A program made the position numbers and the translations under genes. Positions 1 to 64,000 of a stretch of DNA of 64,000 nt are shown here, one piece after another. The notes under the pieces were generated by a model that worked only from the letters and a program-made list of their open reading frames with translations, searched no databases and had not been told where the DNA came from. Source of the DNA: a virus; IMG/VR virus record IMGVR_UViG_3300045988_066443, one strand, 5' to 3'. Positions within the stretch are counted from its first letter, which is position 1; the number at the start of each line of letters is the position of its first letter.

Positions 1-120
1 TATTCCATCTCCAGAAATCATTGCAGGTATCTGCATAAATATTACCAGATTGCTCTGAAATACTTTCCTTCTTACTACTTTTCCCTCTTGTAACTTAGAC
101 AATATTTCTCCGAATTTCAT
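1..120 (-). CDS. hypothetical protein, partial (ATG at 118-120; runs off the left window edge)
   Basis: minus-strand ATG overlaps the sigma gene stop (TAATG); translation MKFGEILSKLQEGKVVRRKVF... continues to position 1. Confidence 0.3.
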   Translation of the reverse strand, partial: MKFGEILSKLQEGKVVRRKVFQSNLVIFMQIPAMISGDGI

Positions 121-965
121 TACATTAAATTTTTAAGTTGATTAGAAAATCTACGTCTTAATTTAGCTAAAGCTCCCTCTTTCATCTGTCTTATTCTTTC
201 TCCTCCAACACCGTACATATCAGCTATAATTTTAGGATTGACAGGAGCCATTCCTATACCAAATAACATACAGATTAAATCGTGCTCTCTAATTGTTAAT
301 TTAGAAAGTAGATTCTCTAGCTCTTTAGTTACATAGCTTTTATTTACTTGTTCATCAAGGGGGTCTTCACCATCTGGAATAATATCACAGACTTGACTGT
401 TTTCTTCATCTCCTCCTATGAAATCGTCCACAGAAACTAACTTATTAGAAAACTGTGCTAGATAGTCAATTTGCTCCCTAGGAATATCAGTCATTTCTGA
501 TATTTCTTCGGAACTTGGATTTCTATCATGCGATTGCAAGAATTTATTAGTTGCATCGAGTATACTTATTACCAATAATTGCTGAGACATTGGAAGACGA
601 ATTTCTCGTGCTTGCCAATATATAGAATTATAGATACTTTGTCTAATCCACCATACAGCATATGACAAGAATGTCACTCCTCTTTCTGGGTCAAACTTAT
701 CAATAGCTTTCATTAATCCTTCATTTCCACTAGAGATTAAATCCATTAAAGGGATACCTCTATTCTGAAATTGCTTGGCGATAGTCACAACAAACCTAAG
801 ATTTGATTTTATGACTTGTTCTCTAGCAACATCATCTCCTTTTTGAGCCTCACAAATGAGACGAGTTACCTCAGTACTATCTAAGATCTTATATTTAGAT
901 ATATCCCTGAGATAACTCGTCAACAGTGAGTCAGAACGGTCTGTGAAAATGATTTTTTTACTCAC
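120..965 (-). CDS. sigma-70 family RNA polymerase sigma factor (GTG start)
   Basis: 281 aa; region-2-like DLISSGNEGLMKAIDKFDPERGVTFLSYAVWWIRQSI; C-terminal region-4 HTH MYGVGGERIRQMKEGALAKL; TAA stop. Confidence 0.75.
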   Translation of the reverse strand: MSKKIIFTDRSDSLLTSYLRDISKYKILDSTEVTRLICEAQKGDDVAREQVIKSNLRFVVTIAKQFQNRGIPLMDLISSGNEGLMKAIDKFDPERGVTFLSYAVWWIRQSIYNSIYWQAREIRLPMSQQLLVISILDATNKFLQSHDRNPSSEEISEMTDIPREQIDYLAQFSNKLVSVDDFIGGDEENSQVCDIIPDGEDPLDEQVNKSYVTKELENLLSKLTIREHDLICMLFGIGMAPVNPKIIADMYGVGGERIRQMKEGALAKLRRRFSNQLKNLM

Positions 966-1200
966 CTTCTTTTACAACCTGGGCTTCTGAAATTTCATCT
1001 TTAGGAGCATTAAGACCAATACGAATAGATAGTACTGATATATATGCTTCCATTGCTTTTAGTTGGGCGACTAGTAAGTCTTTATTAAGGTTGTCAACCT
1101 CCTTGAACTTATCCCCTAGGATAAAATCTCTGAGCTTAACAGCACGTTCATTAACTTCGTTAAATTCTCCCAACATTCTTTGAAATACAGCTTGTTCCAT
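958..1200 (-). CDS. hypothetical protein (80 aa)
   Basis: ORF overlaps the sigma gene start by 8 nt, as in translational coupling. Confidence 0.4.
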   Translation of the reverse strand: MEQAVFQRMLGEFNEVNERAVKLRDFILGDKFKEVDNLNKDLLVAQLKAMEAYISVLSIRIGLNAPKDEISEAQVVKEGE

Positions 1201-1338
1201 TTGATTAATTTTTAATATTTACAAATGAATCTAGACCCGTAGGTTTCAAGGAAGTCCTTTTCTTCCTGTATTATCTCATAAATTCCAACTGTTACTAATG
1301 ACAATACTAATCCTCCAAATATATAGACCAGAATAGTA

Positions 1339-2034
1339 TTAAATATCCAAATATAAAGGTTCATAATTAATATCGTAAGAGTCATCGAGAATAGATACAT
1401 TGGCGGTCTTTGTCTCGCCTGCATCTAGTAGCCAATGATTTCCTTCGTGGATATGTCCACAAAAAGCATACTTTGGTTTCTTATCTATAATAGCCTTAGC
1501 CAAGACCTCATTTCCTGCATTTATAGGAGTAGAACTCCACCTACCAGGCGGAATCATACCACAATCATTTAATGCGGGAGCATCATGACTAATCAATATA
1601 TCGCAATTTCCTGGGATATGTGAATAGATTTCTTCCAGTTTCTCATCAGAATACATGAAAGCCCAATTACCAAATTCATGGCAGGCCGGAGTTCCATAAA
1701 TTCTATATACCTTTCCTTCATCACTTAGATAGTCTAGATGAGAATTATCAAGAAATTCAGCTTTTCCTTCTGTAGGAAATTTAATCACAGAGTTATTCCA
1801 AAGAAAATCCCTATTTTCAAAAACAAAATCATGGTTTCCAGCTGTAAATACTACCTTCTTACACGGCAATGATTTAATCCAATCTGCAAATACAGTCTTC
1901 AACCACTTCTCACACTGTGGCTTGTTTCTCTGCATATAAAGAGGAACAATATCTCCACATATTAAAACAAGTTCACATGGCTCTATATAATCAATTAGAA
2001 ATCCATGTAAATCACTTATTGCACATATTTTCAT
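1339..2034 (-). CDS. calcineurin-like metallophosphoesterase
   Basis: motifs MKICAISDLHG, LICGDIV, TAGNHD, GHIHE. Confidence 0.7.
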   Translation of the reverse strand: MKICAISDLHGFLIDYIEPCELVLICGDIVPLYMQRNKPQCEKWLKTVFADWIKSLPCKKVVFTAGNHDFVFENRDFLWNNSVIKFPTEGKAEFLDNSHLDYLSDEGKVYRIYGTPACHEFGNWAFMYSDEKLEEIYSHIPGNCDILISHDAPALNDCGMIPPGRWSSTPINAGNEVLAKAIIDKKPKYAFCGHIHEGNHWLLDAGETKTANVSILDDSYDINYEPLYLDI

Positions 2035-2327
2035 ATCTTATGAGCTAATCCGTAAACATTTTTAGTCCATCCATTCATATGCCCTTTGTTATTTCCAATA
2101 AGGCATCCTTTGTTTGAGTCTATCGCGTATACTTTATGAGTAACGCAAGCGCCTCTAACTTTACAAAATACTACATCTCCAACATTACATTCTTGCCACC
2201 TTATAGGAGTGACAAGATGCTTTTCATTGCTCTTATACAGAGGGAGCATTGAATTTCCCGGCTCGCTTGTTATAAACGATTCACCAGCCTCCAATCTCTG
2301 TATCTTTCTCAGTGTGTTTGGATTCAT
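2031..2327 (-). CDS. hypothetical protein (98 aa)
   Basis: ORF; ATGA overlap with upstream gene. Confidence 0.4.
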   Translation of the reverse strand: MNPNTLRKIQRLEAGESFITSEPGNSMLPLYKSNEKHLVTPIRWQECNVGDVVFCKVRGACVTHKVYAIDSNKGCLIGNNKGHMNGWTKNVYGLAHKI

Positions 2328-2880
2328 CAGAATATTTATTTAGTCCTTCTCTAGTCATATTAGGTACTATACTAATATAAACCTTTTCACCATCACGGTC
2401 ATACGACCATATATGATTGTCTACTACATAGCTTAGAGATTTATCATATCTAGTATAGTCTAGAATAGCTTCCCAAGTAGCCATGCTGCCAGTAATACTA
2501 TCCTTTTTATGTTTAGTAGCCCAGTTAAATATCCATAATAAATGCCAAGTTCTGAAAAATGTTATACAAATCATCGGGTCCCATTCGTGTCTGGGACTGT
2601 CCCATTTATCCTTCCATCCTAATGCATGAAATCCTATATCTATCACCGGACTATAGTAGTCTCTTCTTATGGGAAGTCCAAATGTCCAAAAGTTCTTTCT
2701 AAATAGAAAGTGGGCCTTGGGGCGTTTAAAGTATTTTCTGGCTTTCCACCAGTGATACCATGGATTACGATACTCGTTCCAGCCAGGAGAAAGGAAAGGA
2801 ATTTTACTATGAAAAAAGTACGACAGCTTGTAACGCAAACTGCCATACTTTTTACTAGTTAAGTACTCTTTAACATTCAT
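2281..2880 (-). CDS. hypothetical protein (199 aa, Trp/aromatic-rich)
   Basis: long ORF, no recognised motif. Confidence 0.4.
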   Translation of the reverse strand: MNVKEYLTSKKYGSLRYKLSYFFHSKIPFLSPGWNEYRNPWYHWWKARKYFKRPKAHFLFRKNFWTFGLPIRRDYYSPVIDIGFHALGWKDKWDSPRHEWDPMICITFFRTWHLLWIFNWATKHKKDSITGSMATWEAILDYTRYDKSLSYVVDNHIWSYDRDGEKVYISIVPNMTREGLNKYSDESKHTEKDTEIGGW

Positions 2881-3133
2881 ATCCTTGTTTTACTAGCTCT
2901 TTCTCCATTTCGTCTAAAATATCATCAATGACATAGTCAGTTAGACAATCAGAGTCAGGAAAGCCTAAGTTCCGCAGATGATAATCTATATTATCTCCCG
3001 CTTCATTAAGTATCATCCAGCCTTCAACTTCTCCCTCTTCATCTTCCTTAAGTGTTTTCACCACTTGGTCGATTAACTTAGGGATATTCACATCGTAGTT
3101 CTTAACTACCTCTACATTATAACTTATTATCAT
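2870..3133 (-). CDS. hypothetical acidic protein (87 aa)
   Basis: ORF. Confidence 0.35.
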   Translation of the reverse strand: MIISYNVEVVKNYDVNIPKLIDQVVKTLKEDEEGEVEGWMILNEAGDNIDYHLRNLGFPDSDCLTDYVIDDILDEMEKELVKQGYEC

Positions 3134-4497
3134 GCTTCGTCTTCAATATTAGTTTCACCTTTGTCAAGTTCCTTTCCTTCCTTATCTAGGAATTTAAAAC
3201 ATTTAAGCTTAAATGCCTCAGATTTCATATTCTCAATCTTAATAACTATTCCCTCATGAGGTACTTTGTTATCGCAAGATGGCGAAGTTCGCTCCATATA
3301 GAATCTAGCGTCGTTAGCTAATTTCTCCATGAAATTTTCGTTCCAGTGCTCAGCTTCGTTAAGTTCTGGATATAAGCTATTGGCAGTACCATAATACCAC
3401 TCTTCTACTGGGATAAGACCTACCTTAGCGCACCATTGTTGAACTTCCCTAGCACTAAATTCGTGAACTACACCGTCAACATTAGTTAATGTTACACGAT
3501 ATATTCGCACTTTAAAGTGCTTTTCGTGAGTATACCATTCTCCTTCTTTAGGAGGCATACAGCCATAGTCATAATTCTTTTGGATATAGCCACCATTAGG
3601 TAAGAAACCAACGATTTCATAATATGCAGTCATACCTTTAGACAAGCAAGGTTTAACTATTTTATCAGCTTCCGCCCAAACGTCACACCCGTAGAATCCA
3701 GGAGTAACATTCTTATTATAGAACTGATTCTTTATTACCGTTCTAGAAGCATACAAATAGTCATACTTATTGAACTCTTCTCCAGTAAGCCATTTAGCGA
3801 TTTTCTGTTTCCAGTTCAGATCTTGTTTACAAAGCACATAAGCTGATATACCAGAAGTTCCGTGAATTTTCTCAGTAATACTGATTAAATCATTTGGATG
3901 AATTACATTAGGACATTTCTTAATAAGAGTTGTGTCGTAGTGGAATCTAAATTGTTCATCAATGACCTTGCTGATTCCTTTGACCTTCTTCGTTTGGTTG
4001 TTACGTGGTGTGCCACCTTGTCCTTGCTGTCTCTTAGGGATGTACTTCTTGTTAATCCAAAATTCTTTGCCTTCATGTTCTACAATATCAAATTCAGTTC
4101 CTACTTCAATTTCTATCTCTTTATTAGTTACGGACATTATGTAGTTTTGGAACTGTATAATGGGCATAATAAAACCTTCCGACAGTTCATTTTTAAGTCT
4201 AATAGCTTTGACTCTACCATTGTCTTCAAACATACCAGTTTGTTCTGGGTCGTTGTTCAACTCCTTATGTCTGTACAAGTTGCAATACCTTAGAAAATCA
4301 GGATTAATGCAACAAGCAGTTGGGAAATAAACATACAATCCTGGCTGGGAATCAATGCCAGTAATGATGTTAAATCCATCAATAGTGCAGCACTTAAGTC
4401 TAGTTACTTCTGGGTTACTGTGTTGTCTAAAATTCTTAATTTCTACAATCTTTGCCAAATAATTGACATTGGCTTTCTTACTTTTTGATAACTTCAT
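3130..4497 (-). CDS. RNA ligase, Rnl2-like nucleotidyltransferase
   Basis: 455 aa; motif I ITEKIHGTSG (KxHGT lysine adenylyltransferase motif as in T4 Rnl2). Confidence 0.55.
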   Translation of the reverse strand: MKLSKSKKANVNYLAKIVEIKNFRQHSNPEVTRLKCCTIDGFNIITGIDSQPGLYVYFPTACCINPDFLRYCNLYRHKELNNDPEQTGMFEDNGRVKAIRLKNELSEGFIMPIIQFQNYIMSVTNKEIEIEVGTEFDIVEHEGKEFWINKKYIPKRQQGQGGTPRNNQTKKVKGISKVIDEQFRFHYDTTLIKKCPNVIHPNDLISITEKIHGTSGISAYVLCKQDLNWKQKIAKWLTGEEFNKYDYLYASRTVIKNQFYNKNVTPGFYGCDVWAEADKIVKPCLSKGMTAYYEIVGFLPNGGYIQKNYDYGCMPPKEGEWYTHEKHFKVRIYRVTLTNVDGVVHEFSAREVQQWCAKVGLIPVEEWYYGTANSLYPELNEAEHWNENFMEKLANDARFYMERTSPSCDNKVPHEGIVIKIENMKSEAFKLKCFKFLDKEGKELDKGETNIEDEA

Positions 4498-4508
4498 TTC
4501 TTATATTT

Positions 4509-4835
4509 TTAAAATGGTTCTTCAGTAGTTTCTATAAATTCACACATAAAGTTAGCATATACTTGAGCCTGAATCTCATTAAATTCATTATTGTAATAGA
4601 ACTGGAAAACATGAAACAGCTCATGATAAAATGTATTCCTAAGCTGTTCATCACTCATAGAGACGTTTCCTTCATATTCAGACTTTACTGTTCTCGCTAA
4701 TTTAATAGTGTTAGTAGCATCACAAAAATAACCGTAATCGTTATTTGGAAGAGAATCTTCTATGATTACGGTTATTTCTTGATTAGCTATTTTAAACTTG
4801 TCTGGGAGCTTTCCTCCATTATTCAATTTCATCAT
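4509..4835 (-). CDS. hypothetical protein with HExxH motif (possible minimal metallopeptidase)
   Basis: 108 aa; FYHELFHVFQ. Confidence 0.35.
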   Translation of the reverse strand: MMKLNNGGKLPDKFKIANQEITVIIEDSLPNNDYGYFCDATNTIKLARTVKSEYEGNVSMSDEQLRNTFYHELFHVFQFYYNNEFNEIQAQVYANFMCEFIETTEEPF

Positions 4836-5310
4836 AATACAGTTTGTACAGACTATTTAAATAATCCACAAACTCCTGTTTGTTTTCAAAAAGATTATCT
4901 ACATCAGGAAGCTCTACCTTATTCTTTCTTCCATCGTTGTCATAATATTCTATACGTATCTGAGATACGCTATGGCACATGATATCACACATTCCAGCGA
5001 ATATCAGAATATCATTTTCAGATAGATACTCCGACAACCAAGGAAAATCTTTGTTTTCATCTACATGGTGCCCATATCCTGCAGAGTTCCATCCTTTCTC
5101 AGAAAATCTTCCGGAATACTTACTAACATATGATAAAACCAATAGGAGAAGCTCGTCTTCTTCAAACGATTCTTTATCAAATTCAATAGTATCTCTCATG
5201 TAATCACCGTCGTTTGCGTCACATTCTACATAGACTACGTACAGTTCTCTATTATTTGGAACGATAGAATATTTAGCTTTCTTTAGAATATCAAATTTTT
5301 CGTATTTCAT
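4819..5310 (-). CDS. hypothetical protein (163 aa)
   Basis: ORF. Confidence 0.4.
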   Translation of the reverse strand: MKYEKFDILKKAKYSIVPNNRELYVVYVECDANDGDYMRDTIEFDKESFEEDELLLLVLSYVSKYSGRFSEKGWNSAGYGHHVDENKDFPWLSEYLSENDILIFAGMCDIMCHSVSQIRIEYYDNDGRKNKVELPDVDNLFENKQEFVDYLNSLYKLYYDEIE

Positions 5311-5525
5311 CGTGTATCAAGTACAATAAAATTATCACACATTTTTATAACATTTACTTTAAGCCCTCCTTTCAAGGCGCGAGTATCACACACTTCATAT
5401 TTCTCTTCAAGAAGGGCTGCATTCTCTTTGGTTATCTTTACCCAATAAACCCCGTTTTTCTGCTTAGAGCCATTCCAGATTAGATGATTAACTAGCCAAA
5501 TATAGCGTTTTTCTACATCACCCAT
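5307..5525 (-). CDS. hypothetical protein (72 aa)
   Basis: ORF, start/stop overlap with neighbours. Confidence 0.3.
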   Translation of the reverse strand: MGDVEKRYIWLVNHLIWNGSKQKNGVYWVKITKENAALLEEKYEVCDTRALKGGLKVNVIKMCDNFIVLDTR

Positions 5526-5528
5526 TTT

Positions 5529-5723
5529 TCAAAGAAGTTTTTTCAATGTCTCATATAGCGGTCTAAGCTCATCTGCATAATACTCCAACTCTAGACCTTC
5601 TATGTACGAGGCTGTATGATACACAAAATTTTCCGTATCCTGTTTCAGATAATTCCACATATCTTCGATGTCAGACTGCATTAGTTCAACGCTGTCATCG
5701 TCTAATCGAATACTTAAATACAT
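5529..5723 (-). CDS. hypothetical protein (64 aa)
   Basis: ORF. Confidence 0.3.
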   Translation of the reverse strand: MYLSIRLDDDSVELMQSDIEDMWNYLKQDTENFVYHTASYIEGLELEYYADELRPLYETLKKLL

Positions 5724-5725
5724 AA

Positions 5726-6364
5726 TTAATAATTTATTATAGAATTATAGATTTTATCTGCTTCTTCCTTAAACTTAGCAACTATATCATTAGAATTAGA
5801 GAACTCCTCAAACCATATACGTCCATATGGTAATTCACTAACAGCCATAGAAGCAACTTCTGTTCCATCTATCCAGTTCTTGAAATACACACTACCTATC
5901 TCTATACCTTTATAAGTAATACGTCTAAGCTTAGATATTTCGGATATACCCTTAGATTCCTTATATAATACTTGTAAGTCACTCCTATCCTGTTCAGAAG
6001 CTTCACTGAGCTTTCCTATTTTACTCAGGATAGCTGATATTTTGTTTTCTGCCACAGCATCTTTGTAGTATCTTACCATATACGCATTTTCAAATCTAGG
6101 AGCCTCCTCTACATTCTGTATAGGTATTTCTGAGTTTTCTATAAAAACATCGTCTAGGTAAGATAGATAAACATTACAAAGCAGTTTAGAATCCTCGATT
6201 TCTGAAGGACAAAGAAAAACATAAGCTTTAGTCTCACCTTCTTCAATCTTGTGAGATATATTCATAAAGCCTATCTCATAGATACGGCATTCGTCGGGAA
6301 CTTCTAACTCTAGGTTAGAAAAGTTCCCATCGTAGTAATATTGCCTATACTTAATCTTCTTCAT
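5726..6364 (-). CDS. hypothetical protein (212 aa)
   Basis: ORF. Confidence 0.4.
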   Translation of the reverse strand: MKKIKYRQYYYDGNFSNLELEVPDECRIYEIGFMNISHKIEEGETKAYVFLCPSEIEDSKLLCNVYLSYLDDVFIENSEIPIQNVEEAPRFENAYMVRYYKDAVAENKISAILSKIGKLSEASEQDRSDLQVLYKESKGISEISKLRRITYKGIEIGSVYFKNWIDGTEVASMAVSELPYGRIWFEEFSNSNDIVAKFKEEADKIYNSIINY

Positions 6365-6551
6365 AAAAATTGATTTTAAAAGTATTTCCAGCTATATAGT
6401 ATTTGCCTTGATGATAGCAGTTGTCCCACTTATCATGTACTTCTAACTCTAGAGACTTTGGAAGATACAGCTCGTGTGATTGCCCGAATCTATTTGAGCT
6501 GTTGCCAACTATATTAGCGATAACTAAAATAATTATATCTTCAGCGCTCAT
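6351..6551 (-). CDS. hypothetical protein (66 aa)
   Basis: ORF. Confidence 0.3.
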   Translation of the reverse strand: MSAEDIIILVIANIVGNSSNRFGQSHELYLPKSLELEVHDKWDNCYHQGKYYIAGNTFKINFYEED

Positions 6552-6786
6552 TCTTTAATCGCCTCCATTCTTCCAAAAATCCTTTCGGGTAACGCCAGTC
6601 TGATTCGCAAGTATATACTCTAGAGAACTTGATATGTTTGCGAAGTGTACCACACAATGTGTCGTTAACTTCATCAAATAACTCATCTTCATCCTCACAG
6701 TATAGATAGTCACTAGGCTGCAGTTCGAATACTCCTTCACTAAGACCAGATATAACAAGCGACACATCAAATTTGTACTTACTCAT
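6541..6786 (-). CDS. hypothetical protein (81 aa)
   Basis: ORF; the alternative 6555..6770 frame is judged spurious. Confidence 0.35.
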   Translation of the reverse strand: MSKYKFDVSLVISGLSEGVFELQPSDYLYCEDEDELFDEVNDTLCGTLRKHIKFSRVYTCESDWRYPKGFLEEWRRLKNER

Positions 6787-7978
6787 AATCGCGAATACAT
6801 TTTAGTACAGGTTGCAATGGAGTACCTTCATCAGACAGATAGAAATACTTAACAGTAGCCATCTTTCCTATCAGCTCCTTAAGTCTTTCCCTATATTGTT
6901 GTTTAAGTTCTCTAGAACCCATTGGTTTAGCTTTAAATTCTATACCATCTTCTGTTATTAGCGTAAAACACATATCTTCTTCCCGAAGACCTTCTGATAA
7001 ACCAGTAATTTCAAACTCTGCATCTTTGTAGAATTTAAATTTTAGCATATCATTAGTACGCTTGCCGAAGCCATACTCTTTATCTGGATTTCTACATACT
7101 ACTCCTTCCCAACCTTCTGAAACATATTGGTTGTGCAGTTTCATAATATTCTCGTACCCAGAGACCTTTTCCTGCGGGACTATTTGCAATTGTAACTCAC
7201 CCTCTTCCCAATCTTTATCTGGATTAAATCCAAGATTAAGTTCTTTCTGAAGCTGCTTAAGAATTTCAAGCCTATCAGAGAACTTCATACTAGGAATCAT
7301 TATATCGTAAACATAATATTCAAGCCAGTCGCAGTCAACTGCGTTTTTCTCAAGACGAGCTGCTCCACTGATTTGTTGGAGACTTTTACCATGTCTATAC
7401 AACTCTCCATCAAGAATGTAAGTGGGATGATTCCTGAAGAACTCAAGCAATCTCTCATTGTTTCGGATATGGCTTGTTGAATAGTCATAATTTCCCCCAC
7501 CTCTGGAAGCAGATAGAATCTCACCGTCCTTATAGTAGAAGGAACACCTAACTCCATCAATTTTTCTGCTAGCATACCAATACTTAACCTTATTGATTGA
7601 GGATTCCTTAACTTTATCTGCAGATTTTGCAAGCATGTGCTTTGCAAATCCATTCTGGTCGGTTTTAATGTCTCCATAAAATTCTTCCAATTGAGTTTCG
7701 CTATAAGTTTCGGGATCGTTCTCTAGCTCCTTGTAACCCTTATCTAAATATTTCTTAAGCTCAGACTTAAACTGCAACTCAAGTTGTTCTCTATGCGTTC
7801 TACCAGCTTTTCCTTTAGTAATGACTATTTCTGGTTGCTCTGTCATCTTTCCATGTAGCTGTCCTGTAACTCTATTAATTACAAATCCAGCTTTTTCTTC
7901 ATCCCACTGTTCTGTAGTAGATAAATATACAACTCTAAATTTGCCAGTTGAGGCTTTGCTTAACAAATATTTAATCAT
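6779..7978 (-). CDS. ATP-dependent DNA ligase
   Basis: 399 aa; motif I YASRKIDGVRCSF (KxDGxR). Confidence 0.75.
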   Translation of the reverse strand: MIKYLLSKASTGKFRVVYLSTTEQWDEEKAGFVINRVTGQLHGKMTEQPEIVITKGKAGRTHREQLELQFKSELKKYLDKGYKELENDPETYSETQLEEFYGDIKTDQNGFAKHMLAKSADKVKESSINKVKYWYASRKIDGVRCSFYYKDGEILSASRGGGNYDYSTSHIRNNERLLEFFRNHPTYILDGELYRHGKSLQQISGAARLEKNAVDCDWLEYYVYDIMIPSMKFSDRLEILKQLQKELNLGFNPDKDWEEGELQLQIVPQEKVSGYENIMKLHNQYVSEGWEGVVCRNPDKEYGFGKRTNDMLKFKFYKDAEFEITGLSEGLREEDMCFTLITEDGIEFKAKPMGSRELKQQYRERLKELIGKMATVKYFYLSDEGTPLQPVLKCIRDYE

Positions 7979-8192
7979 GAATAGTTACCTTATAATCATC
8001 ATAGTCTAATACATCATCTAGTCCACTGTAGTCATATTCATTCTCGATTAAGGTTTTCAAAAGCTCTTCATCGCTAACGAACTCTTCCTCTATATATTTC
8101 TTTAGCCATTCTTCCTGTAAATCTTCTCCTAATACAATATTTTTGTGTACTGTAATAGTGACTACTTTCTTTTTAAGTTCTTCTAGTGTCAT
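7971..8192 (-). CDS. hypothetical acidic protein (73 aa)
   Basis: ORF. Confidence 0.3.
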   Translation of the reverse strand: MTLEELKKKVVTITVHKNIVLGEDLQEEWLKKYIEEEFVSDEELLKTLIENEYDYSGLDDVLDYDDYKVTIHD

Positions 8193-8557
8193 TTCTGATA
8201 GTCCTTAACTAAGTTCCACAAATCATCTATAGTATCAGTAGGAATTATATTTCCGTCTTCATCATAAGCTTCATTAGGAAGACTATTTTTGAATAGTCCA
8301 GGCTTCTCAAATAACCACCAATTAACCCAGTCCACTCCTTCATCAGAGAACAATTCCGGAAGTACCGTATTTAAGAATCCCCAACCTAGTTCGGATATAG
8401 GAAGTTCAAACAAATCAATTCCAAAATCAGACCATCTATCCAATTCCTTAGAATAGTTCTGAGCATTTTCAATAAGCTTTACAAATCCTTCTTTAGTCAT
8501 AGTAGTAATTATTTTAATATTCTTTTTGTAATATCTGTCTTCCAACCGCAATCGCAC
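8189..8557 (-). CDS. hypothetical protein (122 aa)
   Basis: ORF. Confidence 0.35.
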   Translation of the reverse strand: MRLRLEDRYYKKNIKIITTMTKEGFVKLIENAQNYSKELDRWSDFGIDLFELPISELGWGFLNTVLPELFSDEGVDWVNWWLFEKPGLFKNSLPNEAYDEDGNIIPTDTIDDLWNLVKDYQK

Positions 8558-8829
8558 TCCTCGGCTGCTATCTTAAATGATTCCTCTAGGTCTCCACTTT
8601 CCATATACTCTGCAATTAATATATCAGTGTCTACATCGTATTTATCAACAATTCTTTCAGTGACTATTTTAACTGCAACACCTTCGAGTTCGTCATAGAT
8701 AACATCTTCCAACTTACTCATTAATTCATCCCATTCATCACTTAGTTTAGCTGTGGTAGACTTGCTGTCTTCTTCTCTCATAGCTTCTTCGAGTTCTAAT
8801 ATTTTAGACCTCAATTCCCCTTTAGTCAT
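8509..8829 (-). CDS. hypothetical protein (106 aa)
   Basis: ORF. Confidence 0.35.
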   Translation of the reverse strand: MTKGELRSKILELEEAMREEDSKSTTAKLSDEWDELMSKLEDVIYDELEGVAVKIVTERIVDKYDVDTDILIAEYMESGDLEESFKIAAEECDCGWKTDITKRILK

Positions 8830-9071
8830 GGTACTTTTAATACATTTTTAACAACAATTTCCTTTTTCATCTTACCAAATTGCTTCTCGATTTCTTCTGG
8901 AATATTCACTCGTATATCCATTAGAGAAGTTAGATACTTGACTTTGTCTCTTATATCATCAATAAAGTGATAATTAGTTTTGATTTGATTACTAATGTCC
9001 TCAACTCTCCGCATGAGACAAAGTATTAGGGCTAAATTACATAACCCCAATACCATTAATATCCATATCAT
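8826..9071 (-). CDS. small membrane protein (81 aa)
   Basis: N-terminal hydrophobic [20 protein letters not shown]. Confidence 0.35.
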
Positions 9072-9649
9072 ACTCCGGTATGTCCAAATCCCCCTTCTCC
9101 TCGTTCAGTGGAAGGTAATTCTTCAACAACTTCCCATTCTATAGTTTCATGCTTAGCAATAACTATTTGGGCAATTCTTTCTCCATCAGTAATTCTAACT
9201 GGGACATTAGAAGTGTTCACTAATACAACTCCAATCTCTCCTCTGTAGTCGGCGTCAATGGTTCCAGGTGAATTAAGGACAGTAAGTCCCAATTTTAATG
9301 CAAGACCGCTTCGTGGTCGAACTTGCGCCTCGTAACCCTTAGGTAAGGCTATAAACAATCCAGTCGGAATCAAACATCTACCTCCGGGCTTTATTTCAAT
9401 AGTAGAAGCAACGGGAATACTGGGAACTCTTCTATTAGTAGGATTTCCTTCCTTGTCTACCACAAATGGACCATTTGGATCTTCAATTTTACTAATAGCT
9501 ACAACATCAGCATCGAAAAAGAATTTTTCAGGCTTATTGTCTACTAACTTAATTCTACTAAAGTCTCCTCTAATATCCATACCTGCTGATAAGGGAGTTT
9601 CATACTGAGGAAGTTGATGTCTTGATTTATTAATTATGAGTACTTTCAT
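9068..9649 (-). CDS. dut: dUTPase / dCTP deaminase family protein
   Basis: motif [17 protein letters not shown] (dUTPase motif 3). Confidence 0.7.
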
Positions 9650-10184
9650 GTAATAAAATAAATTCAGTTAAATAAAATCTTGCATCTATAACACACTTAG
9701 GAACTAGTCCTTCTAGGCTTAAATTAGATCTTAGGGCATCTCTTACAACAGTAGCCGATATACCTTCTTCTACCTGTTCTCTTGCCATGAGAGTCATTGA
9801 TATATAACCCTTTAGCATAAACTTTGGAAACCATGTTGTAATAATTTCGTATCCATCGCTATAGTAGATATTAAAATGGGACTCTTTTATAATACTAACT
9901 ATGTTAGCATATAAATAGAATCCCCAATCCTGAGAGTTATCAGACTCATCAGTCAAATCATTAAGAGGCTGAATGATACATCTACTAAGTAAACCTTCGT
10001 CCTCTAAGGCAGTTTCTAGTAATTTTATCCTAACCTTTATAGGAATAGGATTACGCTTGTTTACTTTATCAGCACTACCAACTAACAAAAGAACCTTATC
10101 GTTCTCTGAACAAGCTTTTTTAATTAAAGCTAGGTGCCCATTGTGAATGGGCTGAAACCTAGCTAAAATAACTCCATATCTCAT
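9630..10184 (-). CDS. nicotinamide-nucleotide adenylyltransferase (NMNAT-like)
   Basis: N-terminal [14 protein letters not shown] (HxGH nucleotidyltransferase motif). Confidence 0.55.
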
Positions 10185-10486
10185 TTCTGATCTTTTGGTT
10201 TTATCTCTGTTGTTTTAATTATTTCCCTAAAGTCGAGCAATTTCCAGTTCTGCCTCTTATACTTCTTATGGTCTTGTGAAAAATCTTTTAAATCAGATTT
10301 GTTACAGAACAAAGCAAAGGCATAATCAACAATAATCTCAGAAATCTTTTCATAATTCTGTTCCTTGTTTGTAGTCAGGTTGAGAATTACATCATCAATC
10401 TCTAAGTCTGGACAATTATACTTAGCTGGAATATAATTTTTGTCGTTGTAATATACACAAACGATGTTAGTAAATTTTCTTATCAT
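10181..10486 (-). CDS. hypothetical protein (101 aa)
   Basis: ORF. Confidence 0.35.
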   Translation of the reverse strand: MIRKFTNIVCVYYNDKNYIPAKYNCPDLEIDDVILNLTTNKEQNYEKISEIIVDYAFALFCNKSDLKDFSQDHKKYKRQNWKLLDFREIIKTTEIKPKDQK

Positions 10487-10824
10487 ACACTTAATTCGTA
10501 GAGTCTTATTGGAGTAAATTCAAATATAAACCACTCTCCATCTGCATCCTGGAACATACTAGAGTCCCAATCTATCATGGTAATTCTCTGTATTATCTTA
10601 GTCGGCTCACTATCAATAATTAGAGGAAGCCCAACCTTAAACGCTCCAGTTATCCCTTCGTACACTTTACCAGCGCCTGACCTATGACTAACTTTAATCA
10701 TTCCGTGCTTGGAGTGCAAGAGATTTTCTTCTTCTTCAGTAAAGTCCTTGAAGATATTCTCTTCAAGTCCTTTTATCAGAAGTTTCTTCTTCTCAATAAT
10801 ATCTTTAACCTTCAATTCTACCAT
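10483..10824 (-). CDS. hypothetical protein (113 aa)
   Basis: ORF. Confidence 0.35.
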   Translation of the reverse strand: MVELKVKDIIEKKKLLIKGLEENIFKDFTEEEENLLHSKHGMIKVSHRSGAGKVYEGITGAFKVGLPLIIDSEPTKIIQRITMIDWDSSMFQDADGEWFIFEFTPIRLYELSV

Positions 10825-11110
10825 ACACTACAGGATTGTTTAATGCTTTCATTATCTCTTCTATGGTACAAGTATTAGCTTCACTGTAGAATGCCATTAC
10901 TGGAGCTGCATCATTATCAATTAATACAGCAAATGGAGTATGTCTAGCGCTAAAACCTCCCTTAAGCTTGAAGGCGTTTTTACGCTCCTTGAACAAGCCT
11001 TCATGGTAAGTTTGTAATTCTACTAAAGGATATTTAGGAAGAACCTTTTTTAATTCGTCAACCAGATATTGACTGTTATCATCATACGCAACCTTAAGAA
11101 TCATTTCCAA
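10805..11110 (-). CDS. hypothetical protein (101 aa)
   Basis: ORF directly upstream of nrdG. Confidence 0.35.
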   Translation of the reverse strand: MEMILKVAYDDNSQYLVDELKKVLPKYPLVELQTYHEGLFKERKNAFKLKGGFSARHTPFAVLIDNDAAPVMAFYSEANTCTIEEIMKALNNPVVYGRIEG

Positions 11111-11604
11111 AAACGTGATGTTATGTCTTTAACTATGGGTTTTCCACAGCTATTATCTATATGAAGCATAACTTGATTAGTTGTCTTACTATTTAAAGGT
11201 CCGTTTTCTTCAATATATGGACCTAGCTTGATATAATCGAAATGCTTCATATTCACGTGCTCAGATAGTTCTTGTCTACCTGAGTACCATGCCACTTTTA
11301 AATTCGGATAATAATCTTTAACAAAACTAGCTAACACATTTACTAGGTGAGGATCAGAATCCCCTCCCATAAATGCTATACACGAAATACCATCTGTAAT
11401 TAGTTCGTCTAGATGAATAATGTAATCATCGGAGAACCCCTGCGGATATTCAATTAATGGTTTACCTATATCTTCGGCTAGGTATTGACTATGACATCCT
11501 TTACAATGACAAGGACAGTTAGATATATTTATAGCTAATGTAATCTCATCCGGAATTTCCTGAAAGACTACTCTGGCATCAACATATTTAAGCATACTCT
11601 TCAA
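11101..11604 (-). CDS. nrdG: anaerobic ribonucleotide reductase activating protein (radical SAM)
   Basis: CPCHCKGC cluster (CxxxCxxC), adjacent to nrdD. Confidence 0.7.
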   Translation of the reverse strand: MKSMLKYVDARVVFQEIPDEITLAINISNCPCHCKGCHSQYLAEDIGKPLIEYPQGFSDDYIIHLDELITDGISCIAFMGGDSDPHLVNVLASFVKDYYPNLKVAWYSGRQELSEHVNMKHFDYIKLGPYIEENGPLNSKTTNQVMLHIDNSCGKPIVKDITSRFWK

Positions 11605-12253
11605 TCTTTTTAGTTTCTGTATCTAATATAAAAGGTCTTCTTACGTCTAAGCAAGCAAACTTGTCAGTAATAATGGGTTCTGATTCCAATTGAGTATGTC
11701 CAAATATTTGATAATATGTAGACTCTCTATCTCCTTCTCTAACGTCGCTCCATACCATACTGCCTGTATTAGACCACCCTCCTCTCATACGAGATACTTC
11801 CCATAGGAAGCCAACTAGAAAGTCCTCAGGCTTAGTAATTAGGTCAGTAATAGTAAAATCCATACTCTTTAACCAATCATTAGTAACTCCAGCATGAGTA
11901 TATAGAATACCTTCCGAGAAGTATTTGAGTTGGAATAGAGACTTGAAATTCTCAAACATTTCCTTAATTAGCTCTGCATTAGCGTAATCATACCTAGAAG
12001 CACTTCCGAAATCATAGCAATAAGCACAGTCGTGATTTCCAAGGAGTAGTATTACCTTATCGGGATTATCAACTTTGAATTGGATAATCTCTTTAAACTC
12101 CTCTATCGCATTCTCTCTAGTAATACCTTCATAACCATATGGGTCGAGGTAGTCCCCTAAAAAGACTACCTTATCCACACTATTAATCTTCTCTTTTGCT
12201 TTTCTCCAGAATGGTCTACCGTGAACATCTGGAATAATTAAAACTTTACTCAT
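11588..12253 (-). CDS. metallophosphoesterase (Ser/Thr phosphatase-like)
   Basis: IIPDVHG, FLGDYLD, LLGNHD motifs. Confidence 0.65.
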   Translation of the reverse strand: MSKVLIIPDVHGRPFWRKAKEKINSVDKVVFLGDYLDPYGYEGITRENAIEEFKEIIQFKVDNPDKVILLLGNHDCAYCYDFGSASRYDYANAELIKEMFENFKSLFQLKYFSEGILYTHAGVTNDWLKSMDFTITDLITKPEDFLVGFLWEVSRMRGGWSNTGSMVWSDVREGDRESTYYQIFGHTQLESEPIITDKFACLDVRRPFILDTETKKIEEYA

Positions 12254-12255
12254 TT

Positions 12256-14427
12256 TTAATTTACTTCTTTAGAATATGTTCTTTTCTCAGCTTCTATTCT
12301 TCTATCTTTACCAAAAGCAGTGATAGGTCTTAGATAGCCAATAATTCTGGTATATTGAGTAATATGTTCACTCCCACATTTAGGACATACCTTAATGGGA
12401 GCTTTCACAATATGTTTACAATCCTCGCACTTACTATTAGGAATATTGAACGTGAAGTAATTAGTTCCTTGCTGAATAGCAAAGTCTATAAGCTTCAAGT
12501 ATTGCTCCTTAGACAGATGTTCTTCCAAGTTAATGTGAGCTGCACTACCTCCATCTGTATACTGATAAGTCTGTCTTCCATGAAGTATAAACTTATCTAA
12601 TACTGATGTATCATCATGGGCATTATAGAAGTAACTATTGTATAGATTCCTATCTTCAGGAACCCAATAGCCATCTGCTTTATCCCATTTATAATTCTTA
12701 CCTCCTAGACCTTCTGCAGGTACTACCTCAGAATTAAATAAGAAGGGACGCTTTTTGTCATGGATAGAATGAAGTTTATTCTGCTCTTTTATTGTTCCAA
12801 GTATGAGCTGTAAAAACTCAAAATATTCTGGATTATTAGATACCTTCATTCCTAAGAACTCAGCAGCTTCATTCAGACCATTTAGCCCAATAGTGCTATA
12901 TAGGTCTTTGATGTTTATGTAACCTCCATTTGAAGAAGCAAACATCTTCTTATCCTCCCACTCATAGAGCATGGTCTTATAGGTAATGTGATACTTGTAT
13001 ACTCTCTCTAGAATATCTATTAGATATTTTTTGAGTAGGGCAACATTATCTTTACAATGCAAGAGATTTTTGTCTCCATCTTCACTCCACCAAGTAGTTT
13101 CTTGTCTAGCCCAATCTTGGACAATTCTGTTAATATTCAGAGTAATAACATTACAAGAACCTGTCTTTACACCAGTCATACCAGAAGTAGGACTAAATGT
13201 ATTTTCAGCTAATTCATTACGAAGACGACAACAAGATGCAAGACTATCTGCACTGTCTGAGATATAGGTAAAGAAACTATGACCTTGAGAATACATTTCT
13301 GCACATAAGTCTTTATAGTTCTTATCTATAATGTCTTTACCGTCATGCACCATAGCAAAGGTTTCTACTGGAAATGTCAGAACTTGTTTCAAGCGAAGCT
13401 TATTAAACCAAGACATGAACAATCTTTGTAAAGTATCAATTGCTACCCATTCCGGCTTAGTTCCATCTGGATAGTAAAATTCTCCAAATAGAGATTCAAA
13501 ATAGGTCTTATCATAGTACGAAACATTAGTGAAGGGAGATTGATAACTTCTGTTTCCAGCAGGTTGATTAATTCCCCAAACAAACTGTTTAAAAGCTTTA
13601 AGGATAGAGTCTTCGATAGTTCTCTTAATAAGAGAATGTTCCGAAGTACATATACAGTCGAGCTTCTCGTACCACTTTTCTCCGTATTCAGCAATAATAT
13701 AATAGTTAAGTGCAATAAAATAGCTACCTACAGCAACTGCTCCTTTACATTGAGAAGACAATAGAAATACTAAGTTAGTAACCTGCCCACTAAATGACTG
13801 CAAATCATTAGGAGGGCCAGGAGTAACTCCATCAATATTACCTACTCCCTCTAACATTAGAGGATATAACGAGACTGCCATACAATACTGTTTAAGTACT
13901 GACGTAGAAGCCTCATCGTGAGTATAAATAATATGATTGTCTAGGTCTCTAGAATATTGAGAAGAGAGTTCGGGATAAAGAAGTTTTAATTTCTTCTTCA
14001 TACGATAGCGCTGAATTTCTCTGTTCTCGCGCTTTCTATCCTCACTCTCTAATGTAGCAACGTTCTTAGATACAACATTAGCATTTCCATCTGTTTCAGA
14101 TGAAGTAGCTGCATTTTCGGAACTATTAATATAGTTATCTTGATAACTAATCTTAGCTATGATTTCTCTAAGTCTAGATTGTTCACTTCTATACTGAGAA
14201 TATGCTGAGGCTACATCATCGTAACCATAGTCCCTCAAGGTTTCTATTACTACGTCCTGAATCTCTTCTATAGTAATGCCGTCCCATAAATGCATATCAG
14301 CCACCATAGCTGTAATGACTTCTTTATTTTCTTCAGGACAGCAAGCATTAAATGCTTTAGATATTGCTTCTACTATCTTATTACCGTCAAATTCCTGTAA
14401 ACTTCCGTCTCTCTTTACTACTTGCAT
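12256..14427 (-). CDS. nrdD: anaerobic ribonucleoside-triphosphate reductase (class III)
   Basis: 723 aa; N-terminal ATP-cone (VVKRDGSLQEFDGNKIVEAI); C-terminal Zn ribbon CEDCKH..CPKCG and glycyl-radical motif RIIGYLRP. Confidence 0.85.
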   Translation of the reverse strand: MQVVKRDGSLQEFDGNKIVEAISKAFNACCPEENKEVITAMVADMHLWDGITIEEIQDVVIETLRDYGYDDVASAYSQYRSEQSRLREIIAKISYQDNYINSSENAATSSETDGNANVVSKNVATLESEDRKRENREIQRYRMKKKLKLLYPELSSQYSRDLDNHIIYTHDEASTSVLKQYCMAVSLYPLMLEGVGNIDGVTPGPPNDLQSFSGQVTNLVFLLSSQCKGAVAVGSYFIALNYYIIAEYGEKWYEKLDCICTSEHSLIKRTIEDSILKAFKQFVWGINQPAGNRSYQSPFTNVSYYDKTYFESLFGEFYYPDGTKPEWVAIDTLQRLFMSWFNKLRLKQVLTFPVETFAMVHDGKDIIDKNYKDLCAEMYSQGHSFFTYISDSADSLASCCRLRNELAENTFSPTSGMTGVKTGSCNVITLNINRIVQDWARQETTWWSEDGDKNLLHCKDNVALLKKYLIDILERVYKYHITYKTMLYEWEDKKMFASSNGGYINIKDLYSTIGLNGLNEAAEFLGMKVSNNPEYFEFLQLILGTIKEQNKLHSIHDKKRPFLFNSEVVPAEGLGGKNYKWDKADGYWVPEDRNLYNSYFYNAHDDTSVLDKFILHGRQTYQYTDGGSAAHINLEEHLSKEQYLKLIDFAIQQGTNYFTFNIPNSKCEDCKHIVKAPIKVCPKCGSEHITQYTRIIGYLRPITAFGKDRRIEAEKRTYSKEVN

Positions 14428-14428
14428 A

Positions 14429-15196
14429 TTAAATACCCATTACGTCCTTAATTAACAATGTCTTCTCGAATTTATTTACTAAGTCTCTCTTATCCTGGGT
14501 AATCAAGTCAGTAAATGCGTTATACACGGTAAATCCATCTACAACATTGTCTGTTGTATAATACTTAGATTTTTCATCATAAAACAAATCTTTATAAACA
14601 TCAATCGGAGCAGATTCAGCTAATTTTACAGAACCAAATCCCATGTTGATTTTAGAATTGATGCAGTTGTCAACCCAGTGACCTAGGTCAGCATATATAT
14701 CATCTTTCTTATACTCCATCTCTGAAAGTTTCTTAAGCATTAAGTTGGTTTCATCTGTCATCGACATAGCATTTCTTAAGAAGCTATAGTTAATAGCAGA
14801 TTCTGGCTCTAGCTCAGAAACATTTAACATTTCTGGATTAAATACACACAAGTTTAGACAAGCCATATTTAAAGCTCCTACATAGAACTTAACTAATGGT
14901 TTACGAGTATCAAGGGCATAAATCATACTAATTACTCTTTTATGATTATCCCAAGCATATTCGTCCGGCAAAACACCTTGAATCCAAACTCTATTGTATA
15001 TTACATCATCAAAATTAATCTCCCCATCTTTAGTAAGCGATATTTGGTCAGCAGGCTTAGCATTAATGATAAAATTATCAGTCATTTTAGATACTCTGTC
15101 TATAAACGGAGTTACATAGGCTTCAGTAGTAAAATACTCTTTATCCTTAATTCTAGTTGCTTTCCCTTGCATCAATTGTTCAATCGTCAATTCCAT
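14429..15196 (-). CDS. hypothetical protein (255 aa)
   Basis: ORF. Confidence 0.4.
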   Translation of the reverse strand: MELTIEQLMQGKATRIKDKEYFTTEAYVTPFIDRVSKMTDNFIINAKPADQISLTKDGEINFDDVIYNRVWIQGVLPDEYAWDNHKRVISMIYALDTRKPLVKFYVGALNMACLNLCVFNPEMLNVSELEPESAINYSFLRNAMSMTDETNLMLKKLSEMEYKKDDIYADLGHWVDNCINSKINMGFGSVKLAESAPIDVYKDLFYDEKSKYYTTDNVVDGFTVYNAFTDLITQDKRDLVNKFEKTLLIKDVMGI

Positions 15197-15198
15197 AT

Positions 15199-15789
15199 TT
15201 AAACATTATTATAGTAAATCTCCTTTAATAGGAGGTCTAATCTAAAGTGTCCATCCAATGCTTTAACCCTATGCCTTAGAGAATACATAGCTAATTCTGC
15301 AAAACTCTCTAATTCTGGTTCTTTGTATGCTTTGGAAGGTGAAACTCGAAAATATTTGCGCCACAAAGGTTCAAATTTTTCCATTAGAGTATCTATTTCT
15401 CTTCTCGGAATGTAGCAAAAATACCTTGCCGAATCGAGAAATACTCCATTGAAATTATCTACTCCTAAATGAGTACTAGTATCATAATACACGTTTCCTA
15501 AATACATCATAGCCTGTAATAAAGACCTATGTACGAAAACAGAGTTAATACCTATATCTCTTTTAGTTTCTTGAAGAATCCAGAACTTGACATTCCGGTT
15601 TTCATCATAGAACCTAACTATTCCATCTGTAGGTTTTCCCGCGATGGATTCTTTTCTTCCGATTATTAGAGGATTAACTAAGCTAAAATAGTTATAGAAA
15701 TGATTTTCTATTACATCTTCAAGCACACAACCTCTGTTTGTATAGAAATTAATTCTAATCTGAAGTCCTGTTATAGGAGTAAATTCCAT
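15199..15789 (-). CDS. hypothetical protein (196 aa)
   Basis: ORF. Confidence 0.4.
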   Translation of the reverse strand: MEFTPITGLQIRINFYTNRGCVLEDVIENHFYNYFSLVNPLIIGRKESIAGKPTDGIVRFYDENRNVKFWILQETKRDIGINSVFVHRSLLQAMMYLGNVYYDTSTHLGVDNFNGVFLDSARYFCYIPRREIDTLMEKFEPLWRKYFRVSPSKAYKEPELESFAELAMYSLRHRVKALDGHFRLDLLLKEIYYNNV

Positions 15790-15922
15790 TTAATTGTTAA
15801 TTAGTTGTTACACTTCCATAATTAAATTACGTTTAATATCTATTAAATATTGCTTATCTCAAAATAAAAAAGGAAGACCACCCTTAGGCAATCTTCCTTT
15901 TAAACGTATATCTTTCAAGAAA

Positions 15923-16480
15923 TTAGGCTTCGATACCGAAAGCTAACCAAGTACCATTCTTGGTATTCTTAGAAGGAGTATATTGTGCAGTTGCTACTAC
16001 TGCCTGTCCTTCAACAACATCCTTAGTTTTCACCAACTCAGCATTTCCTTTATACTTACCGCTCTTATACAATTCTTTGATTGCGTTCTTAGCGTCAGCT
16101 TTGTTAGTATCAACTTGGCAAACAACAGTCTTAGTTTCTTTGTCAATCCACTTGTAGAAAGTCTTAAACTTACGCTTTCCATCACCTTTAACATCGTCAA
16201 TCTTGTACGGACGCTCACGCGTGTCTGCAACAGACGATTCGATAGTAATCAGATAACCAGCACCGGGGCAGTTCTTGCCTTTCTTAGCGAGATATTCAAG
16301 CATAAACTCTTTTACATCACGCTCAGTAATACCCTTAGTCTGTTTAGCTTTCCAATTTTTGTAAGCCTGAGTTGCATCACCATTTACATGGAATAATGTA
16401 CTTTCAACTTGTGCGATTGCTGCTTCTTTGCTTTCTGCTACTACTTCTACTTTCTTAAAATTCAAAATCGTTGTACTCAT
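15923..16480 (-). CDS. hypothetical Lys-rich protein (185 aa), possibly nucleic-acid binding
   Basis: ORF with high K content. Confidence 0.4.
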   Translation of the reverse strand: MSTTILNFKKVEVVAESKEAAIAQVESTLFHVNGDATQAYKNWKAKQTKGITERDVKEFMLEYLAKKGKNCPGAGYLITIESSVADTRERPYKIDDVKGDGKRKFKTFYKWIDKETKTVVCQVDTNKADAKNAIKELYKSGKYKGNAELVKTKDVVEGQAVVATAQYTPSKNTKNGTWLAFGIEA

Positions 16481-16661
16481 AATAAATAAAATTTTTAAAC
16501 ATAAATCATTAACATATAATCTGAAATTATTTTTCCGTATCTAATCAGTATTGTTTCCCTTACTGATGTAATCAATTATACTACATCATACATAGAAACC
16601 CTAATCTTCAAATGTTAATTTTATGTTAAAGGACGTTAAAATCCTCTTAACTAAAAATCTC

Positions 16662-17015
16662 TTAAAATGGTAAATAATTGTCGAGCAAAATCTGGAGCTG
16701 TTTGGGCATATCTTTCGGCTTAATACCAAAGTCAAGAAAAGTGGTACACCCATACATTAAATCCTCACAGATAGCCCCTAAAGACTTCAGAAAGGTATTT
16801 TTTTCTCCCTCCCTAAAATCTTTTCCGACTTTCAATAAAACATCATAACACGTTACCTTTTGACCTTTTTTCTTTAACTCATTAGTTATATAACAAGTAA
16901 GAGCAATACAGGCTAGTTTATCACCCATATTGCTCCCTAGGTAGTTTAAGGTAAAGTATTTTGAGTAAATTGATGACAATTGTTCAAAGCTGATATTTTG
17001 AAGGTCGTTCATCAA
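16662..17015 (-). CDS. hypothetical protein (117 aa)
   Basis: ORF. Confidence 0.3.
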   Translation of the reverse strand: MMNDLQNISFEQLSSIYSKYFTLNYLGSNMGDKLACIALTCYITNELKKKGQKVTCYDVLLKVGKDFREGEKNTFLKSLGAICEDLMYGCTTFLDFGIKPKDMPKQLQILLDNYLPF

Positions 17016-18033
17016 AAGAATAGTCTCTATAACCTATCTGATAGGCTACATACTTCAAAAGAGTCTTGAACTCATGAAATCCTTGTCGCAATTCCAAATA
17101 AGTAACTGGCCTAACCTTACTATAAAAGTTCGGAATGGTAGAAACTACTAAGTAATTAGCTTGCAATTTTGGATTCTCCAAGTTATAGAACTTTTCAGCA
17201 CACAACTTCAGAAGGTATAAATACATCGCAAACTCCCTACTATAGTGATACTTATTGATATTGGTATCAATTTCACTAACGATTTTTCCAATCGTCTTAA
17301 TATCATTCACTACAATAGTGTTAGTTTCTGTATCTATTGTATAATTATCTAGTTTGGACTTCAGGTGTAAGATAAACTTTTTTCCATTAGGGCAGGTCGC
17401 CTCCACGTCCAATAAAATAGCTTGCTCATTTTCAGAAATAGGTGTTTTAGTTATCCCTTCAGGATGTAAAAGTTTCTGCACTTGCTTATTGCTATTTAAT
17501 GCTGATACACAAGACTTTACGATTTCTAGTGATTTGTTGTCAAGATATATAATTTCCTTATCTTGTGTTAAATCAAATTCTTTTAGCTGTCTATTCTTCC
17601 AATAGTTAGTAGAAGCTTCAATCACAGATTTAGCTAGTTCCTTGGTAAGCTTTCCCTTATAATATTCGACCTTGTCTGATGCTTTCTTTACATCGTCAAA
17701 TGTCACTTCTCCTTTTAGAAAAACGGGATAGAGTTCATTAGCCATTGCTCCTAACTTTGCAGTAGGTTTACCAATGTCTTCTGACAGTTCAAAACTATCT
17801 GGCTGTAGCACCAATTCGTGTACAGCACTTCCAAGTTCCAGAGCAGAAGAGAAAGTATTTTTAAACCCAGTAAAGAATTTATCTGGATTACCATCCTGCC
17901 GAGGATTAATTAATCCTAAACGGGAATTACTAACGTATCCACTGTACTGTTCAGAAAAATATACCTTATCACTTATCTTCTCCAATCTTAGTGTGTCTAG
18001 CAGCGGCCTAAGCTTGATATCTTTTAATTCCAT
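16984..18033 (-). CDS. hypothetical protein, possible PD-(D/E)xK-type exonuclease
   Basis: 349 aa; only weak motif resemblance (LDVEATC...ILHLKSK). Confidence 0.35.
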   Translation of the reverse strand: MELKDIKLRPLLDTLRLEKISDKVYFSEQYSGYVSNSRLGLINPRQDGNPDKFFTGFKNTFSSALELGSAVHELVLQPDSFELSEDIGKPTAKLGAMANELYPVFLKGEVTFDDVKKASDKVEYYKGKLTKELAKSVIEASTNYWKNRQLKEFDLTQDKEIIYLDNKSLEIVKSCVSALNSNKQVQKLLHPEGITKTPISENEQAILLDVEATCPNGKKFILHLKSKLDNYTIDTETNTIVVNDIKTIGKIVSEIDTNINKYHYSREFAMYLYLLKLCAEKFYNLENPKLQANYLVVSTIPNFYSKVRPVTYLELRQGFHEFKTLLKYVAYQIGYRDYSFDERPSKYQL

Positions 18034-18542
18034 CCTAAAGTTGCTAATTCTAATTCATATGCAAATCTAATTTCGTCAATATCTAAACTATAAATGCGGA
18101 ATAAAGGATCTCCATTCTGGTTATGTGGCCTATCTATTAGCAATGCTGGAAGTCCAGAGTTTATTGCCATAGTCACATTACTAATACTGTCGTCGATTAA
18201 TACACCGCATTTGCCTTTTATCAAGTCAGCCTTGTTTCCGTGCTGATAATACATTTGATAAATAGGTCTTATGGGTAAATTGTATTTAGCTAGACAATTT
18301 CGAGTATAAGTTTTACTGTTAATTCTTTTGGTTGCATAAATATGTGGCTCGAAATTTGGCTTTTCTAGCAAGGGTAAATTTTCCCAAAACTCCTTGTTGT
18401 AGCGAAGACTTACTACGTTTCGTGTAATTACGTGCTCAACTAAATCTGATTCTCTAGGGAATAGTGTTTTATATGCTCCCCAGAAATCGAAGATTGTGTC
18501 ATCCAAGTCTAACGCTATCCTTAATGGATTACATAAATTCAT
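18024..18542 (-). CDS. HAD-family 5'(3')-deoxyribonucleotidase-like phosphatase
   Basis: N-terminal IALDLDDTIF (DxDxT HAD motif I). Confidence 0.5.
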   Translation of the reverse strand: MNLCNPLRIALDLDDTIFDFWGAYKTLFPRESDLVEHVITRNVVSLRYNKEFWENLPLLEKPNFEPHIYATKRINSKTYTRNCLAKYNLPIRPIYQMYYQHGNKADLIKGKCGVLIDDSISNVTMAINSGLPALLIDRPHNQNGDPLFRIYSLDIDEIRFAYELELATLGWN

Positions 18543-18750
18543 TTATCTCAGATACGTCTCCTAAATATATTCCATGTTTTTCAGCAAGTTCTATACAGAA
18601 ATCATCATAATCCAGAAGATCATCTAAATCGTCGTATTTATTTATATACATACTCTTTATCTTCTCTTCGCAATCCTCATAGCTTCTTGCTACTACTTTG
18701 CTAATAGTACAGACTTCGTCTGTATGCCATGGAAATAAATATATGTTCAT
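18529..18750 (-). CDS. hypothetical protein (73 aa)
   Basis: ORF. Confidence 0.3.
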   Translation of the reverse strand: MNIYLFPWHTDEVCTISKVVARSYEDCEEKIKSMYINKYDDLDDLLDYDDFCIELAEKHGIYLGDVSEINEFM

Positions 18751-18995
18751 AACTCGATTACTTCAATAACGTTCAATCGCTTCTTTATTAATAGCTCTAG
18801 GTCTTCTCTATCTACGTAGATGAAATGACTTTTCTTCAAATCAGATAAAGTGGAATCAAACTCAAGAGAGAATGCTTCCATTGTTCTCCAATTCTTTTTA
18901 GCTGTCCTTAAATAAAGAGCATATTCATCATCAAAGTCATTAACTATACAATTTTTAATCGTAGGAACCGGACCTTTAACTACTAACTTTTTCAT
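18747..18995 (-). CDS. hypothetical protein (82 aa)
   Basis: ORF. Confidence 0.3.
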   Translation of the reverse strand: MKKLVVKGPVPTIKNCIVNDFDDEYALYLRTAKKNWRTMEAFSLEFDSTLSDLKKSHFIYVDREDLELLIKKRLNVIEVIEL

Positions 18996-19040
18996 TTTCT
19001 AAGCAATTCATAAAAATATTCTATAGGTATTACAGCAACT

Positions 19041-19508
19041 TTATTTCTCAGAGTATTTAACATAACCTCCAATTTTCTTATTAACTACTACCGCTGCGCA
19101 CATCTTATCATCTGGTACATTATAATATTCTGCTGCCTCAGATATAGAATCAAAAGACTTCAATATGTTCCCATCTTTGTCACAAATATCAACTTTGGAG
19201 TTAGAAATTTTATTTCTATTATTTCCAATAGTATCAACCCATCTAAGATTAGAAACACAATTATTCTTTCTATCCTTATCAATATGGTCAGCTATCTCCA
19301 GATTGTCGGGATTAGGAATAAAAGTAATAGCAACTATCCTATTTATTCTTCTATGGTACTTCCTACCCTCAAAGCATAGGCATACTCCTAAATATCCATC
19401 CTTATCCTCATGAGGCTTTAATATATTTCCTCTTTTCCTATTTCGTACTTGTCCATTATTAGACACTTCATACGTCGGAAACTCTGGATATACCTTCCAT
19501 TCCTCCAT
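19041..19508 (-). CDS. HNH-family homing endonuclease
   Basis: 155 aa; HNH_3-like core (YEVSNNGQVRN...H...N) plus C-terminal NUMOD-like DNA-binding tail. Confidence 0.55.
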   Translation of the reverse strand: MEEWKVYPEFPTYEVSNNGQVRNRKRGNILKPHEDKDGYLGVCLCFEGRKYHRRINRIVAITFIPNPDNLEIADHIDKDRKNNCVSNLRWVDTIGNNRNKISNSKVDICDKDGNILKSFDSISEAAEYYNVPDDKMCAAVVVNKKIGGYVKYSEK

Positions 19509-19962
19509 TCTTGCACATTTCTAGTAGCTCATAAAAAAAGCTGATTGGGATTACAGCAACTTGCCCTCTAGCTGACTCTCCATTCTTTCCTGCCTTTTTC
19601 CAGCATATACAGAACGGCTTTGACTTATCACTGCAAGCATCTCTAATATCAAAATAGTTAGGCATATTCTGAGTAAATTTAGCTTGGATATTAACCGGAA
19701 GTTCATTGTTCATGTCAACAATATCTATTTTGTCAGCATCAGCCAATTTGTTTTGACTTCTGCTAGACACACATCCTTCGTATCCTATATCTCTAAGTTT
19801 GTGAATTATTTCTAATTCATACTGAGAGCCTTTTTGTTTACTCTTCTTTGCCTGCTTACTTCTTCTAACTGTGGGGTCTGCCCATTCAAAGGTAATTCCG
19901 TCTTTTGATTTTGCTCCAGAGCCAGGCTTATTAGCTCTAGCTTTGATTGAGTTTATCTCCAA
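19468..19962 (-). CDS. hypothetical protein, possible Hjc-like nuclease/resolvase
   Basis: 164 aa; weak E...D...QAK pattern. Confidence 0.3.
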   Translation of the reverse strand: MEINSIKARANKPGSGAKSKDGITFEWADPTVRRSKQAKKSKQKGSQYELEIIHKLRDIGYEGCVSSRSQNKLADADKIDIVDMNNELPVNIQAKFTQNMPNYFDIRDACSDKSKPFCICWKKAGKNGESARGQVAVIPISFFYELLEMCKNGGMEGISRVSDV

Positions 19963-20041
19963 ACCAGTTCCTTCGGAGGCTAATTCAACAGATTCAAAAG
20001 TTTTCCTACTACCGTCCTTAAAGATGGCTGTAACACTTGTA

Positions 20042-21055
20042 TTAGTCTACTTTTTCATTCTTCTTAAGTTTCTTTATGTAATTAGTAATAAATTCTTGTG
20101 TACCTTTTCTTCCATACATATGGTAATAATCACTTATATCCTTAGCTCCTGTGCTTCTGGGAATCATTGATACAATTAGTTCTGGATGCTCTTTCCTAAT
20201 CTTATTAGTAAAACGTACTCCAGTCAAATCATTATCATATAGCAACACAACGTATTTGAATCTCTGCTTTAATTCTTCTAAAATCTTATCAGAAACAAAC
20301 TGAGTTTCAGAGTTGGGAGCTATAGCTGGTATTCCTAAAGAATATAAACACATTACATCTTTCATAGATTTAGTTATAACAACTAGTTTTCCACTCTTAG
20401 CTAATTGCTTATAGCCTTGAATAGTCTTGGTTGAAACATTTCCTATGAATCTAAACTCCTTTCGTTTTGGCATATAAATTCGCCATTGCTCGATGTTCTC
20501 TTTCTTTCCAAAATAGTAGCCATATATAGGACTATGCTGGGCAGATTGTGCATATATGTTCCCATTCAAAAATACAGTACTACAACTGTATACTTTGAAC
20601 TTATATAGGATGTCTTTAGTTATACCAAAACTTCCCCACCACTTCAACTCAGGTTCTGAAAAATCCTTAGCCTCTATCTGAATAAAAGTTTGTTTCTCTT
20701 CTTCAAACTTAGGCTGGATTTTCACTGCAACTTTCTTTACGGAAGAATCTTTCGTATATCCAAAGTCTTTAGCTATAATCCTTAAAGCAGTGTGGTAGTT
20801 ACAATTATACTTTTCCATAACTACTCCTTCGAATGTGAGACATTTTCCAGAAGCAAAGTCTTTAAAATACAAGTTTCCAGATTTTCCTCTAAAGAAACTG
20901 CAAGTGACATGACTGTCACTACGCAAAGGAGACTTGAACAATCCTTTCTTAACTGGGATGCCCAGATAATAAGTCATGTAAGTCTCCTCATTGTTTTTAG
21001 ATAGAAGAAATTCCTTAGTAATTTTTGGTTCAAAAGTATAATCAAACATGGTCAC
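20042..21055 (-). CDS. DNA primase (TOPRIM domain)
   Basis: 337 aa; TOPRIM-like VVLLYDNDLTGV; Cys cluster near N-terminus. Confidence 0.55.
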   Translation of the reverse strand: MTMFDYTFEPKITKEFLLSKNNEETYMTYYLGIPVKKGLFKSPLRSDSHVTCSFFRGKSGNLYFKDFASGKCLTFEGVVMEKYNCNYHTALRIIAKDFGYTKDSSVKKVAVKIQPKFEEEKQTFIQIEAKDFSEPELKWWGSFGITKDILYKFKVYSCSTVFLNGNIYAQSAQHSPIYGYYFGKKENIEQWRIYMPKRKEFRFIGNVSTKTIQGYKQLAKSGKLVVITKSMKDVMCLYSLGIPAIAPNSETQFVSDKILEELKQRFKYVVLLYDNDLTGVRFTNKIRKEHPELIVSMIPRSTGAKDISDYYHMYGRKGTQEFITNYIKKLKKNEKVD

Positions 21056-21089
21056 TAAGGAATTTATGAATTACTCTACTAACAAATCA

Positions 21090-21785
21090 TTAGAGTAAGT
21101 CAGTGATGTCCAAATCATCTGCTGGAGCTTGGTCTACTCCTGCTACATCTGCAATTGGATCTTCTGACTTCATTTCAGTAGGCTTAGCCTTCAGATATTT
21201 CTGACGTTCTCCTTCCTCATAGTCAGAGAAGAACAGCTTATCGCCAATATAGTTATCAGAAATGAACGACTCACCCTGTTTGTTAATACCAACAATACGC
21301 GGTATATCAGCAACTACCTTACCGTCACGGTTTCTACCAATCAACTTCAACTTAGTCTCTGTTTCCTTCACCTTCTCAGTGATTGTAATCAAAGCCTTAG
21401 CTACATCGTCGAAGCTCTTAAACTTAGAGCTAGCTGCTTGCATCTTTTCGAATCCTGCAGGGTTAAGAACCTGCGCAGTCTGTTTAACTACAGCCATCAA
21501 AGTTTCGAAGTTGGAGGGCATCACTACCTTTCCACCATTCTTACTATCAAATTCTCGTCTCTCATCATCACCAGCTTTCGGGAAGAATCGAGTTACTGAG
21601 AAGTAACCACCTTCGTTCTCAAAATTGATAGACAAAACTTTATAGTGGGCTGTTGGGTCCTTCTTCCCATCAAATTCCTTGATTTCGCAACCCATGAATT
21701 TTACATCATGGATATTCCAAGGGGTTAAAGGACGACGTGTGTTTCTTACTGCTGAGTCTGCTGATATACCAAAATTAAATGCCAT
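21090..21785 (-). CDS. putative single-stranded DNA-binding protein
   Basis: 231 aa; acidic C-terminal tail ...DDLDITDLL typical of phage SSBs; sits among replication genes. Confidence 0.4.
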   Translation of the reverse strand: MAFNFGISADSAVRNTRRPLTPWNIHDVKFMGCEIKEFDGKKDPTAHYKVLSINFENEGGYFSVTRFFPKAGDDERREFDSKNGGKVVMPSNFETLMAVVKQTAQVLNPAGFEKMQAASSKFKSFDDVAKALITITEKVKETETKLKLIGRNRDGKVVADIPRIVGINKQGESFISDNYIGDKLFFSDYEEGERQKYLKAKPTEMKSEDPIADVAGVDQAPADDLDITDLL

Positions 21786-21787
21786 AA

Positions 21788-22363
21788 TTAATTCAAATTA
21801 AAATCAAATTTTTCTAAGTTTTTGTCATCTTCGTCTATGTTTAAATTATCTAATGCTTCTATATCGAGTTCTTTTTCGATATCAATTATCTCTTCCGGCA
21901 CAGGATTTGACTCCTGTACCTTGTCTCCTATCAGATAATAAATTCCTTTATCCTCTGTAGGTTCCAACTTAAAGACAGTACCGTAAGCAGAAAGCTTTTC
22001 GTTAGCAGCTCCTCTATAACTTACAGTATTACTTTTAGTCAGCTTGTTTCCAGCCTTAGTACCGAAAGCAGCATCGGTTCCAATAATAGGAACTGCCTTC
22101 TTATCCTTTTTCTTATACTTGATGTCTACACGACAATCTGCACAGACTTGTAACAAGTCTACTGCCCCTTGGGTCAAAATCAACTTGTTAGAATCAAGCG
22201 TAATAATAGGTTCAGGATTTTCATCTACCTTAGCAGATGAAGATTTACTACTTGCAGCTTTCTTAGTAGCTACGGTGTCAACATGGATTTCTTCTTTACC
22301 AATATAGGTGATTTCACCCGTTTGCTCATTCACATCATAGTGAAACAGTATGTCTAATTTCAT
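21788..22363 (-). CDS. hypothetical protein (191 aa)
   Basis: ORF. Confidence 0.35.
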   Translation of the reverse strand: MKLDILFHYDVNEQTGEITYIGKEEIHVDTVATKKAASSKSSSAKVDENPEPIITLDSNKLILTQGAVDLLQVCADCRVDIKYKKKDKKAVPIIGTDAAFGTKAGNKLTKSNTVSYRGAANEKLSAYGTVFKLEPTEDKGIYYLIGDKVQESNPVPEEIIDIEKELDIEALDNLNIDEDDKNLEKFDFNLN

Positions 22364-23058
22364 TATTCCCCTTCGTTATAAGCGTCAATAACTTTAATAA
22401 TCTCATCCAAATCATTATCAATTTCTAAGTCTTCAAACATTCCCAAAGAAGTCTTTGCTACACAGCTACCATCATTGTTAGTGATAAGCTTATACTCCAT
22501 TCTACCGGAGTCTCCTTCGTTTACTTTAGTAAAGAAGATATATGTAAACAAACCTTCCAAGGTTACTTTTTCAGACAGCAACTTACCAACAGTCTTGATA
22601 ACATACTTAGGATTAACGTTGTCTCCAACATTTTCTGAGTGAGTCAAGAAGATCATTTTGCAATCCTCTCTCATCTTTTCTGAATATCTCAGAATTTCCA
22701 TAGCGTGTTGAGCTAATTCACTAAACTTAGTATAACCAATTTCAGTTGCTCTATCAACGAACTCATAAGAGAGAACATATTGGAAGTCATCAATGATTAC
22801 CTGCTTAATGTGCGGCATCATCTTATCAATAATTTGAAGAATTTTCAGTATTTGGTCCCACTTTGAACTTACATAGTAGTTACCACTCACGTTCTTTCCT
22901 TCGATTTTGATGGGAATATACTTCTTCTTCCATGCACGGAAGGGAAGGGGTTTACCCGTAGTACTTATAATAAAAGTAGTTTCGGGATTAAGATTTCTTA
23001 AACTTGTACTTTTTCCAGTACCTGATTCACCTACGATAGCAATTGTTTCAGCAGCCAT
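22363..23058 (-). CDS. P-loop ATPase, RecA-like/Sak4-like
   Basis: Walker A IAIVGESGTGKST; Walker B VIIDDF. Confidence 0.55.
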   Translation of the reverse strand: MAAETIAIVGESGTGKSTSLRNLNPETTFIISTTGKPLPFRAWKKKYIPIKIEGKNVSGNYYVSSKWDQILKILQIIDKMMPHIKQVIIDDFQYVLSYEFVDRATEIGYTKFSELAQHAMEILRYSEKMREDCKMIFLTHSENVGDNVNPKYVIKTVGKLLSEKVTLEGLFTYIFFTKVNEGDSGRMEYKLITNNDGSCVAKTSLGMFEDLEIDNDLDEIIKVIDAYNEGE

Positions 23059-24152
23059 TATTCTAATGCAAAATTAAAATTCGAATTTGAATTATCTAAT
23101 TCTGTAATATCATCTAGCTCCTGTTCTACAATAGAACTATTATCTTCTAATATATAGTTTGGACTTGTATACCTCTCATAATCATAAATTTCATCGGGCT
23201 TCGGCAGCTCGTAGAACATATTAATCCATCCAAAGAAGTTTACTCCAACCTCAACATCGCAATCCCCATATCGGTTCTTAAGTACCATAATACTCCTATA
23301 ATAAGAGCCTAGATACTCAATATTGTAATGTTTATAAGTCTTCAATCCATCTCTGTGAGGATTATACAATGCAATCATGATATTACAATCTTGCACAGTA
23401 TTACCTGAATCCTTAGCATCGTGAATAGTAAACGCACTTTTGCCTTGTTTAAACCTCTCAATATTTCCTTGCTCTCTATTAGCTTGCTGTATTACTACAG
23501 GACTAATAAAACACTTATCTCTAAGAAAAAGAAGATAGCTAGACAACAAATCAATATCAGGCTTTGTACCAACAAGACCAATATGGTCTACGACTACATT
23601 ATAAATAAGATTAGGATTATTTGGAGTATAGACGAGGCGGGTTTCACTTTCAGAAAAGGTTCCCATTTCCTCCAACCTAGTTTTCAAGATGGCATATACC
23701 TTCTTCGGAGTTACCTTCTTGTCATAGATTTCTAACTTCTTACTAATCTTATCTATCCAAGGCATACATTGCTTAACTAAGTCATAATGCTCATCAGATA
23801 AAATATATTCTTTTTCTCTTGACAATATCTTCTTAAAAGATAGTTGGATTCCATAGGTCTCAAATATATATATGGATAACAGCTTAATATACAAAGCTAC
23901 TTCTCCCATTTCAAGACTGAAATACAATACCTTAAAATCATCATCATCAAGATGTTCCATTAGTGGTCGATATACATAAGCATATAAGGCAAACGAAGTC
24001 TTACCTGCACCAGAGTTTGATAGAATTAAAGTATAGGTTTCCCTAGTAACTCCATCAATAATACTCTCTAGCTTAGGAAGTTTCATAGAAATACCATGAT
24101 TTAGTCCCTGTCTACCTCTATCAATTTCATTGAGAAGTTTATCAGAAATCAT
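23058..24152 (-). CDS. DnaB-like replicative DNA helicase
   Basis: 364 aa; Walker A LILSNSGAGKTSFALY; RecA-fold C-terminal region. Confidence 0.65.
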   Translation of the reverse strand: MISDKLLNEIDRGRQGLNHGISMKLPKLESIIDGVTRETYTLILSNSGAGKTSFALYAYVYRPLMEHLDDDDFKVLYFSLEMGEVALYIKLLSIYIFETYGIQLSFKKILSREKEYILSDEHYDLVKQCMPWIDKISKKLEIYDKKVTPKKVYAILKTRLEEMGTFSESETRLVYTPNNPNLIYNVVVDHIGLVGTKPDIDLLSSYLLFLRDKCFISPVVIQQANREQGNIERFKQGKSAFTIHDAKDSGNTVQDCNIMIALYNPHRDGLKTYKHYNIEYLGSYYRSIMVLKNRYGDCDVEVGVNFFGWINMFYELPKPDEIYDYERYTSPNYILEDNSSIVEQELDDITELDNSNSNFNFALE

Positions 24153-24754
24153 AATAATCTCATAGAATCATAATTAACTCCGCCTTCATTCTTTAATGCC
24201 TCTAGTTCTTCCCACTTATGGTCTATTACAAAATTAGCTATTGTGGTACACAATATATTGTGTTCATTAGCCCACTTAACTAACTCTATAATATGGTTAT
24301 GAGTTTCTGGCTTCCATCTGATAGTTTTACCATAAAACCTATAGAAGTCTTCAATTGTATCAAATTTCTTAGATACGCTTTTCAGACCCACTTGTGTATT
24401 ATTAACTATTCCAAATAATGGATAAGTATCCCACAATTCCTTACCTAAGTCGAATGAACACTTATAAAAGTCTTTCACAACTAACTTATTTAGAGGAACA
24501 TCTAGTGGGTTAAATACAGACCCTTTCTCAGGAATCTTATAGGATTTATGAATAACTCCAGCATCGCGAAGTCCAGTTAATAGTTCTATTGTAAAACCAC
24601 GAGCGCATACTCTAGAAGAGAAATACTCGTGGACAATTTCGGGTTCATCACCCTCTTGGGCGATAAGAAGAATTTCTAACAACAACAGCTCACTTGGGTT
24701 TATGCTATATTTTTCACAAAACAAAAGTTGCTGTTTCAGTTCAAGATTTTTCAC
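24149..24754 (-). CDS. hypothetical protein (201 aa)
   Basis: ORF. Confidence 0.35.
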   Translation of the reverse strand: MKNLELKQQLLFCEKYSINPSELLLLEILLIAQEGDEPEIVHEYFSSRVCARGFTIELLTGLRDAGVIHKSYKIPEKGSVFNPLDVPLNKLVVKDFYKCSFDLGKELWDTYPLFGIVNNTQVGLKSVSKKFDTIEDFYRFYGKTIRWKPETHNHIIELVKWANEHNILCTTIANFVIDHKWEELEALKNEGGVNYDSMRLL

Positions 24755-24841
24755 GTGTACAAATTAATAGATTTTCTACTAATCTATACACCAAGTCTAG
24801 TTTACTTGTTAAAGCGTTAAAACTTGGTTACGTGATAAACT

Positions 24842-25060
24842 TTAGTCCTCAACTTTTTCGCTGGCAGTTTCAAGAAGTACTGCATAGTCCTTCTTTAATT
24901 CCTTCAATTCAGCGGTAAGCTTACTAACTTTAGTTTCCAATGCTTTGCACTTCTTAGTCAAAGCAGACTTCATCTCATTAAACTCTTTTTTAGTGTAATA
25001 AGTTTCCATAATTAAAAACGATAGGTAAAATTCTGCAATTTTTTCTTGTAAGGTTCCCAA
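24842..25060 (-). CDS. hypothetical coiled-coil protein (72 aa)
   Basis: ORF. Confidence 0.3.
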   Translation of the reverse strand: MGTLQEKIAEFYLSFLIMETYYTKKEFNEMKSALTKKCKALETKVSKLTAELKELKKDYAVLLETASEKVED

Positions 25061-26289
25061 GGCTCTCCATTAAGTAACTTTCGCAAGTTATCTACATCAA
25101 TAGTAACATACTCGCTCTTTTGATGAGACTTCTTAAACCATTCTTGTTCAACGGTATCTTCTAGCACTAATGTGAATATTTCAGAGTATTTAGAACCTTC
25201 TTTTCTAATGACCCTACCAGCGGCTTGAGTGCTTTTTGTGCTACTAGAGTCAACTCCAAGCATTATCCCGACCGATAGACCGGGACAATCAAAACCTTCA
25301 ATAGCCAATTTACAGCTATTAATCACGCCCTTGTCTAGTAGGGCGAACTCCTCAAGTGTAATTCTGTTTTGTTTTTTACTTTCTTTGCCAGTGTAAACAT
25401 ATCCTACTCCTATCTTCTCTGCCATTGCAGTGTTAGCAGAGAATGTAATAATTTTCTTGTCTGCTCTATGAGCAATAATCTCCCTAGCCACTTCTAATTT
25501 AGCCGGATGATTATGGATAAACTTTTTTCTAGCTTGTAAAGCTCTCATAAAAGCCGTAGAATGAAAGGTAATCTGCTTCAAAGCATTAGACAGCTCAGCT
25601 TTATCCGAACTACTACAAATCTGGTTTCTGTAATTAAGCCTATTTCTGAGGCCGTCTTTACCAACCATACTCATTGCGAGTCCAAAATCAAAGTTAAAGA
25701 ATTCAAAATGTCTTATAAATTCCCTATTTTGCTCTCGATAGCTTTCGATGTCTTCTGCTGTGATAATTACTTGATATTCAGTAAAATCAGATACCCAACC
25801 ATTGGCTTTGGCTACTTCAATAGTTACACTATCAACTACAGGGCAATATTTCTCGACTATAGTATGTCTACCGTCAAGTCTTTCCAGAGTAGCAGTTAGT
25901 CCAAGAATTAACTTGTATTTAACCTTACTAAATACAAATTGTAAAGTCTCAGCAGCAGTTCTATGGATTTCATCAATGATTAAAAAGTCACATTCGTATC
26001 CATTCTTTGCTGTAGTATTTACAACTTGCACCTCTGTATTTAACCCTAGACCTTCCTTATCTAATATATCTATCCACTGATTCTTTAAAAGTTCCGTGGG
26101 GACTACTACCAATGCTCTAATAGTAGGATATTTAGATAGAACAGCCTTTAAACAATTAATAGCACATCGTGTTTTACCAAAGCCTGTACAGGCTTCTATG
26201 GTGCCTCTTCCTTTATGTAATAACCAGGCTCTCTTACATTGCTCCTGTCGCTCATCACGAGTAACAGGAGTAAAGAGGTCTTTCATCAA
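25012..26289 (-). CDS. superfamily-2 DEAD/DEAH-box helicase
   Basis: Walker A ACTGFGKT; DEAH box LIIDEIHR; helicase C-terminal domain. Confidence 0.7.
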   Translation of the reverse strand: MMKDLFTPVTRDERQEQCKRAWLLHKGRGTIEACTGFGKTRCAINCLKAVLSKYPTIRALVVVPTELLKNQWIDILDKEGLGLNTEVQVVNTTAKNGYECDFLIIDEIHRTAAETLQFVFSKVKYKLILGLTATLERLDGRHTIVEKYCPVVDSVTIEVAKANGWVSDFTEYQVIITAEDIESYREQNREFIRHFEFFNFDFGLAMSMVGKDGLRNRLNYRNQICSSSDKAELSNALKQITFHSTAFMRALQARKKFIHNHPAKLEVAREIIAHRADKKIITFSANTAMAEKIGVGYVYTGKESKKQNRITLEEFALLDKGVINSCKLAIEGFDCPGLSVGIMLGVDSSSTKSTQAAGRVIRKEGSKYSEIFTLVLEDTVEQEWFKKSHQKSEYVTIDVDNLRKLLNGEPWEPYKKKLQNFTYRF

Positions 26290-27149
26290 TCTATATTCCT
26301 AGTGATGTCCCATCCTTTAAGTTCTGCAACTTTCTTGATTTCTTCCATCTTATCCTTCCATTGTTTAGCCTGGTTCTCGCATTGATTTTGGAAGCGATAA
26401 AGAACTTTGTTTGATAGCAGTCTGAGCTGATCACTAGTTAAGTTAGCATATTTATCTCGTTTCAATCTACACATAGATCTAAACTCAGCATAACTTAATC
26501 CAGTATCACAGATTTTCAGAGCTATAGAAGGATTCAAACGAAGTTCCTTACTTACTACTAACAGTCTGTTAACAGCTTTACCTGTCACTGGGTCTTTACG
26601 ATACAAGTCTTTCTGCATTTCTTGCTGTGTAAACCACAGTCCCATTTTTACAATGAAGTTAAGCTTCAAATGAGAGTTGTCAAACAATCCCAAGGAATCT
26701 AAACAAGCATCCATAACTAAACTTACTGGTACTTCTCTAAACTCTACAGGGATTCCATTAAGAATTTCTCCAATTGGATAGACCTTAATAGCCTCATTAG
26801 TTAACACTTCCTTATTGTTTTTGATAACAGCTTTCAAGTCTTCCAAACAACGTGTGTTTGTGTATTGCTTTTCAGCTCTAAGCCATCTAATAAGAAGCTC
26901 TGCACGACATCTTTGTATTTGGTCGGACACAATTCCGAGTAATGTTACACGACCCGGATTCTTGGTATCAGAGTTGTACAACATTTGTTCACAATGATTG
27001 TAGAATCGTCTCAGCTGGTCATAACCTGCGTCTACCAATTTAATTTCCTCCTGGACCCCATTTACCTTAGGTCCTTTCCATACATAGCTATTAACGTCGT
27101 TTGCTTTATCGCTCAAAGCCTCTCTCAGCTTATCTCCTAATACAGTCAT
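26286..27149 (-). CDS. hypothetical protein (287 aa)
   Basis: ORF. Confidence 0.4.
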   Translation of the reverse strand: MTVLGDKLREALSDKANDVNSYVWKGPKVNGVQEEIKLVDAGYDQLRRFYNHCEQMLYNSDTKNPGRVTLLGIVSDQIQRCRAELLIRWLRAEKQYTNTRCLEDLKAVIKNNKEVLTNEAIKVYPIGEILNGIPVEFREVPVSLVMDACLDSLGLFDNSHLKLNFIVKMGLWFTQQEMQKDLYRKDPVTGKAVNRLLVVSKELRLNPSIALKICDTGLSYAEFRSMCRLKRDKYANLTSDQLRLLSNKVLYRFQNQCENQAKQWKDKMEEIKKVAELKGWDITRNID

Positions 27150-27193
27150 AAATTATTCTTTAAAAATACTTCATAGTTTATCTCCTTTTAATG

Positions 27194-27517
27194 TTAATCT
27201 AATAATATTTGTCCATCTTCAATGATAGGCTTTTCATGAATAAATTTCAAGAAAATTATATTACTATCCTTGTATGGAACAAAATCTTTACCATCGTACC
27301 ATTTATCGATGCCTTCTTCTACGTATCTTAGTGAAACATAGCCGACATCTCCTAATTTCATAGAACACTGGTTCCAATTCGGGAATCGAACACACATTAT
27401 ATCCTTGTAATCTAGATTATCATATTCTAGCCTTTCAAAGACATAATTAGCGTATCCCATCCCGTCCTCACATTCAGCAACAAATTTGACATGGTAAGTT
27501 ACTTCTTTGGTTTCCAC
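27194..27517 (-). CDS. hypothetical protein (107 aa)
   Basis: ORF. Confidence 0.35.
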   Translation of the reverse strand: METKEVTYHVKFVAECEDGMGYANYVFERLEYDNLDYKDIMCVRFPNWNQCSMKLGDVGYVSLRYVEEGIDKWYDGKDFVPYKDSNIIFLKFIHEKPIIEDGQILLD

Positions 27518-27671
27518 ACTTCAAATGTATTAATATCCTCGAACTTCCTACAACCATAAGAAGCGAAGTCTCCTTGCAGCTTATCCATGTTAGGCAAGCA
27601 AGGGTAATTCTTACACCTAGTGCAGCTACGTTCAGGATGTTTGTAGTGAAAACCATCTTTGTCCTTAAACA

Positions 27672-28046
27672 TTACTTCAGTAATAGGCATAATAATATTA
27701 ATACACATGAACCAGCAGCGCCATATTTAATGACATTCTGCTTCTTTTTTAAAGACTTATTAAGACCTTCAATAGATCTATTTTTATCTTCAATTATGTT
27801 TCCATAATACAGTAACTGAACTCTACGAAGAGAATCCGTTTTTTCCCAACTCTTATTTATTAGTTCTAGATTAGTTATTCGCTTATTCAATAACGGAACA
27901 GTTTCAGACAACTTCTGATGCTCGGCAAATATCAGATTAGTTGTTTTTAGTTGCTCGCTGGTTATTGTAACGGTCGATGTATTCTGAGAAAAAGCACAAA
28001 TTGATGCTATCAGAACTAGACATAATAGTAGATACTTTCTCATCAT
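27672..28046 (-). CDS. secreted/membrane-anchored hypothetical protein (124 aa)
   Basis: N-terminal signal-like MMRKYLLLCLVLIASICAFSQ; C-terminal hydrophobic segment. Confidence 0.35.
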   Translation of the reverse strand: MMRKYLLLCLVLIASICAFSQNTSTVTITSEQLKTTNLIFAEHQKLSETVPLLNKRITNLELINKSWEKTDSLRRVQLLYYGNIIEDKNRSIEGLNKSLKKKQNVIKYGAAGSCVLILLCLLLK

Positions 28047-28242
28047 ACTCTTTGTCTATATACTTAATTTTCTCCACGATGGAATCGTTAACTATATAGA
28101 TGCTATCTCTAATTATAGAATCCCTTACTATTTCCTGCACATTAGGTGGAGAAACTGCGGTTTCCTTCTTAGGTATTAGCAAATAAATAATTAACAATCC
28201 CATCAAGGCTATTAAGATATAGCAAAACTTAGTCCTGTTCAT
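27937..28242 (-). CDS. small membrane protein (101 aa)
   Basis: TM helix CYILIALMGLLIIYLLI; overlaps upstream ORF in a different frame. Confidence 0.3.
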   Translation of the reverse strand: MNRTKFCYILIALMGLLIIYLLIPKKETAVSPPNVQEIVRDSIIRDSIYIVNDSIVEKIKYIDKEYDEKVSTIMSSSDSINLCFFSEYIDRYNNQRATKNN

Positions 28243-28813
28243 TCAGCTCAACGCCTATTGCCTTGGCTTTAGTTACCAGTTCAGCGCATTTAACTACATC
28301 TATACCTTCTTTAGCTAGATTCAAAGCTTGCTTCTCTTTATCAGAGAGATTTTTGATTTCATTTTTGAGGGCTTCTTTTCTTTCAAACCGAGCTTTCATT
28401 TGGTTATATCCCTTAATGATACGCTCTGGATTTTCTTTCAAGAAAGTAAGCTCCTGTTCCAAGAATGCTTTTACCAGCACTTTACCTGCTACACCTCTAG
28501 ATGTAGTATAAATAGCTGGACACTTTGGATCATGAAGAGCCTTATCGTAAGCCTTCTTCTGTCCCTTAGCCAAATCGAAGGTATCACTAGGATTACATAC
28601 TGCAATACCAACGGTTACTACTCTACAGATTCTAGCATAGTCCGGATCATTTGTGCATATGTATTCATCGGGAGCCACCCAACCTACTGCTAAGACACAA
28701 TCATCCTCACTTACTTCAGCAGCCTGACTTAAAGCACAAGCTACAATTTTACGTTCTTCACCCTTAAAGTCTACAAATGAGTCTACCATGTACTCAATCA
28801 CATCCTGTTTCAT
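28229..28813 (-). CDS. hypothetical protein (194 aa)
   Basis: ORF. Confidence 0.4.
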   Translation of the reverse strand: MKQDVIEYMVDSFVDFKGEERKIVACALSQAAEVSEDDCVLAVGWVAPDEYICTNDPDYARICRVVTVGIAVCNPSDTFDLAKGQKKAYDKALHDPKCPAIYTTSRGVAGKVLVKAFLEQELTFLKENPERIIKGYNQMKARFERKEALKNEIKNLSDKEKQALNLAKEGIDVVKCAELVTKAKAIGVELNEQD

Positions 28814-29078
28814 TTTCTACAATTTTAAAACCGTTATTAATTAAATATTCTTCGGGAGCAAATTGTAATTCAAAGAATCTATGCAGAGAGTATTTCTTCC
28901 TCTTACAACATAGTTGACTCTTTTTCAATACAATAGGTTTATTAGAAGAGTAGTATTTTTCTTCCATTAGAGCAGCTCCCCAGCTCCATATTTGATATAC
29001 TGAACTACAGTAGATAAACTTATCATGCGTATGCACAATCTGTTTATCCTTCTCGTAAGTCCTCCGTGAGGTCGTCAT
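28794..29078 (-). CDS. hypothetical protein (94 aa)
   Basis: ORF. Confidence 0.3.
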   Translation of the reverse strand: MTTSRRTYEKDKQIVHTHDKFIYCSSVYQIWSWGAALMEEKYYSSNKPIVLKKSQLCCKRKKYSLHRFFELQFAPEEYLINNGFKIVENETGCD

Positions 29079-29517
29079 AAAACACCTTTATAGTCTTAAA
29101 AATGAATTGATTCTTTTGAGTATTATAACAGTCATTCCAGCTACATTTCTGATAGTGAGATAGTAGTTCGGAAGCTTTTACTCCAGTATACACATTTCTG
29201 CAAAAGCTATCGTCATCATCACAATCTGCTGCGTTTATGGTGTACTTTCCAATAGAAATCGCATAATGATAATGACTTCTCGCTACTTCGCTAAACTTTT
29301 CTTCTAGTTCATAATCCTCGTAAATAATGACTTTGAACTTGAATTTATCTCTACTTAGTAGCCTAGCTAGACAGTATGCTATATAGCAACACCCTCCACA
29401 ATTAACGTCATATTCCTCATCTAAGAATCTACAAAGCTTATTCAGCCTCTCCGCTAGAATCTCCTGAATCTCCTGAGACTTCGAGTTTAATTTCCTCCTT
29501 TGCCTTTTTAAACTCAT
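29044..29517 (-). CDS. hypothetical Cys-rich protein (157 aa)
   Basis: ORF. Confidence 0.35.
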   Translation of the reverse strand: MSLKRQRRKLNSKSQEIQEILAERLNKLCRFLDEEYDVNCGGCCYIAYCLARLLSRDKFKFKVIIYEDYELEEKFSEVARSHYHYAISIGKYTINAADCDDDDSFCRNVYTGVKASELLSHYQKCSWNDCYNTQKNQFIFKTIKVFYDDLTEDLREG

Positions 29518-29740
29518 CTAAGTACCTACCTAAAGTTATAACTTCATCTTTTCCGAACTTTTTTCTTACTGCATAATGGCGACATCGCTCTATAGCAGCT
29601 TCTAGGGGATAGCCATAGCCCTCCACTTTAAATTCTTTTCTCGGATTTTTCCCACCAATATCATACAACAATTCCAAGTCAAACCTCGGAGAAGATTCAC
29701 TAATGGGAGTAAGTCTGTAAAAAGGACCTTCAATTACCAT
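29438..29740 (-). CDS. hypothetical protein (100 aa)
   Basis: ORF. Confidence 0.35.
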   Translation of the reverse strand: MVIEGPFYRLTPISESSPRFDLELLYDIGGKNPRKEFKVEGYGYPLEAAIERCRHYAVRKKFGKDEVITLGRYLDEFKKAKEEIKLEVSGDSGDSSGEAE

Positions 29741-29749
29741 TTTATTTTG

Positions 29750-30559
29750 TTATTTACAAACGTCTATTACAGTTAAGTTCTCGTTGCTGGGACGATAATT
29801 AATATCCCTATGAGAATTAGATACAATAACCTGGTCAAAATTATTACACATATTAACCAGGCCTTTATCATTAACTGCATGACATACGATTATGATAAAC
29901 TTGCTATTTGGATATCTCTCTTTGAGAACCTTAAGCTCTCCTAGGAAAGTTCCTCCAGCATCACACAAGTCATCAATGAACACAAATGTAGAATAGTAGC
30001 AATTCTTAGACTCCTCTATTTCAAAGGACTCAATTCTTCCAGTCTCTAGATTTCTTTCCTTTTTGAAGACTAAATAACCATAGTGAGAATAGTTACTTCC
30101 ATATCTGTCCTTCGCCCCATGGTCTGGGAACACGATATTACTTTGGGCTGGAATCCAAGAGTGGTGTCCAAATTCCCAAGGTAAACATCTGTCACCAAGA
30201 AGATGAAAAGTTCTACTAGAATGTGCCTCAAGAACATATATGTTTCTATAGCCTAAGCTATTTAACATATTACATACTACTTTCAAGGAGAATGGACGAT
30301 TAAAACTCATTACTCTATCCATACGCATAGACATTAAATAAGTAATGTGTAAATCCCATTCTACTTCTTGTCTATCTAAAATATCTCCTACTTGCATTAA
30401 GAGGAATAAATCCTCAGTATTAGATATTCTACAAATGACATCAATAGATTCCTTTCTGTTTAATTCCTCAGTAAGGAAAAACTGAGGCTCTCCATCAGGA
30501 AATCTAGTAACATCGTACTTAATTTCACTGATTTCCTTGTTGATTAAGTTTAATTTCAT
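29750..30559 (-). CDS. prs: ribose-phosphate pyrophosphokinase (PRPP synthetase)-like
   Basis: 269 aa; PRPP-binding loop VFIDDLCDAGGTF. Confidence 0.55.
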   Translation of the reverse strand: MKLNLINKEISEIKYDVTRFPDGEPQFFLTEELNRKESIDVICRISNTEDLFLLMQVGDILDRQEVEWDLHITYLMSMRMDRVMSFNRPFSLKVVCNMLNSLGYRNIYVLEAHSSRTFHLLGDRCLPWEFGHHSWIPAQSNIVFPDHGAKDRYGSNYSHYGYLVFKKERNLETGRIESFEIEESKNCYYSTFVFIDDLCDAGGTFLGELKVLKERYPNSKFIIIVCHAVNDKGLVNMCNNFDQVIVSNSHRDINYRPSNENLTVIDVCK

Positions 30560-30980
30560 CTACTACATATTTTAAGATTTCATAACTTTCTTCCAGACCT
30601 GCCCTATCATCTAGGAGGATATTATAATAGGGTTTCTCAGAATTAGGAAATACAGGACTTTCATTTGTATATAGCTCAAAGTCTTCATCCAGACCTAATA
30701 ATTTAGCAGTTTTCATCTGTTTAATACATAGCTCTTGAAGATTTGTTTCACAGGTAAACAATATCAAATGAAATCCCAATTTATAACACTTATTAAGTAA
30801 ATTTATGACTTCACTATAATCTCCTCCATTATTATGGTAATCGAAAATAGTATTATCAAAATCGAAAGCGACTATTAGCTTTCCGTATTTATGATACTCT
30901 TCTAAGAGTCGTTTCTTGCAAGCTTCTTTCCCAAAAGGATGATTAAAGTCCACGGTCAATTCTTTGTCTAATTTCTTCAA
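30525..30980 (-). CDS. HAD-like hydrolase
   Basis: IVAFDFDNTIFDY (DxDxT motif). Confidence 0.45.
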   Translation of the reverse strand: MKKLDKELTVDFNHPFGKEACKKRLLEEYHKYGKLIVAFDFDNTIFDYHNNGGDYSEVINLLNKCYKLGFHLILFTCETNLQELCIKQMKTAKLLGLDEDFELYTNESPVFPNSEKPYYNILLDDRAGLEESYEILKYVVDEIKLNQQGNQ

Positions 30981-32493
30981 GAGAATATTCTTTCTTCAAG
31001 ATACCATCTTCAAAGACAGTCTCTAAGCATCCCTCTTTTTCCTCCTCGATTGAGACCTGGTCGGTAGCAGTATACTTCCCATCCAGACCTTTATAGACAG
31101 CAATCAAACCTTTCAAAGAGTTCTTAGTACCATCATCAGTTTTAGGATGTTTGAAGATTTCTTTCAACTCGCCATTTACTACGCAAGCAGTAGCCTTAAT
31201 AGCAAACCCAAGACTATCTCTACTTGCATACTGATAGGAATATGAACCTACTCCCAGAACGAGATTACAAGCCGCCATATGAGCGTTTTCTAATCTCAAG
31301 TAGATTTGCTTTTGACGTTCTAGAGTAATAGAATCTCCATAAAGCAGACCAACCTTAGTGCTAGGATAACGGTAATCCTTTGAAGTAGTATTCCATCCGA
31401 AGATTTTACCAAGCATATAATATGCCCCATAATATTGACCTTCGGACACTTCAACATACTCTGCATCGTCGTTAAACGGAGCATAGCAGCAATAATACTT
31501 ACCTTCTTTCATTCTGGTATTGAAGTGAGGATTAGTTCTCAACCCGCAGATTATATCTACTGGGTCTCCACTATCAGGACGGATTACTACTCTACCATCA
31601 CGAGCCATAATGTCTTTCTTCAGCTTGGGCAAGAAATTTTCAATTACATTCCAGAAATCCCAAGTATCAGATACAATAGAAACAAACCCAGAAGGATACA
31701 AATCATTAATTAGACGTTTGAAAGTGCCCAGCTCATCTTCCTCCCCTCCAGCACACATTACAGAGTGTTCTGTTGCTGGAACTGTAGCAGCAATCAATTC
31801 CTCGTCTGAATTAGCTCCATAATATTCTTCCAGGGCAGCAATAGCTGGAATAGTCTCACTTCCCACAAAAGAAGTCATATGCGCCATACCAGATATGATT
31901 GCAGCTTCCATTCCCGCCATACCTCGCATTGAGAAATCATGACAACAAAAACCAAGATTTACATCTGTTGGAAAACCAGTCTTGCAAGCATGACGATGTA
32001 GCTCTTTCTTATAAAGCCTAGCTCTAGTAGCAGATGTGCATGGCATCCACAAGGTACAGCTGATAATAGTCTCTAAGTAGTTAGTTAACCAAAAGAACTC
32101 GGGTAGGGTATTTGTAATGGTCATCATGGGAACCCGAATAGGGCACACAGAACCTTCAGGAAGAGCCTTTATGCGAATTGGTAGATACCCAAGGTCATAT
32201 AAAGCTTCAATATGTCTGTACCCAACGGATTCAATACCAACAAAGTTGTTTACTCTACGATAGAACATCTCCACAGCTTCCTTCTTTGGTAAATTAAAGA
32301 AGTTTTTCTCAAACTGTTTAATGAGATATTCTTTGATTAGGTATTGAATACCAAATACTACTGAACCTTCGGTTGCTTCTGGGAAGTATTTATTACTTCT
32401 AGGAGTCCAGTTACTATAAACTTGTTCAGTACCTTCGGGGTACATTCTGTGATGGCCCAATTTGTAACCATCTGTAGCATTAATTATTTCCAT
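30943..32493 (-). CDS. nadV: nicotinamide phosphoribosyltransferase (NAMPT/NadV)
   Basis: 516 aa; SDTWDFWN and VIRPDSGDPVD match the NAMPT SDSYDIYN / IIRPDSGNPLD signature; conserved C-terminal ...EYSLEEIRQR. Confidence 0.85.
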   Translation of the reverse strand: MEIINATDGYKLGHHRMYPEGTEQVYSNWTPRSNKYFPEATEGSVVFGIQYLIKEYLIKQFEKNFFNLPKKEAVEMFYRRVNNFVGIESVGYRHIEALYDLGYLPIRIKALPEGSVCPIRVPMMTITNTLPEFFWLTNYLETIISCTLWMPCTSATRARLYKKELHRHACKTGFPTDVNLGFCCHDFSMRGMAGMEAAIISGMAHMTSFVGSETIPAIAALEEYYGANSDEELIAATVPATEHSVMCAGGEEDELGTFKRLINDLYPSGFVSIVSDTWDFWNVIENFLPKLKKDIMARDGRVVIRPDSGDPVDIICGLRTNPHFNTRMKEGKYYCCYAPFNDDAEYVEVSEGQYYGAYYMLGKIFGWNTTSKDYRYPSTKVGLLYGDSITLERQKQIYLRLENAHMAACNLVLGVGSYSYQYASRDSLGFAIKATACVVNGELKEIFKHPKTDDGTKNSLKGLIAVYKGLDGKYTATDQVSIEEEKEGCLETVFEDGILKKEYSLEEIRQRIDRGL

Positions 32494-33308
32494 TCTAATT
32501 TTTTGTTAAAAGTTATTTCTTTTACTTCTTCAGTTTCGAGTTTTCCACCTTTGATAAAGTATTGGTGAATAAGAGTATTAATTGTTCTTGCTCCAAGAGT
32601 ATTATTGCGAAAAGAGCTTTCAAGATACCCTTTCAAATCACTAATGACTTGTTCTCTATTCACATTAAAGAATAAGTCAAGATAATTCTGTAACAAGTCT
32701 GAACACTCCAAGATAGAATACAAATCCTCTAGAGTGAGAGGTTTAGTATTGTAGATTAATCCTACTCTTCCAAGAAACTCTGTTTTAACTCCAAAGTCTC
32801 TTAGTCTATCTAATGTAATGTGAGGCTCATTATTGAACGCTCCGGCAAACACAAATAGTACATTATCAATAGGGACTGATATGTACTTCCCATAATCGCC
32901 AAAAACACTAGTAGTATCAGACTCTAAAAGTTTGAGAAACTCGTTCTGTACACTGGCAGTAGATTCATTAGCTAGTTGGCTATTAGTGTTTCCGTTGATG
33001 AAAAGTTTATCAAACTCGTCTACGAAGACTACGATAGGTGTGTGACTATAGTTAACAAGCGGAGATAGAATTTTGCTTAAACTATTTCCAGAAATACCCT
33101 CTTTAGTTATTTGAGCTGCATTAACTTCTAGAAAGTTAAGTTCATTCATATCACATAACTGTTTAATAGTAAAGCTCTTACCAGACCCACTCTCACCTGT
33201 AAGAATAAAGTGCGGTCTTATCTTGCAATTACTATTTACAAATACCTGAAATATTCTATTAACTTCCTTAATTAACTTGTCTTGCCCTATTATCTTACTC
33301 ATAGTCAA
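32484..33308 (-). CDS. AAA+ ATPase
   Basis: Walker A ILTGESGSGKSFT; Walker B VVFVDEFDKL. Confidence 0.6.
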   Translation of the reverse strand: MTMSKIIGQDKLIKEVNRIFQVFVNSNCKIRPHFILTGESGSGKSFTIKQLCDMNELNFLEVNAAQITKEGISGNSLSKILSPLVNYSHTPIVVFVDEFDKLFINGNTNSQLANESTASVQNEFLKLLESDTTSVFGDYGKYISVPIDNVLFVFAGAFNNEPHITLDRLRDFGVKTEFLGRVGLIYNTKPLTLEDLYSILECSDLLQNYLDLFFNVNREQVISDLKGYLESSFRNNTLGARTINTLIHQYFIKGGKLETEEVKEITFNKKLEWK

Positions 33309-33807
33309 TTTTCAATAAATATTTAATATTACCTCCGGCACTCAAATGCCTAAAGCATTTAGTTACGAAGTCCTTGGTTTCGGGGTGTATAGCTCTAGGT
33401 GAACTTAGAAATTTAATCCACCAGTTGTACTCACTCCCATAGGTAAAATCTTTATTATAGGTTCTCCCAGCAGCCAGATAATCACAGACTAATTCCAAAG
33501 CATATTTTCTTGGCATTTTCGCTGGAACTCCTCCTTCATCTAAACTATGAACCCAATATTCATAGTGATGTGGATTTCTTCCTCGATGATGTAGGAAGGT
33601 TTCAGAATATCCGTGTATGTTTTTCTCATTAGCTAGAGGACTAATAGCATCGTCCCAGTACTTTATTGACCTACTAAATTCAGTATAGCTAAACTTAGAC
33701 CAGTCATGTACTATTCCCTGCCAATAAAGACCTAACTGGAAACAATAGTGTGCTACCCAGTATTTATGCTTAATAATCCTAATTAGATGTTTAAATATTC
33801 GTGTCAT
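33295..33807 (-). CDS. hypothetical His/Trp-rich protein (170 aa)
   Basis: ORF. Confidence 0.4.
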   Translation of the reverse strand: MTRIFKHLIRIIKHKYWVAHYCFQLGLYWQGIVHDWSKFSYTEFSRSIKYWDDAISPLANEKNIHGYSETFLHHRGRNPHHYEYWVHSLDEGGVPAKMPRKYALELVCDYLAAGRTYNKDFTYGSEYNWWIKFLSSPRAIHPETKDFVTKCFRHLSAGGNIKYLLKIDYE

Positions 33808-34105
33808 GTATTGAGTTTGATAAAAACTTAATAAAAGAAACGTCTACCTCGTAATATTTATCGCCGAGAAACTTAAGCATATATATAATCCAGCTTACTA
33901 TAGAAAGCGAGACAGCTACAGGAGGAAGACATAGGCTCACTAGGGCTATAACTACAGCCCAACCAGGCACAGATATTCTTCTCCACCTTCTCCACCTTCC
34001 AGAACCTAAATAATCTAGTTCATAGGTATGATAAAGTGTATAGTATAGGAGCGCATAGAGCACAACTCCTATACAATCACTTATCAACATAATCTTTACG
34101 TCCAT
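33791..34105 (-). CDS. small multi-TM membrane protein (104 aa)
   Basis: three hydrophobic segments. Confidence 0.35.
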   Translation of the reverse strand: MDVKIMLISDCIGVVLYALLYYTLYHTYELDYLGSGRWRRWRRISVPGWAVVIALVSLCLPPVAVSLSIVSWIIYMLKFLGDKYYEVDVSFIKFLSNSIHDTNI

Positions 34106-34370
34106 ACTTAATTAGTATTTCTGGACCACAGAATAATGTATTCCCTATATCCCTTACCATTATACCATAATAAGACATTATCCTCTGTAATATCTACATA
34201 TGGGTCGTAATAAATAAAGGCGATTATCAAGACTATTGCTAGTATAATAGCTAACATAGATTATCGAGTTTTAACGGAACCAGGTCTAGTGGTTGCAGCT
34301 TGGAAATCTTTTCCCTGCTTATCCCACCATGCCTGTTTATCCTTTAACCATTTTACTTTTTTCTTGTATT

Positions 34371-35387
34371 TCATTGTTCTGTTACGATTACGATTCTGTT
34401 AAATTCTCTATCTCCAAACTCAGTAGTGCTTCCGCAGCCTTTAACTATAAGCTTATCCTCTGGAGCGCCATAACTGATAAGGGCCTTCTTCATAGATTCT
34501 GCTCTAGCTACAGCTAAGTTGTCATTAAAATCTACTGGACCTTCTTCAGAAGCATATCCCTCAATCATATATGACTTACCACTATTTGAAATATAAGCTG
34601 CTAACTCCGATACTGCAACATTAGAAGTTGTAGAGATTTCAGAAGAGTTCTGTAAAAACTGAATTTTAGGTGTAAGAAGTTCTACCTTAGTAACTACTAT
34701 AGTATCAGTCTTAATTATTTCTACTGGTTTACGAGATTCCAATTCGCTATTCTTAGCCCTCAACTCGTTAATGGCAGCATTAAGACTTTCTACTTCAGCG
34801 TCACTATATAGTTTCATCATAGGAAAGTTTCCTTTATTAGACTTAAATCGGTAAGTAGCTCCTACATAAACATTTACTTCATGATTTAGAGGAGTAGTCT
34901 TTGGAAGTAGCATATACTCTGGAGTAACATTTAGTGCCCAACTATCAGTAATATTAAAGTTGCATCTAATTGCACCTCTTGCAGATACATTATTATAAAC
35001 ATCACCATAAGTATGATACCAACCAGCACCTATCAGTAATACAGGCTCAAATAAACGTCTAGAGCCTTCGTATCCACAAATAAGATTAGTTAGATTAGTA
35101 GTTACATTAGCTGTAAGGTTATGGGAATCGAAGAACGTTTTACTGCCTTGATTCATACCTGCCATCATATCTAACTCTAGTCCGAAGATAGGAGTAATTT
35201 CTTTACCCACCGCAATATTTACTAATACATCATGAGGTTCAGCCCAACTTCTTGAGTTGTCCCAAATTGTAGTACCCACATTACCAGAAACATACCAGTT
35301 ATCTTTCAAACTTCCAGTTTCAACAACTTGTGCGCTAGCAAACACGCACATTAAACACAAACAAATAATACTAAAAATTTTCTTCAT
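34371..35387 (-). CDS. OmpA-family outer-membrane protein
   Basis: signal peptide MKKIFSIICLCLMCVFASAQ; C-terminal OmpA-like domain ...YMIEGYASEEGPVDFNDNLAVARAESMKKALISYG. Confidence 0.7.
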   Translation of the reverse strand: MKKIFSIICLCLMCVFASAQVVETGSLKDNWYVSGNVGTTIWDNSRSWAEPHDVLVNIAVGKEITPIFGLELDMMAGMNQGSKTFFDSHNLTANVTTNLTNLICGYEGSRRLFEPVLLIGAGWYHTYGDVYNNVSARGAIRCNFNITDSWALNVTPEYMLLPKTTPLNHEVNVYVGATYRFKSNKGNFPMMKLYSDAEVESLNAAINELRAKNSELESRKPVEIIKTDTIVVTKVELLTPKIQFLQNSSEISTTSNVAVSELAAYISNSGKSYMIEGYASEEGPVDFNDNLAVARAESMKKALISYGAPEDKLIVKGCGSTTEFGDREFNRIVIVTEQ

Positions 35388-35403
35388 AATTCTATTAATT
35401 AAA

Positions 35404-35838
35404 TTAATCCCACCAAGACCTCATACGTTCAAACTTTAGTTTGTTGTATAAGTACCAGGCTTTTTCTCTTCTCAGATAATCTTTAAGGATTGGGGTATTC
35501 CAATCGAGATCAGCAGCCTTAGGGTGGAATCGATTCCAATTTTTAGTATTTATGTGTCTATCTACAAATCCCTTTGACCCAGGTCTAAAGTCATGGTGAT
35601 ACGCAGAATCTATTTCTAGCACAATATCTAATAGCTTTAGTGCTAGATTTAGCTCTTTTTCGACACGTTCATTGCCTTCCGCAATTCTAGATACCTTAAA
35701 GTATTCATACATTCTAATTAGGGCTTGTTTCTCTAAAGAGAGAACAAATCCATAATCGAATGGATAAAACTTCATAGCTTCTTTGATAAGTTTCTTATTC
35801 TTATTCTTTCTTAGTTTCATATTCCTGACTTGCTTCAA
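35404..35838 (-). CDS. hypothetical basic protein (144 aa)
   Basis: ORF. Confidence 0.35.
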   Translation of the reverse strand: MKQVRNMKLRKNKNKKLIKEAMKFYPFDYGFVLSLEKQALIRMYEYFKVSRIAEGNERVEKELNLALKLLDIVLEIDSAYHHDFRPGSKGFVDRHINTKNWNRFHPKAADLDWNTPILKDYLRREKAWYLYNKLKFERMRSWWD

Positions 35839-36244
35839 CTGCTAATTTATCTGCGAGATTATTCATCTGAGAAAAGAAGTCTGAACTTGAAGTATGTCCT
35901 TTCACCCAACAAAAATCTATATTAGGACAAAATTGCTTTGCCTTATTTAAGACCTTGTCGTATAAATTCCATAACTCTACATTCTTCTTTCTTTTCCATC
36001 CTTTAGTAGCACATCCTATGACGTACTGAGAATCTGAGTAAATAGTCAGAGATTCGATTTTACGACTTACTGCATTTAGAGCATAAATTACTGCTAACAA
36101 CTCACATTTATTATTAGTAGTATTAGGAATCATCTTACTAAATTCATAGGCTTTTTCCCCATCAATTACGAATACAACTCCTACTCCTCCTGTGTCTCTA
36201 GACGAGCTAAAAGCTCCATCAGTGAACACTTCTAGCCTGCTCAT
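35801..36244 (-). CDS. rnhA: ribonuclease H
   Basis: VFTDGAF...GGVGVV, CELLAVIYAL, IYSDSQYVI, WVKGH...NLADKLA (RNase HI DEDD catalytic layout). Confidence 0.75.
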   Translation of the reverse strand: MSRLEVFTDGAFSSSRDTGGVGVVFVIDGEKAYEFSKMIPNTTNNKCELLAVIYALNAVSRKIESLTIYSDSQYVIGCATKGWKRKKNVELWNLYDKVLNKAKQFCPNIDFCWVKGHTSSSDFFSQMNNLADKLAVEASQEYETKKE

Positions 36245-36632
36245 CAGCAGTATTTACTCTCATGTTAGTTCCGAGTAATATTGCTATCTTTAGCAAATCG
36301 TCTTGATTGTCACAAAATATATTATCTAAAATATAGTTTGCGTAATCAACAATTCTAACTCTCTTTCCTATAGCACCATATTTTTCGTTAAGCCATTTAA
36401 GCTGAGGAGCAAAATCTTCTAGGTCGTCTCCTAAATGCCGTAAAGCCTTCCTAATAGGAACAGGAAACCACATTTTCTCCTTTATCCAGTCTAAATGACA
36501 ATAACCAAACGCAAATGCTCTACTTAAATCCTTCTGAATAAACTCGTCTAACTCGAAATTTCTCTCATGCCTACCAGCTTCCTCGAAATCATCTTTCAAA
36601 TCCTCACAAAAAATCTGATTAAATTCAATCAT
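36219..36632 (-). CDS. hypothetical protein (137 aa)
   Basis: ORF. Confidence 0.35.
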   Translation of the reverse strand: MIEFNQIFCEDLKDDFEEAGRHERNFELDEFIQKDLSRAFAFGYCHLDWIKEKMWFPVPIRKALRHLGDDLEDFAPQLKWLNEKYGAIGKRVRIVDYANYILDNIFCDNQDDLLKIAILLGTNMRVNTADEQARSVH

Positions 36633-37023
36633 AACTCCAAGTTTCTAGGCAAGCTATAAGTTCCAGCATCCCATATCTGCAAATAACCTTGAATGGTCCA
36701 GTAGCTATAGAAAGATAAGGACTTTTGTTGTCATTGTACAGCTTCATTACTTCTCTTAGTAGTATACTAGCATTTCTGGATAGTTCGTAAAGAGTGGGAA
36801 CTCTGTGTTCGTTCGGACCTACATACATTTTCCATGTACTTTTGCCTATACAGCGACCCTCGTCATCATACTCTCTATGACTCTTGTTCCACTGCATATA
36901 CTCCAGAACCTTATCAAAATCAAAGTTCTCCATAATGCTTTTGTATTGTTCCTCCAATGGAGGACAATCATCCCTTGTCAGGACTGTTCTCTTTGTTTTG
37001 CTCATTTTTGTAACAATTAACAA
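36625..37023 (-). CDS. hypothetical protein (132 aa)
   Basis: ORF. Confidence 0.35.
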   Translation of the reverse strand: MLIVTKMSKTKRTVLTRDDCPPLEEQYKSIMENFDFDKVLEYMQWNKSHREYDDEGRCIGKSTWKMYVGPNEHRVPTLYELSRNASILLREVMKLYNDNKSPYLSIATGPFKVICRYGMLELIACLETWSYD

Positions 37024-37309
37024 GATTCTGTAAGTTGGACAACTTATCAGTTCTTACACTGACCAGTAGCCCACCCTTACGTAAGTTGTAACTAAGTTTA
37101 ATTCCGCAATGATTTAGAATTTCGATAAACTCTCTCAATGCGCTTCCCTTTAACACATTTCTGTAGACTAGTTTCTGACCATCTTGATATCCTGCTCGAT
37201 AGTATTCATTCGCAACATCAGAAATAAGCCATCGCTTAATAGGAGATACCCTACTTAAGAGTTCATTGACTCTGGTTGCGATAAAATCCATATTACTGAA
37301 TACTATCAA
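36968..37309 (-). CDS. hypothetical protein (113 aa)
   Basis: ORF. Confidence 0.35.
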   Translation of the reverse strand: MIVFSNMDFIATRVNELLSRVSPIKRWLISDVANEYYRAGYQDGQKLVYRNVLKGSALREFIEILNHCGIKLSYNLRKGGLLVSVRTDKLSNLQNLVNCYKNEQNKENSPDKG

Positions 37310-37466
37310 TTACAAGACTATCCACACCTAGAGTGTCTACACTCATTGTGTCAGCAACTTCTTTAACGATTGCGATAGAATCGTTTTCTGGAGCCTGAGT
37401 TTTTGTATTACCTGCACAAGCAGACATCAGTGCAACCATTCCGAAAAGCAATAGTACTTTCTTCAT
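37293..37466 (-). CDS. small lipoprotein (57 aa)
   Basis: manual translation MKKVLLLFGMVALMSACAGNTKTQAPENDS...; lipobox-like LMSAC; below the ORF-track length cutoff. Confidence 0.35.
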   Translation of the reverse strand: MKKVLLLFGMVALMSACAGNTKTQAPENDSIAIVKEVADTMSVDTLGVDSLVIDSIQ

Positions 37467-37940
37467 TTTTCTTAATTTAAATTAGTTAATAATCATTTTA
37501 TCTATCAAAAAAAAGAGTGGTTCCAGTATCTGTGCTTCACCAGATACTTTCCCCACTCCTATCACTCCGAAGAGCTTGTACCATTATTAGGTTGGTCAAC
37601 CTCCCTCTTCATCTTGTTGAGAATTTGGGATAATAGTCACCAAGTTTAAAGATTACTTGTAACTGAAGCAAAAGGCTAGAATCCCGAAGGGATTCCGTAA
37701 CTCCTTCAACACGTGGTTGACGAGCTATGTAGGAAGCTAACGCGCAGGCAAAGATGAAGCCGTAGTCAAAGACCTAGCTACACTAACAAAGACTAAGACA
37801 AAGACTCTCAATTAGAGAGTAGGTTGTAAATTTTTGTGTAGCCAGCGAATAAAGATTAAATCCATGCGGATTTAAGAATATACTGTTCATAATTATTCCT
37901 GTTAAGTATGTTATGTTAGCTTCCTACGGAAGTCCTCTAA

Positions 37941-38852
37941 TTACTTAGAGGAAGAGTCGCCTTGTCTCCTAATCTCTTCGAAAATATCTAAAAGATTCTT
38001 AGGCAAAGCGATTTTTAGTTTGGAAATACGTTCCATTTCAGAAGTTTTCCAACTATTGAAACGACTTCTCAACTCTCCTAATTCGGAGGTATATTTGTCG
38101 TATTTTGCTTTAAATTCAGCCATTTTCTCACGATACTCTTGTTCTTGAGTGTTAGAAAGTTTATTAACCTCCTCCTTAAGCTCAGCTTTAAGAGCATTTA
38201 ACTCCTTCTCGTAAGAACGATAGGTGTCTTGAAGAGACATGAACATATTGTCCACTTTTTCTACTTCGATGGTAGGGTCTTGGTAGTAGAGAATTAAATC
38301 TCTTCCAGAGCCTTCCTTATAGATAGGACAATTCTCAGCTGCATGAACTTCTTTTCGTGCTTTACTAAAGGCTCCTTTTGGATGAATATACTTTCCATAG
38401 GTAGAAGCAAACGCCTCTAATCTTAGGAATTTATTTCTCTTGTTAATATCCCACGACTTTATGATAGTCTCTTCAGTCGGAGAAGGTAGAGCTTCTGGAT
38501 ACTTAGGCTGCTCTGGCAGTCCTATTCCCTGACTTTCTGCCCAATCATCAAGCATAGTAGCAGATACTTTGCCAATCATTCCTTCTTTCTCTTTAATAGC
38601 TTCTCGTACCCAAGCACAAAAACTATTCATGGCAGCGACCTTTTCCAAATCATCTTTTATAAAGTCAAGGGACTTTTGTCCTACTGTCATTAACTGCTTT
38701 TCTCCTCCACCGATAGAGGCTACAGATACTTGAAAGAATTTCACATTATTCAAGCGTTCCTGTGCTGCTTGAATCATTTCTTGTGCGATGTTCGCATAGA
38801 AGTTTGCTGACGTAGAAGTCAACCCTTCATTTCCAAAAAATACACTGTTCAT
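37941..38852 (-). CDS. hypothetical coiled-coil protein (303 aa)
   Basis: ORF; by the line numbering the ATG falls at 38851-38853, so coordinates here may be off by 1. Confidence 0.45.
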   Translation of the reverse strand: MNSVFFGNEGLTSTSANFYANIAQEMIQAAQERLNNVKFFQVSVASIGGGEKQLMTVGQKSLDFIKDDLEKVAAMNSFCAWVREAIKEKEGMIGKVSATMLDDWAESQGIGLPEQPKYPEALPSPTEETIIKSWDINKRNKFLRLEAFASTYGKYIHPKGAFSKARKEVHAAENCPIYKEGSGRDLILYYQDPTIEVEKVDNMFMSLQDTYRSYEKELNALKAELKEEVNKLSNTQEQEYREKMAEFKAKYDKYTSELGELRSRFNSWKTSEMERISKLKIALPKNLLDIFEEIRRQGDSSSK

Positions 38853-38854
38853 AT

Positions 38855-39024
38855 TAGTTACGTTTTGTTAGTTTATCCACAACATTAATTATTGATTCTT
38901 CTCCTGCTATAAATCCATCACGATGAACATTTCTAAGTAAACTCTTCAGAGATTCTAATTCTTCATCTGACTTTAGAGTATTTTTTCTATATATTTCAAT
39001 AAGTTCTTCTATATATCTTTCCAT
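38855..39024 (-). CDS. hypothetical small protein (about 56 aa)
   Basis: manual translation MERYIEELIEIYRKNTLKSDEELESLKSLL...; TAA stop sits 1-2 nt before the next ATG. Confidence 0.3.
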
Positions 39025-39043
39025 ATTATTGATATTAAATTAG

Positions 39044-39055
39044 TACCCGAAGTGG
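39044..39055 (-). repeat. 12-nt duplicate of the tRNA-Leu(TAA) 3' acceptor strand (tacccgaagtgg)
   Basis: identical to 39783-39794; lies just past the stop of the GIY-YIG gene. Confidence 0.6.
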
Positions 39056-39057
39056 CA

Positions 39058-39694
39058 TTACTCTGGAAGTATGCCGTACTTCCATATGTAGCCATAAGCA
39101 TGGGTTATTTTATGATTGCAACAATCGGTGATATGTCTTTTGCAATTAACAGTTTTTGCTAGACCATTATCTACAAGCCATTGAGCTGCTTCTTCTCTTC
39201 CCCAGAAGTGCTATATATAATTGCCAGCCATATCAAATTGATCAATTTTCTTAGCAGACCCACCTCTGATTTTAATGTCATGAGCTTTCAATACTTTTCT
39301 TACAGTATCATCACTACATCCCACTTTCTCCGCAACTTTTTTTGCAAGTATATCCCATATTGTACAGTTCGATTATCTCTTGATAATCGTATAACTATGT
39401 TCCGTCACCACCCTTAGTAGCATTATAGCCTTTGGAGCCATAAGTTTCCAACTCTTTTATCCAATATACCTCTCTTTCTGAAAGTATGTTTTCGTCCTTT
39501 ACATATTCTAATTCCTCTACTATAAAGTTTTCAACTCCATATTTATTCATAGCATCATATAATGGACGTTTTTCACATCTTTCTTTTCGAGAATCCTTGC
39601 AGTGTTCCTAAAATCTTTCCTATATAGTAAAGAGGGTTTTACCAACGTATCTTTTATTGTTAATAATATTTGTAATGCAATAGATATATCCCAT
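39058..39694 (-). CDS. GIY-YIG homing endonuclease; intact only if 4 in-frame TAG codons are sense and one frame correction is made at an A7 run
   Basis: minus-strand translation MGYIYCITNIINNKRYVGKTLFTI[TAG]ERF[TAG]EHCKDSRKERCEKRPLYDAMNKYGVENFIVEELEYVKDENILSEREVYWIKELETYGSKGYNATKGGDGT[TAG]LYDYQEIIELYNMGYTCKK / frame change at aaaaaaa / VAEKVGCSDDTVRKVLKAHDIKIRGGSAKKIDQFDMAGNYI[TAG]HFWGREEAAQWLVDNGLAKTVNCKRHITDCCNHKITHAYGYIWKYGILPE*; no TAA/TGA internally. Confidence 0.5.
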
Positions 39695-39782
39695 ATCATA
39701 GACTATTTATAACATTATTAATAATTGATTGAATTAGCTTTACCCAAAACACACCACGTGGAGGTTTCAATCTTGTGTTTCT

Positions 39783-39867
39783 ACCCGAAGTGGGACTCGA
39801 ACCCACACGCCCATTACTGGGCATCAGAGCTTAAATCTGACGTGTCTACCAATTCCACCATTCGGGC
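39783..39867 (-). tRNA. tRNA-Leu (anticodon TAA), type II
   Basis: GCCCGAATGGTGGAATTGGTAGACACGTCAGATTTAAGCTCTGATG...GGGTTCGAGTCCCACTTCGGGTA; anticodon loop TTTAAGC; long variable arm. Confidence 0.8.
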
Positions 39868-39953
39868 ATAGTAATTAGCTATACTCACGTACCGCTAATC
39901 AACTTACTATAATAACAGTACAAGTGTTAAATTCAAAGTTAAAAACCGTTAAC

Positions 39954-40268
39954 TTATTTAAACTGCAAACAAATGTTAATAAATTTATCGACATCAGTTC
40001 CGCAATCTACATAATTCGGAGTGTTAGCTTCGAAGTATTTGAGAACAGCCTCTGTTCCAAAAAGTCCTATCTCTTCGAAATCATACCCCTCACCGTGAAT
40101 ATCCGATGTAGGCATATTTGGTCTGAATACTAACCAGGCTGTACCAGGAAATTCACAACACGTACAAACAGTCAATCCACTTTCCCTTAGTTTATCTAAG
40201 ATTTGTGGACTAACTGTTTTCAATACGACACAATTATCCGAGTTCTGCAAGTCGTTGTCTGATTTCAT
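39954..40268 (-). CDS. hypothetical protein (104 aa)
   Basis: ORF. Confidence 0.35.
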   Translation of the reverse strand: MKSDNDLQNSDNCVVLKTVSPQILDKLRESGLTVCTCCEFPGTAWLVFRPNMPTSDIHGEGYDFEEIGLFGTEAVLKYFEANTPNYVDCGTDVDKFINICLQFK

Positions 40269-40608
40269 CTTCGGACATACTTTCCATTTTCTCAGACTGT
40301 TTCTTAGCCAGCAGTTCAGTCAGGCGTGCCTTCTCAGCTGCCTTATCTTTAGCTGCTTCTCTAGCGGCCTTGTCTTTCAGCTTATCAGTGATAACATCTT
40401 TCACAATGTTGAACTTTAACTCCAGTTCGCTATTGCTAGGAGTATCATTAGTTATGAAAGATTTTCTAGGACTCTTGGCTAATTCTTCGTCATAGGACAC
40501 TGCCAGTCTGTCCAATGCAGGCAGACTTAAGTCCCACAAATCTTCCACACTCAAATTACCTTTACTAGTTGCAAAGCGCAACTTCATTTTAGACGCTTGT
40601 TTGTACAT
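40234..40608 (-). CDS. hypothetical coiled-coil protein (124 aa)
   Basis: ORF. Confidence 0.35.
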   Translation of the reverse strand: MYKQASKMKLRFATSKGNLSVEDLWDLSLPALDRLAVSYDEELAKSPRKSFITNDTPSNSELELKFNIVKDVITDKLKDKAAREAAKDKAAEKARLTELLAKKQSEKMESMSEDEIRQRLAELG

Positions 40609-40610
40609 AA

Positions 40611-42626
40611 TTAGAATTTAATTTTAAATGGTTTATTATCAACTTTAACTACAACCTCGTCGTGAGACGTACTAGAGAATCCTAGTCCACTCAACTGGTT
40701 ATCGTTGTATTCTGCTTTAGCTCTAGAGCCAATAGCTTCGAATACTCTCTTATGATCTTTTTCGAGATCGGGTCTCAGATATTCATTGAAGAATCCTCGA
40801 ACTGGGTCAGGATTTTTACATCCATCAATCATGAAGAATAGGTGCTTGTTTCCTATTTCATTACCTTCCCAATAATTTGGAGAATACATGATGCAAGAAA
40901 CAGTTTGGAAACGCATAGTATCAATGCCCCACTCGTTCATAGACTTGTATGAAGTTGCACCTTCGGCAATTACCGGACTTAGGGTTATATTACCAATAGA
41001 ATCTACCTTGATAATTGCTACCGCAATATATTCTCTGTCTGACACCATCTTATCATAGTTGAACTTATGAAGTTCTCCATTGATTTCGATTTCTACCTCG
41101 AATCCAAAGTCTATATGTTCTCTTTTGCAGAAGTTATGCACGCGCACTTCATATCGACCTGCTCTGAGTCTAGATTGGTCAGTCCAGATAATATTCTCAA
41201 CTGCATCTCTGGTTTTACCAGAACCAGCGTTCATATCTACATCTAGTGTACCACCAGTTAATCCTCTCGTGTGTCCGTAATAGATTTCATTACCACCAGG
41301 TTCTGTTACATGGAGGTCAAGGTCATCATAGTTAAACCAGTGTAGAGAACACCTTAGGAATCCATTTACGTTACCACCTGCTGCTTTCACTTTCTCCTTA
41401 AATGAATCCGCCATAGAGCCATTATACACCCAAGCGAAGTTATTCTTCCATTTGAACAGCTGACCTGCATCAGGGTTCTCTGGAGCAGTTAGGGTAACAA
41501 AATTAGGAATATGCTTATTCTCAACAAGAATTTGCACATCCTTAGAGTGCGGCAATACATTAGTTACAAACTCCGAAATTGAGATTTCAGTAGCTTTGGT
41601 ATACTCTTTAGGATTAACCGTTGAGGTCTCTTTTAAAGAGTCAAATATACCTCCTTTCATACGTGCACGAGTATCTCTATTTACGAACAGAACGTCGTTT
41701 ACAGAAATATCTTCTACACGAGCATGACGGCGAGGAAGGGCATCAGTTAACCCAAGTTCTTCAACCTTCTTCTGAGCAGCCTCAATTTGTTTCTTAGTAA
41801 TAAGAGCAGTAGGTCTCTTATAGTTAGATGGAGCCATAATGTTCTCATAAGACTTAACAGCTCTTTCCAGGTCCACACCATTACTTAAGTCAATCAGTAG
41901 AGTTCCCATAGCTGTATTTCTAATCTTAGCTATTGGAGATTTGAAGTTAAACCAACAATAGTTAGTGCGAACCTCTGGTGAGAGATTATCGGCCTCAAGC
42001 ATAGTTCTTCTGAACTCTTGCAGAGTCTTTAGGAACTCCTCTCCGCGATAGAGATTATTATCCTCTATCAACTCAATTACGGTTTCTACCGCACTTAGTT
42101 TAAGCTCGGAAAGAGAGCGTTCAAAGACACCAGCTCTAGCTCTAACATCTCCGCGATAACCTGCGGCAGAATCGAAATGATGTACTCTCTTGTTGAATTT
42201 AAACTTGTTAGGAATAGTCACGTACAAGTGAGTCCAAGTTCTAGTAGTTCCATCAGGAAGAAGTTGCACATTATGGTCACAACCGTGAAACTCATTAACA
42301 TCCTGAATGAATATATCTCCTATTCCGGCTTCCTTAACGAGTTTAGCCAAATCCGATGCGGTCTTTTCATAGCCAGGAGTGTGAACATCATCCCAGAAGG
42401 TTTTCACCTTGTAGGTTTGAGGGTCTATAGCGACTACCTTACCATAGTGACGTATGAAAGACTTACAAGCATTACAATTGTGATCTTGCCGAATTGTTTC
42501 GTCCTCAAAGGAGAGAAGATAACTCATCCACAAAAGGTCTTTGTCTACATTAACTACAAATAAATTATCTGCAATCATAGCATTGAAAGCAGACTCTACA
42601 TCTTTCTTGAAATCTTTAAAATTCAT
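40611..42626 (-). CDS. large hypothetical protein (671 aa)
   Basis: long uninterrupted ORF; no motif I can name with confidence. Confidence 0.5.
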   Translation of the reverse strand: MNFKDFKKDVESAFNAMIADNLFVVNVDKDLLWMSYLLSFEDETIRQDHNCNACKSFIRHYGKVVAIDPQTYKVKTFWDDVHTPGYEKTASDLAKLVKEAGIGDIFIQDVNEFHGCDHNVQLLPDGTTRTWTHLYVTIPNKFKFNKRVHHFDSAAGYRGDVRARAGVFERSLSELKLSAVETVIELIEDNNLYRGEEFLKTLQEFRRTMLEADNLSPEVRTNYCWFNFKSPIAKIRNTAMGTLLIDLSNGVDLERAVKSYENIMAPSNYKRPTALITKKQIEAAQKKVEELGLTDALPRRHARVEDISVNDVLFVNRDTRARMKGGIFDSLKETSTVNPKEYTKATEISISEFVTNVLPHSKDVQILVENKHIPNFVTLTAPENPDAGQLFKWKNNFAWVYNGSMADSFKEKVKAAGGNVNGFLRCSLHWFNYDDLDLHVTEPGGNEIYYGHTRGLTGGTLDVDMNAGSGKTRDAVENIIWTDQSRLRAGRYEVRVHNFCKREHIDFGFEVEIEINGELHKFNYDKMVSDREYIAVAIIKVDSIGNITLSPVIAEGATSYKSMNEWGIDTMRFQTVSCIMYSPNYWEGNEIGNKHLFFMIDGCKNPDPVRGFFNEYLRPDLEKDHKRVFEAIGSRAKAEYNDNQLSGLGFSSTSHDEVVVKVDNKPFKIKF

Positions 42627-42955
42627 AATCTTTATTAGTTAAATATTTGATTGCATAATATAATAGTTAGACCAGTCATAACTGCGGTCTCAAAACCCAT
42701 TACTTCCCTAGTTACTAATAGTATTGTTCCCATCAGAACTATTACTAGTAATCTTACTAATTCCTTTTTCCACCATTTCATGCTCTAGCTTCTTCAAAGT
42801 TTCTACACTCTCCTCATTGAACTTATCCACTCCCAGTTCACTAACCTTATATCATAAGAATTTGGTGAAATCTTAGATAAGGATATTGGTCAATGATTTG
42901 ACTCAATCTAGTTAATATCTTGAAATTAGCTTTCTTTCTAAATCTGATAGCTTCT

Positions 42956-43450
42956 TCAATTTGAGCTTCCATATTTATTAAGTATATCTAATTCCAATTC
43001 CTTAACTTTACTTTCATACAAGGAATCCTCAGCGTAGCCAATTCTGTCTAGGAATTTGTAGTAATCCTCTTCTGGGTTATACTTACTAAGGATAAATTGC
43101 TTATAAGCGAATACACAGCTTATCCAACTATCGAACTTGAAGTAAGACATTGTTCTGGAATTATACAATCCGAACAGATTGTTATTGTCCTTACAAAGTT
43201 TCGATTTAAAATTGCCAGATTCCAGAACAGCCTGAGCTGTTATAATTGCTGGATTTGGAAAATCGTAATGCTTCAAAGTATTGTACAATACTTCTTCGTT
43301 TACTTCATCCAATAAGTAGAATGGATGCTCTGGCAGCAATACCATTTCCTCCTGTTTCTGATTGAAATGTATCAGATGATGCAAAGAATAACCAGTTGCA
43401 AATCCGAATACAATACTAATCATAATGATAATTAAAACTTTCTTTTTCAT
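42956..43450 (-). CDS. endolysin, N-acetylglucosaminidase family, with N-terminal signal-anchor
   Basis: TM segment VLIIIMISIVFGFATG; glucosaminidase-like ITAQAVLESGNFKSKLCKDNNNLFGLY. Confidence 0.55.
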   Translation of the reverse strand: MKKKVLIIIMISIVFGFATGYSLHHLIHFNQKQEEMVLLPEHPFYLLDEVNEEVLYNTLKHYDFPNPAIITAQAVLESGNFKSKLCKDNNNLFGLYNSRTMSYFKFDSWISCVFAYKQFILSKYNPEEDYYKFLDRIGYAEDSLYESKVKELELDILNKYGSSN

Positions 43451-43604
43451 AAAACTTCTTCTTCTATTAATCTAATATCCCAGTAATTTTGAGTTACCGC
43501 CCATTCTATAGCGTCTTTCTTCTCTAGAAAAAGAGGAGAGATCTTCTCATAGTTTATAGGGACTTGCCCGTCATATGCCGTGGGAATTGAAATATAATAT
43601 ACTT

Positions 43605-43907
43605 TCATATCTCAATTGAATTAATAAATCTCGCATCATTAGCTAATTGATACACAGTAGTATTTAGCTCTGGCACATAGACTATATAGTAGTAATCAAA
43701 GAATTGATTATTATCCTCAAATCCTATGATTACTCCTTTTCGTCCTCCATCTACAATGCAGTCTCTATACATATATTTTGCAATATCTTGACGGATTCCG
43801 TCATGATTTATTACAGCCTGCAATGCAGAAAGTCCGTAGTAAGATGTATTTACACCCCTTATCTCATGTCCAAGCAAATCTTTATCAAAAGGAGAACTTA
43901 CTATCAT
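43605..43907 (-). CDS. hypothetical protein (100 aa)
   Basis: ORF. Confidence 0.35.
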   Translation of the reverse strand: MIVSSPFDKDLLGHEIRGVNTSYYGLSALQAVINHDGIRQDIAKYMYRDCIVDGGRKGVIIGFEDNNQFFDYYYIVYVPELNTTVYQLANDARFINSIEI

Positions 43908-44227
43908 AACAATACTTTAGTTAGATCCTCTACAGTTAGATTAGCTATCTTCGATAATTCACAGATTTGGTTTGAGAAATCTAGCCTTGTTTTAAGTTCT
44001 AAATCCCTCCATTGCCGTACCTCCTCTCGACTCTTTCTAAGTTCTTCTTGTAAGTAGGATATAGCTGCCCTTGCTGACTTTAATTGCTCTATAGAACAAA
44101 CGACAAAGTGCTTAGCTCCCTTCTTATTTGTAGAAGGAAGAGCGGCCTCAGCCTCTTCAATACTATCGAACTGTCCTAAGATAAAAGGAATATTATTACA
44201 TTCCTTAATTAAATAGTATTTACTCAT
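43904..44227 (-). CDS. hypothetical protein (107 aa)
   Basis: ORF. Confidence 0.35.
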   Translation of the reverse strand: MSKYYLIKECNNIPFILGQFDSIEEAEAALPSTNKKGAKHFVVCSIEQLKSARAAISYLQEELRKSREEVRQWRDLELKTRLDFSNQICELSKIANLTVEDLTKVLL

Positions 44228-44304
44228 CTTTAATTCCTAGATAATCCTTTAATAATTGAATGTTTCCTTCTCTCAAATGCCGAATAAAAGCTTCTCTTTC
44301 TCTC

Positions 44305-44427
44305 TCAAATAGCAGAATTTTTTTTACTCTCTAACAGGTCTATCCGTCTTTGTTGATTTTCCTCGTATTCTTCAATAGCGTCAGAAATTGCTTTAAGTAT
44401 AGAAGATTCCTTCATAGCGCTACTCAT
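44305..44427 (-). CDS. hypothetical small protein (40 aa)
   Basis: manual translation MSSAMKESSILKAISDAIEEYEENQQRRIDLLESKKNSAI; below the ORF-track cutoff. Confidence 0.2.
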   Translation of the reverse strand: MSSAMKESSILKAISDAIEEYEENQQRRIDLLESKKNSAI

Positions 44428-44917
44428 TGTAGAACTCTTCGTCCCCATTATCGTCGCCTATAGGATTCTCCCATCCATACTTTACAGCAGTAGCCTTAAA
44501 CAAAGGCAACCCATACATAGCATAATTCTCTTCAGGATAATTCTCTAAGCCCTCTTCTAGAACTTGATTCCACCTTAGTACCACGTAGAACATTAGGCTA
44601 GCTGAAATGCCTCTCTGGTCTAGAGCCTTCTCAAAACCAAACTCCACGTCAGACTTAAGTTGCTCTAGGATATTCTCTCTAGTCCATTCCTTAGGCTCTG
44701 GATAAGGCTCATCACCATCGTACTTGAAGCCTATTTTTTCTAACTGCTCTTCTGTTAAAAACTTTGCTAATCTAGAACCGAAACGGTCATCGAGAACTAC
44801 AGCATAGTCTTTGTAATTGTCTAAAATCTCATTTAACGTTTTCATTTTTACATATCTTTTAGGTAAATATTTTGAGGATATTCCCCGAATACTGATAGAG
44901 TTACAGCACAAATCCAT
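44420..44917 (-). CDS. hypothetical protein (165 aa), TAG-terminated
   Basis: ORF; stop is TAG with an in-frame TAA 9 codons downstream. Confidence 0.4.
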   Translation of the reverse strand: MDLCCNSISIRGISSKYLPKRYVKMKTLNEILDNYKDYAVVLDDRFGSRLAKFLTEEQLEKIGFKYDGDEPYPEPKEWTRENILEQLKSDVEFGFEKALDQRGISASLMFYVVLRWNQVLEEGLENYPEENYAMYGLPLFKATAVKYGWENPIGDDNGDEEFYNE

Positions 44918-45168
44918 ACCCTGTCATTGTAATTCTTACTTTTGCATAAGTAAGTTGCTCCACATTCATCCTCCTCAATTTTAGACAACGTTATCTTAGC
45001 TGCAGCTGGGTCAACCATCTGCAATCTAACAAACTTATTATCTAGAGAATCAAGAAGTTCGTCTGCACCACCAACCATTGCTAGTTCCTCTGGTGTTCCG
45101 TCGTAATCTGGCCACCAATAGAACCAGACTCCTCCAACCTTTACAAACTCAAATGTTTTTCTCATCAA
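44848..45168 (-). CDS. hypothetical protein (106 aa)
   Basis: ORF. Confidence 0.35.
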   Translation of the reverse strand: MMRKTFEFVKVGGVWFYWWPDYDGTPEELAMVGGADELLDSLDNKFVRLQMVDPAAAKITLSKIEEDECGATYLCKSKNYNDRVWICAVTLSVFGEYPQNIYLKDM

Positions 45169-45225
45169 TTATTAATTATATTAAACAAAAAATACCCCAA
45201 CAACTTCCGCTGCTGGGGTACATAG

Positions 45226-45297
45226 TAACGCCAACGGGATTCGAACCCGTATGGCAGGCGTGAAAAGCCTGAATCCTAACCATTAGATGATGGCGCT
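45226..45297 (-). tRNA. tRNA-Glu (anticodon TTC)
   Basis: AGCGCCATCATCTAATGGTTAGGATTCAGGCTTTTCACGCCTGCCATACGGGTTCGAATCCCGTTGGCGTTA; anticodon stem CAGGC/GCCTG; loop TTTTCAC. Confidence 0.7.
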
Positions 45298-45300
45298 ATC

Positions 45301-45975
45301 CTACTGCACAATCAAGCTATAAGCTTCTTGCAACAGTTTAATAGTTGGAACCATACGGTTATCAACAACTATTATTTTATAAATGTTCAGAATTTCTTTG
45401 TAGGTTAAAGATGTACAAGTTAGAAATATCTGCGCATCTTCGTTTACAGAACCATTTGACAATCCCAAATCTACTTTAATCATACTGGGTAATGTTCCAA
45501 TCTGAGAAATGTCCCAAGTAGATTTAGTTCTCCTGAAAACTTCCCGCTGTTTGGAAGTAAGTTGCTTTTCTTTCAATCTAGACTCAATAATAGTACCATC
45601 AAACGTTAACGAACCTCCATCGGTATTACTATTATTTAATGCTAGCTGAATCTTCTGAACTGCAGAGTCTTTAGGTTTTGGCTTAAGTTGCACTCCTTCC
45701 TTCAAGCCCTTAATAATCTGCAATGAAGGAATAAAGTCTTTTATTTGAGTTGCATTCCATACAAGAAATTTTCCAGGACTATCCTTAACAGTAACTATAT
45801 ACTTAGTCCCTCCGTTCAATGGAATAATCACTTGTAAGTCTGCATCACTCATTTTACTTAAATGGTCTGATACTCTAACTTTGACGTTTCCAATGACAAA
45901 GTAGCGAGAAACAGTTGTTTCCGCTTCGATAATCTCAGTAGCAGTTGCTACTAAATACTTTTCTAATCTAGTCAT
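45301..45975 (-). CDS. hypothetical protein (224 aa), TAG-terminated
   Basis: ORF; stop is TAG with an in-frame TAA 5 codons downstream. Confidence 0.4.
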   Translation of the reverse strand: MTRLEKYLVATATEIIEAETTVSRYFVIGNVKVRVSDHLSKMSDADLQVIIPLNGGTKYIVTVKDSPGKFLVWNATQIKDFIPSLQIIKGLKEGVQLKPKPKDSAVQKIQLALNNSNTDGGSLTFDGTIIESRLKEKQLTSKQREVFRRTKSTWDISQIGTLPSMIKVDLGLSNGSVNEDAQIFLTCTSLTYKEILNIYKIIVVDNRMVPTIKLLQEAYSLIVQ

Positions 45976-46002
45976 AAAAATTAATCTGATTTAATGGTTA
46001 AG

Positions 46003-46075
46003 ATCCCCCACTCGGATTCGAACCGAGGTCTCGAGATTACAAATCACGTGTTCTAACCAACTAAACTACAGGGGA
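46003..46075 (-). tRNA. tRNA-Thr (anticodon TGT)
   Basis: TCCCCTGTAGTTTAGTTGGTTAGAACACGTGATTTGTAATCTCGAGACCTCGGTTCGAATCCGAGTGGGGGAT; loop TTTGTAA; one T-T mismatch in the anticodon stem. Confidence 0.6.
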
Positions 46076-46080
46076 ATAAA

Positions 46081-46108
46081 TGCCGAGACTGGGGGATTCG
46101 AACCCCAA
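46081..46108 (-). repeat. orphan tRNA 3' fragment (T-arm plus 3' acceptor strand) duplicated next to tRNA-Asp
   Basis: TGGGGTTCGAATCCCCAGTCTCGGCA is homologous to the tRNA-Asp 3' end ACCAGTTCGAGCCTGGTACTCTCGGCA; no matching 5' half. Confidence 0.5.
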
Positions 46109-46119
46109 CCTTCACAGTG

Positions 46120-46191
46120 CCGAGAGTACCAGGCTCGAACTGGTGACCTTCGCATAGACAGTGCGCTATTCTACCACTGAACTAACCCTCG
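46120..46191 (-). tRNA. tRNA-Asp (anticodon GTC)
   Basis: CGAGGGTTAGTTCAGTGGTAGAATAGCGCACTGTCTATGCGAAGGTCACCAGTTCGAGCCTGGTACTCTCGG; loop CTGTCTA; 27-43 G-A mismatch. Confidence 0.6.
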
Positions 46192-46205
46192 GTGTGAACT
46201 GGATA

Positions 46206-46757
46206 TTAATCCAGACTAATTAAACCTTTCTCTAACATGATATGATGATTTGGACATAGCCATACTAAGTTAGCTTCATCATTAATCTCTTTGATTAGAG
46301 TATCTTTGTCAAATTCAAGTATTCCTTTTAGATGATGAACTTCGAGTATTTCATCAAATTCGTGATTATGGCAGTATTGACATACTTTTTCACGAACGGA
46401 ATTTTCTAATACCTTACGGGCATTAGTTCTTATTTCTTGACATTTAGACGATAAGTACTTTTGTCCAGATATGTAATATCCCAATGTTTTATTTTCTACT
46501 CCATTGAGTTCTTCCCAGCATTTACGACATATTTCTGAATCTTTATGCTTAGGTTTACCACATCTAGGACAAATCTTGTCCTCACTATGCTTAGCTCTAC
46601 TTCTATTATTATAGGAGGCAGCACAGGAATGACTACAGAATTGTTTCTTCCTTACGTCTGTGATTCTCTGATTATCTAGTACTTCGATTACCTTACCACA
46701 TTCTTTACAGTGATTAGGATTCTCATAATACAACTTAAGAGATTGTTCTCGGTTCAC
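46206..46757 (-). CDS. HNH endonuclease
   Basis: 183 aa; Zn-finger Cys pairs; HNH motif EVHHLKG...NLVWLCPNHHIMLE. Confidence 0.65.
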   Translation of the reverse strand: MNREQSLKLYYENPNHCKECGKVIEVLDNQRITDVRKKQFCSHSCAASYNNRSRAKHSEDKICPRCGKPKHKDSEICRKCWEELNGVENKTLGYYISGQKYLSSKCQEIRTNARKVLENSVREKVCQYCHNHEFDEILEVHHLKGILEFDKDTLIKEINDEANLVWLCPNHHIMLEKGLISLD

Positions 46758-46895
46758 AGATAGATTTAATTTAGTTTTAATGACAGTGTGATATGCAAGC
46801 CATTACACCACAGCCTCGAAAATGCAGGTATTTATCTCGTTACACCTGCGAGTCCGGCAATCCTTTCTTATATACCGCGTGAGCTGGCGGTTTTG

Positions 46896-46969
46896 TAGGG
46901 CTAATCAGACTTGAACTGATAACCTCCACATTATCAGTGTGGCGCTCTAACCAGTTGAGCTATAGCCCT
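46896..46969 (-). tRNA. tRNA-Ile (anticodon GAT)
   Basis: AGGGCTATAGCTCAACTGGTTAGAGCGCCACACTGATAATGTGGAGGTTATCAGTTCAAGTCTGATTAGCCCTA; perfect stems; loop CTGATAA. Confidence 0.85.
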
Positions 46970-47058
46970 ATTTCTCTTTGTACCACCGTGCAAAATGCAC
47001 ATTTGTAAGTATCTTTATATCAGGATACCTCCCGTGCCAGGAATTGCTACAAAGAATG

Positions 47059-47621
47059 TGGACCTAACGGGAGTCGAACCCGTGTCCAAACAACCCTCGT
47101 TACAAGGATAACGTGCGTCTCATTTTTATTACACCAGCTAGGGAGTTCTAGCATTTAGGTAGTTTTATAAGTCTTACAAGAGTCCATACTAAGTATTTCT
47201 CTAGATGCTTATCTACAAGCTACCAAACTATAGGGCTGACCGAAGTCAACGTTCCACCACTCCATTTTACGTTGGAGAACGGGATGATACTTTAGAGATT
47301 CGTCACATCTCATGGAACACATCTTCCATCTGTTTTATGACATAGGAGATTCAGTCTTACTAACTCTTAGAGTGTTCCGATTAAGAGTATATTACTAGGA
47401 TTAGAGCCTAGCTCTCCATTATATCAATATACTCAACCTCTTCTGTTTCTAGGTCTCTCCTGTAACCCGACTTAGTTAATAGTGTCTACCAACAAGCCAG
47501 CAGCTTAGGCTGCCATTCTTACTTCGCTATAAGTAGCATTTATTGTTTTTCCTTCGTTTAAAGAGATTGCGCTCTACACGTCCTTATAATTTGTAATCGC
47601 CTGTCAAATCCAAGTAGGCCC
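47059..47621 (-). ncRNA. ssrA: tmRNA (ssrA-like transfer-messenger RNA)
   Basis: 563-nt ORF-free span. 5' end GGGCCTACTTGGATTTGACAGG matches the tmRNA 5' consensus GGGGCUGAUUCUGGAUUCGACGGG. 3' end GGACACGGGTTCGACTCCCGTTAGGTCCA is a tRNA-like T-arm. 7-bp acceptor pairing carries the G3-U70 alanine identity pair and discriminator A73. Candidate tag ORF ...AAU|GCU ACU UAU AGC GAA GUA AGA AUG GCA GCC UAA (ATYSEVRMAA). Confidence 0.7.
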
Positions 47622-47661
47622 ATACCCAGTTTATCTTTAATTAGAAAACTGGAAAAAGAAA

Positions 47662-47913
47662 TTATAACATTATAGTTGTACCCTCAGGTAGTGTTCGTAA
47701 CTTAGTATTAGTATAGTCTCTAGCACCCTTACTAAATATCTCAGGATAGTAAGAACAACTTCCTAATATAAATAGTGCAAGTCCACATCTTTGAATTATA
47801 TCTCCGTTAGATACTGTTCCATCCTCAAACCATTCTATCACTTCTGCAAATTCTCCATCCTTTAGGTCTTTAAGTTGGATTATATCAGAGGCCCTATTTA
47901 CTACTTTTGCCAT
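47662..47913 (-). CDS. hypothetical protein (83 aa)
   Basis: ORF. Confidence 0.35.
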   Translation of the reverse strand: MAKVVNRASDIIQLKDLKDGEFAEVIEWFEDGTVSNGDIIQRCGLALFILGSCSYYPEIFSKGARDYTNTKLRTLPEGTTIML

Positions 47914-48475
47914 AAATACATTGTTTGATTATGTCTTTAGTAATTATTCCACTATCACGAGTAAGAGAATCTAGTTTCTCTATATCAAACTCGTCTTTAT
48001 GAAATTTGAATTGAATCCACGTTGGTTCACTTGGTCTGAAATCTAGATAAGTCTTACACTTGTCAGTTCCTAACACTTCATGCACCATAGCTAGAATACG
48101 CTCACCAGCAGCTTTAGTCTTTACAAAGCCAGAAACATCTGGATAGCCAGGACCGCGAGAGTTCCAATATTCTCCTTCTTCTGGACGTTCGTCAACTGGT
48201 TCCCAATTCCATGCAGGAATACCTTTTCTAGGATGTTCAATTTTGATTGCGCTTTCCATAACCCATTTAGATTTCGGGTCTGAGGGATTTTCTGGATGGC
48301 CGCCATATTTGACTATTCCCATTGGATTTTCGCTTCTAACTTCAAATTTTAACTTGCAATGTCTACAAGTTCCAGATGTTAGACCTCCTCCAGAAACTCC
48401 ACTACTTATAACAGAATCGCACCCACAATTAGGACAACCCCACAGCTTATATTCGCTATATAATACTGATAACAT
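47894..48475 (-). CDS. hypothetical Zn-ribbon protein (193 aa), TAG-terminated
   Basis: CPNCGCDS...CRHCK; stop is TAG with an in-frame TGA 3 codons downstream. Confidence 0.4.
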   Translation of the reverse strand: MLSVLYSEYKLWGCPNCGCDSVISSGVSGGGLTSGTCRHCKLKFEVRSENPMGIVKYGGHPENPSDPKSKWVMESAIKIEHPRKGIPAWNWEPVDERPEEGEYWNSRGPGYPDVSGFVKTKAAGERILAMVHEVLGTDKCKTYLDFRPSEPTWIQFKFHKDEFDIEKLDSLTRDSGIITKDIIKQCIYGKSSK

Positions 48476-48771
48476 TAGTTATTCAATTTAAATTCTACTT
48501 CTCTTAAAACAACATACGACTTGCCATCTTCTCCTTCTTGAACACATCCGTTAGCCTGCAAGAAGCTAATAATGAACTCCATAGGGATATGATAACTATC
48601 TGTAATAAGCATACCGTTACTTATATGGTAACGTTCTTTTCTCTCTAATCTTGTGGGATTACCGTTTAGAGTAATCTCACCAGAATATTCATTCTCTTTA
48701 TCAGGTTTAATCCCCTTTATGTAAATAGAACTGCCTGATTCAGCTAAGTAGACCTGTTGTATTACGCTCAT
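48475..48771 (-). CDS. hypothetical protein (98 aa)
   Basis: ORF; ATGA overlap with neighbour. Confidence 0.35.
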   Translation of the reverse strand: MSVIQQVYLAESGSSIYIKGIKPDKENEYSGEITLNGNPTRLERKERYHISNGMLITDSYHIPMEFIISFLQANGCVQEGEDGKSYVVLREVEFKLNN

Positions 48772-49193
48772 AGTTCTGGAACATCTGAACGGTCATCATA
48801 ATAGCCTTCATCCCCAACGAGCTGAGCCAAGCATCCGTGCATATACGGAACTAATTCCGGTCTTTCTCGATAAGTTCGGAATAAAAGCCAACTCATGCTC
48901 ATAGAGTTTCCAGTATGTCCGTTATCAAAGAACTGAAGTTTGTCCTTAATAGCATCAACTAAGTCGTATAAGCTCTCATATTGCTTCAAGAAGTCTTGAT
49001 ACTGTTCATCACCGAAATCTTGAAAAAATTCCGAGAATGAAAGAGCCTGCTTTATACATAACATTTCATACTCAAACAAGTCATCCTCTTCGAAGGAATG
49101 GTCGGTTGCAGCTGAGAATAGACGATTAAATCGTTCGATTCTGTTTTGAAACTCTACAGGGAGAGTTTCTTTGGTAAGATTTTCGTAATTCAT
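48768..49193 (-). CDS. hypothetical acidic protein (141 aa)
   Basis: ORF. Confidence 0.35.
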   Translation of the reverse strand: MNYENLTKETLPVEFQNRIERFNRLFSAATDHSFEEDDLFEYEMLCIKQALSFSEFFQDFGDEQYQDFLKQYESLYDLVDAIKDKLQFFDNGHTGNSMSMSWLLFRTYRERPELVPYMHGCLAQLVGDEGYYDDRSDVPEL

Positions 49194-49226
49194 AATCTAA
49201 AAATTAAGTATCTAATTAATTACTAG

Positions 49227-49299
49227 TAGCGGGAGAGGGACTCGAACCCTCGACCTTCAGGTTATGAGCCTGACTAGCTACCTCTGCTAACACCCCGCG
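49227..49299 (-). tRNA. tRNA-fMet-like initiator (anticodon CAT)
   Basis: 5' CGCGGGGTG is identical to the E. coli initiator tRNA 5' end. Position 1 is unpaired with 72 (C1 opposite U72) and the variable loop is AGGTC, as in tRNA-fMet. Anticodon arm TCAGG-CTCATAA-CCTGA. Confidence 0.65.
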
Positions 49300-49302
49300 A
49301 TA

Positions 49303-49488
49303 TTACAAATGTTTTTTAAATATTTCACAATGATTGTATTCACCTCCCCAACGTATGGGATATTCTTCTTCCTTGGCTTTCTTATAGCCTTCGGCTTCCT
49401 TTTTATCCAGAAATATCTGACACTCAGTTTTATAGTTCTGAGGCGCATTAGCTGGATGATGATTCACTACGACTACGTATACTTTCAT
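49303..49488 (-). CDS. hypothetical small protein (61 aa)
   Basis: ORF between two tRNAs. Confidence 0.3.
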   Translation of the reverse strand: MKVYVVVVNHHPANAPQNYKTECQIFLDKKEAEGYKKAKEEEYPIRWGGEYNHCEIFKKHL

Positions 49489-49506
49489 AATTATTTAATT
49501 TTGTTG

Positions 49507-49579
49507 TGGACACGCAGGGACTCGAACCCTATCTTCCGGTGTGCAAAACCAGCGCTCTAGCCATTTGAGCTAACGGCCC
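49507..49579 (-). tRNA. tRNA-Ala (anticodon TGC), acceptor stem imperfect
   Basis: GGGCCGTTAGCTCAAATGGCTAGAGCGCTGGTTTTGCACACCGGAAGATAGGGTTCGAGTCCCTGCGTGTCCA; loop TTTGCAC; G3-U70 present but base pairs 5-7 do not pair with 66-68. Confidence 0.5.
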
Positions 49580-49843
49580 ATGTTTGAGATTTTCTTTTTA
49601 ATTGGTGACATAACTCATAAATTTCCACTGTTAGGATTCCATAACCTAACATCACCAGATAAGTCTTTAATTAGTTATATTCTGGATACATAAGTTTGTA
49701 ACTATATATCTTTTAACGGCAACCATCCGTTTAACAATTCTCAAGTTCAGCTTGCCTATTATAACTACGCAGGGACTGGCTTCGACTTATTAGCATAAAT
49801 GCTAACAGACCCCGACTGGATTTTTACCTTGCCAGGTTAGTAT

Positions 49844-50041
49844 TTACTTAATAATTACTTTCTTAGCGCTTTCTCTAGCTTTAGCTTGCCTAATCTTATA
49901 GTCTCTAACTACTTCCTTCATATGGGTATTAAATTCTTTCATGTCCTCCCATGATACAGGATTAGATAGTTTAGGCTTAGTAAATATGCTATAACTTTCT
50001 AGGCTTTTCATTTTCTTCTTTCTGTTTACGAGCCTTCTCAC
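49844..50041 (-). CDS. hypothetical basic small protein (65 aa)
   Basis: ORF. Confidence 0.3.
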   Translation of the reverse strand: MRRLVNRKKKMKSLESYSIFTKPKLSNPVSWEDMKEFNTHMKEVVRDYKIRQAKARESAKKVIIK

Positions 50042-50278
50042 ACGCTTTCCGTCTCATTACGTATGGACAATCACAGCACCCACTGGCAGGATTATACCAA
50101 CAACAATAATCACATTGATGCATATCTAACAGCAAATTGTTTATTTCTCTTTGTTAATACTTTAATCGCTTCCCATATGTCTTTAATATCATTTGGAATT
50201 TCACCTTTCTTGTCCATCATATTCCTCTTTCTGCACTCTCTAGACACTTCCCTAAGAACTCGTCTTTTGATAGTGGAG

Positions 50279-50644
50279 TTAACCTTCCTTATTTTCATAC
50301 AAATCTAATTTTTCAAATCTAACAAAATGTCCACCGCCTTGTTGAGGCGGAAGTATCAAGTTTGGGAAGCGACTACTCCATAGTGCTAATTCAAGAGGAG
50401 ACGTGCTTGTGAAAAACTCTCCAAGTTCCGATATAGGTTTTTTCAGTTCTCTAAGTTTTTCCGAAATTTCCTTATACCTTTTACTCTTTTTATTAATCCC
50501 ACTTCGCTGTGCCTCTAACTCAGCTATATTATCTAATATAGGTTTGACAATAGACTTGTAGTCTTCCTGAGTTATTAACAGCTTAACTTGACTTATACCA
50601 TTTGCATAAGTAAGTTTAAACTTTCCAATAGGTTGTACTATCAT
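50279..50644 (-). CDS. hypothetical protein (121 aa)
   Basis: ORF. Confidence 0.35.
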   Translation of the reverse strand: MIVQPIGKFKLTYANGISQVKLLITQEDYKSIVKPILDNIAELEAQRSGINKKSKRYKEISEKLRELKKPISELGEFFTSTSPLELALWSSRFPNLILPPQQGGGHFVRFEKLDLYENKEG

Positions 50645-50804
50645 ATCTAATTAATTAAAAGTTGGTGGATGCTAGCCGTTTCTATTCCACCATTGCGTAC
50701 TACAGTGCTAGCTACCGTCTAGACGACTCTCTTCCTCACATCGGTCTAGAGTTTGCTGGATTACTATTGCTTAGTTAAAAACTAAGGAGGGTTCAGCAAA
50801 AAGG

Positions 50805-50889
50805 CGTATGGTGCAGGATTCGAACCTGCGATGGGATTTCTCACGACGGGTTAACAGCCCGCTGCCGTCGGCCACTTGGCTAACCATAC
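50805..50889 (-). tRNA. type II (long-variable-arm) tRNA with anticodon GTT; Ser/Tyr-like architecture; identity uncertain
   Basis: GTATGGTTAGCCAAGTGGCCGACGGCAGCGGGCTGTTAACCCGTCGTGAGAAATCCCATCGCAGGTTCGAATCCTGCACCATACG. Perfect acceptor stem, 3-bp D stem, anticodon arm GCGGG-CTGTTAA-CCCGT, 16-nt variable region with weak pairing, discriminator G. Confidence 0.45.
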
Positions 50890-51141
50890 ATATTATTTCC
50901 TCCCAGACATCTGTAAGTACCCCATTGGTACTTACCTTTTAATGATATTTTTACTCTTGTCCTCTGTATGGAGGAGGTATTGTTCCAGACACTAACCAAG
51001 TGTAGTTCTTAGAACTCTGTTCAAAATACCATTTAGCAGCTTTCTTTACAACATTAATTACTTTCTTCATAACATTAAAGTTTAAAATTGTTAATAATTA
51101 ATCTAATAACAGAGCCACAAAAGGAGTTTAGTTGCGGAGGT

Positions 51142-51158
51142 AGGATTATTTCCAAATA
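51142..51158 (-). repeat. 17-nt duplicate of the 3' end of the CAT tRNA-like gene (tgcggaggtaggatt)
   Basis: matches 51867-51883; lies just past the stop of the second GIY-YIG gene. Confidence 0.6.
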
Positions 51159-51205
51159 AATTTATATGCAGTTTTCAATTTCCCTTTTACACATAAACTA
51201 ATCTT

Positions 51206-51781
51206 CTAGCGAACACCTCCATTATAAGTTTTAGCATAACCATTGTCTACTAACCAGTGTGCAGCATCGGCTATACTGTTCCAAGTCCTGATAAAGTTAT
51301 TATTTAAATCATACTGAGATATTGATACAGGTTGCTTGCAACTTCCCAAATAAAATTTGTTCTTTGGTATATTGTTTATATTTATTACTTTAGAAACTGT
51401 ATCAACAGAACATTGCATTTTGGCGGAAACTTCAATCATTGTCATTCCGCTAGTATATAAAGATATTATTTCTTTATAATCGAATAAGATAGCTCCATCG
51501 CCTCCCATAGTAGCATTATAGCCATTTGAGTATGTGTCTAGCTTATCTATAAATTGAATTTCATAAGAAGCTAATTCCTCATCATCACATTCATACAGCT
51601 ACTCAACTATGAAGTTCTCGATCCCATACTTGTTCATAGCATCATATAGCGGCCTCTTTTCACATCTTTCCTTCTTGCAATCATTACAATGTTCTTTAAA
51701 TCTCTTAGTTACAGAATAAGTAGTTTTTCCAACATACTATTTTCCATTAATTAAATTTGTAATACAATAAATATATCCCAT
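51206..51781 (-). CDS. GIY-YIG homing endonuclease; full length only if 2 in-frame TAG codons are read as sense
   Basis: MGYIYCITNLINGK[TAG]YVGKTTYSVTKRFKEHCNDCKKERCEKRPLYDAMNKYGIENFIVE[TAG]LYECDDEELASYEIQFIDKLDTYSNGYNATMGGDGAILFDYKEIISLYTSGMTMIEVSAKMQCSVDTVSKVININNIPKNKFYLGSCKQPVSISQYDLNNNFIRTWNSIADAAHWLVDNGYAKTYNGGVR*. Single frame throughout. The first TAG (51737-51739) lies between the GIY and YVG motifs. Confidence 0.55.
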
Positions 51782-51865
51782 GTTCTATTCTTATTTAAAA
51801 TTAAACATATTAGTAAGATTAGCGTTATCCAACTCACACCACGTGGAGGTTCTTACTTGTGAGTC

Positions 51866-51945
51866 TTGCGGAGGTAGGATTCGAACCGTTTATGACGATT
51901 TCTAGGTTATGAGCCTAGCGAGATGACCAACTTCTCTACTCCACG
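51866..51945 (-). tRNA. tRNA-like gene with CAT anticodon, initiator-like C1 opposite A72, degenerate T-stem
   Basis: CGTGGAGTAGAGAAGTTGGTCATCTCGCTAGGCTCATAACCTAGAAATCGTCATAAACGGTTCGAATCCTACCTCCGCAA. Perfect D and anticodon arms, conserved GGTTCGAATCC, but T-stem pairs poorly and the variable region is 11 nt. Confidence 0.35.
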
Positions 51946-52083
51946 ATATTAGTAGCTAATTTACATCCGCTACTCAGGGATGCCTTTCACGATAAGGGAC
52001 GCCCTTCTAACCGTAGGTGACGACTGGGTGATAACGTAACCAGACACGTTAACTATTTGTAGTTAAAAGACTTGCACGTCGAG

Positions 52084-52158
52084 ACTCGGTGGTCAGATTC
52101 GAACTGACGAATCAGCAGATTTGCAGTCTGAGCCATTAAACCACTCTGGTACACCGAG
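52084..52158 (-). tRNA. tRNA-Cys (anticodon GCA)
   Basis: CTCGGTGTACCAGAGTGGTTTAATGGCTCAGACTGCAAATCTGCTGATTCGTCAGTTCGAATCTGACCACCGAGT; loop CTGCAAA; discriminator U. Confidence 0.6.
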
Positions 52159-52244
52159 GTGACTACTTCTCCACCCCGTAAGACTAGCTATTCGGAGATA
52201 AGACCAGTTACAACTTGTAACTGCTGTGGAGCCTTGTTTCGTCG

Positions 52245-52326
52245 TTCCGATTAAAGGATTTGAACCTCTGACCTCCCACTAATGCTTTATTGGTATGGGC
52301 GCTCTACCATACTGAGCTAAATCGGA
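52245..52326 (-). tRNA. tRNA-like gene with an 8-nt-expanded anticodon arm (15-nt loop); anticodon unassignable
   Basis: TCCGATTTAGCTCAGTATGGTAGAGCG-CCCAT-ACCAATAAAGCATTA-GTGGG-AGGTCAGAGGTTCAAATCCTTTAATCGGAA; perfect acceptor, D and T arms. Confidence 0.35.
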
Positions 52327-52330
52327 AAAG

Positions 52331-52402
52331 AGTGGATAATGAGAATCGAACTCACATCCTCGGCATGGCAAGCCGATGCACTAACCATTGTGCTATACCC
52401 AC
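52331..52402 (-). tRNA. tRNA-Gly (anticodon GCC)
   Basis: GTGGGTATAGCACAATGGTTAGTGCATCGGCTTGCCATGCCGAGGATGTGAGTTCGATTCTCATTATCCACT. Confidence 0.85.
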
Positions 52403-52407
52403 AAATG

Positions 52408-52482
52408 TGCAGGTAGAGAGACTCGAACTCTCCCCTCCAGATTGGAAGTCTGGCGTGCTCAATCCATTAACACCACACCTGC
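52408..52482 (-). tRNA. tRNA-Gly (anticodon TCC)
   Basis: GCAGGTGTGGTGTTAATGGATTGAGCACGCCAGACTTCCAATCTGGAGGGGAGAGTTCGAGTCTCTCTACCTGCA. Confidence 0.75.
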
Positions 52483-52517
52483 ATAATGGAGAGTTTTACG
52501 ATACTCTCCTAAACGAA

Positions 52518-52862
52518 TTACTCAGATAACAGCTCCTGCATATCAATCTCGCCAGCTACCTTAGTAATAGCGATTTTGAACGGATTCCCCTTGATTTTGT
52601 CAAACAAGTGAGCATCACGAGTTTCTTTCACCTCGTCAGGGACGTTAAATTTCTTCTTGCCTTTCTCTATAGTTTTCCATGTAACCACCTCGCAGCGAGT
52701 TATCTCGTAAACGCTGTCGTTTCGGTCAACGTAAACCTTGAAAAAGTTCTTTTTGTAGTTGAACTTCTCAACCCTTTTGAAATTCTTGGGATGAGCGTGG
52801 AACTTCAAGTCGCATTTTCCATTAGCTAAGAAAATCAATTCTGCCACAATAATACTCCGCAT
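52518..52862 (-). CDS. hypothetical protein (114 aa)
   Basis: ORF. Confidence 0.35.
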   Translation of the reverse strand: MRSIIVAELIFLANGKCDLKFHAHPKNFKRVEKFNYKKNFFKVYVDRNDSVYEITRCEVVTWKTIEKGKKKFNVPDEVKETRDAHLFDKIKGNPFKIAITKVAGEIDMQELLSE

Positions 52863-52983
52863 AGTCGGAGATTCAAAGTTAAACTATGTTAATTCCAGTC
52901 TTTCGTCTGGCACTCCACCTCGTTTTAACCAATAGCTACTATTATTCACTATTTGAGCTAAGCTCTAAACTGGGATAAAGGTA

Positions 52984-53343
52984 TTAGTCTATGTAAATAA
53001 ACGGTTTTCCAAATTCTTCCATGAAGGACTCAAACCATCCCTCCATTTCTTCGTCACTATCAAAATAGATAGATTCATCATGTCTTTTAGAGAACTCTAA
53101 AATGATATGAGGTTTCTGATATACTATTCCATCCTTGTAGAAGGCATATCTTTTCTCTAAAGATGAAATCATTTTTTCTTCCGTATAAGTTCCAAAACAT
53201 GGGTCCCAATAATACCAATAATCTCGATGTATTTTCCAAAACAAGAATCGGTAATCGTTCACATAATGTACCCAATCAGGATGCTTTCTAGTTTTAAAAA
53301 CTAAAACTCTCTTTACTAAACTTCCATTAATATACTTGTCCAT
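52984..53343 (-). CDS. hypothetical protein (119 aa)
   Basis: ORF. Confidence 0.35.
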   Translation of the reverse strand: MDKYINGSLVKRVLVFKTRKHPDWVHYVNDYRFLFWKIHRDYWYYWDPCFGTYTEEKMISSLEKRYAFYKDGIVYQKPHIILEFSKRHDESIYFDSDEEMEGWFESFMEEFGKPFIYID

Positions 53344-53346
53344 ACT

Positions 53347-53775
53347 TTAATCCCAATATTCTGGGCAGTTTTCAGTCATTAATAATCCCTTTTCGCAAAA
53401 GCCTTTATCATAGAAAATGCAGGATGAACACGAAAGATTGTCCCTAGATTCATATTCTTGAATACCTTCTTGAATATCTCTTTTTGCTTTATATCTATCC
53501 TTTCTATTCTCTTTCTTGTATTCATATTGCATCATTCTGCTTCTATAAGGAGAAGTACAATTCTTAAGCATCTTTGCGTATTTAGAACTATCAAGGAAAT
53601 CCGTAATTGACTCACAGACCTTCAACGCCTTATTCCTTATTATAGGAACATTATACCTTACATTGGCTTTAATCCCGGCAACAGGTACGTAAAATTTACC
53701 GCAAGCGTTGTAAACCTTTTTAGCTCTCGAAATCCACTTTCTTTTAGAAAGTTCTCTTCTCAATTCTCTATCCAT
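53347..53775 (-). CDS. hypothetical basic protein
   Basis: track ORF 53347..53922 trimmed to the internal Met (MDRELRRELS...) because its 5' part overlaps the tRNA at 53796-53869. Confidence 0.35.
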   Translation of the reverse strand: MDRELRRELSKRKWISRAKKVYNACGKFYVPVAGIKANVRYNVPIIRNKALKVCESITDFLDSSKYAKMLKNCTSPYRSRMMQYEYKKENRKDRYKAKRDIQEGIQEYESRDNLSCSSCIFYDKGFCEKGLLMTENCPEYWD

Positions 53776-53795
53776 AAGCAATAAGATTAGTGTAG

Positions 53796-53869
53796 AATCT
53801 AGAGTGGGATTCGAACCCACGAAACACGGTTTTGCAGACCGTTCCCTTAGACCGCTCGGGCATCTAGAC
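53796..53869 (-). tRNA. tRNA-Cys (anticodon GCA), second copy, 3-bp D-stem
   Basis: GTCTAGATGCCCGAGCGGTCTAAGGGAACGGTCTGCAAAACCGTGTTTCGTGGGTTCGAATCCCACTCTAGATT. Confidence 0.65.
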
Positions 53870-53896
53870 ATAAAGGGGAGACTAGCTCCCCAAGTT

Positions 53897-55309
53897 TTAT
53901 AGTACCAAAGAGTTGTAAGCACCTCTACGATACAGAGACGGTTTACTATTTGGATCTTTAATCCAGTAGTAATTAATTTCGTTGCCGTCTTTAGTAACTA
54001 CGATTCCTAGTTTCTTGTCAATCGCAATAATTTCGTCATCATAGAAGTCATCTCCAACTGCCAGATTTGCGAACTTAATATCCGAAGATACATAGTAATA
54101 TGACAGATTGTGGAAATTGTGGCGGCGATATTCATAATACTCGTTAAGAGCTTTTCTTTCCTCAACAGTACAGTTATCCTCATCGTCTACAATGGGCTTT
54201 GGCATCGGATTGTTGAATCTCTCAACAGCTTTAGAGAACTCCTCAATAGAGAATTTACTCTTATCAGCAGAAATCTCACCAGCATATGCATAACCTCTAA
54301 TGCAGGAATAGTTATACTCATTAGTTACTACGTTGAAGAAGCCTTTAGCTCTTCTCAATCCTTCTATACCGTGAATATTGACCTCATTAACTATAGTTTT
54401 GAGAATATCAATAGTAGATATAGTCAAAGAATCAATGAAATCAAGCAAATCTTGACGAGCTCCCGGCACTTGAAGTGCGTCGTCCAGATATTCGTTCACA
54501 ACCTTCAAATCCAAGTTGCCAAATTCCTTGACATAACGGATTCTAGACGGACGTCCTACCATATTCTCATTGATGGTCATAGCATTAGTAGTAAGCAGGA
54601 AAACCTTGCGATACTTAGAGTTGTAAACACCGTCCATGATTTGCAAGATAGTAGAATCCGATTCACTGAAATTCTTTTCAAATTCATCCAAGAACAGAAT
54701 GCAATCTCCTTCAATACCAGAAAGGAACTCAATCATAGATTGATTATGGTCTCCCATATCCTTTACGATAATGATGGGCAGATTTAGCTTGTTAGCCAGT
54801 TCCTTAGCAGTAACAGTCTTTCCAGTGCCCTTTGTACCAGTAAGCATAATTCCGAGATTGCCTTCTGTAGCGTGATACGTCTTAATTACATGGTCAATAA
54901 ACTCGTTCTGCAAGCCATACATTTTGTACGGGAATACAAACTTATCCGCATATCTGTCTAGGTGATAACCTGTCATTGTCAGACAAATACTGTAGATTCC
55001 AACTGGGAGAGACTGCTCAACGCTATAGCCTGAGCTTACCTGGGTATATGTAGACCCAGAACACATCCAAACTTTGTTCATTTTTTCTTTTTCTAAGTTA
55101 CTTAAAACAGATGCCTGTTTGAGACATCCTACTAATTGATTAGCTATAGATTCTATAGCTTCTTTGTTATCAGTTTCCTCTGAGAGTCTTTTTACAAACC
55201 ACTCTTTAGAACGGGCAACTATTTGCTCATCAGTCTCATTTTCAGAGATTGTTTCAGCAAATTCATGGTAGATACTAGTCAGCTTACCTTCTAATTCTTC
55301 TACGGTCAT
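53897..55309 (-). CDS. AAA+ ATPase (470 aa)
   Basis: Walker A IMLTGTKGTGKTVT; Walker B CILFLDEFEKN. Confidence 0.6.
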   Translation of the reverse strand: MTVEELEGKLTSIYHEFAETISENETDEQIVARSKEWFVKRLSEETDNKEAIESIANQLVGCLKQASVLSNLEKEKMNKVWMCSGSTYTQVSSGYSVEQSLPVGIYSICLTMTGYHLDRYADKFVFPYKMYGLQNEFIDHVIKTYHATEGNLGIMLTGTKGTGKTVTAKELANKLNLPIIIVKDMGDHNQSMIEFLSGIEGDCILFLDEFEKNFSESDSTILQIMDGVYNSKYRKVFLLTTNAMTINENMVGRPSRIRYVKEFGNLDLKVVNEYLDDALQVPGARQDLLDFIDSLTISTIDILKTIVNEVNIHGIEGLRRAKGFFNVVTNEYNYSCIRGYAYAGEISADKSKFSIEEFSKAVERFNNPMPKPIVDDEDNCTVEERKALNEYYEYRRHNFHNLSYYYVSSDIKFANLAVGDDFYDDEIIAIDKKLGIVVTKDGNEINYYWIKDPNSKPSLYRRGAYNSLVL

Positions 55310-55473
55310 TAGTAATCCTCCTCGTTATGTTCATTAGTTATGAGAGAACGAGCCTTTTCCATACCAGATTCGTAAGCCTCTGTAACAAACACTATGGCAG
55401 TTTTTAGGTCCATTTGACCCATGGAATTGCCATTGTCTACCATCTCCTGAATAATTTCACTTAACTCTTTCAT
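55309..55473 (-). CDS. hypothetical small protein (54 aa)
   Basis: manual translation MKELSEIIQEMVDNGNSMGQMDLKTAIVFVTEAYESGMEKARSLITNEHNEEDY; its TAA overlaps the ATG of the downstream ATPase (TAATG). Confidence 0.3.
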   Translation of the reverse strand: MKELSEIIQEMVDNGNSMGQMDLKTAIVFVTEAYESGMEKARSLITNEHNEEDY

Positions 55474-55495
55474 ATTACTTAATAAATAAAAGTTG

Positions 55496-55577
55496 TAGGG
55501 TAGGAGGGACTCGAACCCTCACGCCTTGCGGCACTAGATCCTAAGTCTAGCGCGTCTACCAATTCCGCCACTACCCC
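55496..55577 (-). tRNA. tRNA-Leu (anticodon TAG), type II
   Basis: GGGGTAGTGGCGGAATTGGTAGACGCGCTAGACTTAGGATCTAGTGCCGCAAGGCGTGAGGGTTCGAGTCCCTCCTACCCTA. Confidence 0.8.
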
Positions 55578-55655
55578 AACTGTTAGGTTGCTTTTATTTC
55601 TTTAGCAACCTTAACCATTTCGTTATATTTCTCTACTACTTTATTAAAGTCTTCT

Positions 55656-56045
55656 TCAGATATTTGAAAAAACTTTGTGAGAGTTTCCATACCACTCTTC
55701 TTGACCAGGAAGCCACATTACATTAATATATCTCTTCTTTTCTAATTCCATATGTACCTTAGATGAATCAATATAAACTGAATAGGCATCCTCTTCGATT
55801 CTACTACTTCGTGGATCTGTTGGGTCGGATGTAAGTCTGAAAAACATTGTTGACATACCATTGAAGTCTATCTTGAAACACTTTCCTATATAGCTTTTAA
55901 GTAGTGCTTTATGTCTATTATCGCTATCTACCTTCTCTTGGTGTCTCTTCCGTTCTTCTTCCTTAACATATTCATTATACTCTCTTAGAGAGCTATCTGG
56001 ATGCTTGTCCAGGTATTCTTCTATAGGACTCTTTCTTCCCCACAT
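55656..56045 (-). CDS. hypothetical protein (129 aa)
   Basis: ORF. Confidence 0.35.
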   Translation of the reverse strand: MWGRKSPIEEYLDKHPDSSLREYNEYVKEEERKRHQEKVDSDNRHKALLKSYIGKCFKIDFNGMSTMFFRLTSDPTDPRSSRIEEDAYSVYIDSSKVHMELEKKRYINVMWLPGQEEWYGNSHKVFSNI

Positions 56046-56046
56046 A

Positions 56047-56457
56047 TTATACTACTTTAAGATGGCAATAAATACTAAATTCTGGAATTGGAATCCAAGT
56101 TGCAATACCATTGCTATCTACTGGTTTACCCTTGTTGATTGTACAAATAGTGATATGAGGTTTAGCATTTGCACAAGGCAGATATTGGTCTCCCAATTCT
56201 ACTCCAAAAGCTATTGCTTTCTCAGAAATCCCTATTTTGTTTACAATTAATCGAAAATTACCATCTATACGATATTGTAGGTCATTAGCCATCTCTTCTT
56301 CATGTTGATTTTTATGGAGAAGAGTGCAATGATCTAAATAAATAGTACTTCCTCTTTGGAACACCAGATTGCAAATGATGGGATTTCCAATGATAACTTG
56401 CATAAGTTTGTTTCTAGTTGGTTCATCTAAGAACAATCCAAAATACTGATAATTCAT
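56047..56457 (-). CDS. hypothetical protein (136 aa)
   Basis: ORF. Confidence 0.35.
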   Translation of the reverse strand: MNYQYFGLFLDEPTRNKLMQVIIGNPIICNLVFQRGSTIYLDHCTLLHKNQHEEEMANDLQYRIDGNFRLIVNKIGISEKAIAFGVELGDQYLPCANAKPHITICTINKGKPVDSNGIATWIPIPEFSIYCHLKVV

Positions 56458-56595
56458 AAGTTTTATTTTTTAATTATTTGAAATCAGACCTCATACCCGT
56501 TCCATGGAGCGCAATATAAGCCGACTATACTCGTGGCAACCTATATTACTTGATATGTCTTTTCGGTTGTACTACTTTCTCCGTATCTGATTATG

Positions 56596-56664
56596 TGAAC
56601 CTATTGGGACTTGAACCCAAATCTAGCCAACGCGTCTAGACCTTTATTCCAATTAGGTAGGCTC
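56596..56664 (-). tRNA. degenerate 69-nt tRNA-like gene; anticodon arm with a 9-nt loop or mismatched stem
   Basis: GAGCCTACCTAATTGGAATAAAGG-TCTAG-ACGCGTTGG-CTAGA-TTTGGGTTCAAGTCCCAATAGGTTCA; good acceptor and T arm; no nt 8-9 spacer; 1-nt variable loop. Confidence 0.3.
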
Positions 56665-56669
56665 AAGTG

Positions 56670-56744
56670 TGGACCTAGAGGGCTTTGAACCCCCGACCTT
56701 CTGATTATGAGTCAGCTGCTCTGACCGGACTGAGCTATAGGTCC
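56670..56744 (-). tRNA. tRNA with CAT anticodon (elongator Met or lysidine-type Ile2)
   Basis: GGACCTATAGCTCAGTCCGGTCAGAGCAGCTGACTCATAATCAGAAGGTCGGGGGTTCAAAGCCCTCTAGGTCCA. Confidence 0.75.
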
Positions 56745-56750
56745 TAAATA

Positions 56751-56960
56751 TTATTCGTATGCACTTATTGATTTGCATTCAAATATTACTGTCTTCCCTA
56801 GAACATCGCTTGGTTTTATATTAAACTTAGCAAATTCTAGCATCAACTTTTCCATTTCTTCTACAGAATGGGTTTCTCCTATGATACTTTTTCTATCTAT
56901 AGAAGTTTGAAAATTGGCAAACAATTCTGTAACTAAACAACTATTAATTATTACTCTCAT
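56751..56960 (-). CDS. hypothetical small protein (69 aa)
   Basis: ORF. Confidence 0.3.
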   Translation of the reverse strand: MRVIINSCLVTELFANFQTSIDRKSIIGETHSVEEMEKLMLEFAKFNIKPSDVLGKTVIFECKSISAYE

Positions 56961-57120
56961 TTCTTACTATTATTTGTTCTTCTGGTTTTAACTTTTCTGC
57001 TGCATCAGAGTGTAGCTTACCACACCTAACACACCAACAAACTCCGAATGAATTTTCCCGGACTTTACATTTACCTTTGTCACAAAACTTGACAACCTTT
57101 CTATAATCTTCTGGCTTCAT
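56944..57120 (-). CDS. hypothetical Cys-rich small protein (58 aa)
   Basis: manual translation MKPEDYRKVVKFCDKGKCKVRENSFGVCWCVRCGKLHS...; ATGA overlap with the upstream gene. Confidence 0.3.
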   Translation of the reverse strand: MKPEDYRKVVKFCDKGKCKVRENSFGVCWCVRCGKLHSDAAEKLKPEEQIIVRNESNN

Positions 57121-57443
57121 AATTTAGAACGTATATCGTTAATTAACGCTTGAATCATATGAGTTTGTTCTCTCCATTTGTAATGAAATTCAAGACTGTT
57201 AGACTCTTCTTCAGTTAATGGAATATGAAATAATATCTTGTGGTGTATATTTTTAAACCATTTCCTCTCAAGTTTTCTACTTTCCTTAGTTCCTACCTCA
57301 TATCCTCTCTTAGATTTACGGTTCTTAGAACGACCACGTGCCCAACCAAATTGTTTGCCATCATTCACCCATTTCCAGTCTGCTCTGGCTTCTTTTTGCC
57401 TAAGCCTCTTGTTAATGATATTAATCTTTTCTATCTCTTCCAT
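57117..57443 (-). CDS. hypothetical basic protein
   Basis: track ORF 57117..57551 trimmed to the internal Met (MEEIEKINII...) to avoid overlap with the tRNA at 57458-57529. Confidence 0.35.
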   Translation of the reverse strand: MEEIEKINIINKRLRQKEARADWKWVNDGKQFGWARGRSKNRKSKRGYEVGTKESRKLERKWFKNIHHKILFHIPLTEEESNSLEFHYKWREQTHMIQALINDIRSKL

Positions 57444-57457
57444 ATTTGTTAATTTTG

Positions 57458-57529
57458 TTGGGCTACTAGGACTCGAACCTAGACTGACAGAATCAAAATC
57501 TGTAGTGCTAACCATTACACCATAGCCCA
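57458..57529 (-). tRNA. tRNA-Gln (anticodon TTG)
   Basis: TGGGCTATGGTGTAATGGTTAGCACTACAGATTTTGATTCTGTCAGTCTAGGTTCGAGTCCTAGTAGCCCAA. Confidence 0.85.
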
Positions 57530-57593
57530 ATTTTGGCTTAGCTATTCTCACGAACCACTAAGTCTATTTACCATGAAAAACACACAATGCAAG

Positions 57594-57670
57594 TGGGACG
57601 AGGCAGGATCGAACTGCCGCTAACGTCCTGGATTTTCAGTCCAGCGCTCTACCTACTGAGCTATCGTCCC
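57594..57670 (-). tRNA. tRNA-Phe (anticodon GAA)
   Basis: GGGACGATAGCTCAGTAGGTAGAGCGCTGGACTGAAAATCCAGGACGTTAGCGGCAGTTCGATCCTGCCTCGTCCCA. Confidence 0.8.
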
Positions 57671-57692
57671 ATATCCGTTTATAATGTAAAGG

Positions 57693-57728
57693 CATAGATG
57701 AAGTAAACGGATAAAACCTTCATCTATG
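57693..57728. repeat. perfect 11-bp inverted repeat hairpin (catagatgaag / 14-nt loop / cttcatctatg)
   Basis: read directly in the 255-bp non-coding gap downstream of tRNA-Phe. Confidence 0.5.
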
Positions 57729-57925
57729 GAAAAGAGTCCCAAAGCAAGTTATGCATTTCCGAGTATGTTACGCACGTACTAAGGCGACTTCAACGGACTT
57801 AAGGTTATTAGCATTGCGCACTACTAATAGCGTTTTGCTGGATTTATCCCTCAGCCATCCACTCTATATACTACATAAGGGGTCTATGCAGTCGATAGTC
57901 TACTAAGTGCACTTTCAACTATCAG

Positions 57926-58180
57926 TTATTCCAATTCTAGTATTTTTTTGTTCCACCAGTTAGTTAAATCCTGTAAAGAAAACTTAAATTCTTTTTCAAA
58001 GTCTTCTAACGGAACAACTTCTTCTCCTACTTCTATAGCCCACTGCCAACACGCTTCTACTTCTGCTAGTTCAATAGGCTCCTCACATAGCCAAGTATCA
58101 TCTAGAAGCATACTGAGAAATTCTTTATGAAGGCTTCTAAATATTTCAATTTTATCTTCCATGAACTTTATGATTTTCAT
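57926..58180 (-). CDS. hypothetical protein (84 aa)
   Basis: ORF. Confidence 0.3.
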   Translation of the reverse strand: MKIIKFMEDKIEIFRSLHKEFLSMLLDDTWLCEEPIELAEVEACWQWAIEVGEEVVPLEDFEKEFKFSLQDLTNWWNKKILELE

Positions 58181-58571
58181 CCTGATTCACGAACTCTGCC
58201 TTAAGTTTATCCTTATAAAGCGGAATGATAGTATCAGCAGAATCAGTAAAACAAAAGTATTGTCCATTACTAAGTCTTTGGAAACGGATATACTTTATCC
58301 ACCAATGGTCAATAGAATCCAATACCAAATGCCTCCAGTCTCCCTCGCCACCAGATGCAGTCTCTAAACTCTTTAGTAGAGGAATAACTTCGTCCTTATT
58401 AAACGAACATTGCTCCACTACAGCTTGATTCTTTTTCAGGAAATTGGTTAATACTTCCCAGGGTTCGTCTATGGCGTCATGAACGACCATATAAAAATCT
58501 CTTGTATCGCAGTGTGCACATTCAAAATCGGATAGCTCTGCGATTGAATCTATGTATTTCCATTCGCTCAT
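58152..58571 (-). CDS. hypothetical protein (139 aa)
   Basis: ORF. Confidence 0.35.
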   Translation of the reverse strand: MSEWKYIDSIAELSDFECAHCDTRDFYMVVHDAIDEPWEVLTNFLKKNQAVVEQCSFNKDEVIPLLKSLETASGGEGDWRHLVLDSIDHWWIKYIRFQRLSNGQYFCFTDSADTIIPLYKDKLKAEFVNQDENHKVHGR

Positions 58572-58595
58572 ATCTAATAATTATTTAAGTTAATG

Positions 58596-58683
58596 CGGAG
58601 GCAGCTGGATTCGAACCAGCGGGACCCTTTTGAGGCCCGGAGTCTTAGCAGGACTCTGGTTTAGACCGCTCACCCATACCTCC
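58596..58683 (-). tRNA. tRNA-Ser (anticodon GCT), type II
   Basis: GGAGGTATGGGTGAGCGGTCTAAACCAGAGTCCTGCTAAGACTCCGGGCCTCAAAAGGGTCCCGCTGGTTCGAATCCAGCTGCCTCCG; discriminator G. Confidence 0.8.
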
Positions 58684-58743
58684 AAATTGCGAAGGGGCTT
58701 TTGTTATACTTTACTAATTCTTTGTAAAGCCCCTTCGCTGTGA

Positions 58744-60702
58744 TTACTTCACTTCTTCAAACTCAGTAGCTTCTGCTTGCTTCTTGCCGAACATTTCCTT
58801 TACTGTGTCAGCGAAAGGAATAGAACGTAACAAGTCAAGAGCAGGATTCAAGTTCTCAGCAGTCTTAGCCATGAAATTACCAGCGGTATTCTCATTACCA
58901 TAAACAGTAACCTGTCCAAGGTGAATGTGTTCAAACATCTGAGCAGATGCCTGAGCAATACCGGCCAATTGGTCAACAGTCTTGTACTGAACCACCATTT
59001 GTGGAGTCAAGCCAGATTCAATCATCTTCTCAACTGCCAAGGCTGGAGCCATTTCGATAGCTTGAACCTTATCAGCTTCTGCCATCAATGATGCTCTCTT
59101 ACCTTCAGCTTCAGCAAGCAATTTCTTGCGAGTACCTTCTGCCTCTGCTTCTAACTGCAGTTTAGTAGCGTCAGCTTTCGCTTCTGCTTCTTTCAAAATC
59201 TTTGCAGCTTCTGCTTCTGCTTCCAATACCGCTTTGGCTTTAATTGCTTCTGCTTCAATAGTTACTCTCTCTTTTTGTTTCTGAGCAGGAACAATCATTT
59301 CAGCTTGAAGTTTTGCTTCCTCTGCCTTAGCAGCAGCTTCGTTAACCTCAATCTGGCGTTCTTGTTCTGTTTTGGCTACAGCCATTCTTGCTTCTACTTT
59401 AGAAGTACCAGCTACCTTTTCTGCTTCAGCTTGTGCCTGTGCAGCTTCTCCTTTTGCCTTTGATACTTCAATAGTTGCTTTCTGCTCAGCTACTCCAGCT
59501 TGCTTGTCAGCTTCTGCAGCCTTAATTCTCTTCTGAGACTCATACTCTGCAGTAGCAGCTTCTTGCTCATTAATTGCTTTCTGAGTGTCTGCTTCCTGCT
59601 TTTGCTTAGCTTGAGCAATACGAGTTTGCTTCAGAGCTTCAGCTTCAGCTTTCTTAGAATCTGCTTCTGCCTTAGCTTTAGCTACATTAGCTTCTGCTTC
59701 TGCGTCAGCAGCAGCTTTCTTAGAAGCAGCCTCTGAAGCGGATTTCGCTACATTAGCTATTCTCTGAGATTCAGCTTCAGCTTTAGCTGATTCTGCTTGA
59801 GTGTTTGCACGAGCAATACTAGCTTCTTGTTCCGCCTTCTGTTCAGCGATACCAGCTTGTTTGTTCTTTTCTGCTTCTGCCAAGCGAATAGCTTTCTCCT
59901 GATTAATCTCAGCAACCTTTACTTCCTGTTCTTGCTTAGTTTGAGCAACTGTAGTTTCTCTTTCCTTTTCAGCATCGGCTACGGCAATCTCACGCTGTTT
60001 GTTGGTTTCTGCAATCTGAATATCTCCTTTCTTCTTCTCTTCTGCAATGTCAGCCTGTGCCTGAGCAAGAGCTTTAGTTGCAGCTTTCTGACCAAGATTC
60101 TTGATATAGTTCGCATCATCCGAGATATCAGCGTTGTTAATATTGATAATACTGAAACCTACCTTGTTCAACTCAGTTTCAATATTCTCTTTTGCCTTGC
60201 CGATAAATTTGATTCTATCAGCATTTATTTCCTCAATCGTCATTGTTGCCATCAAGCTTCTCACTTCACCGATGAGAATATCCTTGATTTGGTCTGAGAT
60301 TTCAGAAGTTTTAGCTGTTAAGAATCTGCTTGCAGCGTTTTGCATTAGTACTTGATCGGTTCCTATACCAGTAGTTAATGTCACAGGAATCCTAACCTTA
60401 ATCATTTGGCTGGATACTCCCTCTACCATTACCTGAATCTGAATAGGTTTCAAGGACATTTTAGCCCAGTCTTGAATGACAGGCATTACGAATGTACCTC
60501 CGCCGTGGATGATTTTAGACGGCAGTATAACTTCCTCCGTTTTACCAGTCTTCTCGTTAACTACCTTCTTCTTTCCTGCCTTACCAAATACTACCAGGAT
60601 TTCATCACTAGCACACTTACGATACCGAGACAAAAGTCCGATAAAAGTTACAACTACTAAGAGTACAATAACACCCGCTACAATAAGAGTTTCTGTTGTC
60701 AT
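58744..60702 (-). CDS. flotillin-like SPFH/band-7 protein with a long Ala/Glu/Lys/Gln-rich coiled-coil repeat region
   Basis: 652 aa; N-terminal TM helix plus SPFH domain (...ILVVFGKAGKKK...IIHGGGTFVMPVIQ...), then about 330 aa of low-complexity AEAEAKA-type repeats. Confidence 0.75.
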   Translation of the reverse strand: MTTETLIVAGVIVLLVVVTFIGLLSRYRKCASDEILVVFGKAGKKKVVNEKTGKTEEVILPSKIIHGGGTFVMPVIQDWAKMSLKPIQIQVMVEGVSSQMIKVRIPVTLTTGIGTDQVLMQNAASRFLTAKTSEISDQIKDILIGEVRSLMATMTIEEINADRIKFIGKAKENIETELNKVGFSIININNADISDDANYIKNLGQKAATKALAQAQADIAEEKKKGDIQIAETNKQREIAVADAEKERETTVAQTKQEQEVKVAEINQEKAIRLAEAEKNKQAGIAEQKAEQEASIARANTQAESAKAEAESQRIANVAKSASEAASKKAAADAEAEANVAKAKAEADSKKAEAEALKQTRIAQAKQKQEADTQKAINEQEAATAEYESQKRIKAAEADKQAGVAEQKATIEVSKAKGEAAQAQAEAEKVAGTSKVEARMAVAKTEQERQIEVNEAAAKAEEAKLQAEMIVPAQKQKERVTIEAEAIKAKAVLEAEAEAAKILKEAEAKADATKLQLEAEAEGTRKKLLAEAEGKRASLMAEADKVQAIEMAPALAVEKMIESGLTPQMVVQYKTVDQLAGIAQASAQMFEHIHLGQVTVYGNENTAGNFMAKTAENLNPALDLLRSIPFADTVKEMFGKKQAEATEFEEVK

Positions 60703-60717
60703 CTTTAAAAATTCTTT

Positions 60718-61245
60718 TTAGTTAAAATAATACTTTCCATTCTCAAATTTTGAAATTCTCACTTTGTCCCCGTTTTTATACGTCTTATGCTCTTCTTCAG
60801 CATAAGCTGACAATTCTTGAAGCATTCCATTTATCTCAACTAAGATAACAGAGCTACCACCAGAAATATCATTAGGGATAGTGATTGTTCCAATTCTCCC
60901 GATTAAGGCTTCACCCTTTTCAGGAATAACTTGATGTTGGAGTTTTAAACAAAGTTTATATAAGTAGTAAAGTATAACCACAAAAAGAATACCGCATATT
61001 AATGCGATTAAATAATCATACCATTCTATAGAATGAGAAACGGAATGCTTAATACAAAGCCATCCACTTGCTCCCATTACAAAATGTACTAGTCCTTTAA
61101 AAGAGACAATATCACTCACATCCATGTCCAATTCTCCATCTAAATCTACATCCAAGTCAGTGTCGCCACCAAACCAAGAGAGTATGAACTGAACAATAAA
61201 AATGCCATACGAAATGGCTGCTAAGAGATAATAAGTTTCGCTCAT
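60718..61245 (-). CDS. NfeD-like membrane protein (partner of the SPFH protein)
   Basis: 175 aa; N-terminal TM helices plus C-terminal beta-rich domain; directly downstream of the flotillin gene, in the usual operon arrangement. Confidence 0.5.
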   Translation of the reverse strand: MSETYYLLAAISYGIFIVQFILSWFGGDTDLDVDLDGELDMDVSDIVSFKGLVHFVMGASGWLCIKHSVSHSIEWYDYLIALICGILFVVILYYLYKLCLKLQHQVIPEKGEALIGRIGTITIPNDISGGSSVILVEINGMLQELSAYAEEEHKTYKNGDKVRISKFENGKYYFN

Positions 61246-61460
61246 TGTAATTTACATAACCCTCCTTGAGTTGTATTATGAAGTATGTAATACACTCTCC
61301 CAGGAACGGAGACTCTATAGACATTCATGTGACTATTAGGGTCGGTATATACCTTTATAACCGAAAAATGATTTCGGTCTTCCCTAGAAGTAAACGAACA
61401 ACAGACTGCCGTAACTATTGCTACAACAGCCATCATACAAATTAATCTAATTCTCTTCAT
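61242..61460 (-). CDS. small secreted/lipoprotein-like protein (72 aa)
   Basis: N-terminal MKRIRLICMMAVVAIVTAVCCS. Confidence 0.3.
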   Translation of the reverse strand: MKRIRLICMMAVVAIVTAVCCSFTSREDRNHFSVIKVYTDPNSHMNVYRVSVPGRVYYILHNTTQGGLCKLQ

Positions 61461-61483
61461 AAGTTTTTAGTTATTGATATTTG

Positions 61484-61556
61484 CATAGGATAAAAGGGTC
61501 GAACTCTTACTTTCAGTTTTGGAGACTGACGTGCTAACCATTAACACTAATCCTAT
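61484..61556 (-). tRNA. tRNA-Trp (anticodon CCA)
   Basis: ATAGGATTAGTGTTAATGGTTAGCACGTCAGTCTCCAAAACTGAAAGTAAGAGTTCGACCCTTTTATCCTATG; all stems perfect. Confidence 0.85.
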
Positions 61557-61562
61557 AGATTG

Positions 61563-61654
61563 AGGAGGCAGTGGGACTCCAACCCACACATCGCTGTTAC
61601 ACGATTACTGGCAGTTTTCAAGACTGCTGCCTTAGCAATTAGGCTTATACCTCC
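61563..61654 (-). tRNA. tRNA-Ser (anticodon TGA), type II
   Basis: GGAGGTATAAGCCTAATTGCTAAGGCAGCAGTCTTGAAAACTGCCAGTAATCGTGTAACAGCGATGTGTGGGTTGGAGTCCCACTGCCTCCT. Confidence 0.75.
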
Positions 61655-62210
61655 ATTATAATGAAACCTTATATTTATCCCAATCACTGGTTAATGTCAA
61701 GGCTCCTTTAACATTTATTTCACTTGAGGGAATCTCATACATGTCCCCAGTTATAACTACTACAAATACTACATCACAAGTAGAATTATCAAAATGTCTA
61801 ATCTTAGAATCTCCAGATGAACCTCCGCAATTCTTCAACAAGACTTCATAATTTCCACTCTTTACCTAATGTTGAGTAGTTTTAACTGATACTCTCTTCA
61901 AACCCTCTTTATCTACTACAATGTCATATTTCTATGTATCATTCAAGGGAATTAGGACCGGAATGCAATGAGCAGTATAGTATGCTATAGCTCTTCCTAG
62001 TCCTAAATTCCCTTGATGAGATTTATACTAACTTTCCCAAGCGTTCATTTTTTACAAAATTTGTATTAGATTTTCATCTTTACGATTACATTAAACCTGA
62101 CTCTGCCACCCTTCCAAAAGCTAGTCTTATGACTAGCTAAGAATCATACCAAGAAGCAATAATACACAGAATATAGCTAGAATACACCAGCCTATAGCCT
62201 GGATTGCTCC

Positions 62211-62690
62211 TCAGCCAAATATACAAATCATTGAAGATATAAAGAATACAGCTCCTCCTACCACACTTATCCAACCTCCAGCATCTTCATCGTTTTTGGA
62301 TAGTTTTCCTCTACCAGTTAGTAGCATAAATACTGATATTCCTAATAGTATGGTGCCTACTACAATTCCGGCTATCTCCTTATAGAGGAGTTTCCACACT
62401 ACGATAGTTATTGCTGTTTGTCCTAGGTTGGATTCTGCTATTCTTATGGCTGAATCTTCAACTGCTTTTAAGGTTTCATTGACTGCTACGCCAATTTCCT
62501 TACCAAGATTTGCATACTCAGAAACTTCCTTGATTTCACCCTTTATAGCTTTCTCTGTTGTTATCTTCTCAATTTGAGTTCTAGTATCGCTTGGCAACTT
62601 ATCATAGTCTTCTTGTGATATAGTTATCTGAGAAAAAGCTGCTACGCTCATCCAGAGCATAGCAAGCATAAATACAAGGAACTTTTTCAT
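62211..62690 (-). CDS. secreted/membrane-anchored hypothetical protein (159 aa)
   Basis: signal peptide MKKFLVFMLAMLWMSVAAFSQ; C-terminal TM segments. Confidence 0.35.
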   Translation of the reverse strand: MKKFLVFMLAMLWMSVAAFSQITISQEDYDKLPSDTRTQIEKITTEKAIKGEIKEVSEYANLGKEIGVAVNETLKAVEDSAIRIAESNLGQTAITIVVWKLLYKEIAGIVVGTILLGISVFMLLTGRGKLSKNDEDAGGWISVVGGAVFFISSMICIFG

Positions 62691-63250
62691 TAGTCAAGCC
62701 ATTCAAATTCTCTACCTTCAAAATGTCTTGCAAAACAAGCATCAAACACTAGCTTTCCAAACTGAGTTGACACATATTTTGCAATTTCTTCAGATTTGCA
62801 CGCTAGCATCCCGACATAGGAAGTGGCATAGCCGACGCCATAGTTAGAAGAGAAAGAGCCGAGACCCGCACGGCCGCCATCATACGCGCCGCCGCCCACC
62901 AACGCGAATTTCTCGCCCTGATAACGGAAGTGACCAATGACCTCTGCATCCTTCGGAACTGATTTCATTCTAAAGAAGCGAACCCAGGGATACCATATAG
63001 TACCAGTTAACAGATTGAACTTGTGACCTTCATTTAGCGCATCCAAGACTGTCTGCAACTTAGCTAGAGAATTTACAGATCTATTATAGTAAATAGTATC
63101 TCTAGTAACACACCCTAGATAGTTTACAGCATCCTCATAGGTTCTTATCCGTCCCATAATGTTTTCTGGAACGATTTCAACATTGCCAGTTTCGGCATTA
63201 TAGATGGGTTTATAACCATCTGGACATTCAATTTCAATTGTCTTTTTCAT
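62690..63250 (-). CDS. hypothetical protein (186 aa)
   Basis: ORF. Confidence 0.35.
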   Translation of the reverse strand: MKKTIEIECPDGYKPIYNAETGNVEIVPENIMGRIRTYEDAVNYLGCVTRDTIYYNRSVNSLAKLQTVLDALNEGHKFNLLTGTIWYPWVRFFRMKSVPKDAEVIGHFRYQGEKFALVGGGAYDGGRAGLGSFSSNYGVGYATSYVGMLACKSEEIAKYVSTQFGKLVFDACFARHFEGREFEWLD

Positions 63251-63280
63251 TCGTTATAATATTTAATAAAACATGATTAG

Positions 63281-63354
63281 GGTGTTATAGCGGACTCGAA
63301 CCGCTGACCTCTACAGCCACAATGTAGCGTTCTGCCAACTGAACTAATAACACC
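63281..63354 (-). tRNA. tRNA-His (anticodon GTG) with encoded G-1
   Basis: G-GTGTTATTAGTTCAGTTGGCAGAACGCTACATTGTGGCTGTAGAGGTCAGCGGTTCGAGTCCGCTATAACAC-C; extra 5' G opposite discriminator C73 is the His hallmark. Confidence 0.85.
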
Positions 63355-63360
63355 ATCAAA

Positions 63361-63825
63361 TTATTTAAGTAATGGCAATAACTTTTTACCAAGAATCTTT
63401 ACTGCTTTCTGTGCATCAGCTACAGTTCTGAAATAAACAACACCTGGATACTTTACATTTTGATGCATGGCGACGTACACTCCTTTTATATCAGTTTTCG
63501 TCTTTCCAGATAGAGAAGAACCTTTTCCAAGAAAATAGCCAGTATTACCTTCTGTTTTGATCCATCCTTTATTTAGATAGTTAGCAACTATTTGTAAACT
63601 AGCTAGAGAACTGAGTTGTTCTGTCATGCTTGGAGGACATACTAATGTATTCCAAAAACCATAATCTTCTTCAGACTCTACTATCTCTTTAAAGGAAGGA
63701 ATTAGCATTTCCTCACTAAATGCAGTAAGAGCTAATTTCTTCAAGTCTTCATTACCGCTTTCATACCATTCGCGTGCCTGCTCTAGAGTTACTTCAAGAT
63801 AGGCTTTTGTCTTAATTCTATTCAT
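63361..63825 (-). CDS. hypothetical protein (154 aa)
   Basis: ORF. Confidence 0.35.
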   Translation of the reverse strand: MNRIKTKAYLEVTLEQAREWYESGNEDLKKLALTAFSEEMLIPSFKEIVESEEDYGFWNTLVCPPSMTEQLSSLASLQIVANYLNKGWIKTEGNTGYFLGKGSSLSGKTKTDIKGVYVAMHQNVKYPGVVYFRTVADAQKAVKILGKKLLPLLK

Positions 63826-64000
63826 TTTTGTTTATTAGTTTTTAATGGACACCAATCTGGAATTAATACCCTTTCGTAAGGTCTTAACATTCCCTCAATT
63901 AGTTTATTCCCTGCTTCTTTACAAAGCGCTTTTTCATCATCGTCATTGAACCAGTCATCAGGGTCAGGAGCGATTCTACAATGAGGACATTCCCTACACT
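63822..64000 (-). CDS. hypothetical Cys-rich protein, partial (start lies beyond the window end)
   Basis: manual translation ...CRECPHCRIAPDPDDWFNDDDEKALCKEAGNKLIEGMLRPYERVLIPDWCPLKTNKQK*; ATGA overlap with the downstream gene. Confidence 0.35.
   Translation of the reverse strand, partial: CRECPHCRIAPDPDDWFNDDDEKALCKEAGNKLIEGMLRPYERVLIPDWCPLKTNKQK

What the first reader, a model, noticed from the sequence alone, without database searches (positions are those of the whole stretch)
51206..51781. An intact GIY-YIG homing endonuclease that needs two in-frame TAG codons read as sense
Reading the minus strand from the ATG at 51781 gives one continuous frame encoding a complete GIY-YIG enzyme of about 195 aa, with N-terminal GIY...YVG catalytic motifs and a C-terminal DNA-binding region. 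It is interrupted only by two TAG codons and contains no TAA, no TGA and no frameshift. The first TAG (plus 51737-51739) falls between the GIY and YVG motifs (NGK-TAG-YVGKT), where I-TevI-type enzymes carry an ordinary residue (NNK-V-YVGSA). The second TAG falls in FIVE-TAG-LYECDD. Random decay would mix all three stop codons with indels. Exclusive use of TAG at conserved sense positions is the signature of amber suppression or TAG-to-Gln recoding (code-15-like, as reported for some crAss-like and Lak phages). No tRNA with a CUA anticodon is present in the tRNA array in this window. The suppressor may therefore sit elsewhere in the genome, or HEG expression may be gated on a suppressor supplied in trans.
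Basis: partly seen in the sequence, partly recalled or inferred. Interest (0 to 1): 0.85.

Follow-up and report, generated by a model that had tools for sequence, protein, structure and literature searches.

The report
Amber-recoded homing endonuclease in gut phage
An intact, mobile GIY-YIG homing endonuclease gene in a roughly 186-kb human-gut crAss-like phage carries three in-frame TAG codons, which the phage most likely reads as glutamine with its own suppressor tRNA 8 kb outside the window; this is a known kind of phage code switch, found here on a selfish gene cassette that also carries a small ribozyme.

Summary
The minus-strand gene runs 51781..51146 and encodes 211 aa. Contigs at least 99.9% identical to the window carry a tRNA with anticodon CUA 8.15 kb beyond its end. 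That tRNA is a paralogue of the phage tRNA-Gln(UUG). Late genes nearby are full of TAGs (the terminase has 15), whereas the window's early genes have none. Twelve distinct GIY-YIG paralogues in related phages carry only TAG stops, and Gln is the commonest residue opposite them. HEG1 is a 734-bp island that is present or absent between strains. It is 99.7% identical between backbones whose flanks are only 74-90% identical, so it is active. TAG-to-Gln recoding in crAss-like gut phages is published, and so is the idea that recoded stops delay endonuclease production. This is therefore a new member of a known kind. One side result may be new. Each cassette starts with a minimal HDV-like ("theta") ribozyme abutting a tRNA 3' end, and ends with a copy of that tRNA end.

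The parts
51146..51781 (-). HEG1: free-standing GIY-YIG homing endonuclease gene, 211 codons plus a TAA stop. It is readable only if three TAGs are decoded as sense codons.
   Evidence: frame and stops; Pfam PF01541, 39.6 bits; I-TevI alignment, catalytic residues kept; the exact Gln-substituted protein is already present on 455 public contigs.
51737..51739 (-). In-frame TAG 1 (codon 15), between the GIY and YVG motifs. Without suppression, translation would stop after 14 aa.
   Evidence: the paralogues have Arg at this column.
51599..51601 (-). In-frame TAG 2 (codon 61, FIVE-TAG-LYEC).
   Evidence: the paralogues have Glu or Cys here, and I-TevI has Glu.
51206..51208 (-). In-frame TAG 3 (codon 192).
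   Evidence: the 19 residues after it align with the C-termini of the paralogues.
51812..51865 (-). Minimal HDV-like ('theta'-type) self-cleaving ribozyme candidate at the 5' end of the HEG1 cassette. Its G1 directly follows the last base of the tRNA.
   Evidence: Structural descriptor parse with P1, P2, P3, P1.1 and a catalytic C. Seven distinct variants have fully covarying P1 and P2 helices. A sub-threshold Rfam hit to RF02682 scores 25.2 bits, E=0.004, over the whole model.
51866..51945 (-). tRNA-Met(CAU) with a C1/A72 mismatch. Its 3' end is the insertion point of the HEG1 cassette.
   Evidence: 38.5 bits; the empty-site alleles L051 and L064 have the same tRNA followed directly by CTAAACTCC.
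51132..51147 (-). Second copy of the 16-nt tRNA 3' end (AATCCTACCTCCGCAA; the first copy is at 51866-51881). It closes the 734-bp cassette (51132-51865) and overlaps the HEG1 stop codon.
39058..39694 (-). HEG2: a paralogous GIY-YIG gene with four TAGs (39620-22, 39608-10, 39395-97, 39211-13). In this window it also has one extra A in an A-run (about 39343) that shifts the frame.
   Evidence: Four related strains have the same four TAGs and no frameshift.
39727..39781 (-). Second copy of the HDV-like ribozyme, directly after tRNA-Leu(UAA) and upstream of HEG2. The cassette ends with a 12-nt repeat of the tRNA-Leu 3' end (39782-39793 and 39044-39055).
61656..62048 (-). A third endonuclease gene, of the PD-(D/E)XK family (PDDEXK_5, I-Ssp6803I-like), 130 aa. 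It has three in-frame TAGs (62028-30, 61932-34, 61866-68) and lies directly upstream of tRNA-Ser(UGA).
   Evidence: PF11645, 39.7 bits. An 85%-identical orthologue has CAA (Gln) at the second TAG.
57457..57529 (-). tRNA-Gln(UUG), the closest relative of the off-window suppressor tRNA(CUA).

Best explanation
The window is the early (DNA and nucleotide metabolism plus tRNA array) region of a roughly 186-kb human-gut crAss-like phage that reassigns TAG from stop to glutamine late in infection. HEG1 is an intact, recently mobile, free-standing GIY-YIG homing endonuclease. Its three TAGs are ordinary Gln codons in that second code.

Shown:
- The gene is full length and has only TAG stops.
- The same phage encodes a tRNA-Gln-derived suppressor with anticodon CUA 8.15 kb past the window.
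- Late genes are dense in TAG, and early genes lack it.
- TAG aligns with Gln in paralogues and orthologues.
- The HEG1 cassette is present or absent between strains with exact boundaries, and it is nearly identical between diverged backbones.

Inferred:
- Before the suppressor acts, ribosomes stop at codon 15. The endonuclease is therefore made only together with late proteins.
- The cassette is co-transcribed with the tRNA array.
- The 5' HDV-like ribozyme cuts exactly at the tRNA-Met 3' end. This would give the tRNA its proper 3' end and free the HEG mRNA.
- The enzyme cuts HEG-less alleles in or next to the tRNA gene, and repair copies the cassette in.
For: Gene anatomy.

Suppressor tRNA: ARAGORN calls anticodon CTA in L002 and L003. 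These contigs are 99.9% and 100% identical to window 53361-64000 and 58640-64000. The Rfam tRNA score is 66.3 bits. The nearest paralogue is tRNA-Gln(UUG). The suppressor is present in 37 of 38 related loci.

Genome-wide recoding: the gene caller of the long contigs read through TAGs. TerL has 15 TAGs against 16 CAA/CAG codons, and neighbouring late ORFs have 6/12, 3/5 and 7/12.

Early genes: the large window genes match their profiles end to end without any TAG. None of the 14 other genes called in the part of L002 that overlaps the window has an internal TAG.

TAG equals Gln: in the GIY-YIG alignment Gln is the top residue opposite TAG (27 of 153), including a column with Gln in 11 sequences and TAG in 1. 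In PDDEXK_5, the conserved HQG and DTQ columns alternate between Gln and TAG, with TAG against CAA at the codon level.

Activity and mobility: occupied and empty sites are compared. Between the window and L082 the HEG1 coding sequence has 2 differences, both synonymous, while the flanks are 74-90% identical. Against L072 the coding sequence has 12 nucleotide differences and only 1 amino-acid change.

The exact Q-substituted protein is present on 455 public contigs.
Against: - The suppressor tRNA is not in the window itself. Its presence is inferred from near-identical contigs.
- There is no expression, charging or peptide evidence.
- Reassignment is not complete. Three window genes end at TAG (47894-96, 45301-03, 44420-22), each with a TAA or TGA 2-8 codons later.
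- One HNH endonuclease gene in the window (19041-19508) has no TAG, so not every endonuclease is gated.
- HEG2 in this window is frameshifted, so some copies decay or the assembly has a homopolymer error.
- The timing argument rests on the early/late codon pattern, not on data.
Confidence: 0.88

Rival explanations
1. HEG1 is a decaying pseudogene whose nonsense mutations happen to be TAGs.
For: HEG2 in this window has a frameshift, and one related copy (L117) has indels, so copies of this family do decay.
Against: All 17 stop-bearing columns in 12 distinct paralogues are TAG, with no TAA or TGA, in a genome of 36% GC. The three TAGs are retained in all eight HEG1-like copies found. Substitutions between copies are almost all synonymous. 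The cassette is a 99.7%-identical island in diverged backbones. A cognate suppressor tRNA exists.
Confidence: 0.02
2. The TAGs are read, but their presence in the endonuclease genes is a neutral by-product rather than a timing device. Any gene that is not needed before the code switch drifts from CAG or CAA to TAG. Mobile HEGs that shuttle between recoded genomes simply carry average late-gene codon usage.
For: The TAG share of Gln positions is similar in the endonuclease genes (HEG1 3 of 7, PDDEXK_5 3 of 5) and in late genes (TerL 15 of 31). TAG positions differ between paralogues, as drift would predict. One orthologous PDDEXK_5 gene has no TAG at all, and the HNH gene has none.
Against: The first TAG sits at codon 15 in HEG1, at codons 25 and 29 in HEG2, and at codon 7 in PDDEXK_5, which gives a tight block. 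Preferential recoding of an intron endonuclease family was statistically significant in another clade (Borges et al. preprint). Neither point is decisive here.
Confidence: 0.4
3. The HEGs are recent immigrants from a different code-15 phage and are not expressed in this genome.
For: HEG cassettes move horizontally between diverged backbones.
Against: This lineage itself has the suppressor tRNA and TAG-rich late genes. At least six GIY-YIG subtypes and two PDDEXK_5 subtypes are resident across 38 or more genomes of the lineage. Substitutions point to purifying selection.
Confidence: 0.03
4. TAG is decoded as an amino acid other than Gln, for example by the second, anticodon-polymorphic tRNA.
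For: Many columns opposite TAG hold Arg, Glu, Lys, Ser or Ala rather than Gln. A second tRNA locus carries CTA, TTA or TTG in different strains, and its identity is unclear.
Against: The conserved suppressor is clearly a tRNA-Gln paralogue. Gln is the single most frequent partner of TAG, and the only strongly conserved columns that contain a TAG are Gln columns. Gln at TAG has been shown by metaproteomics in other crAss-like phages (PMC9523058, abstract seen).
Confidence: 0.05

Closest known systems
Genetic code 15 (TAG to Gln) in crAss-like, Lak and other gut phages (Borges et al. preprint 10.1101/2021.08.26.457843; Peters et al. PMC9523058; zeta crAss-like phages PMC12386605)
   Same: A phage-encoded tRNA(CUA). 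In-frame TAGs concentrated in structural and packaging genes. Early and replication genes compatible with the standard code. Human-gut origin. A large genome with a tRNA array, a CCA-adding enzyme and an RNA ligase.
   Different: Nothing essential differs. Clade membership was not established by phylogeny: TerL is only 26-28% identical to named crAss-like terminases and 42-45% identical to unnamed gut contigs.
Recoded group I intron endonuclease of Agate phages (Borges et al.)
   Same: An endonuclease gene embedded in an early region is rich in the recoded stop codon. The proposed effect is that no endonuclease is made until the code switch.
   Different: In Agate the codon is TGA read as Trp, and the gene sits inside a self-splicing intron. 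Here the codon is TAG read as Gln, and the genes are free-standing beside tRNA genes, preceded by an HDV-like ribozyme instead of being inside an intron.
Phage T4 SegB (PMC2330249) and I-TevI
   Same: The GIY-YIG catalytic domain with Tyr, Tyr, Arg, Glu and Asn intact. A free-standing gene inside a phage tRNA cluster. Present or absent between related phages.
   Different: There is only distant sequence similarity (I-TevI E=3e-4). T4 uses the standard code and limits seg and I-TevI expression by promoters and mRNA structure, not by stop codons (own knowledge).
Theta ribozymes: minimal HDV-like ribozymes at phage tRNA 3' ends (Kienbeck et al. 2024, PMC10879173)
   Same: A minimal P4. The cleavage site lies within 1 nt of a tRNA 3' end. 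tRNA-Met and tRNA-Leu are the partner tRNAs. The host is a gut Caudoviricetes phage with code 15, a CCA-adding enzyme and an RNA ligase.
   Different: That paper does not mention endonucleases or homing. Here the ribozyme is absent from the empty allele and travels with the GIY-YIG gene. In an IMG/VR sample, only 11 of 67 distinct ribozymes with this core are followed by a GIY-YIG gene.
E. coli supE (tRNA-Gln with anticodon CUA)
   Same: A tRNA-Gln whose anticodon has changed to CUA inserts Gln at amber codons (own knowledge).
   Different: supE is a weak host suppressor allele. Here the tRNA is a dedicated, conserved phage gene.
HDV-like ribozymes at the 5' end of R2 and other non-LTR retrotransposons
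   Same: A selfish element that is co-transcribed with a host structural-RNA gene uses a 5' HDV-like ribozyme to cut itself free (own knowledge).
   Different: Those are eukaryotic RNA-mediated elements inserted in rRNA genes. This is a DNA homing cassette beside tRNA genes in a phage.

Membership tests
GIY-YIG homing endonuclease | GIY-YIG catalytic domain above the curated threshold | tested here: met
   PF01541 scores 39.6 bits (cut-off 22.6) for HEG1 and 45.0 bits for HEG2.
GIY-YIG homing endonuclease | Catalytic residues equivalent to I-TevI Y6, Y17, R27, E75 and N90 | tested here: met
   The phmmer alignment to 1MK0/1LN0 matches IYcI, YVG, KRfKeH, yEiqfI and NGYN. The residue numbering is from my own knowledge of I-TevI.
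GIY-YIG homing endonuclease | C-terminal DNA-binding module | tested here: inconclusive
   For HEG1, NUMOD1 (20.7 bits against 22.8) and HTH_28 (18.2 against 25) fall below their cut-offs. For HEG2, HTH_28 and HTH_7 are above their cut-offs.
GIY-YIG homing endonuclease | Mobility: presence/absence polymorphism with defined boundaries | tested here: met
   Empty sites are seen in L051 and L064. The occupied site has a 734-bp insert with a 16-nt repeat. The island is 99.7% identical between backbones whose flanks are 74-90% identical. There are at least 5 insertion sites across strains.
GIY-YIG homing endonuclease | Site-specific DNA cleavage of the HEG-less allele | not testable with these tools
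   This needs purified TAG-to-CAG protein and empty-site DNA.
Code-15 (TAG to Gln) recoded phage | Phage-encoded tRNA with anticodon CUA | tested here: met
   The tRNA lies 8.15 kb outside the window, on contigs 99.9-100% identical to it.
Code-15 (TAG to Gln) recoded phage | Conserved genes interrupted only by in-frame TAG | tested here: met
   TerL has 15 TAGs, and other late ORFs have 3-7. Six endonuclease gene families also carry only TAG stops.
Code-15 (TAG to Gln) recoded phage | TAG aligns with Gln in homologues | tested here: met
Code-15 (TAG to Gln) recoded phage | TAG no longer used as a terminator | tested here: inconclusive
   Three early genes in the window end at TAG, each with a back-up TAA or TGA 2-8 codons later. 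All 39 genes called in L002 end in TAA or TGA.
Code-15 (TAG to Gln) recoded phage | Gln found at TAG positions in peptides | not testable with these tools
   Metaproteomics is required.
HDV-like / theta ribozyme | Nested double pseudoknot (P1, P2, P3, P1.1) with a catalytic C opening J4/2 | tested here: met
   P1 and P2 covary over 7 distinct variants. The C is invariant, and the GG after P1 and the CC in L3 are invariant. There were no other descriptor hits in 2.1 Mb.
HDV-like / theta ribozyme | G1-U wobble at the cleavage site; cleavage site within about 1 nt of a tRNA 3' end | tested here: met
   G-U is seen in 6 of 7 variants and G-C in one. G1 at 51865 follows the tRNA end at 51866, and G1 at 39781 abuts tRNA-Leu.
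HDV-like / theta ribozyme | Score above an Rfam gathering threshold | tested here: not met
   RF02682 scores 25.2 bits against 44, and RF01787 scores 19.7 against 37. No theta-specific model gave a hit at the gathering threshold.
HDV-like / theta ribozyme | Self-cleavage in vitro, abolished by mutating the catalytic C to U | not testable with these tools
   This is a wet-lab assay.
Crassvirales, zeta clade | TerL groups with zeta crAss-like phages; genome above 150 kb; many mobile elements; TAG or TGA suppression | tested here: inconclusive
   Genomes are about 185-192 kb. TerL is 26-28% identical to crAss-like terminases. The traits match the description in PMC12386605. No phylogeny was made.

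The most novel reading that the evidence does not exclude
The unit that moves is a composite selfish cassette with three parts. The first is an HDV-like (theta) ribozyme. The second is a GIY-YIG endonuclease gene locked by amber codons. The third is a 12-16-nt copy of the target tRNA's 3' end. The cassette homes into the 3' end of phage tRNA genes. The ribozyme would restore a correct tRNA 3' terminus and release the endonuclease mRNA, much as self-splicing introns hide their insertion. The TAGs would confine endonuclease synthesis to the post-switch phase and to code-15 phages. If so, at least some 'theta ribozymes' described as tRNA-maturation devices are parts or relics of homing cassettes.
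Probability: 0.45. Interest if true: 0.65.

Novelty: new member of a known kind. Interest (0 to 1): 0.35.

Why it matters
On its own the finding is a clean, well-controlled example of a known phenomenon. It shows that a standard-code annotation of this very common gut phage breaks real genes into fragments: IMG calls a 60-aa 'hypothetical protein' where a 130-aa endonuclease is encoded.

It also gives a natural system in which a selfish nuclease is translationally locked to the phage's code switch.

The ribozyme-endonuclease-tRNA-end cassette, if confirmed, would link three separately described features of gut phages: theta ribozymes, homing endonucleases in tRNA arrays, and stop-codon recoding. 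It would also suggest how theta ribozymes spread.

Tried and rejected
1. I compared ORF coverage in the window under different stop-codon sets. Making TAG a sense codon adds no more coding length than making TGA or TAA sense, because the window is the TAG-free early region. The test is uninformative inside the window, so I moved to flanking sequence.

2. I searched the window for a hidden suppressor. ARAGORN at lower stringency adds tRNA-Ala(TGC) at 49506-49580 plus three low-stringency calls inside genes, but no CTA, TTA or TCA anticodon. The odd 'tRNA-Tyr(ata)' at 52244-52326 has no CTA in its 15-nt loop.

3. Walking beyond window position 1 gave only more early genes (PolA, CCA-adding enzyme, PNKP, Thg1) and no late genes.

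4. Minimum-free-energy folding of the suppressor tRNA and of the HEG1 leader did not reproduce the cloverleaf or the pseudoknot. Single-sequence MFE cannot predict these folds, so I used covariance-model and descriptor evidence instead.

5. The MAFFT alignment of the leader element (A1) put the 5' strands out of register, so I did not run the count of structure pairs on it. Helices were parsed by script instead.

6. I first read the conserved CCACGTGG palindrome as a possible operator or promoter. I dropped that reading once the HDV-like fold explained it as P3/L3.

7. I considered that theta ribozymes might always accompany HEGs. This is rejected: only 11 of 67 distinct IMG/VR ribozymes with this core have a GIY-YIG gene within 400 nt.

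8. I did not run a large homologue search or a structure prediction, because the paralogue and orthologue alignments already answered the question.
Full report
**Observation.** On the minus strand an ATG at 51779-51781 opens a frame encoding MGYIYCITNLINGK*YVGKT.... The frame then runs 19 more codons to a TAA at 51146-51148. The gene therefore encodes 211 aa with three TAGs and no TAA, TGA or frameshift. Pfam assigns a GIY-YIG domain (39.6 bits; cut-off 22.6), with sub-threshold NUMOD1 and HTH matches in the C-terminal half. A phmmer alignment to I-TevI (1MK0, 1LN0) keeps the catalytic Tyr, Tyr, Arg, Glu and Asn. It places the first TAG opposite I-TevI V16 and the second opposite a Glu.

**The window.** It has 36% GC and nearly all genes are on the minus strand. 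It encodes NrdD, nicotinamide phosphoribosyltransferase, RNA and DNA ligases, helicases and an AAA ATPase, all matching profiles end to end. It also has 21-22 tRNA genes between 39.7 and 63.4 kb and a tmRNA-like gene. None of the tRNAs has anticodon CTA. Two other endonuclease genes show the same anomaly. One is a paralogous GIY-YIG gene at 39058-39694 with four TAGs. The other is a PD-(D/E)XK (PDDEXK_5) gene at 61656-62048 with three TAGs. Inside the window, making TAG a sense codon does not improve ORF coverage more than the control reassignments do, because this is the TAG-free early region.

**Identity of the genome.** GenBank phage records hold only unannotated fragments from human faeces. 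Exact-protein look-ups place the window on contigs of 111-378 kb. IMG/VR holds about 40 relatives, many of 185-192 kb. The 787-aa ORF beyond the window is 26-28% identical to annotated crAss-like large terminases. Several traits match published descriptions of zeta crAss-like phages (PMC12386605) and of theta-ribozyme phages (PMC10879173). These traits are the size, the tRNA array, the CCA-adding enzyme, the RNA ligase, the many endonuclease genes and the stop-codon suppression. I did not make a phylogeny, so clade membership remains probable rather than shown.

**The suppressor.** L002 is 99.9% identical to window 53361-64000, and L003 is 100% identical to window 58640-64000. Both extend 9.8 kb past the window end. 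Both carry a tRNA with anticodon CTA 8.15 kb beyond position 64000. It scores 66.3 bits on the Rfam tRNA model over its full length. Its sequence is a clear paralogue of the phage tRNA-Gln(UUG) at window 57457-57529, at 78% identity against 69% for the next best tRNA. It is present and nearly invariant in 37 of 38 related loci.

**Genome-wide recoding.** On the long contigs the public gene caller read straight through TAGs. For example, PDDEXK_5 is called as a 130-aa product, and every called gene in L002 ends in TAA or TGA. Just beyond the suppressor, TerL has 15 in-frame TAGs against 16 CAA/CAG codons. Neighbouring ORFs have 6, 3 and 7 TAGs. In contrast, among the 15 genes called in the part of L002 that overlaps the window, only PDDEXK_5 has internal TAGs. 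Three window genes end at TAG, each with a second stop 2-8 codons later.

**What TAG encodes.** Twelve distinct full-length GIY-YIG sequences from this lineage have TAGs at 17 columns. Gln is the commonest residue opposite them (27 of 153). One column has Gln in 11 sequences and TAG in one. In the PDDEXK_5 family, the conserved HQG and DTQ columns alternate between Gln and TAG. An 85%-identical orthologue has CAA where the window has TAG. Together with the tRNA's ancestry, this supports Gln.

**Is HEG1 alive?** The site between tRNA-Met(CAU) and tRNA-Asn is occupied in the window, L001, L056, L072 and L082, and is empty in many strains. Aligning empty alleles (L051, L064) with the window defines a 734-bp insert (51132-51865). 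It starts immediately after the last base of the tRNA and ends with a second copy of the tRNA's last 16 nt. Between the window and L082, the segment 51131-51929 differs at 2 positions, both synonymous. The sequence on either side is 74% and 90% identical, and the wider flanks are 75-82% identical. Against L072, the coding sequence has 12 differences and one amino-acid change. All eight HEG1-like copies found keep three TAGs. This is the signature of a recently spreading element that is under selection. The exact protein with Gln at the three sites is already in public collections on 455 contigs, without a name. HEG2 is intact, with the same four TAGs, in four related strains. The window has one extra A in an A-run, which is either a recent inactivation or a homopolymer error.

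**A ribozyme at the front of the cassette.** The 110 nt upstream of most GIY-YIG paralogues share the core ACCTCCACGTGGT. In the window it occurs only twice, and both copies lie upstream of a GIY-YIG gene. A permissive Rfam search gives a full-model, sub-threshold match to an HDV-like ribozyme (RF02682, 25.2 bits, E=0.004) at 51801-51865.

The sequence fits the HDV-like fold as follows:
- P1: GACTCAC pairs with GTGAGTT, with a G1-U wobble.
- P2: AGTAAGA pairs with TCTTACT.
- P3: ACC pairs with GGT.
- L3: TCCACGT. Its CC can pair with the GG that follows P1, forming P1.1.
- P4: minimal.
- J4/2: CTAA, opening with the presumed catalytic C.

A structure-only descriptor finds exactly these elements and nothing else in 2.1 Mb of window plus loci. 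The seven distinct variants have six different P1 helices and five different P2 helices, all complementary. G1 (51865) directly follows the tRNA-Met 3' end (51866). The second copy (39727-39781) abuts tRNA-Leu(UAA), and its cassette ends with a 12-nt repeat of that tRNA's 3' end. The empty allele lacks the ribozyme, so in this lineage it travels with the endonuclease gene.

These are theta-type ribozymes as defined by Kienbeck et al. 2024. That paper does not mention endonucleases or homing. No paper in the searchable library combines HDV-like ribozymes, homing endonucleases and tRNA. The link is not universal. Eleven of these are followed within 400 nt by a GIY-YIG N-terminus, including distant ones with one TAG or none.

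**Mechanism.**

Shown:
- An intact GIY-YIG gene with three TAGs.
- A Gln-type amber suppressor in the same phage.
- TAG-rich late genes and TAG-free early genes.
- A mobile cassette with exact boundaries.

Inferred:
- Early in infection, ribosomes terminate at HEG1 codon 15.
- Once the suppressor is active, the endonuclease is made along with late proteins.
- The cassette is transcribed with the tRNA array.
- The ribozyme cuts at the tRNA 3' end.
- The enzyme cleaves HEG-less alleles in co-infections.

Whether the TAGs are a selected timing device or neutral drift cannot be decided here. The TAG share in the endonuclease genes (43-60%) is about that of late genes (33-48%).

**Comparison and novelty.** TAG-to-Gln recoding with phage suppressor tRNAs is established for crAss-like, Lak and other gut phages, with protein-level proof in two crAss-like phages. 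Borges et al. already reported an intron endonuclease family that is preferentially recoded (TGA) in an early gene of Agate phages. They proposed that this delays endonuclease production. The given finding is thus a new member of a known kind. The composite of ribozyme, endonuclease gene and tRNA-end repeat is the part that may be new.

**Verdict.** Interest is modest for the finding as given, and higher for the cassette architecture if it is confirmed.

Noticed in passing
window 51812-51865 (-) and 39727-39781 (-): Minimal HDV-like ('theta'-type) ribozyme candidates lie directly after tRNA-Met(CAU) and tRNA-Leu(UAA), each 30-35 nt upstream of a GIY-YIG start codon. P1 and P2 covary across 7 variants. 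The element is absent from the empty allele. The link to homing endonucleases was not found in the literature I searched.
   Followed up: yes
window 51866-51881 / 51132-51147 and 39782-39793 / 39044-39055: Each GIY-YIG cassette is bracketed by a direct repeat of the target tRNA's 3' end (16 nt and 12 nt). The downstream copy overlaps or follows the endonuclease stop codon.
   Followed up: partly
window 39330-39346 (A-run; extra A at about 39343): HEG2 is frameshifted by one extra A relative to four intact relatives (L108, L110, L111, L112). This is either a recent inactivation or a homopolymer assembly error.
   Followed up: yes
window 61656-62048 (-): A PD-(D/E)XK (PDDEXK_5, I-Ssp6803I-like) endonuclease gene with three in-frame TAGs sits directly upstream of tRNA-Ser(UGA). 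It is present or absent between strains. An 85%-identical orthologue without TAGs and a second paralogue between two tRNA-Tyr genes exist in relatives.
   Followed up: partly
L002 4000-4070 (+), about 5.8 kb beyond the window end; loci L012-L049 at about 6200-7400: A second ~71-nt tRNA varies in its anticodon between strains: CTA in 19 loci, TTA (ochre type) in 11, and TTG in L002. The sequence is otherwise closely similar. An ochre-type anticodon is odd in a phage whose main stop codon is TAA.
   Followed up: partly
L002 3767-3973 (+), outside the window: A RAGATH-14 RNA (RF03145, 156.6 bits, above the gathering score) lies immediately upstream of the anticodon-polymorphic tRNA.
   Followed up: no
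window 47056-47621 (-): A phage-encoded tmRNA-like gene (Rfam RF00023, 62.5 bits). It spans 566 nt against a 374-position model, so it probably has an insertion. ARAGORN calls a tmRNA at the equivalent place in L055 but not in the window.
   Followed up: no
window 52244-52326 (-): A tRNA-like gene (52.9 bits) has a 15-nt anticodon loop. ARAGORN calls it Tyr(ata) here and Ser(act) or Leu(aag) in relatives. In many strains it is absent, and a GIY-YIG gene ('HEG3', six TAGs) plus a small ORF occupy the interval between tRNA-Gly(GCC) and tRNA-Met(CAU) instead.
   Followed up: no
window 51866-51945 (-): The tRNA-Met(CAU) next to HEG1 has a C1/A72 mismatch (initiator-like), a long variable region and a T-stem with only two clear pairs. 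It scores only 38.5 bits. The sequence is the same in the empty alleles, so the oddity is not caused by the insertion.
   Followed up: partly
window 47894-47896, 45301-45303, 44420-44422 (-): Three early genes end at TAG, each followed by TAA or TGA 2, 5 or 8 codons later. They would gain short C-terminal extensions after the code switch. The L001 orthologue of the first ends in TAA.
   Followed up: partly
window 19041-19508 (-): An HNH endonuclease gene (NUMOD4 + HNH_3) has no in-frame TAG, so not all endonuclease genes here are recoded. A different HNH gene beyond the window (L002 7833-8219) has two TAGs.
   Followed up: no
L062 11258-12064, L067 11266-12072, L070 11266-12582: These are chimeric GIY-YIG genes, with an N-terminal ~40 aa of the HEG3 type joined to an HEG1-type body. 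In L070, a deletion fuses HEG1 in frame to a downstream gene. This points to recombination between paralogous cassettes.
   Followed up: no
window 49506-49580 (-): tRNA-Ala(UGC) is found by Rfam (39.5 bits) and by low-stringency ARAGORN, but is missed by the default ARAGORN run.
   Followed up: partly
window 120-965 and about 958-1200 (-); L008 10846-11169: A sigma-70-like factor gene is flanked by small genes with Pfam hits to Sequestin (PF21825) and Tad2-like (PF11195). These are families linked to anti-defence functions.
   Followed up: no
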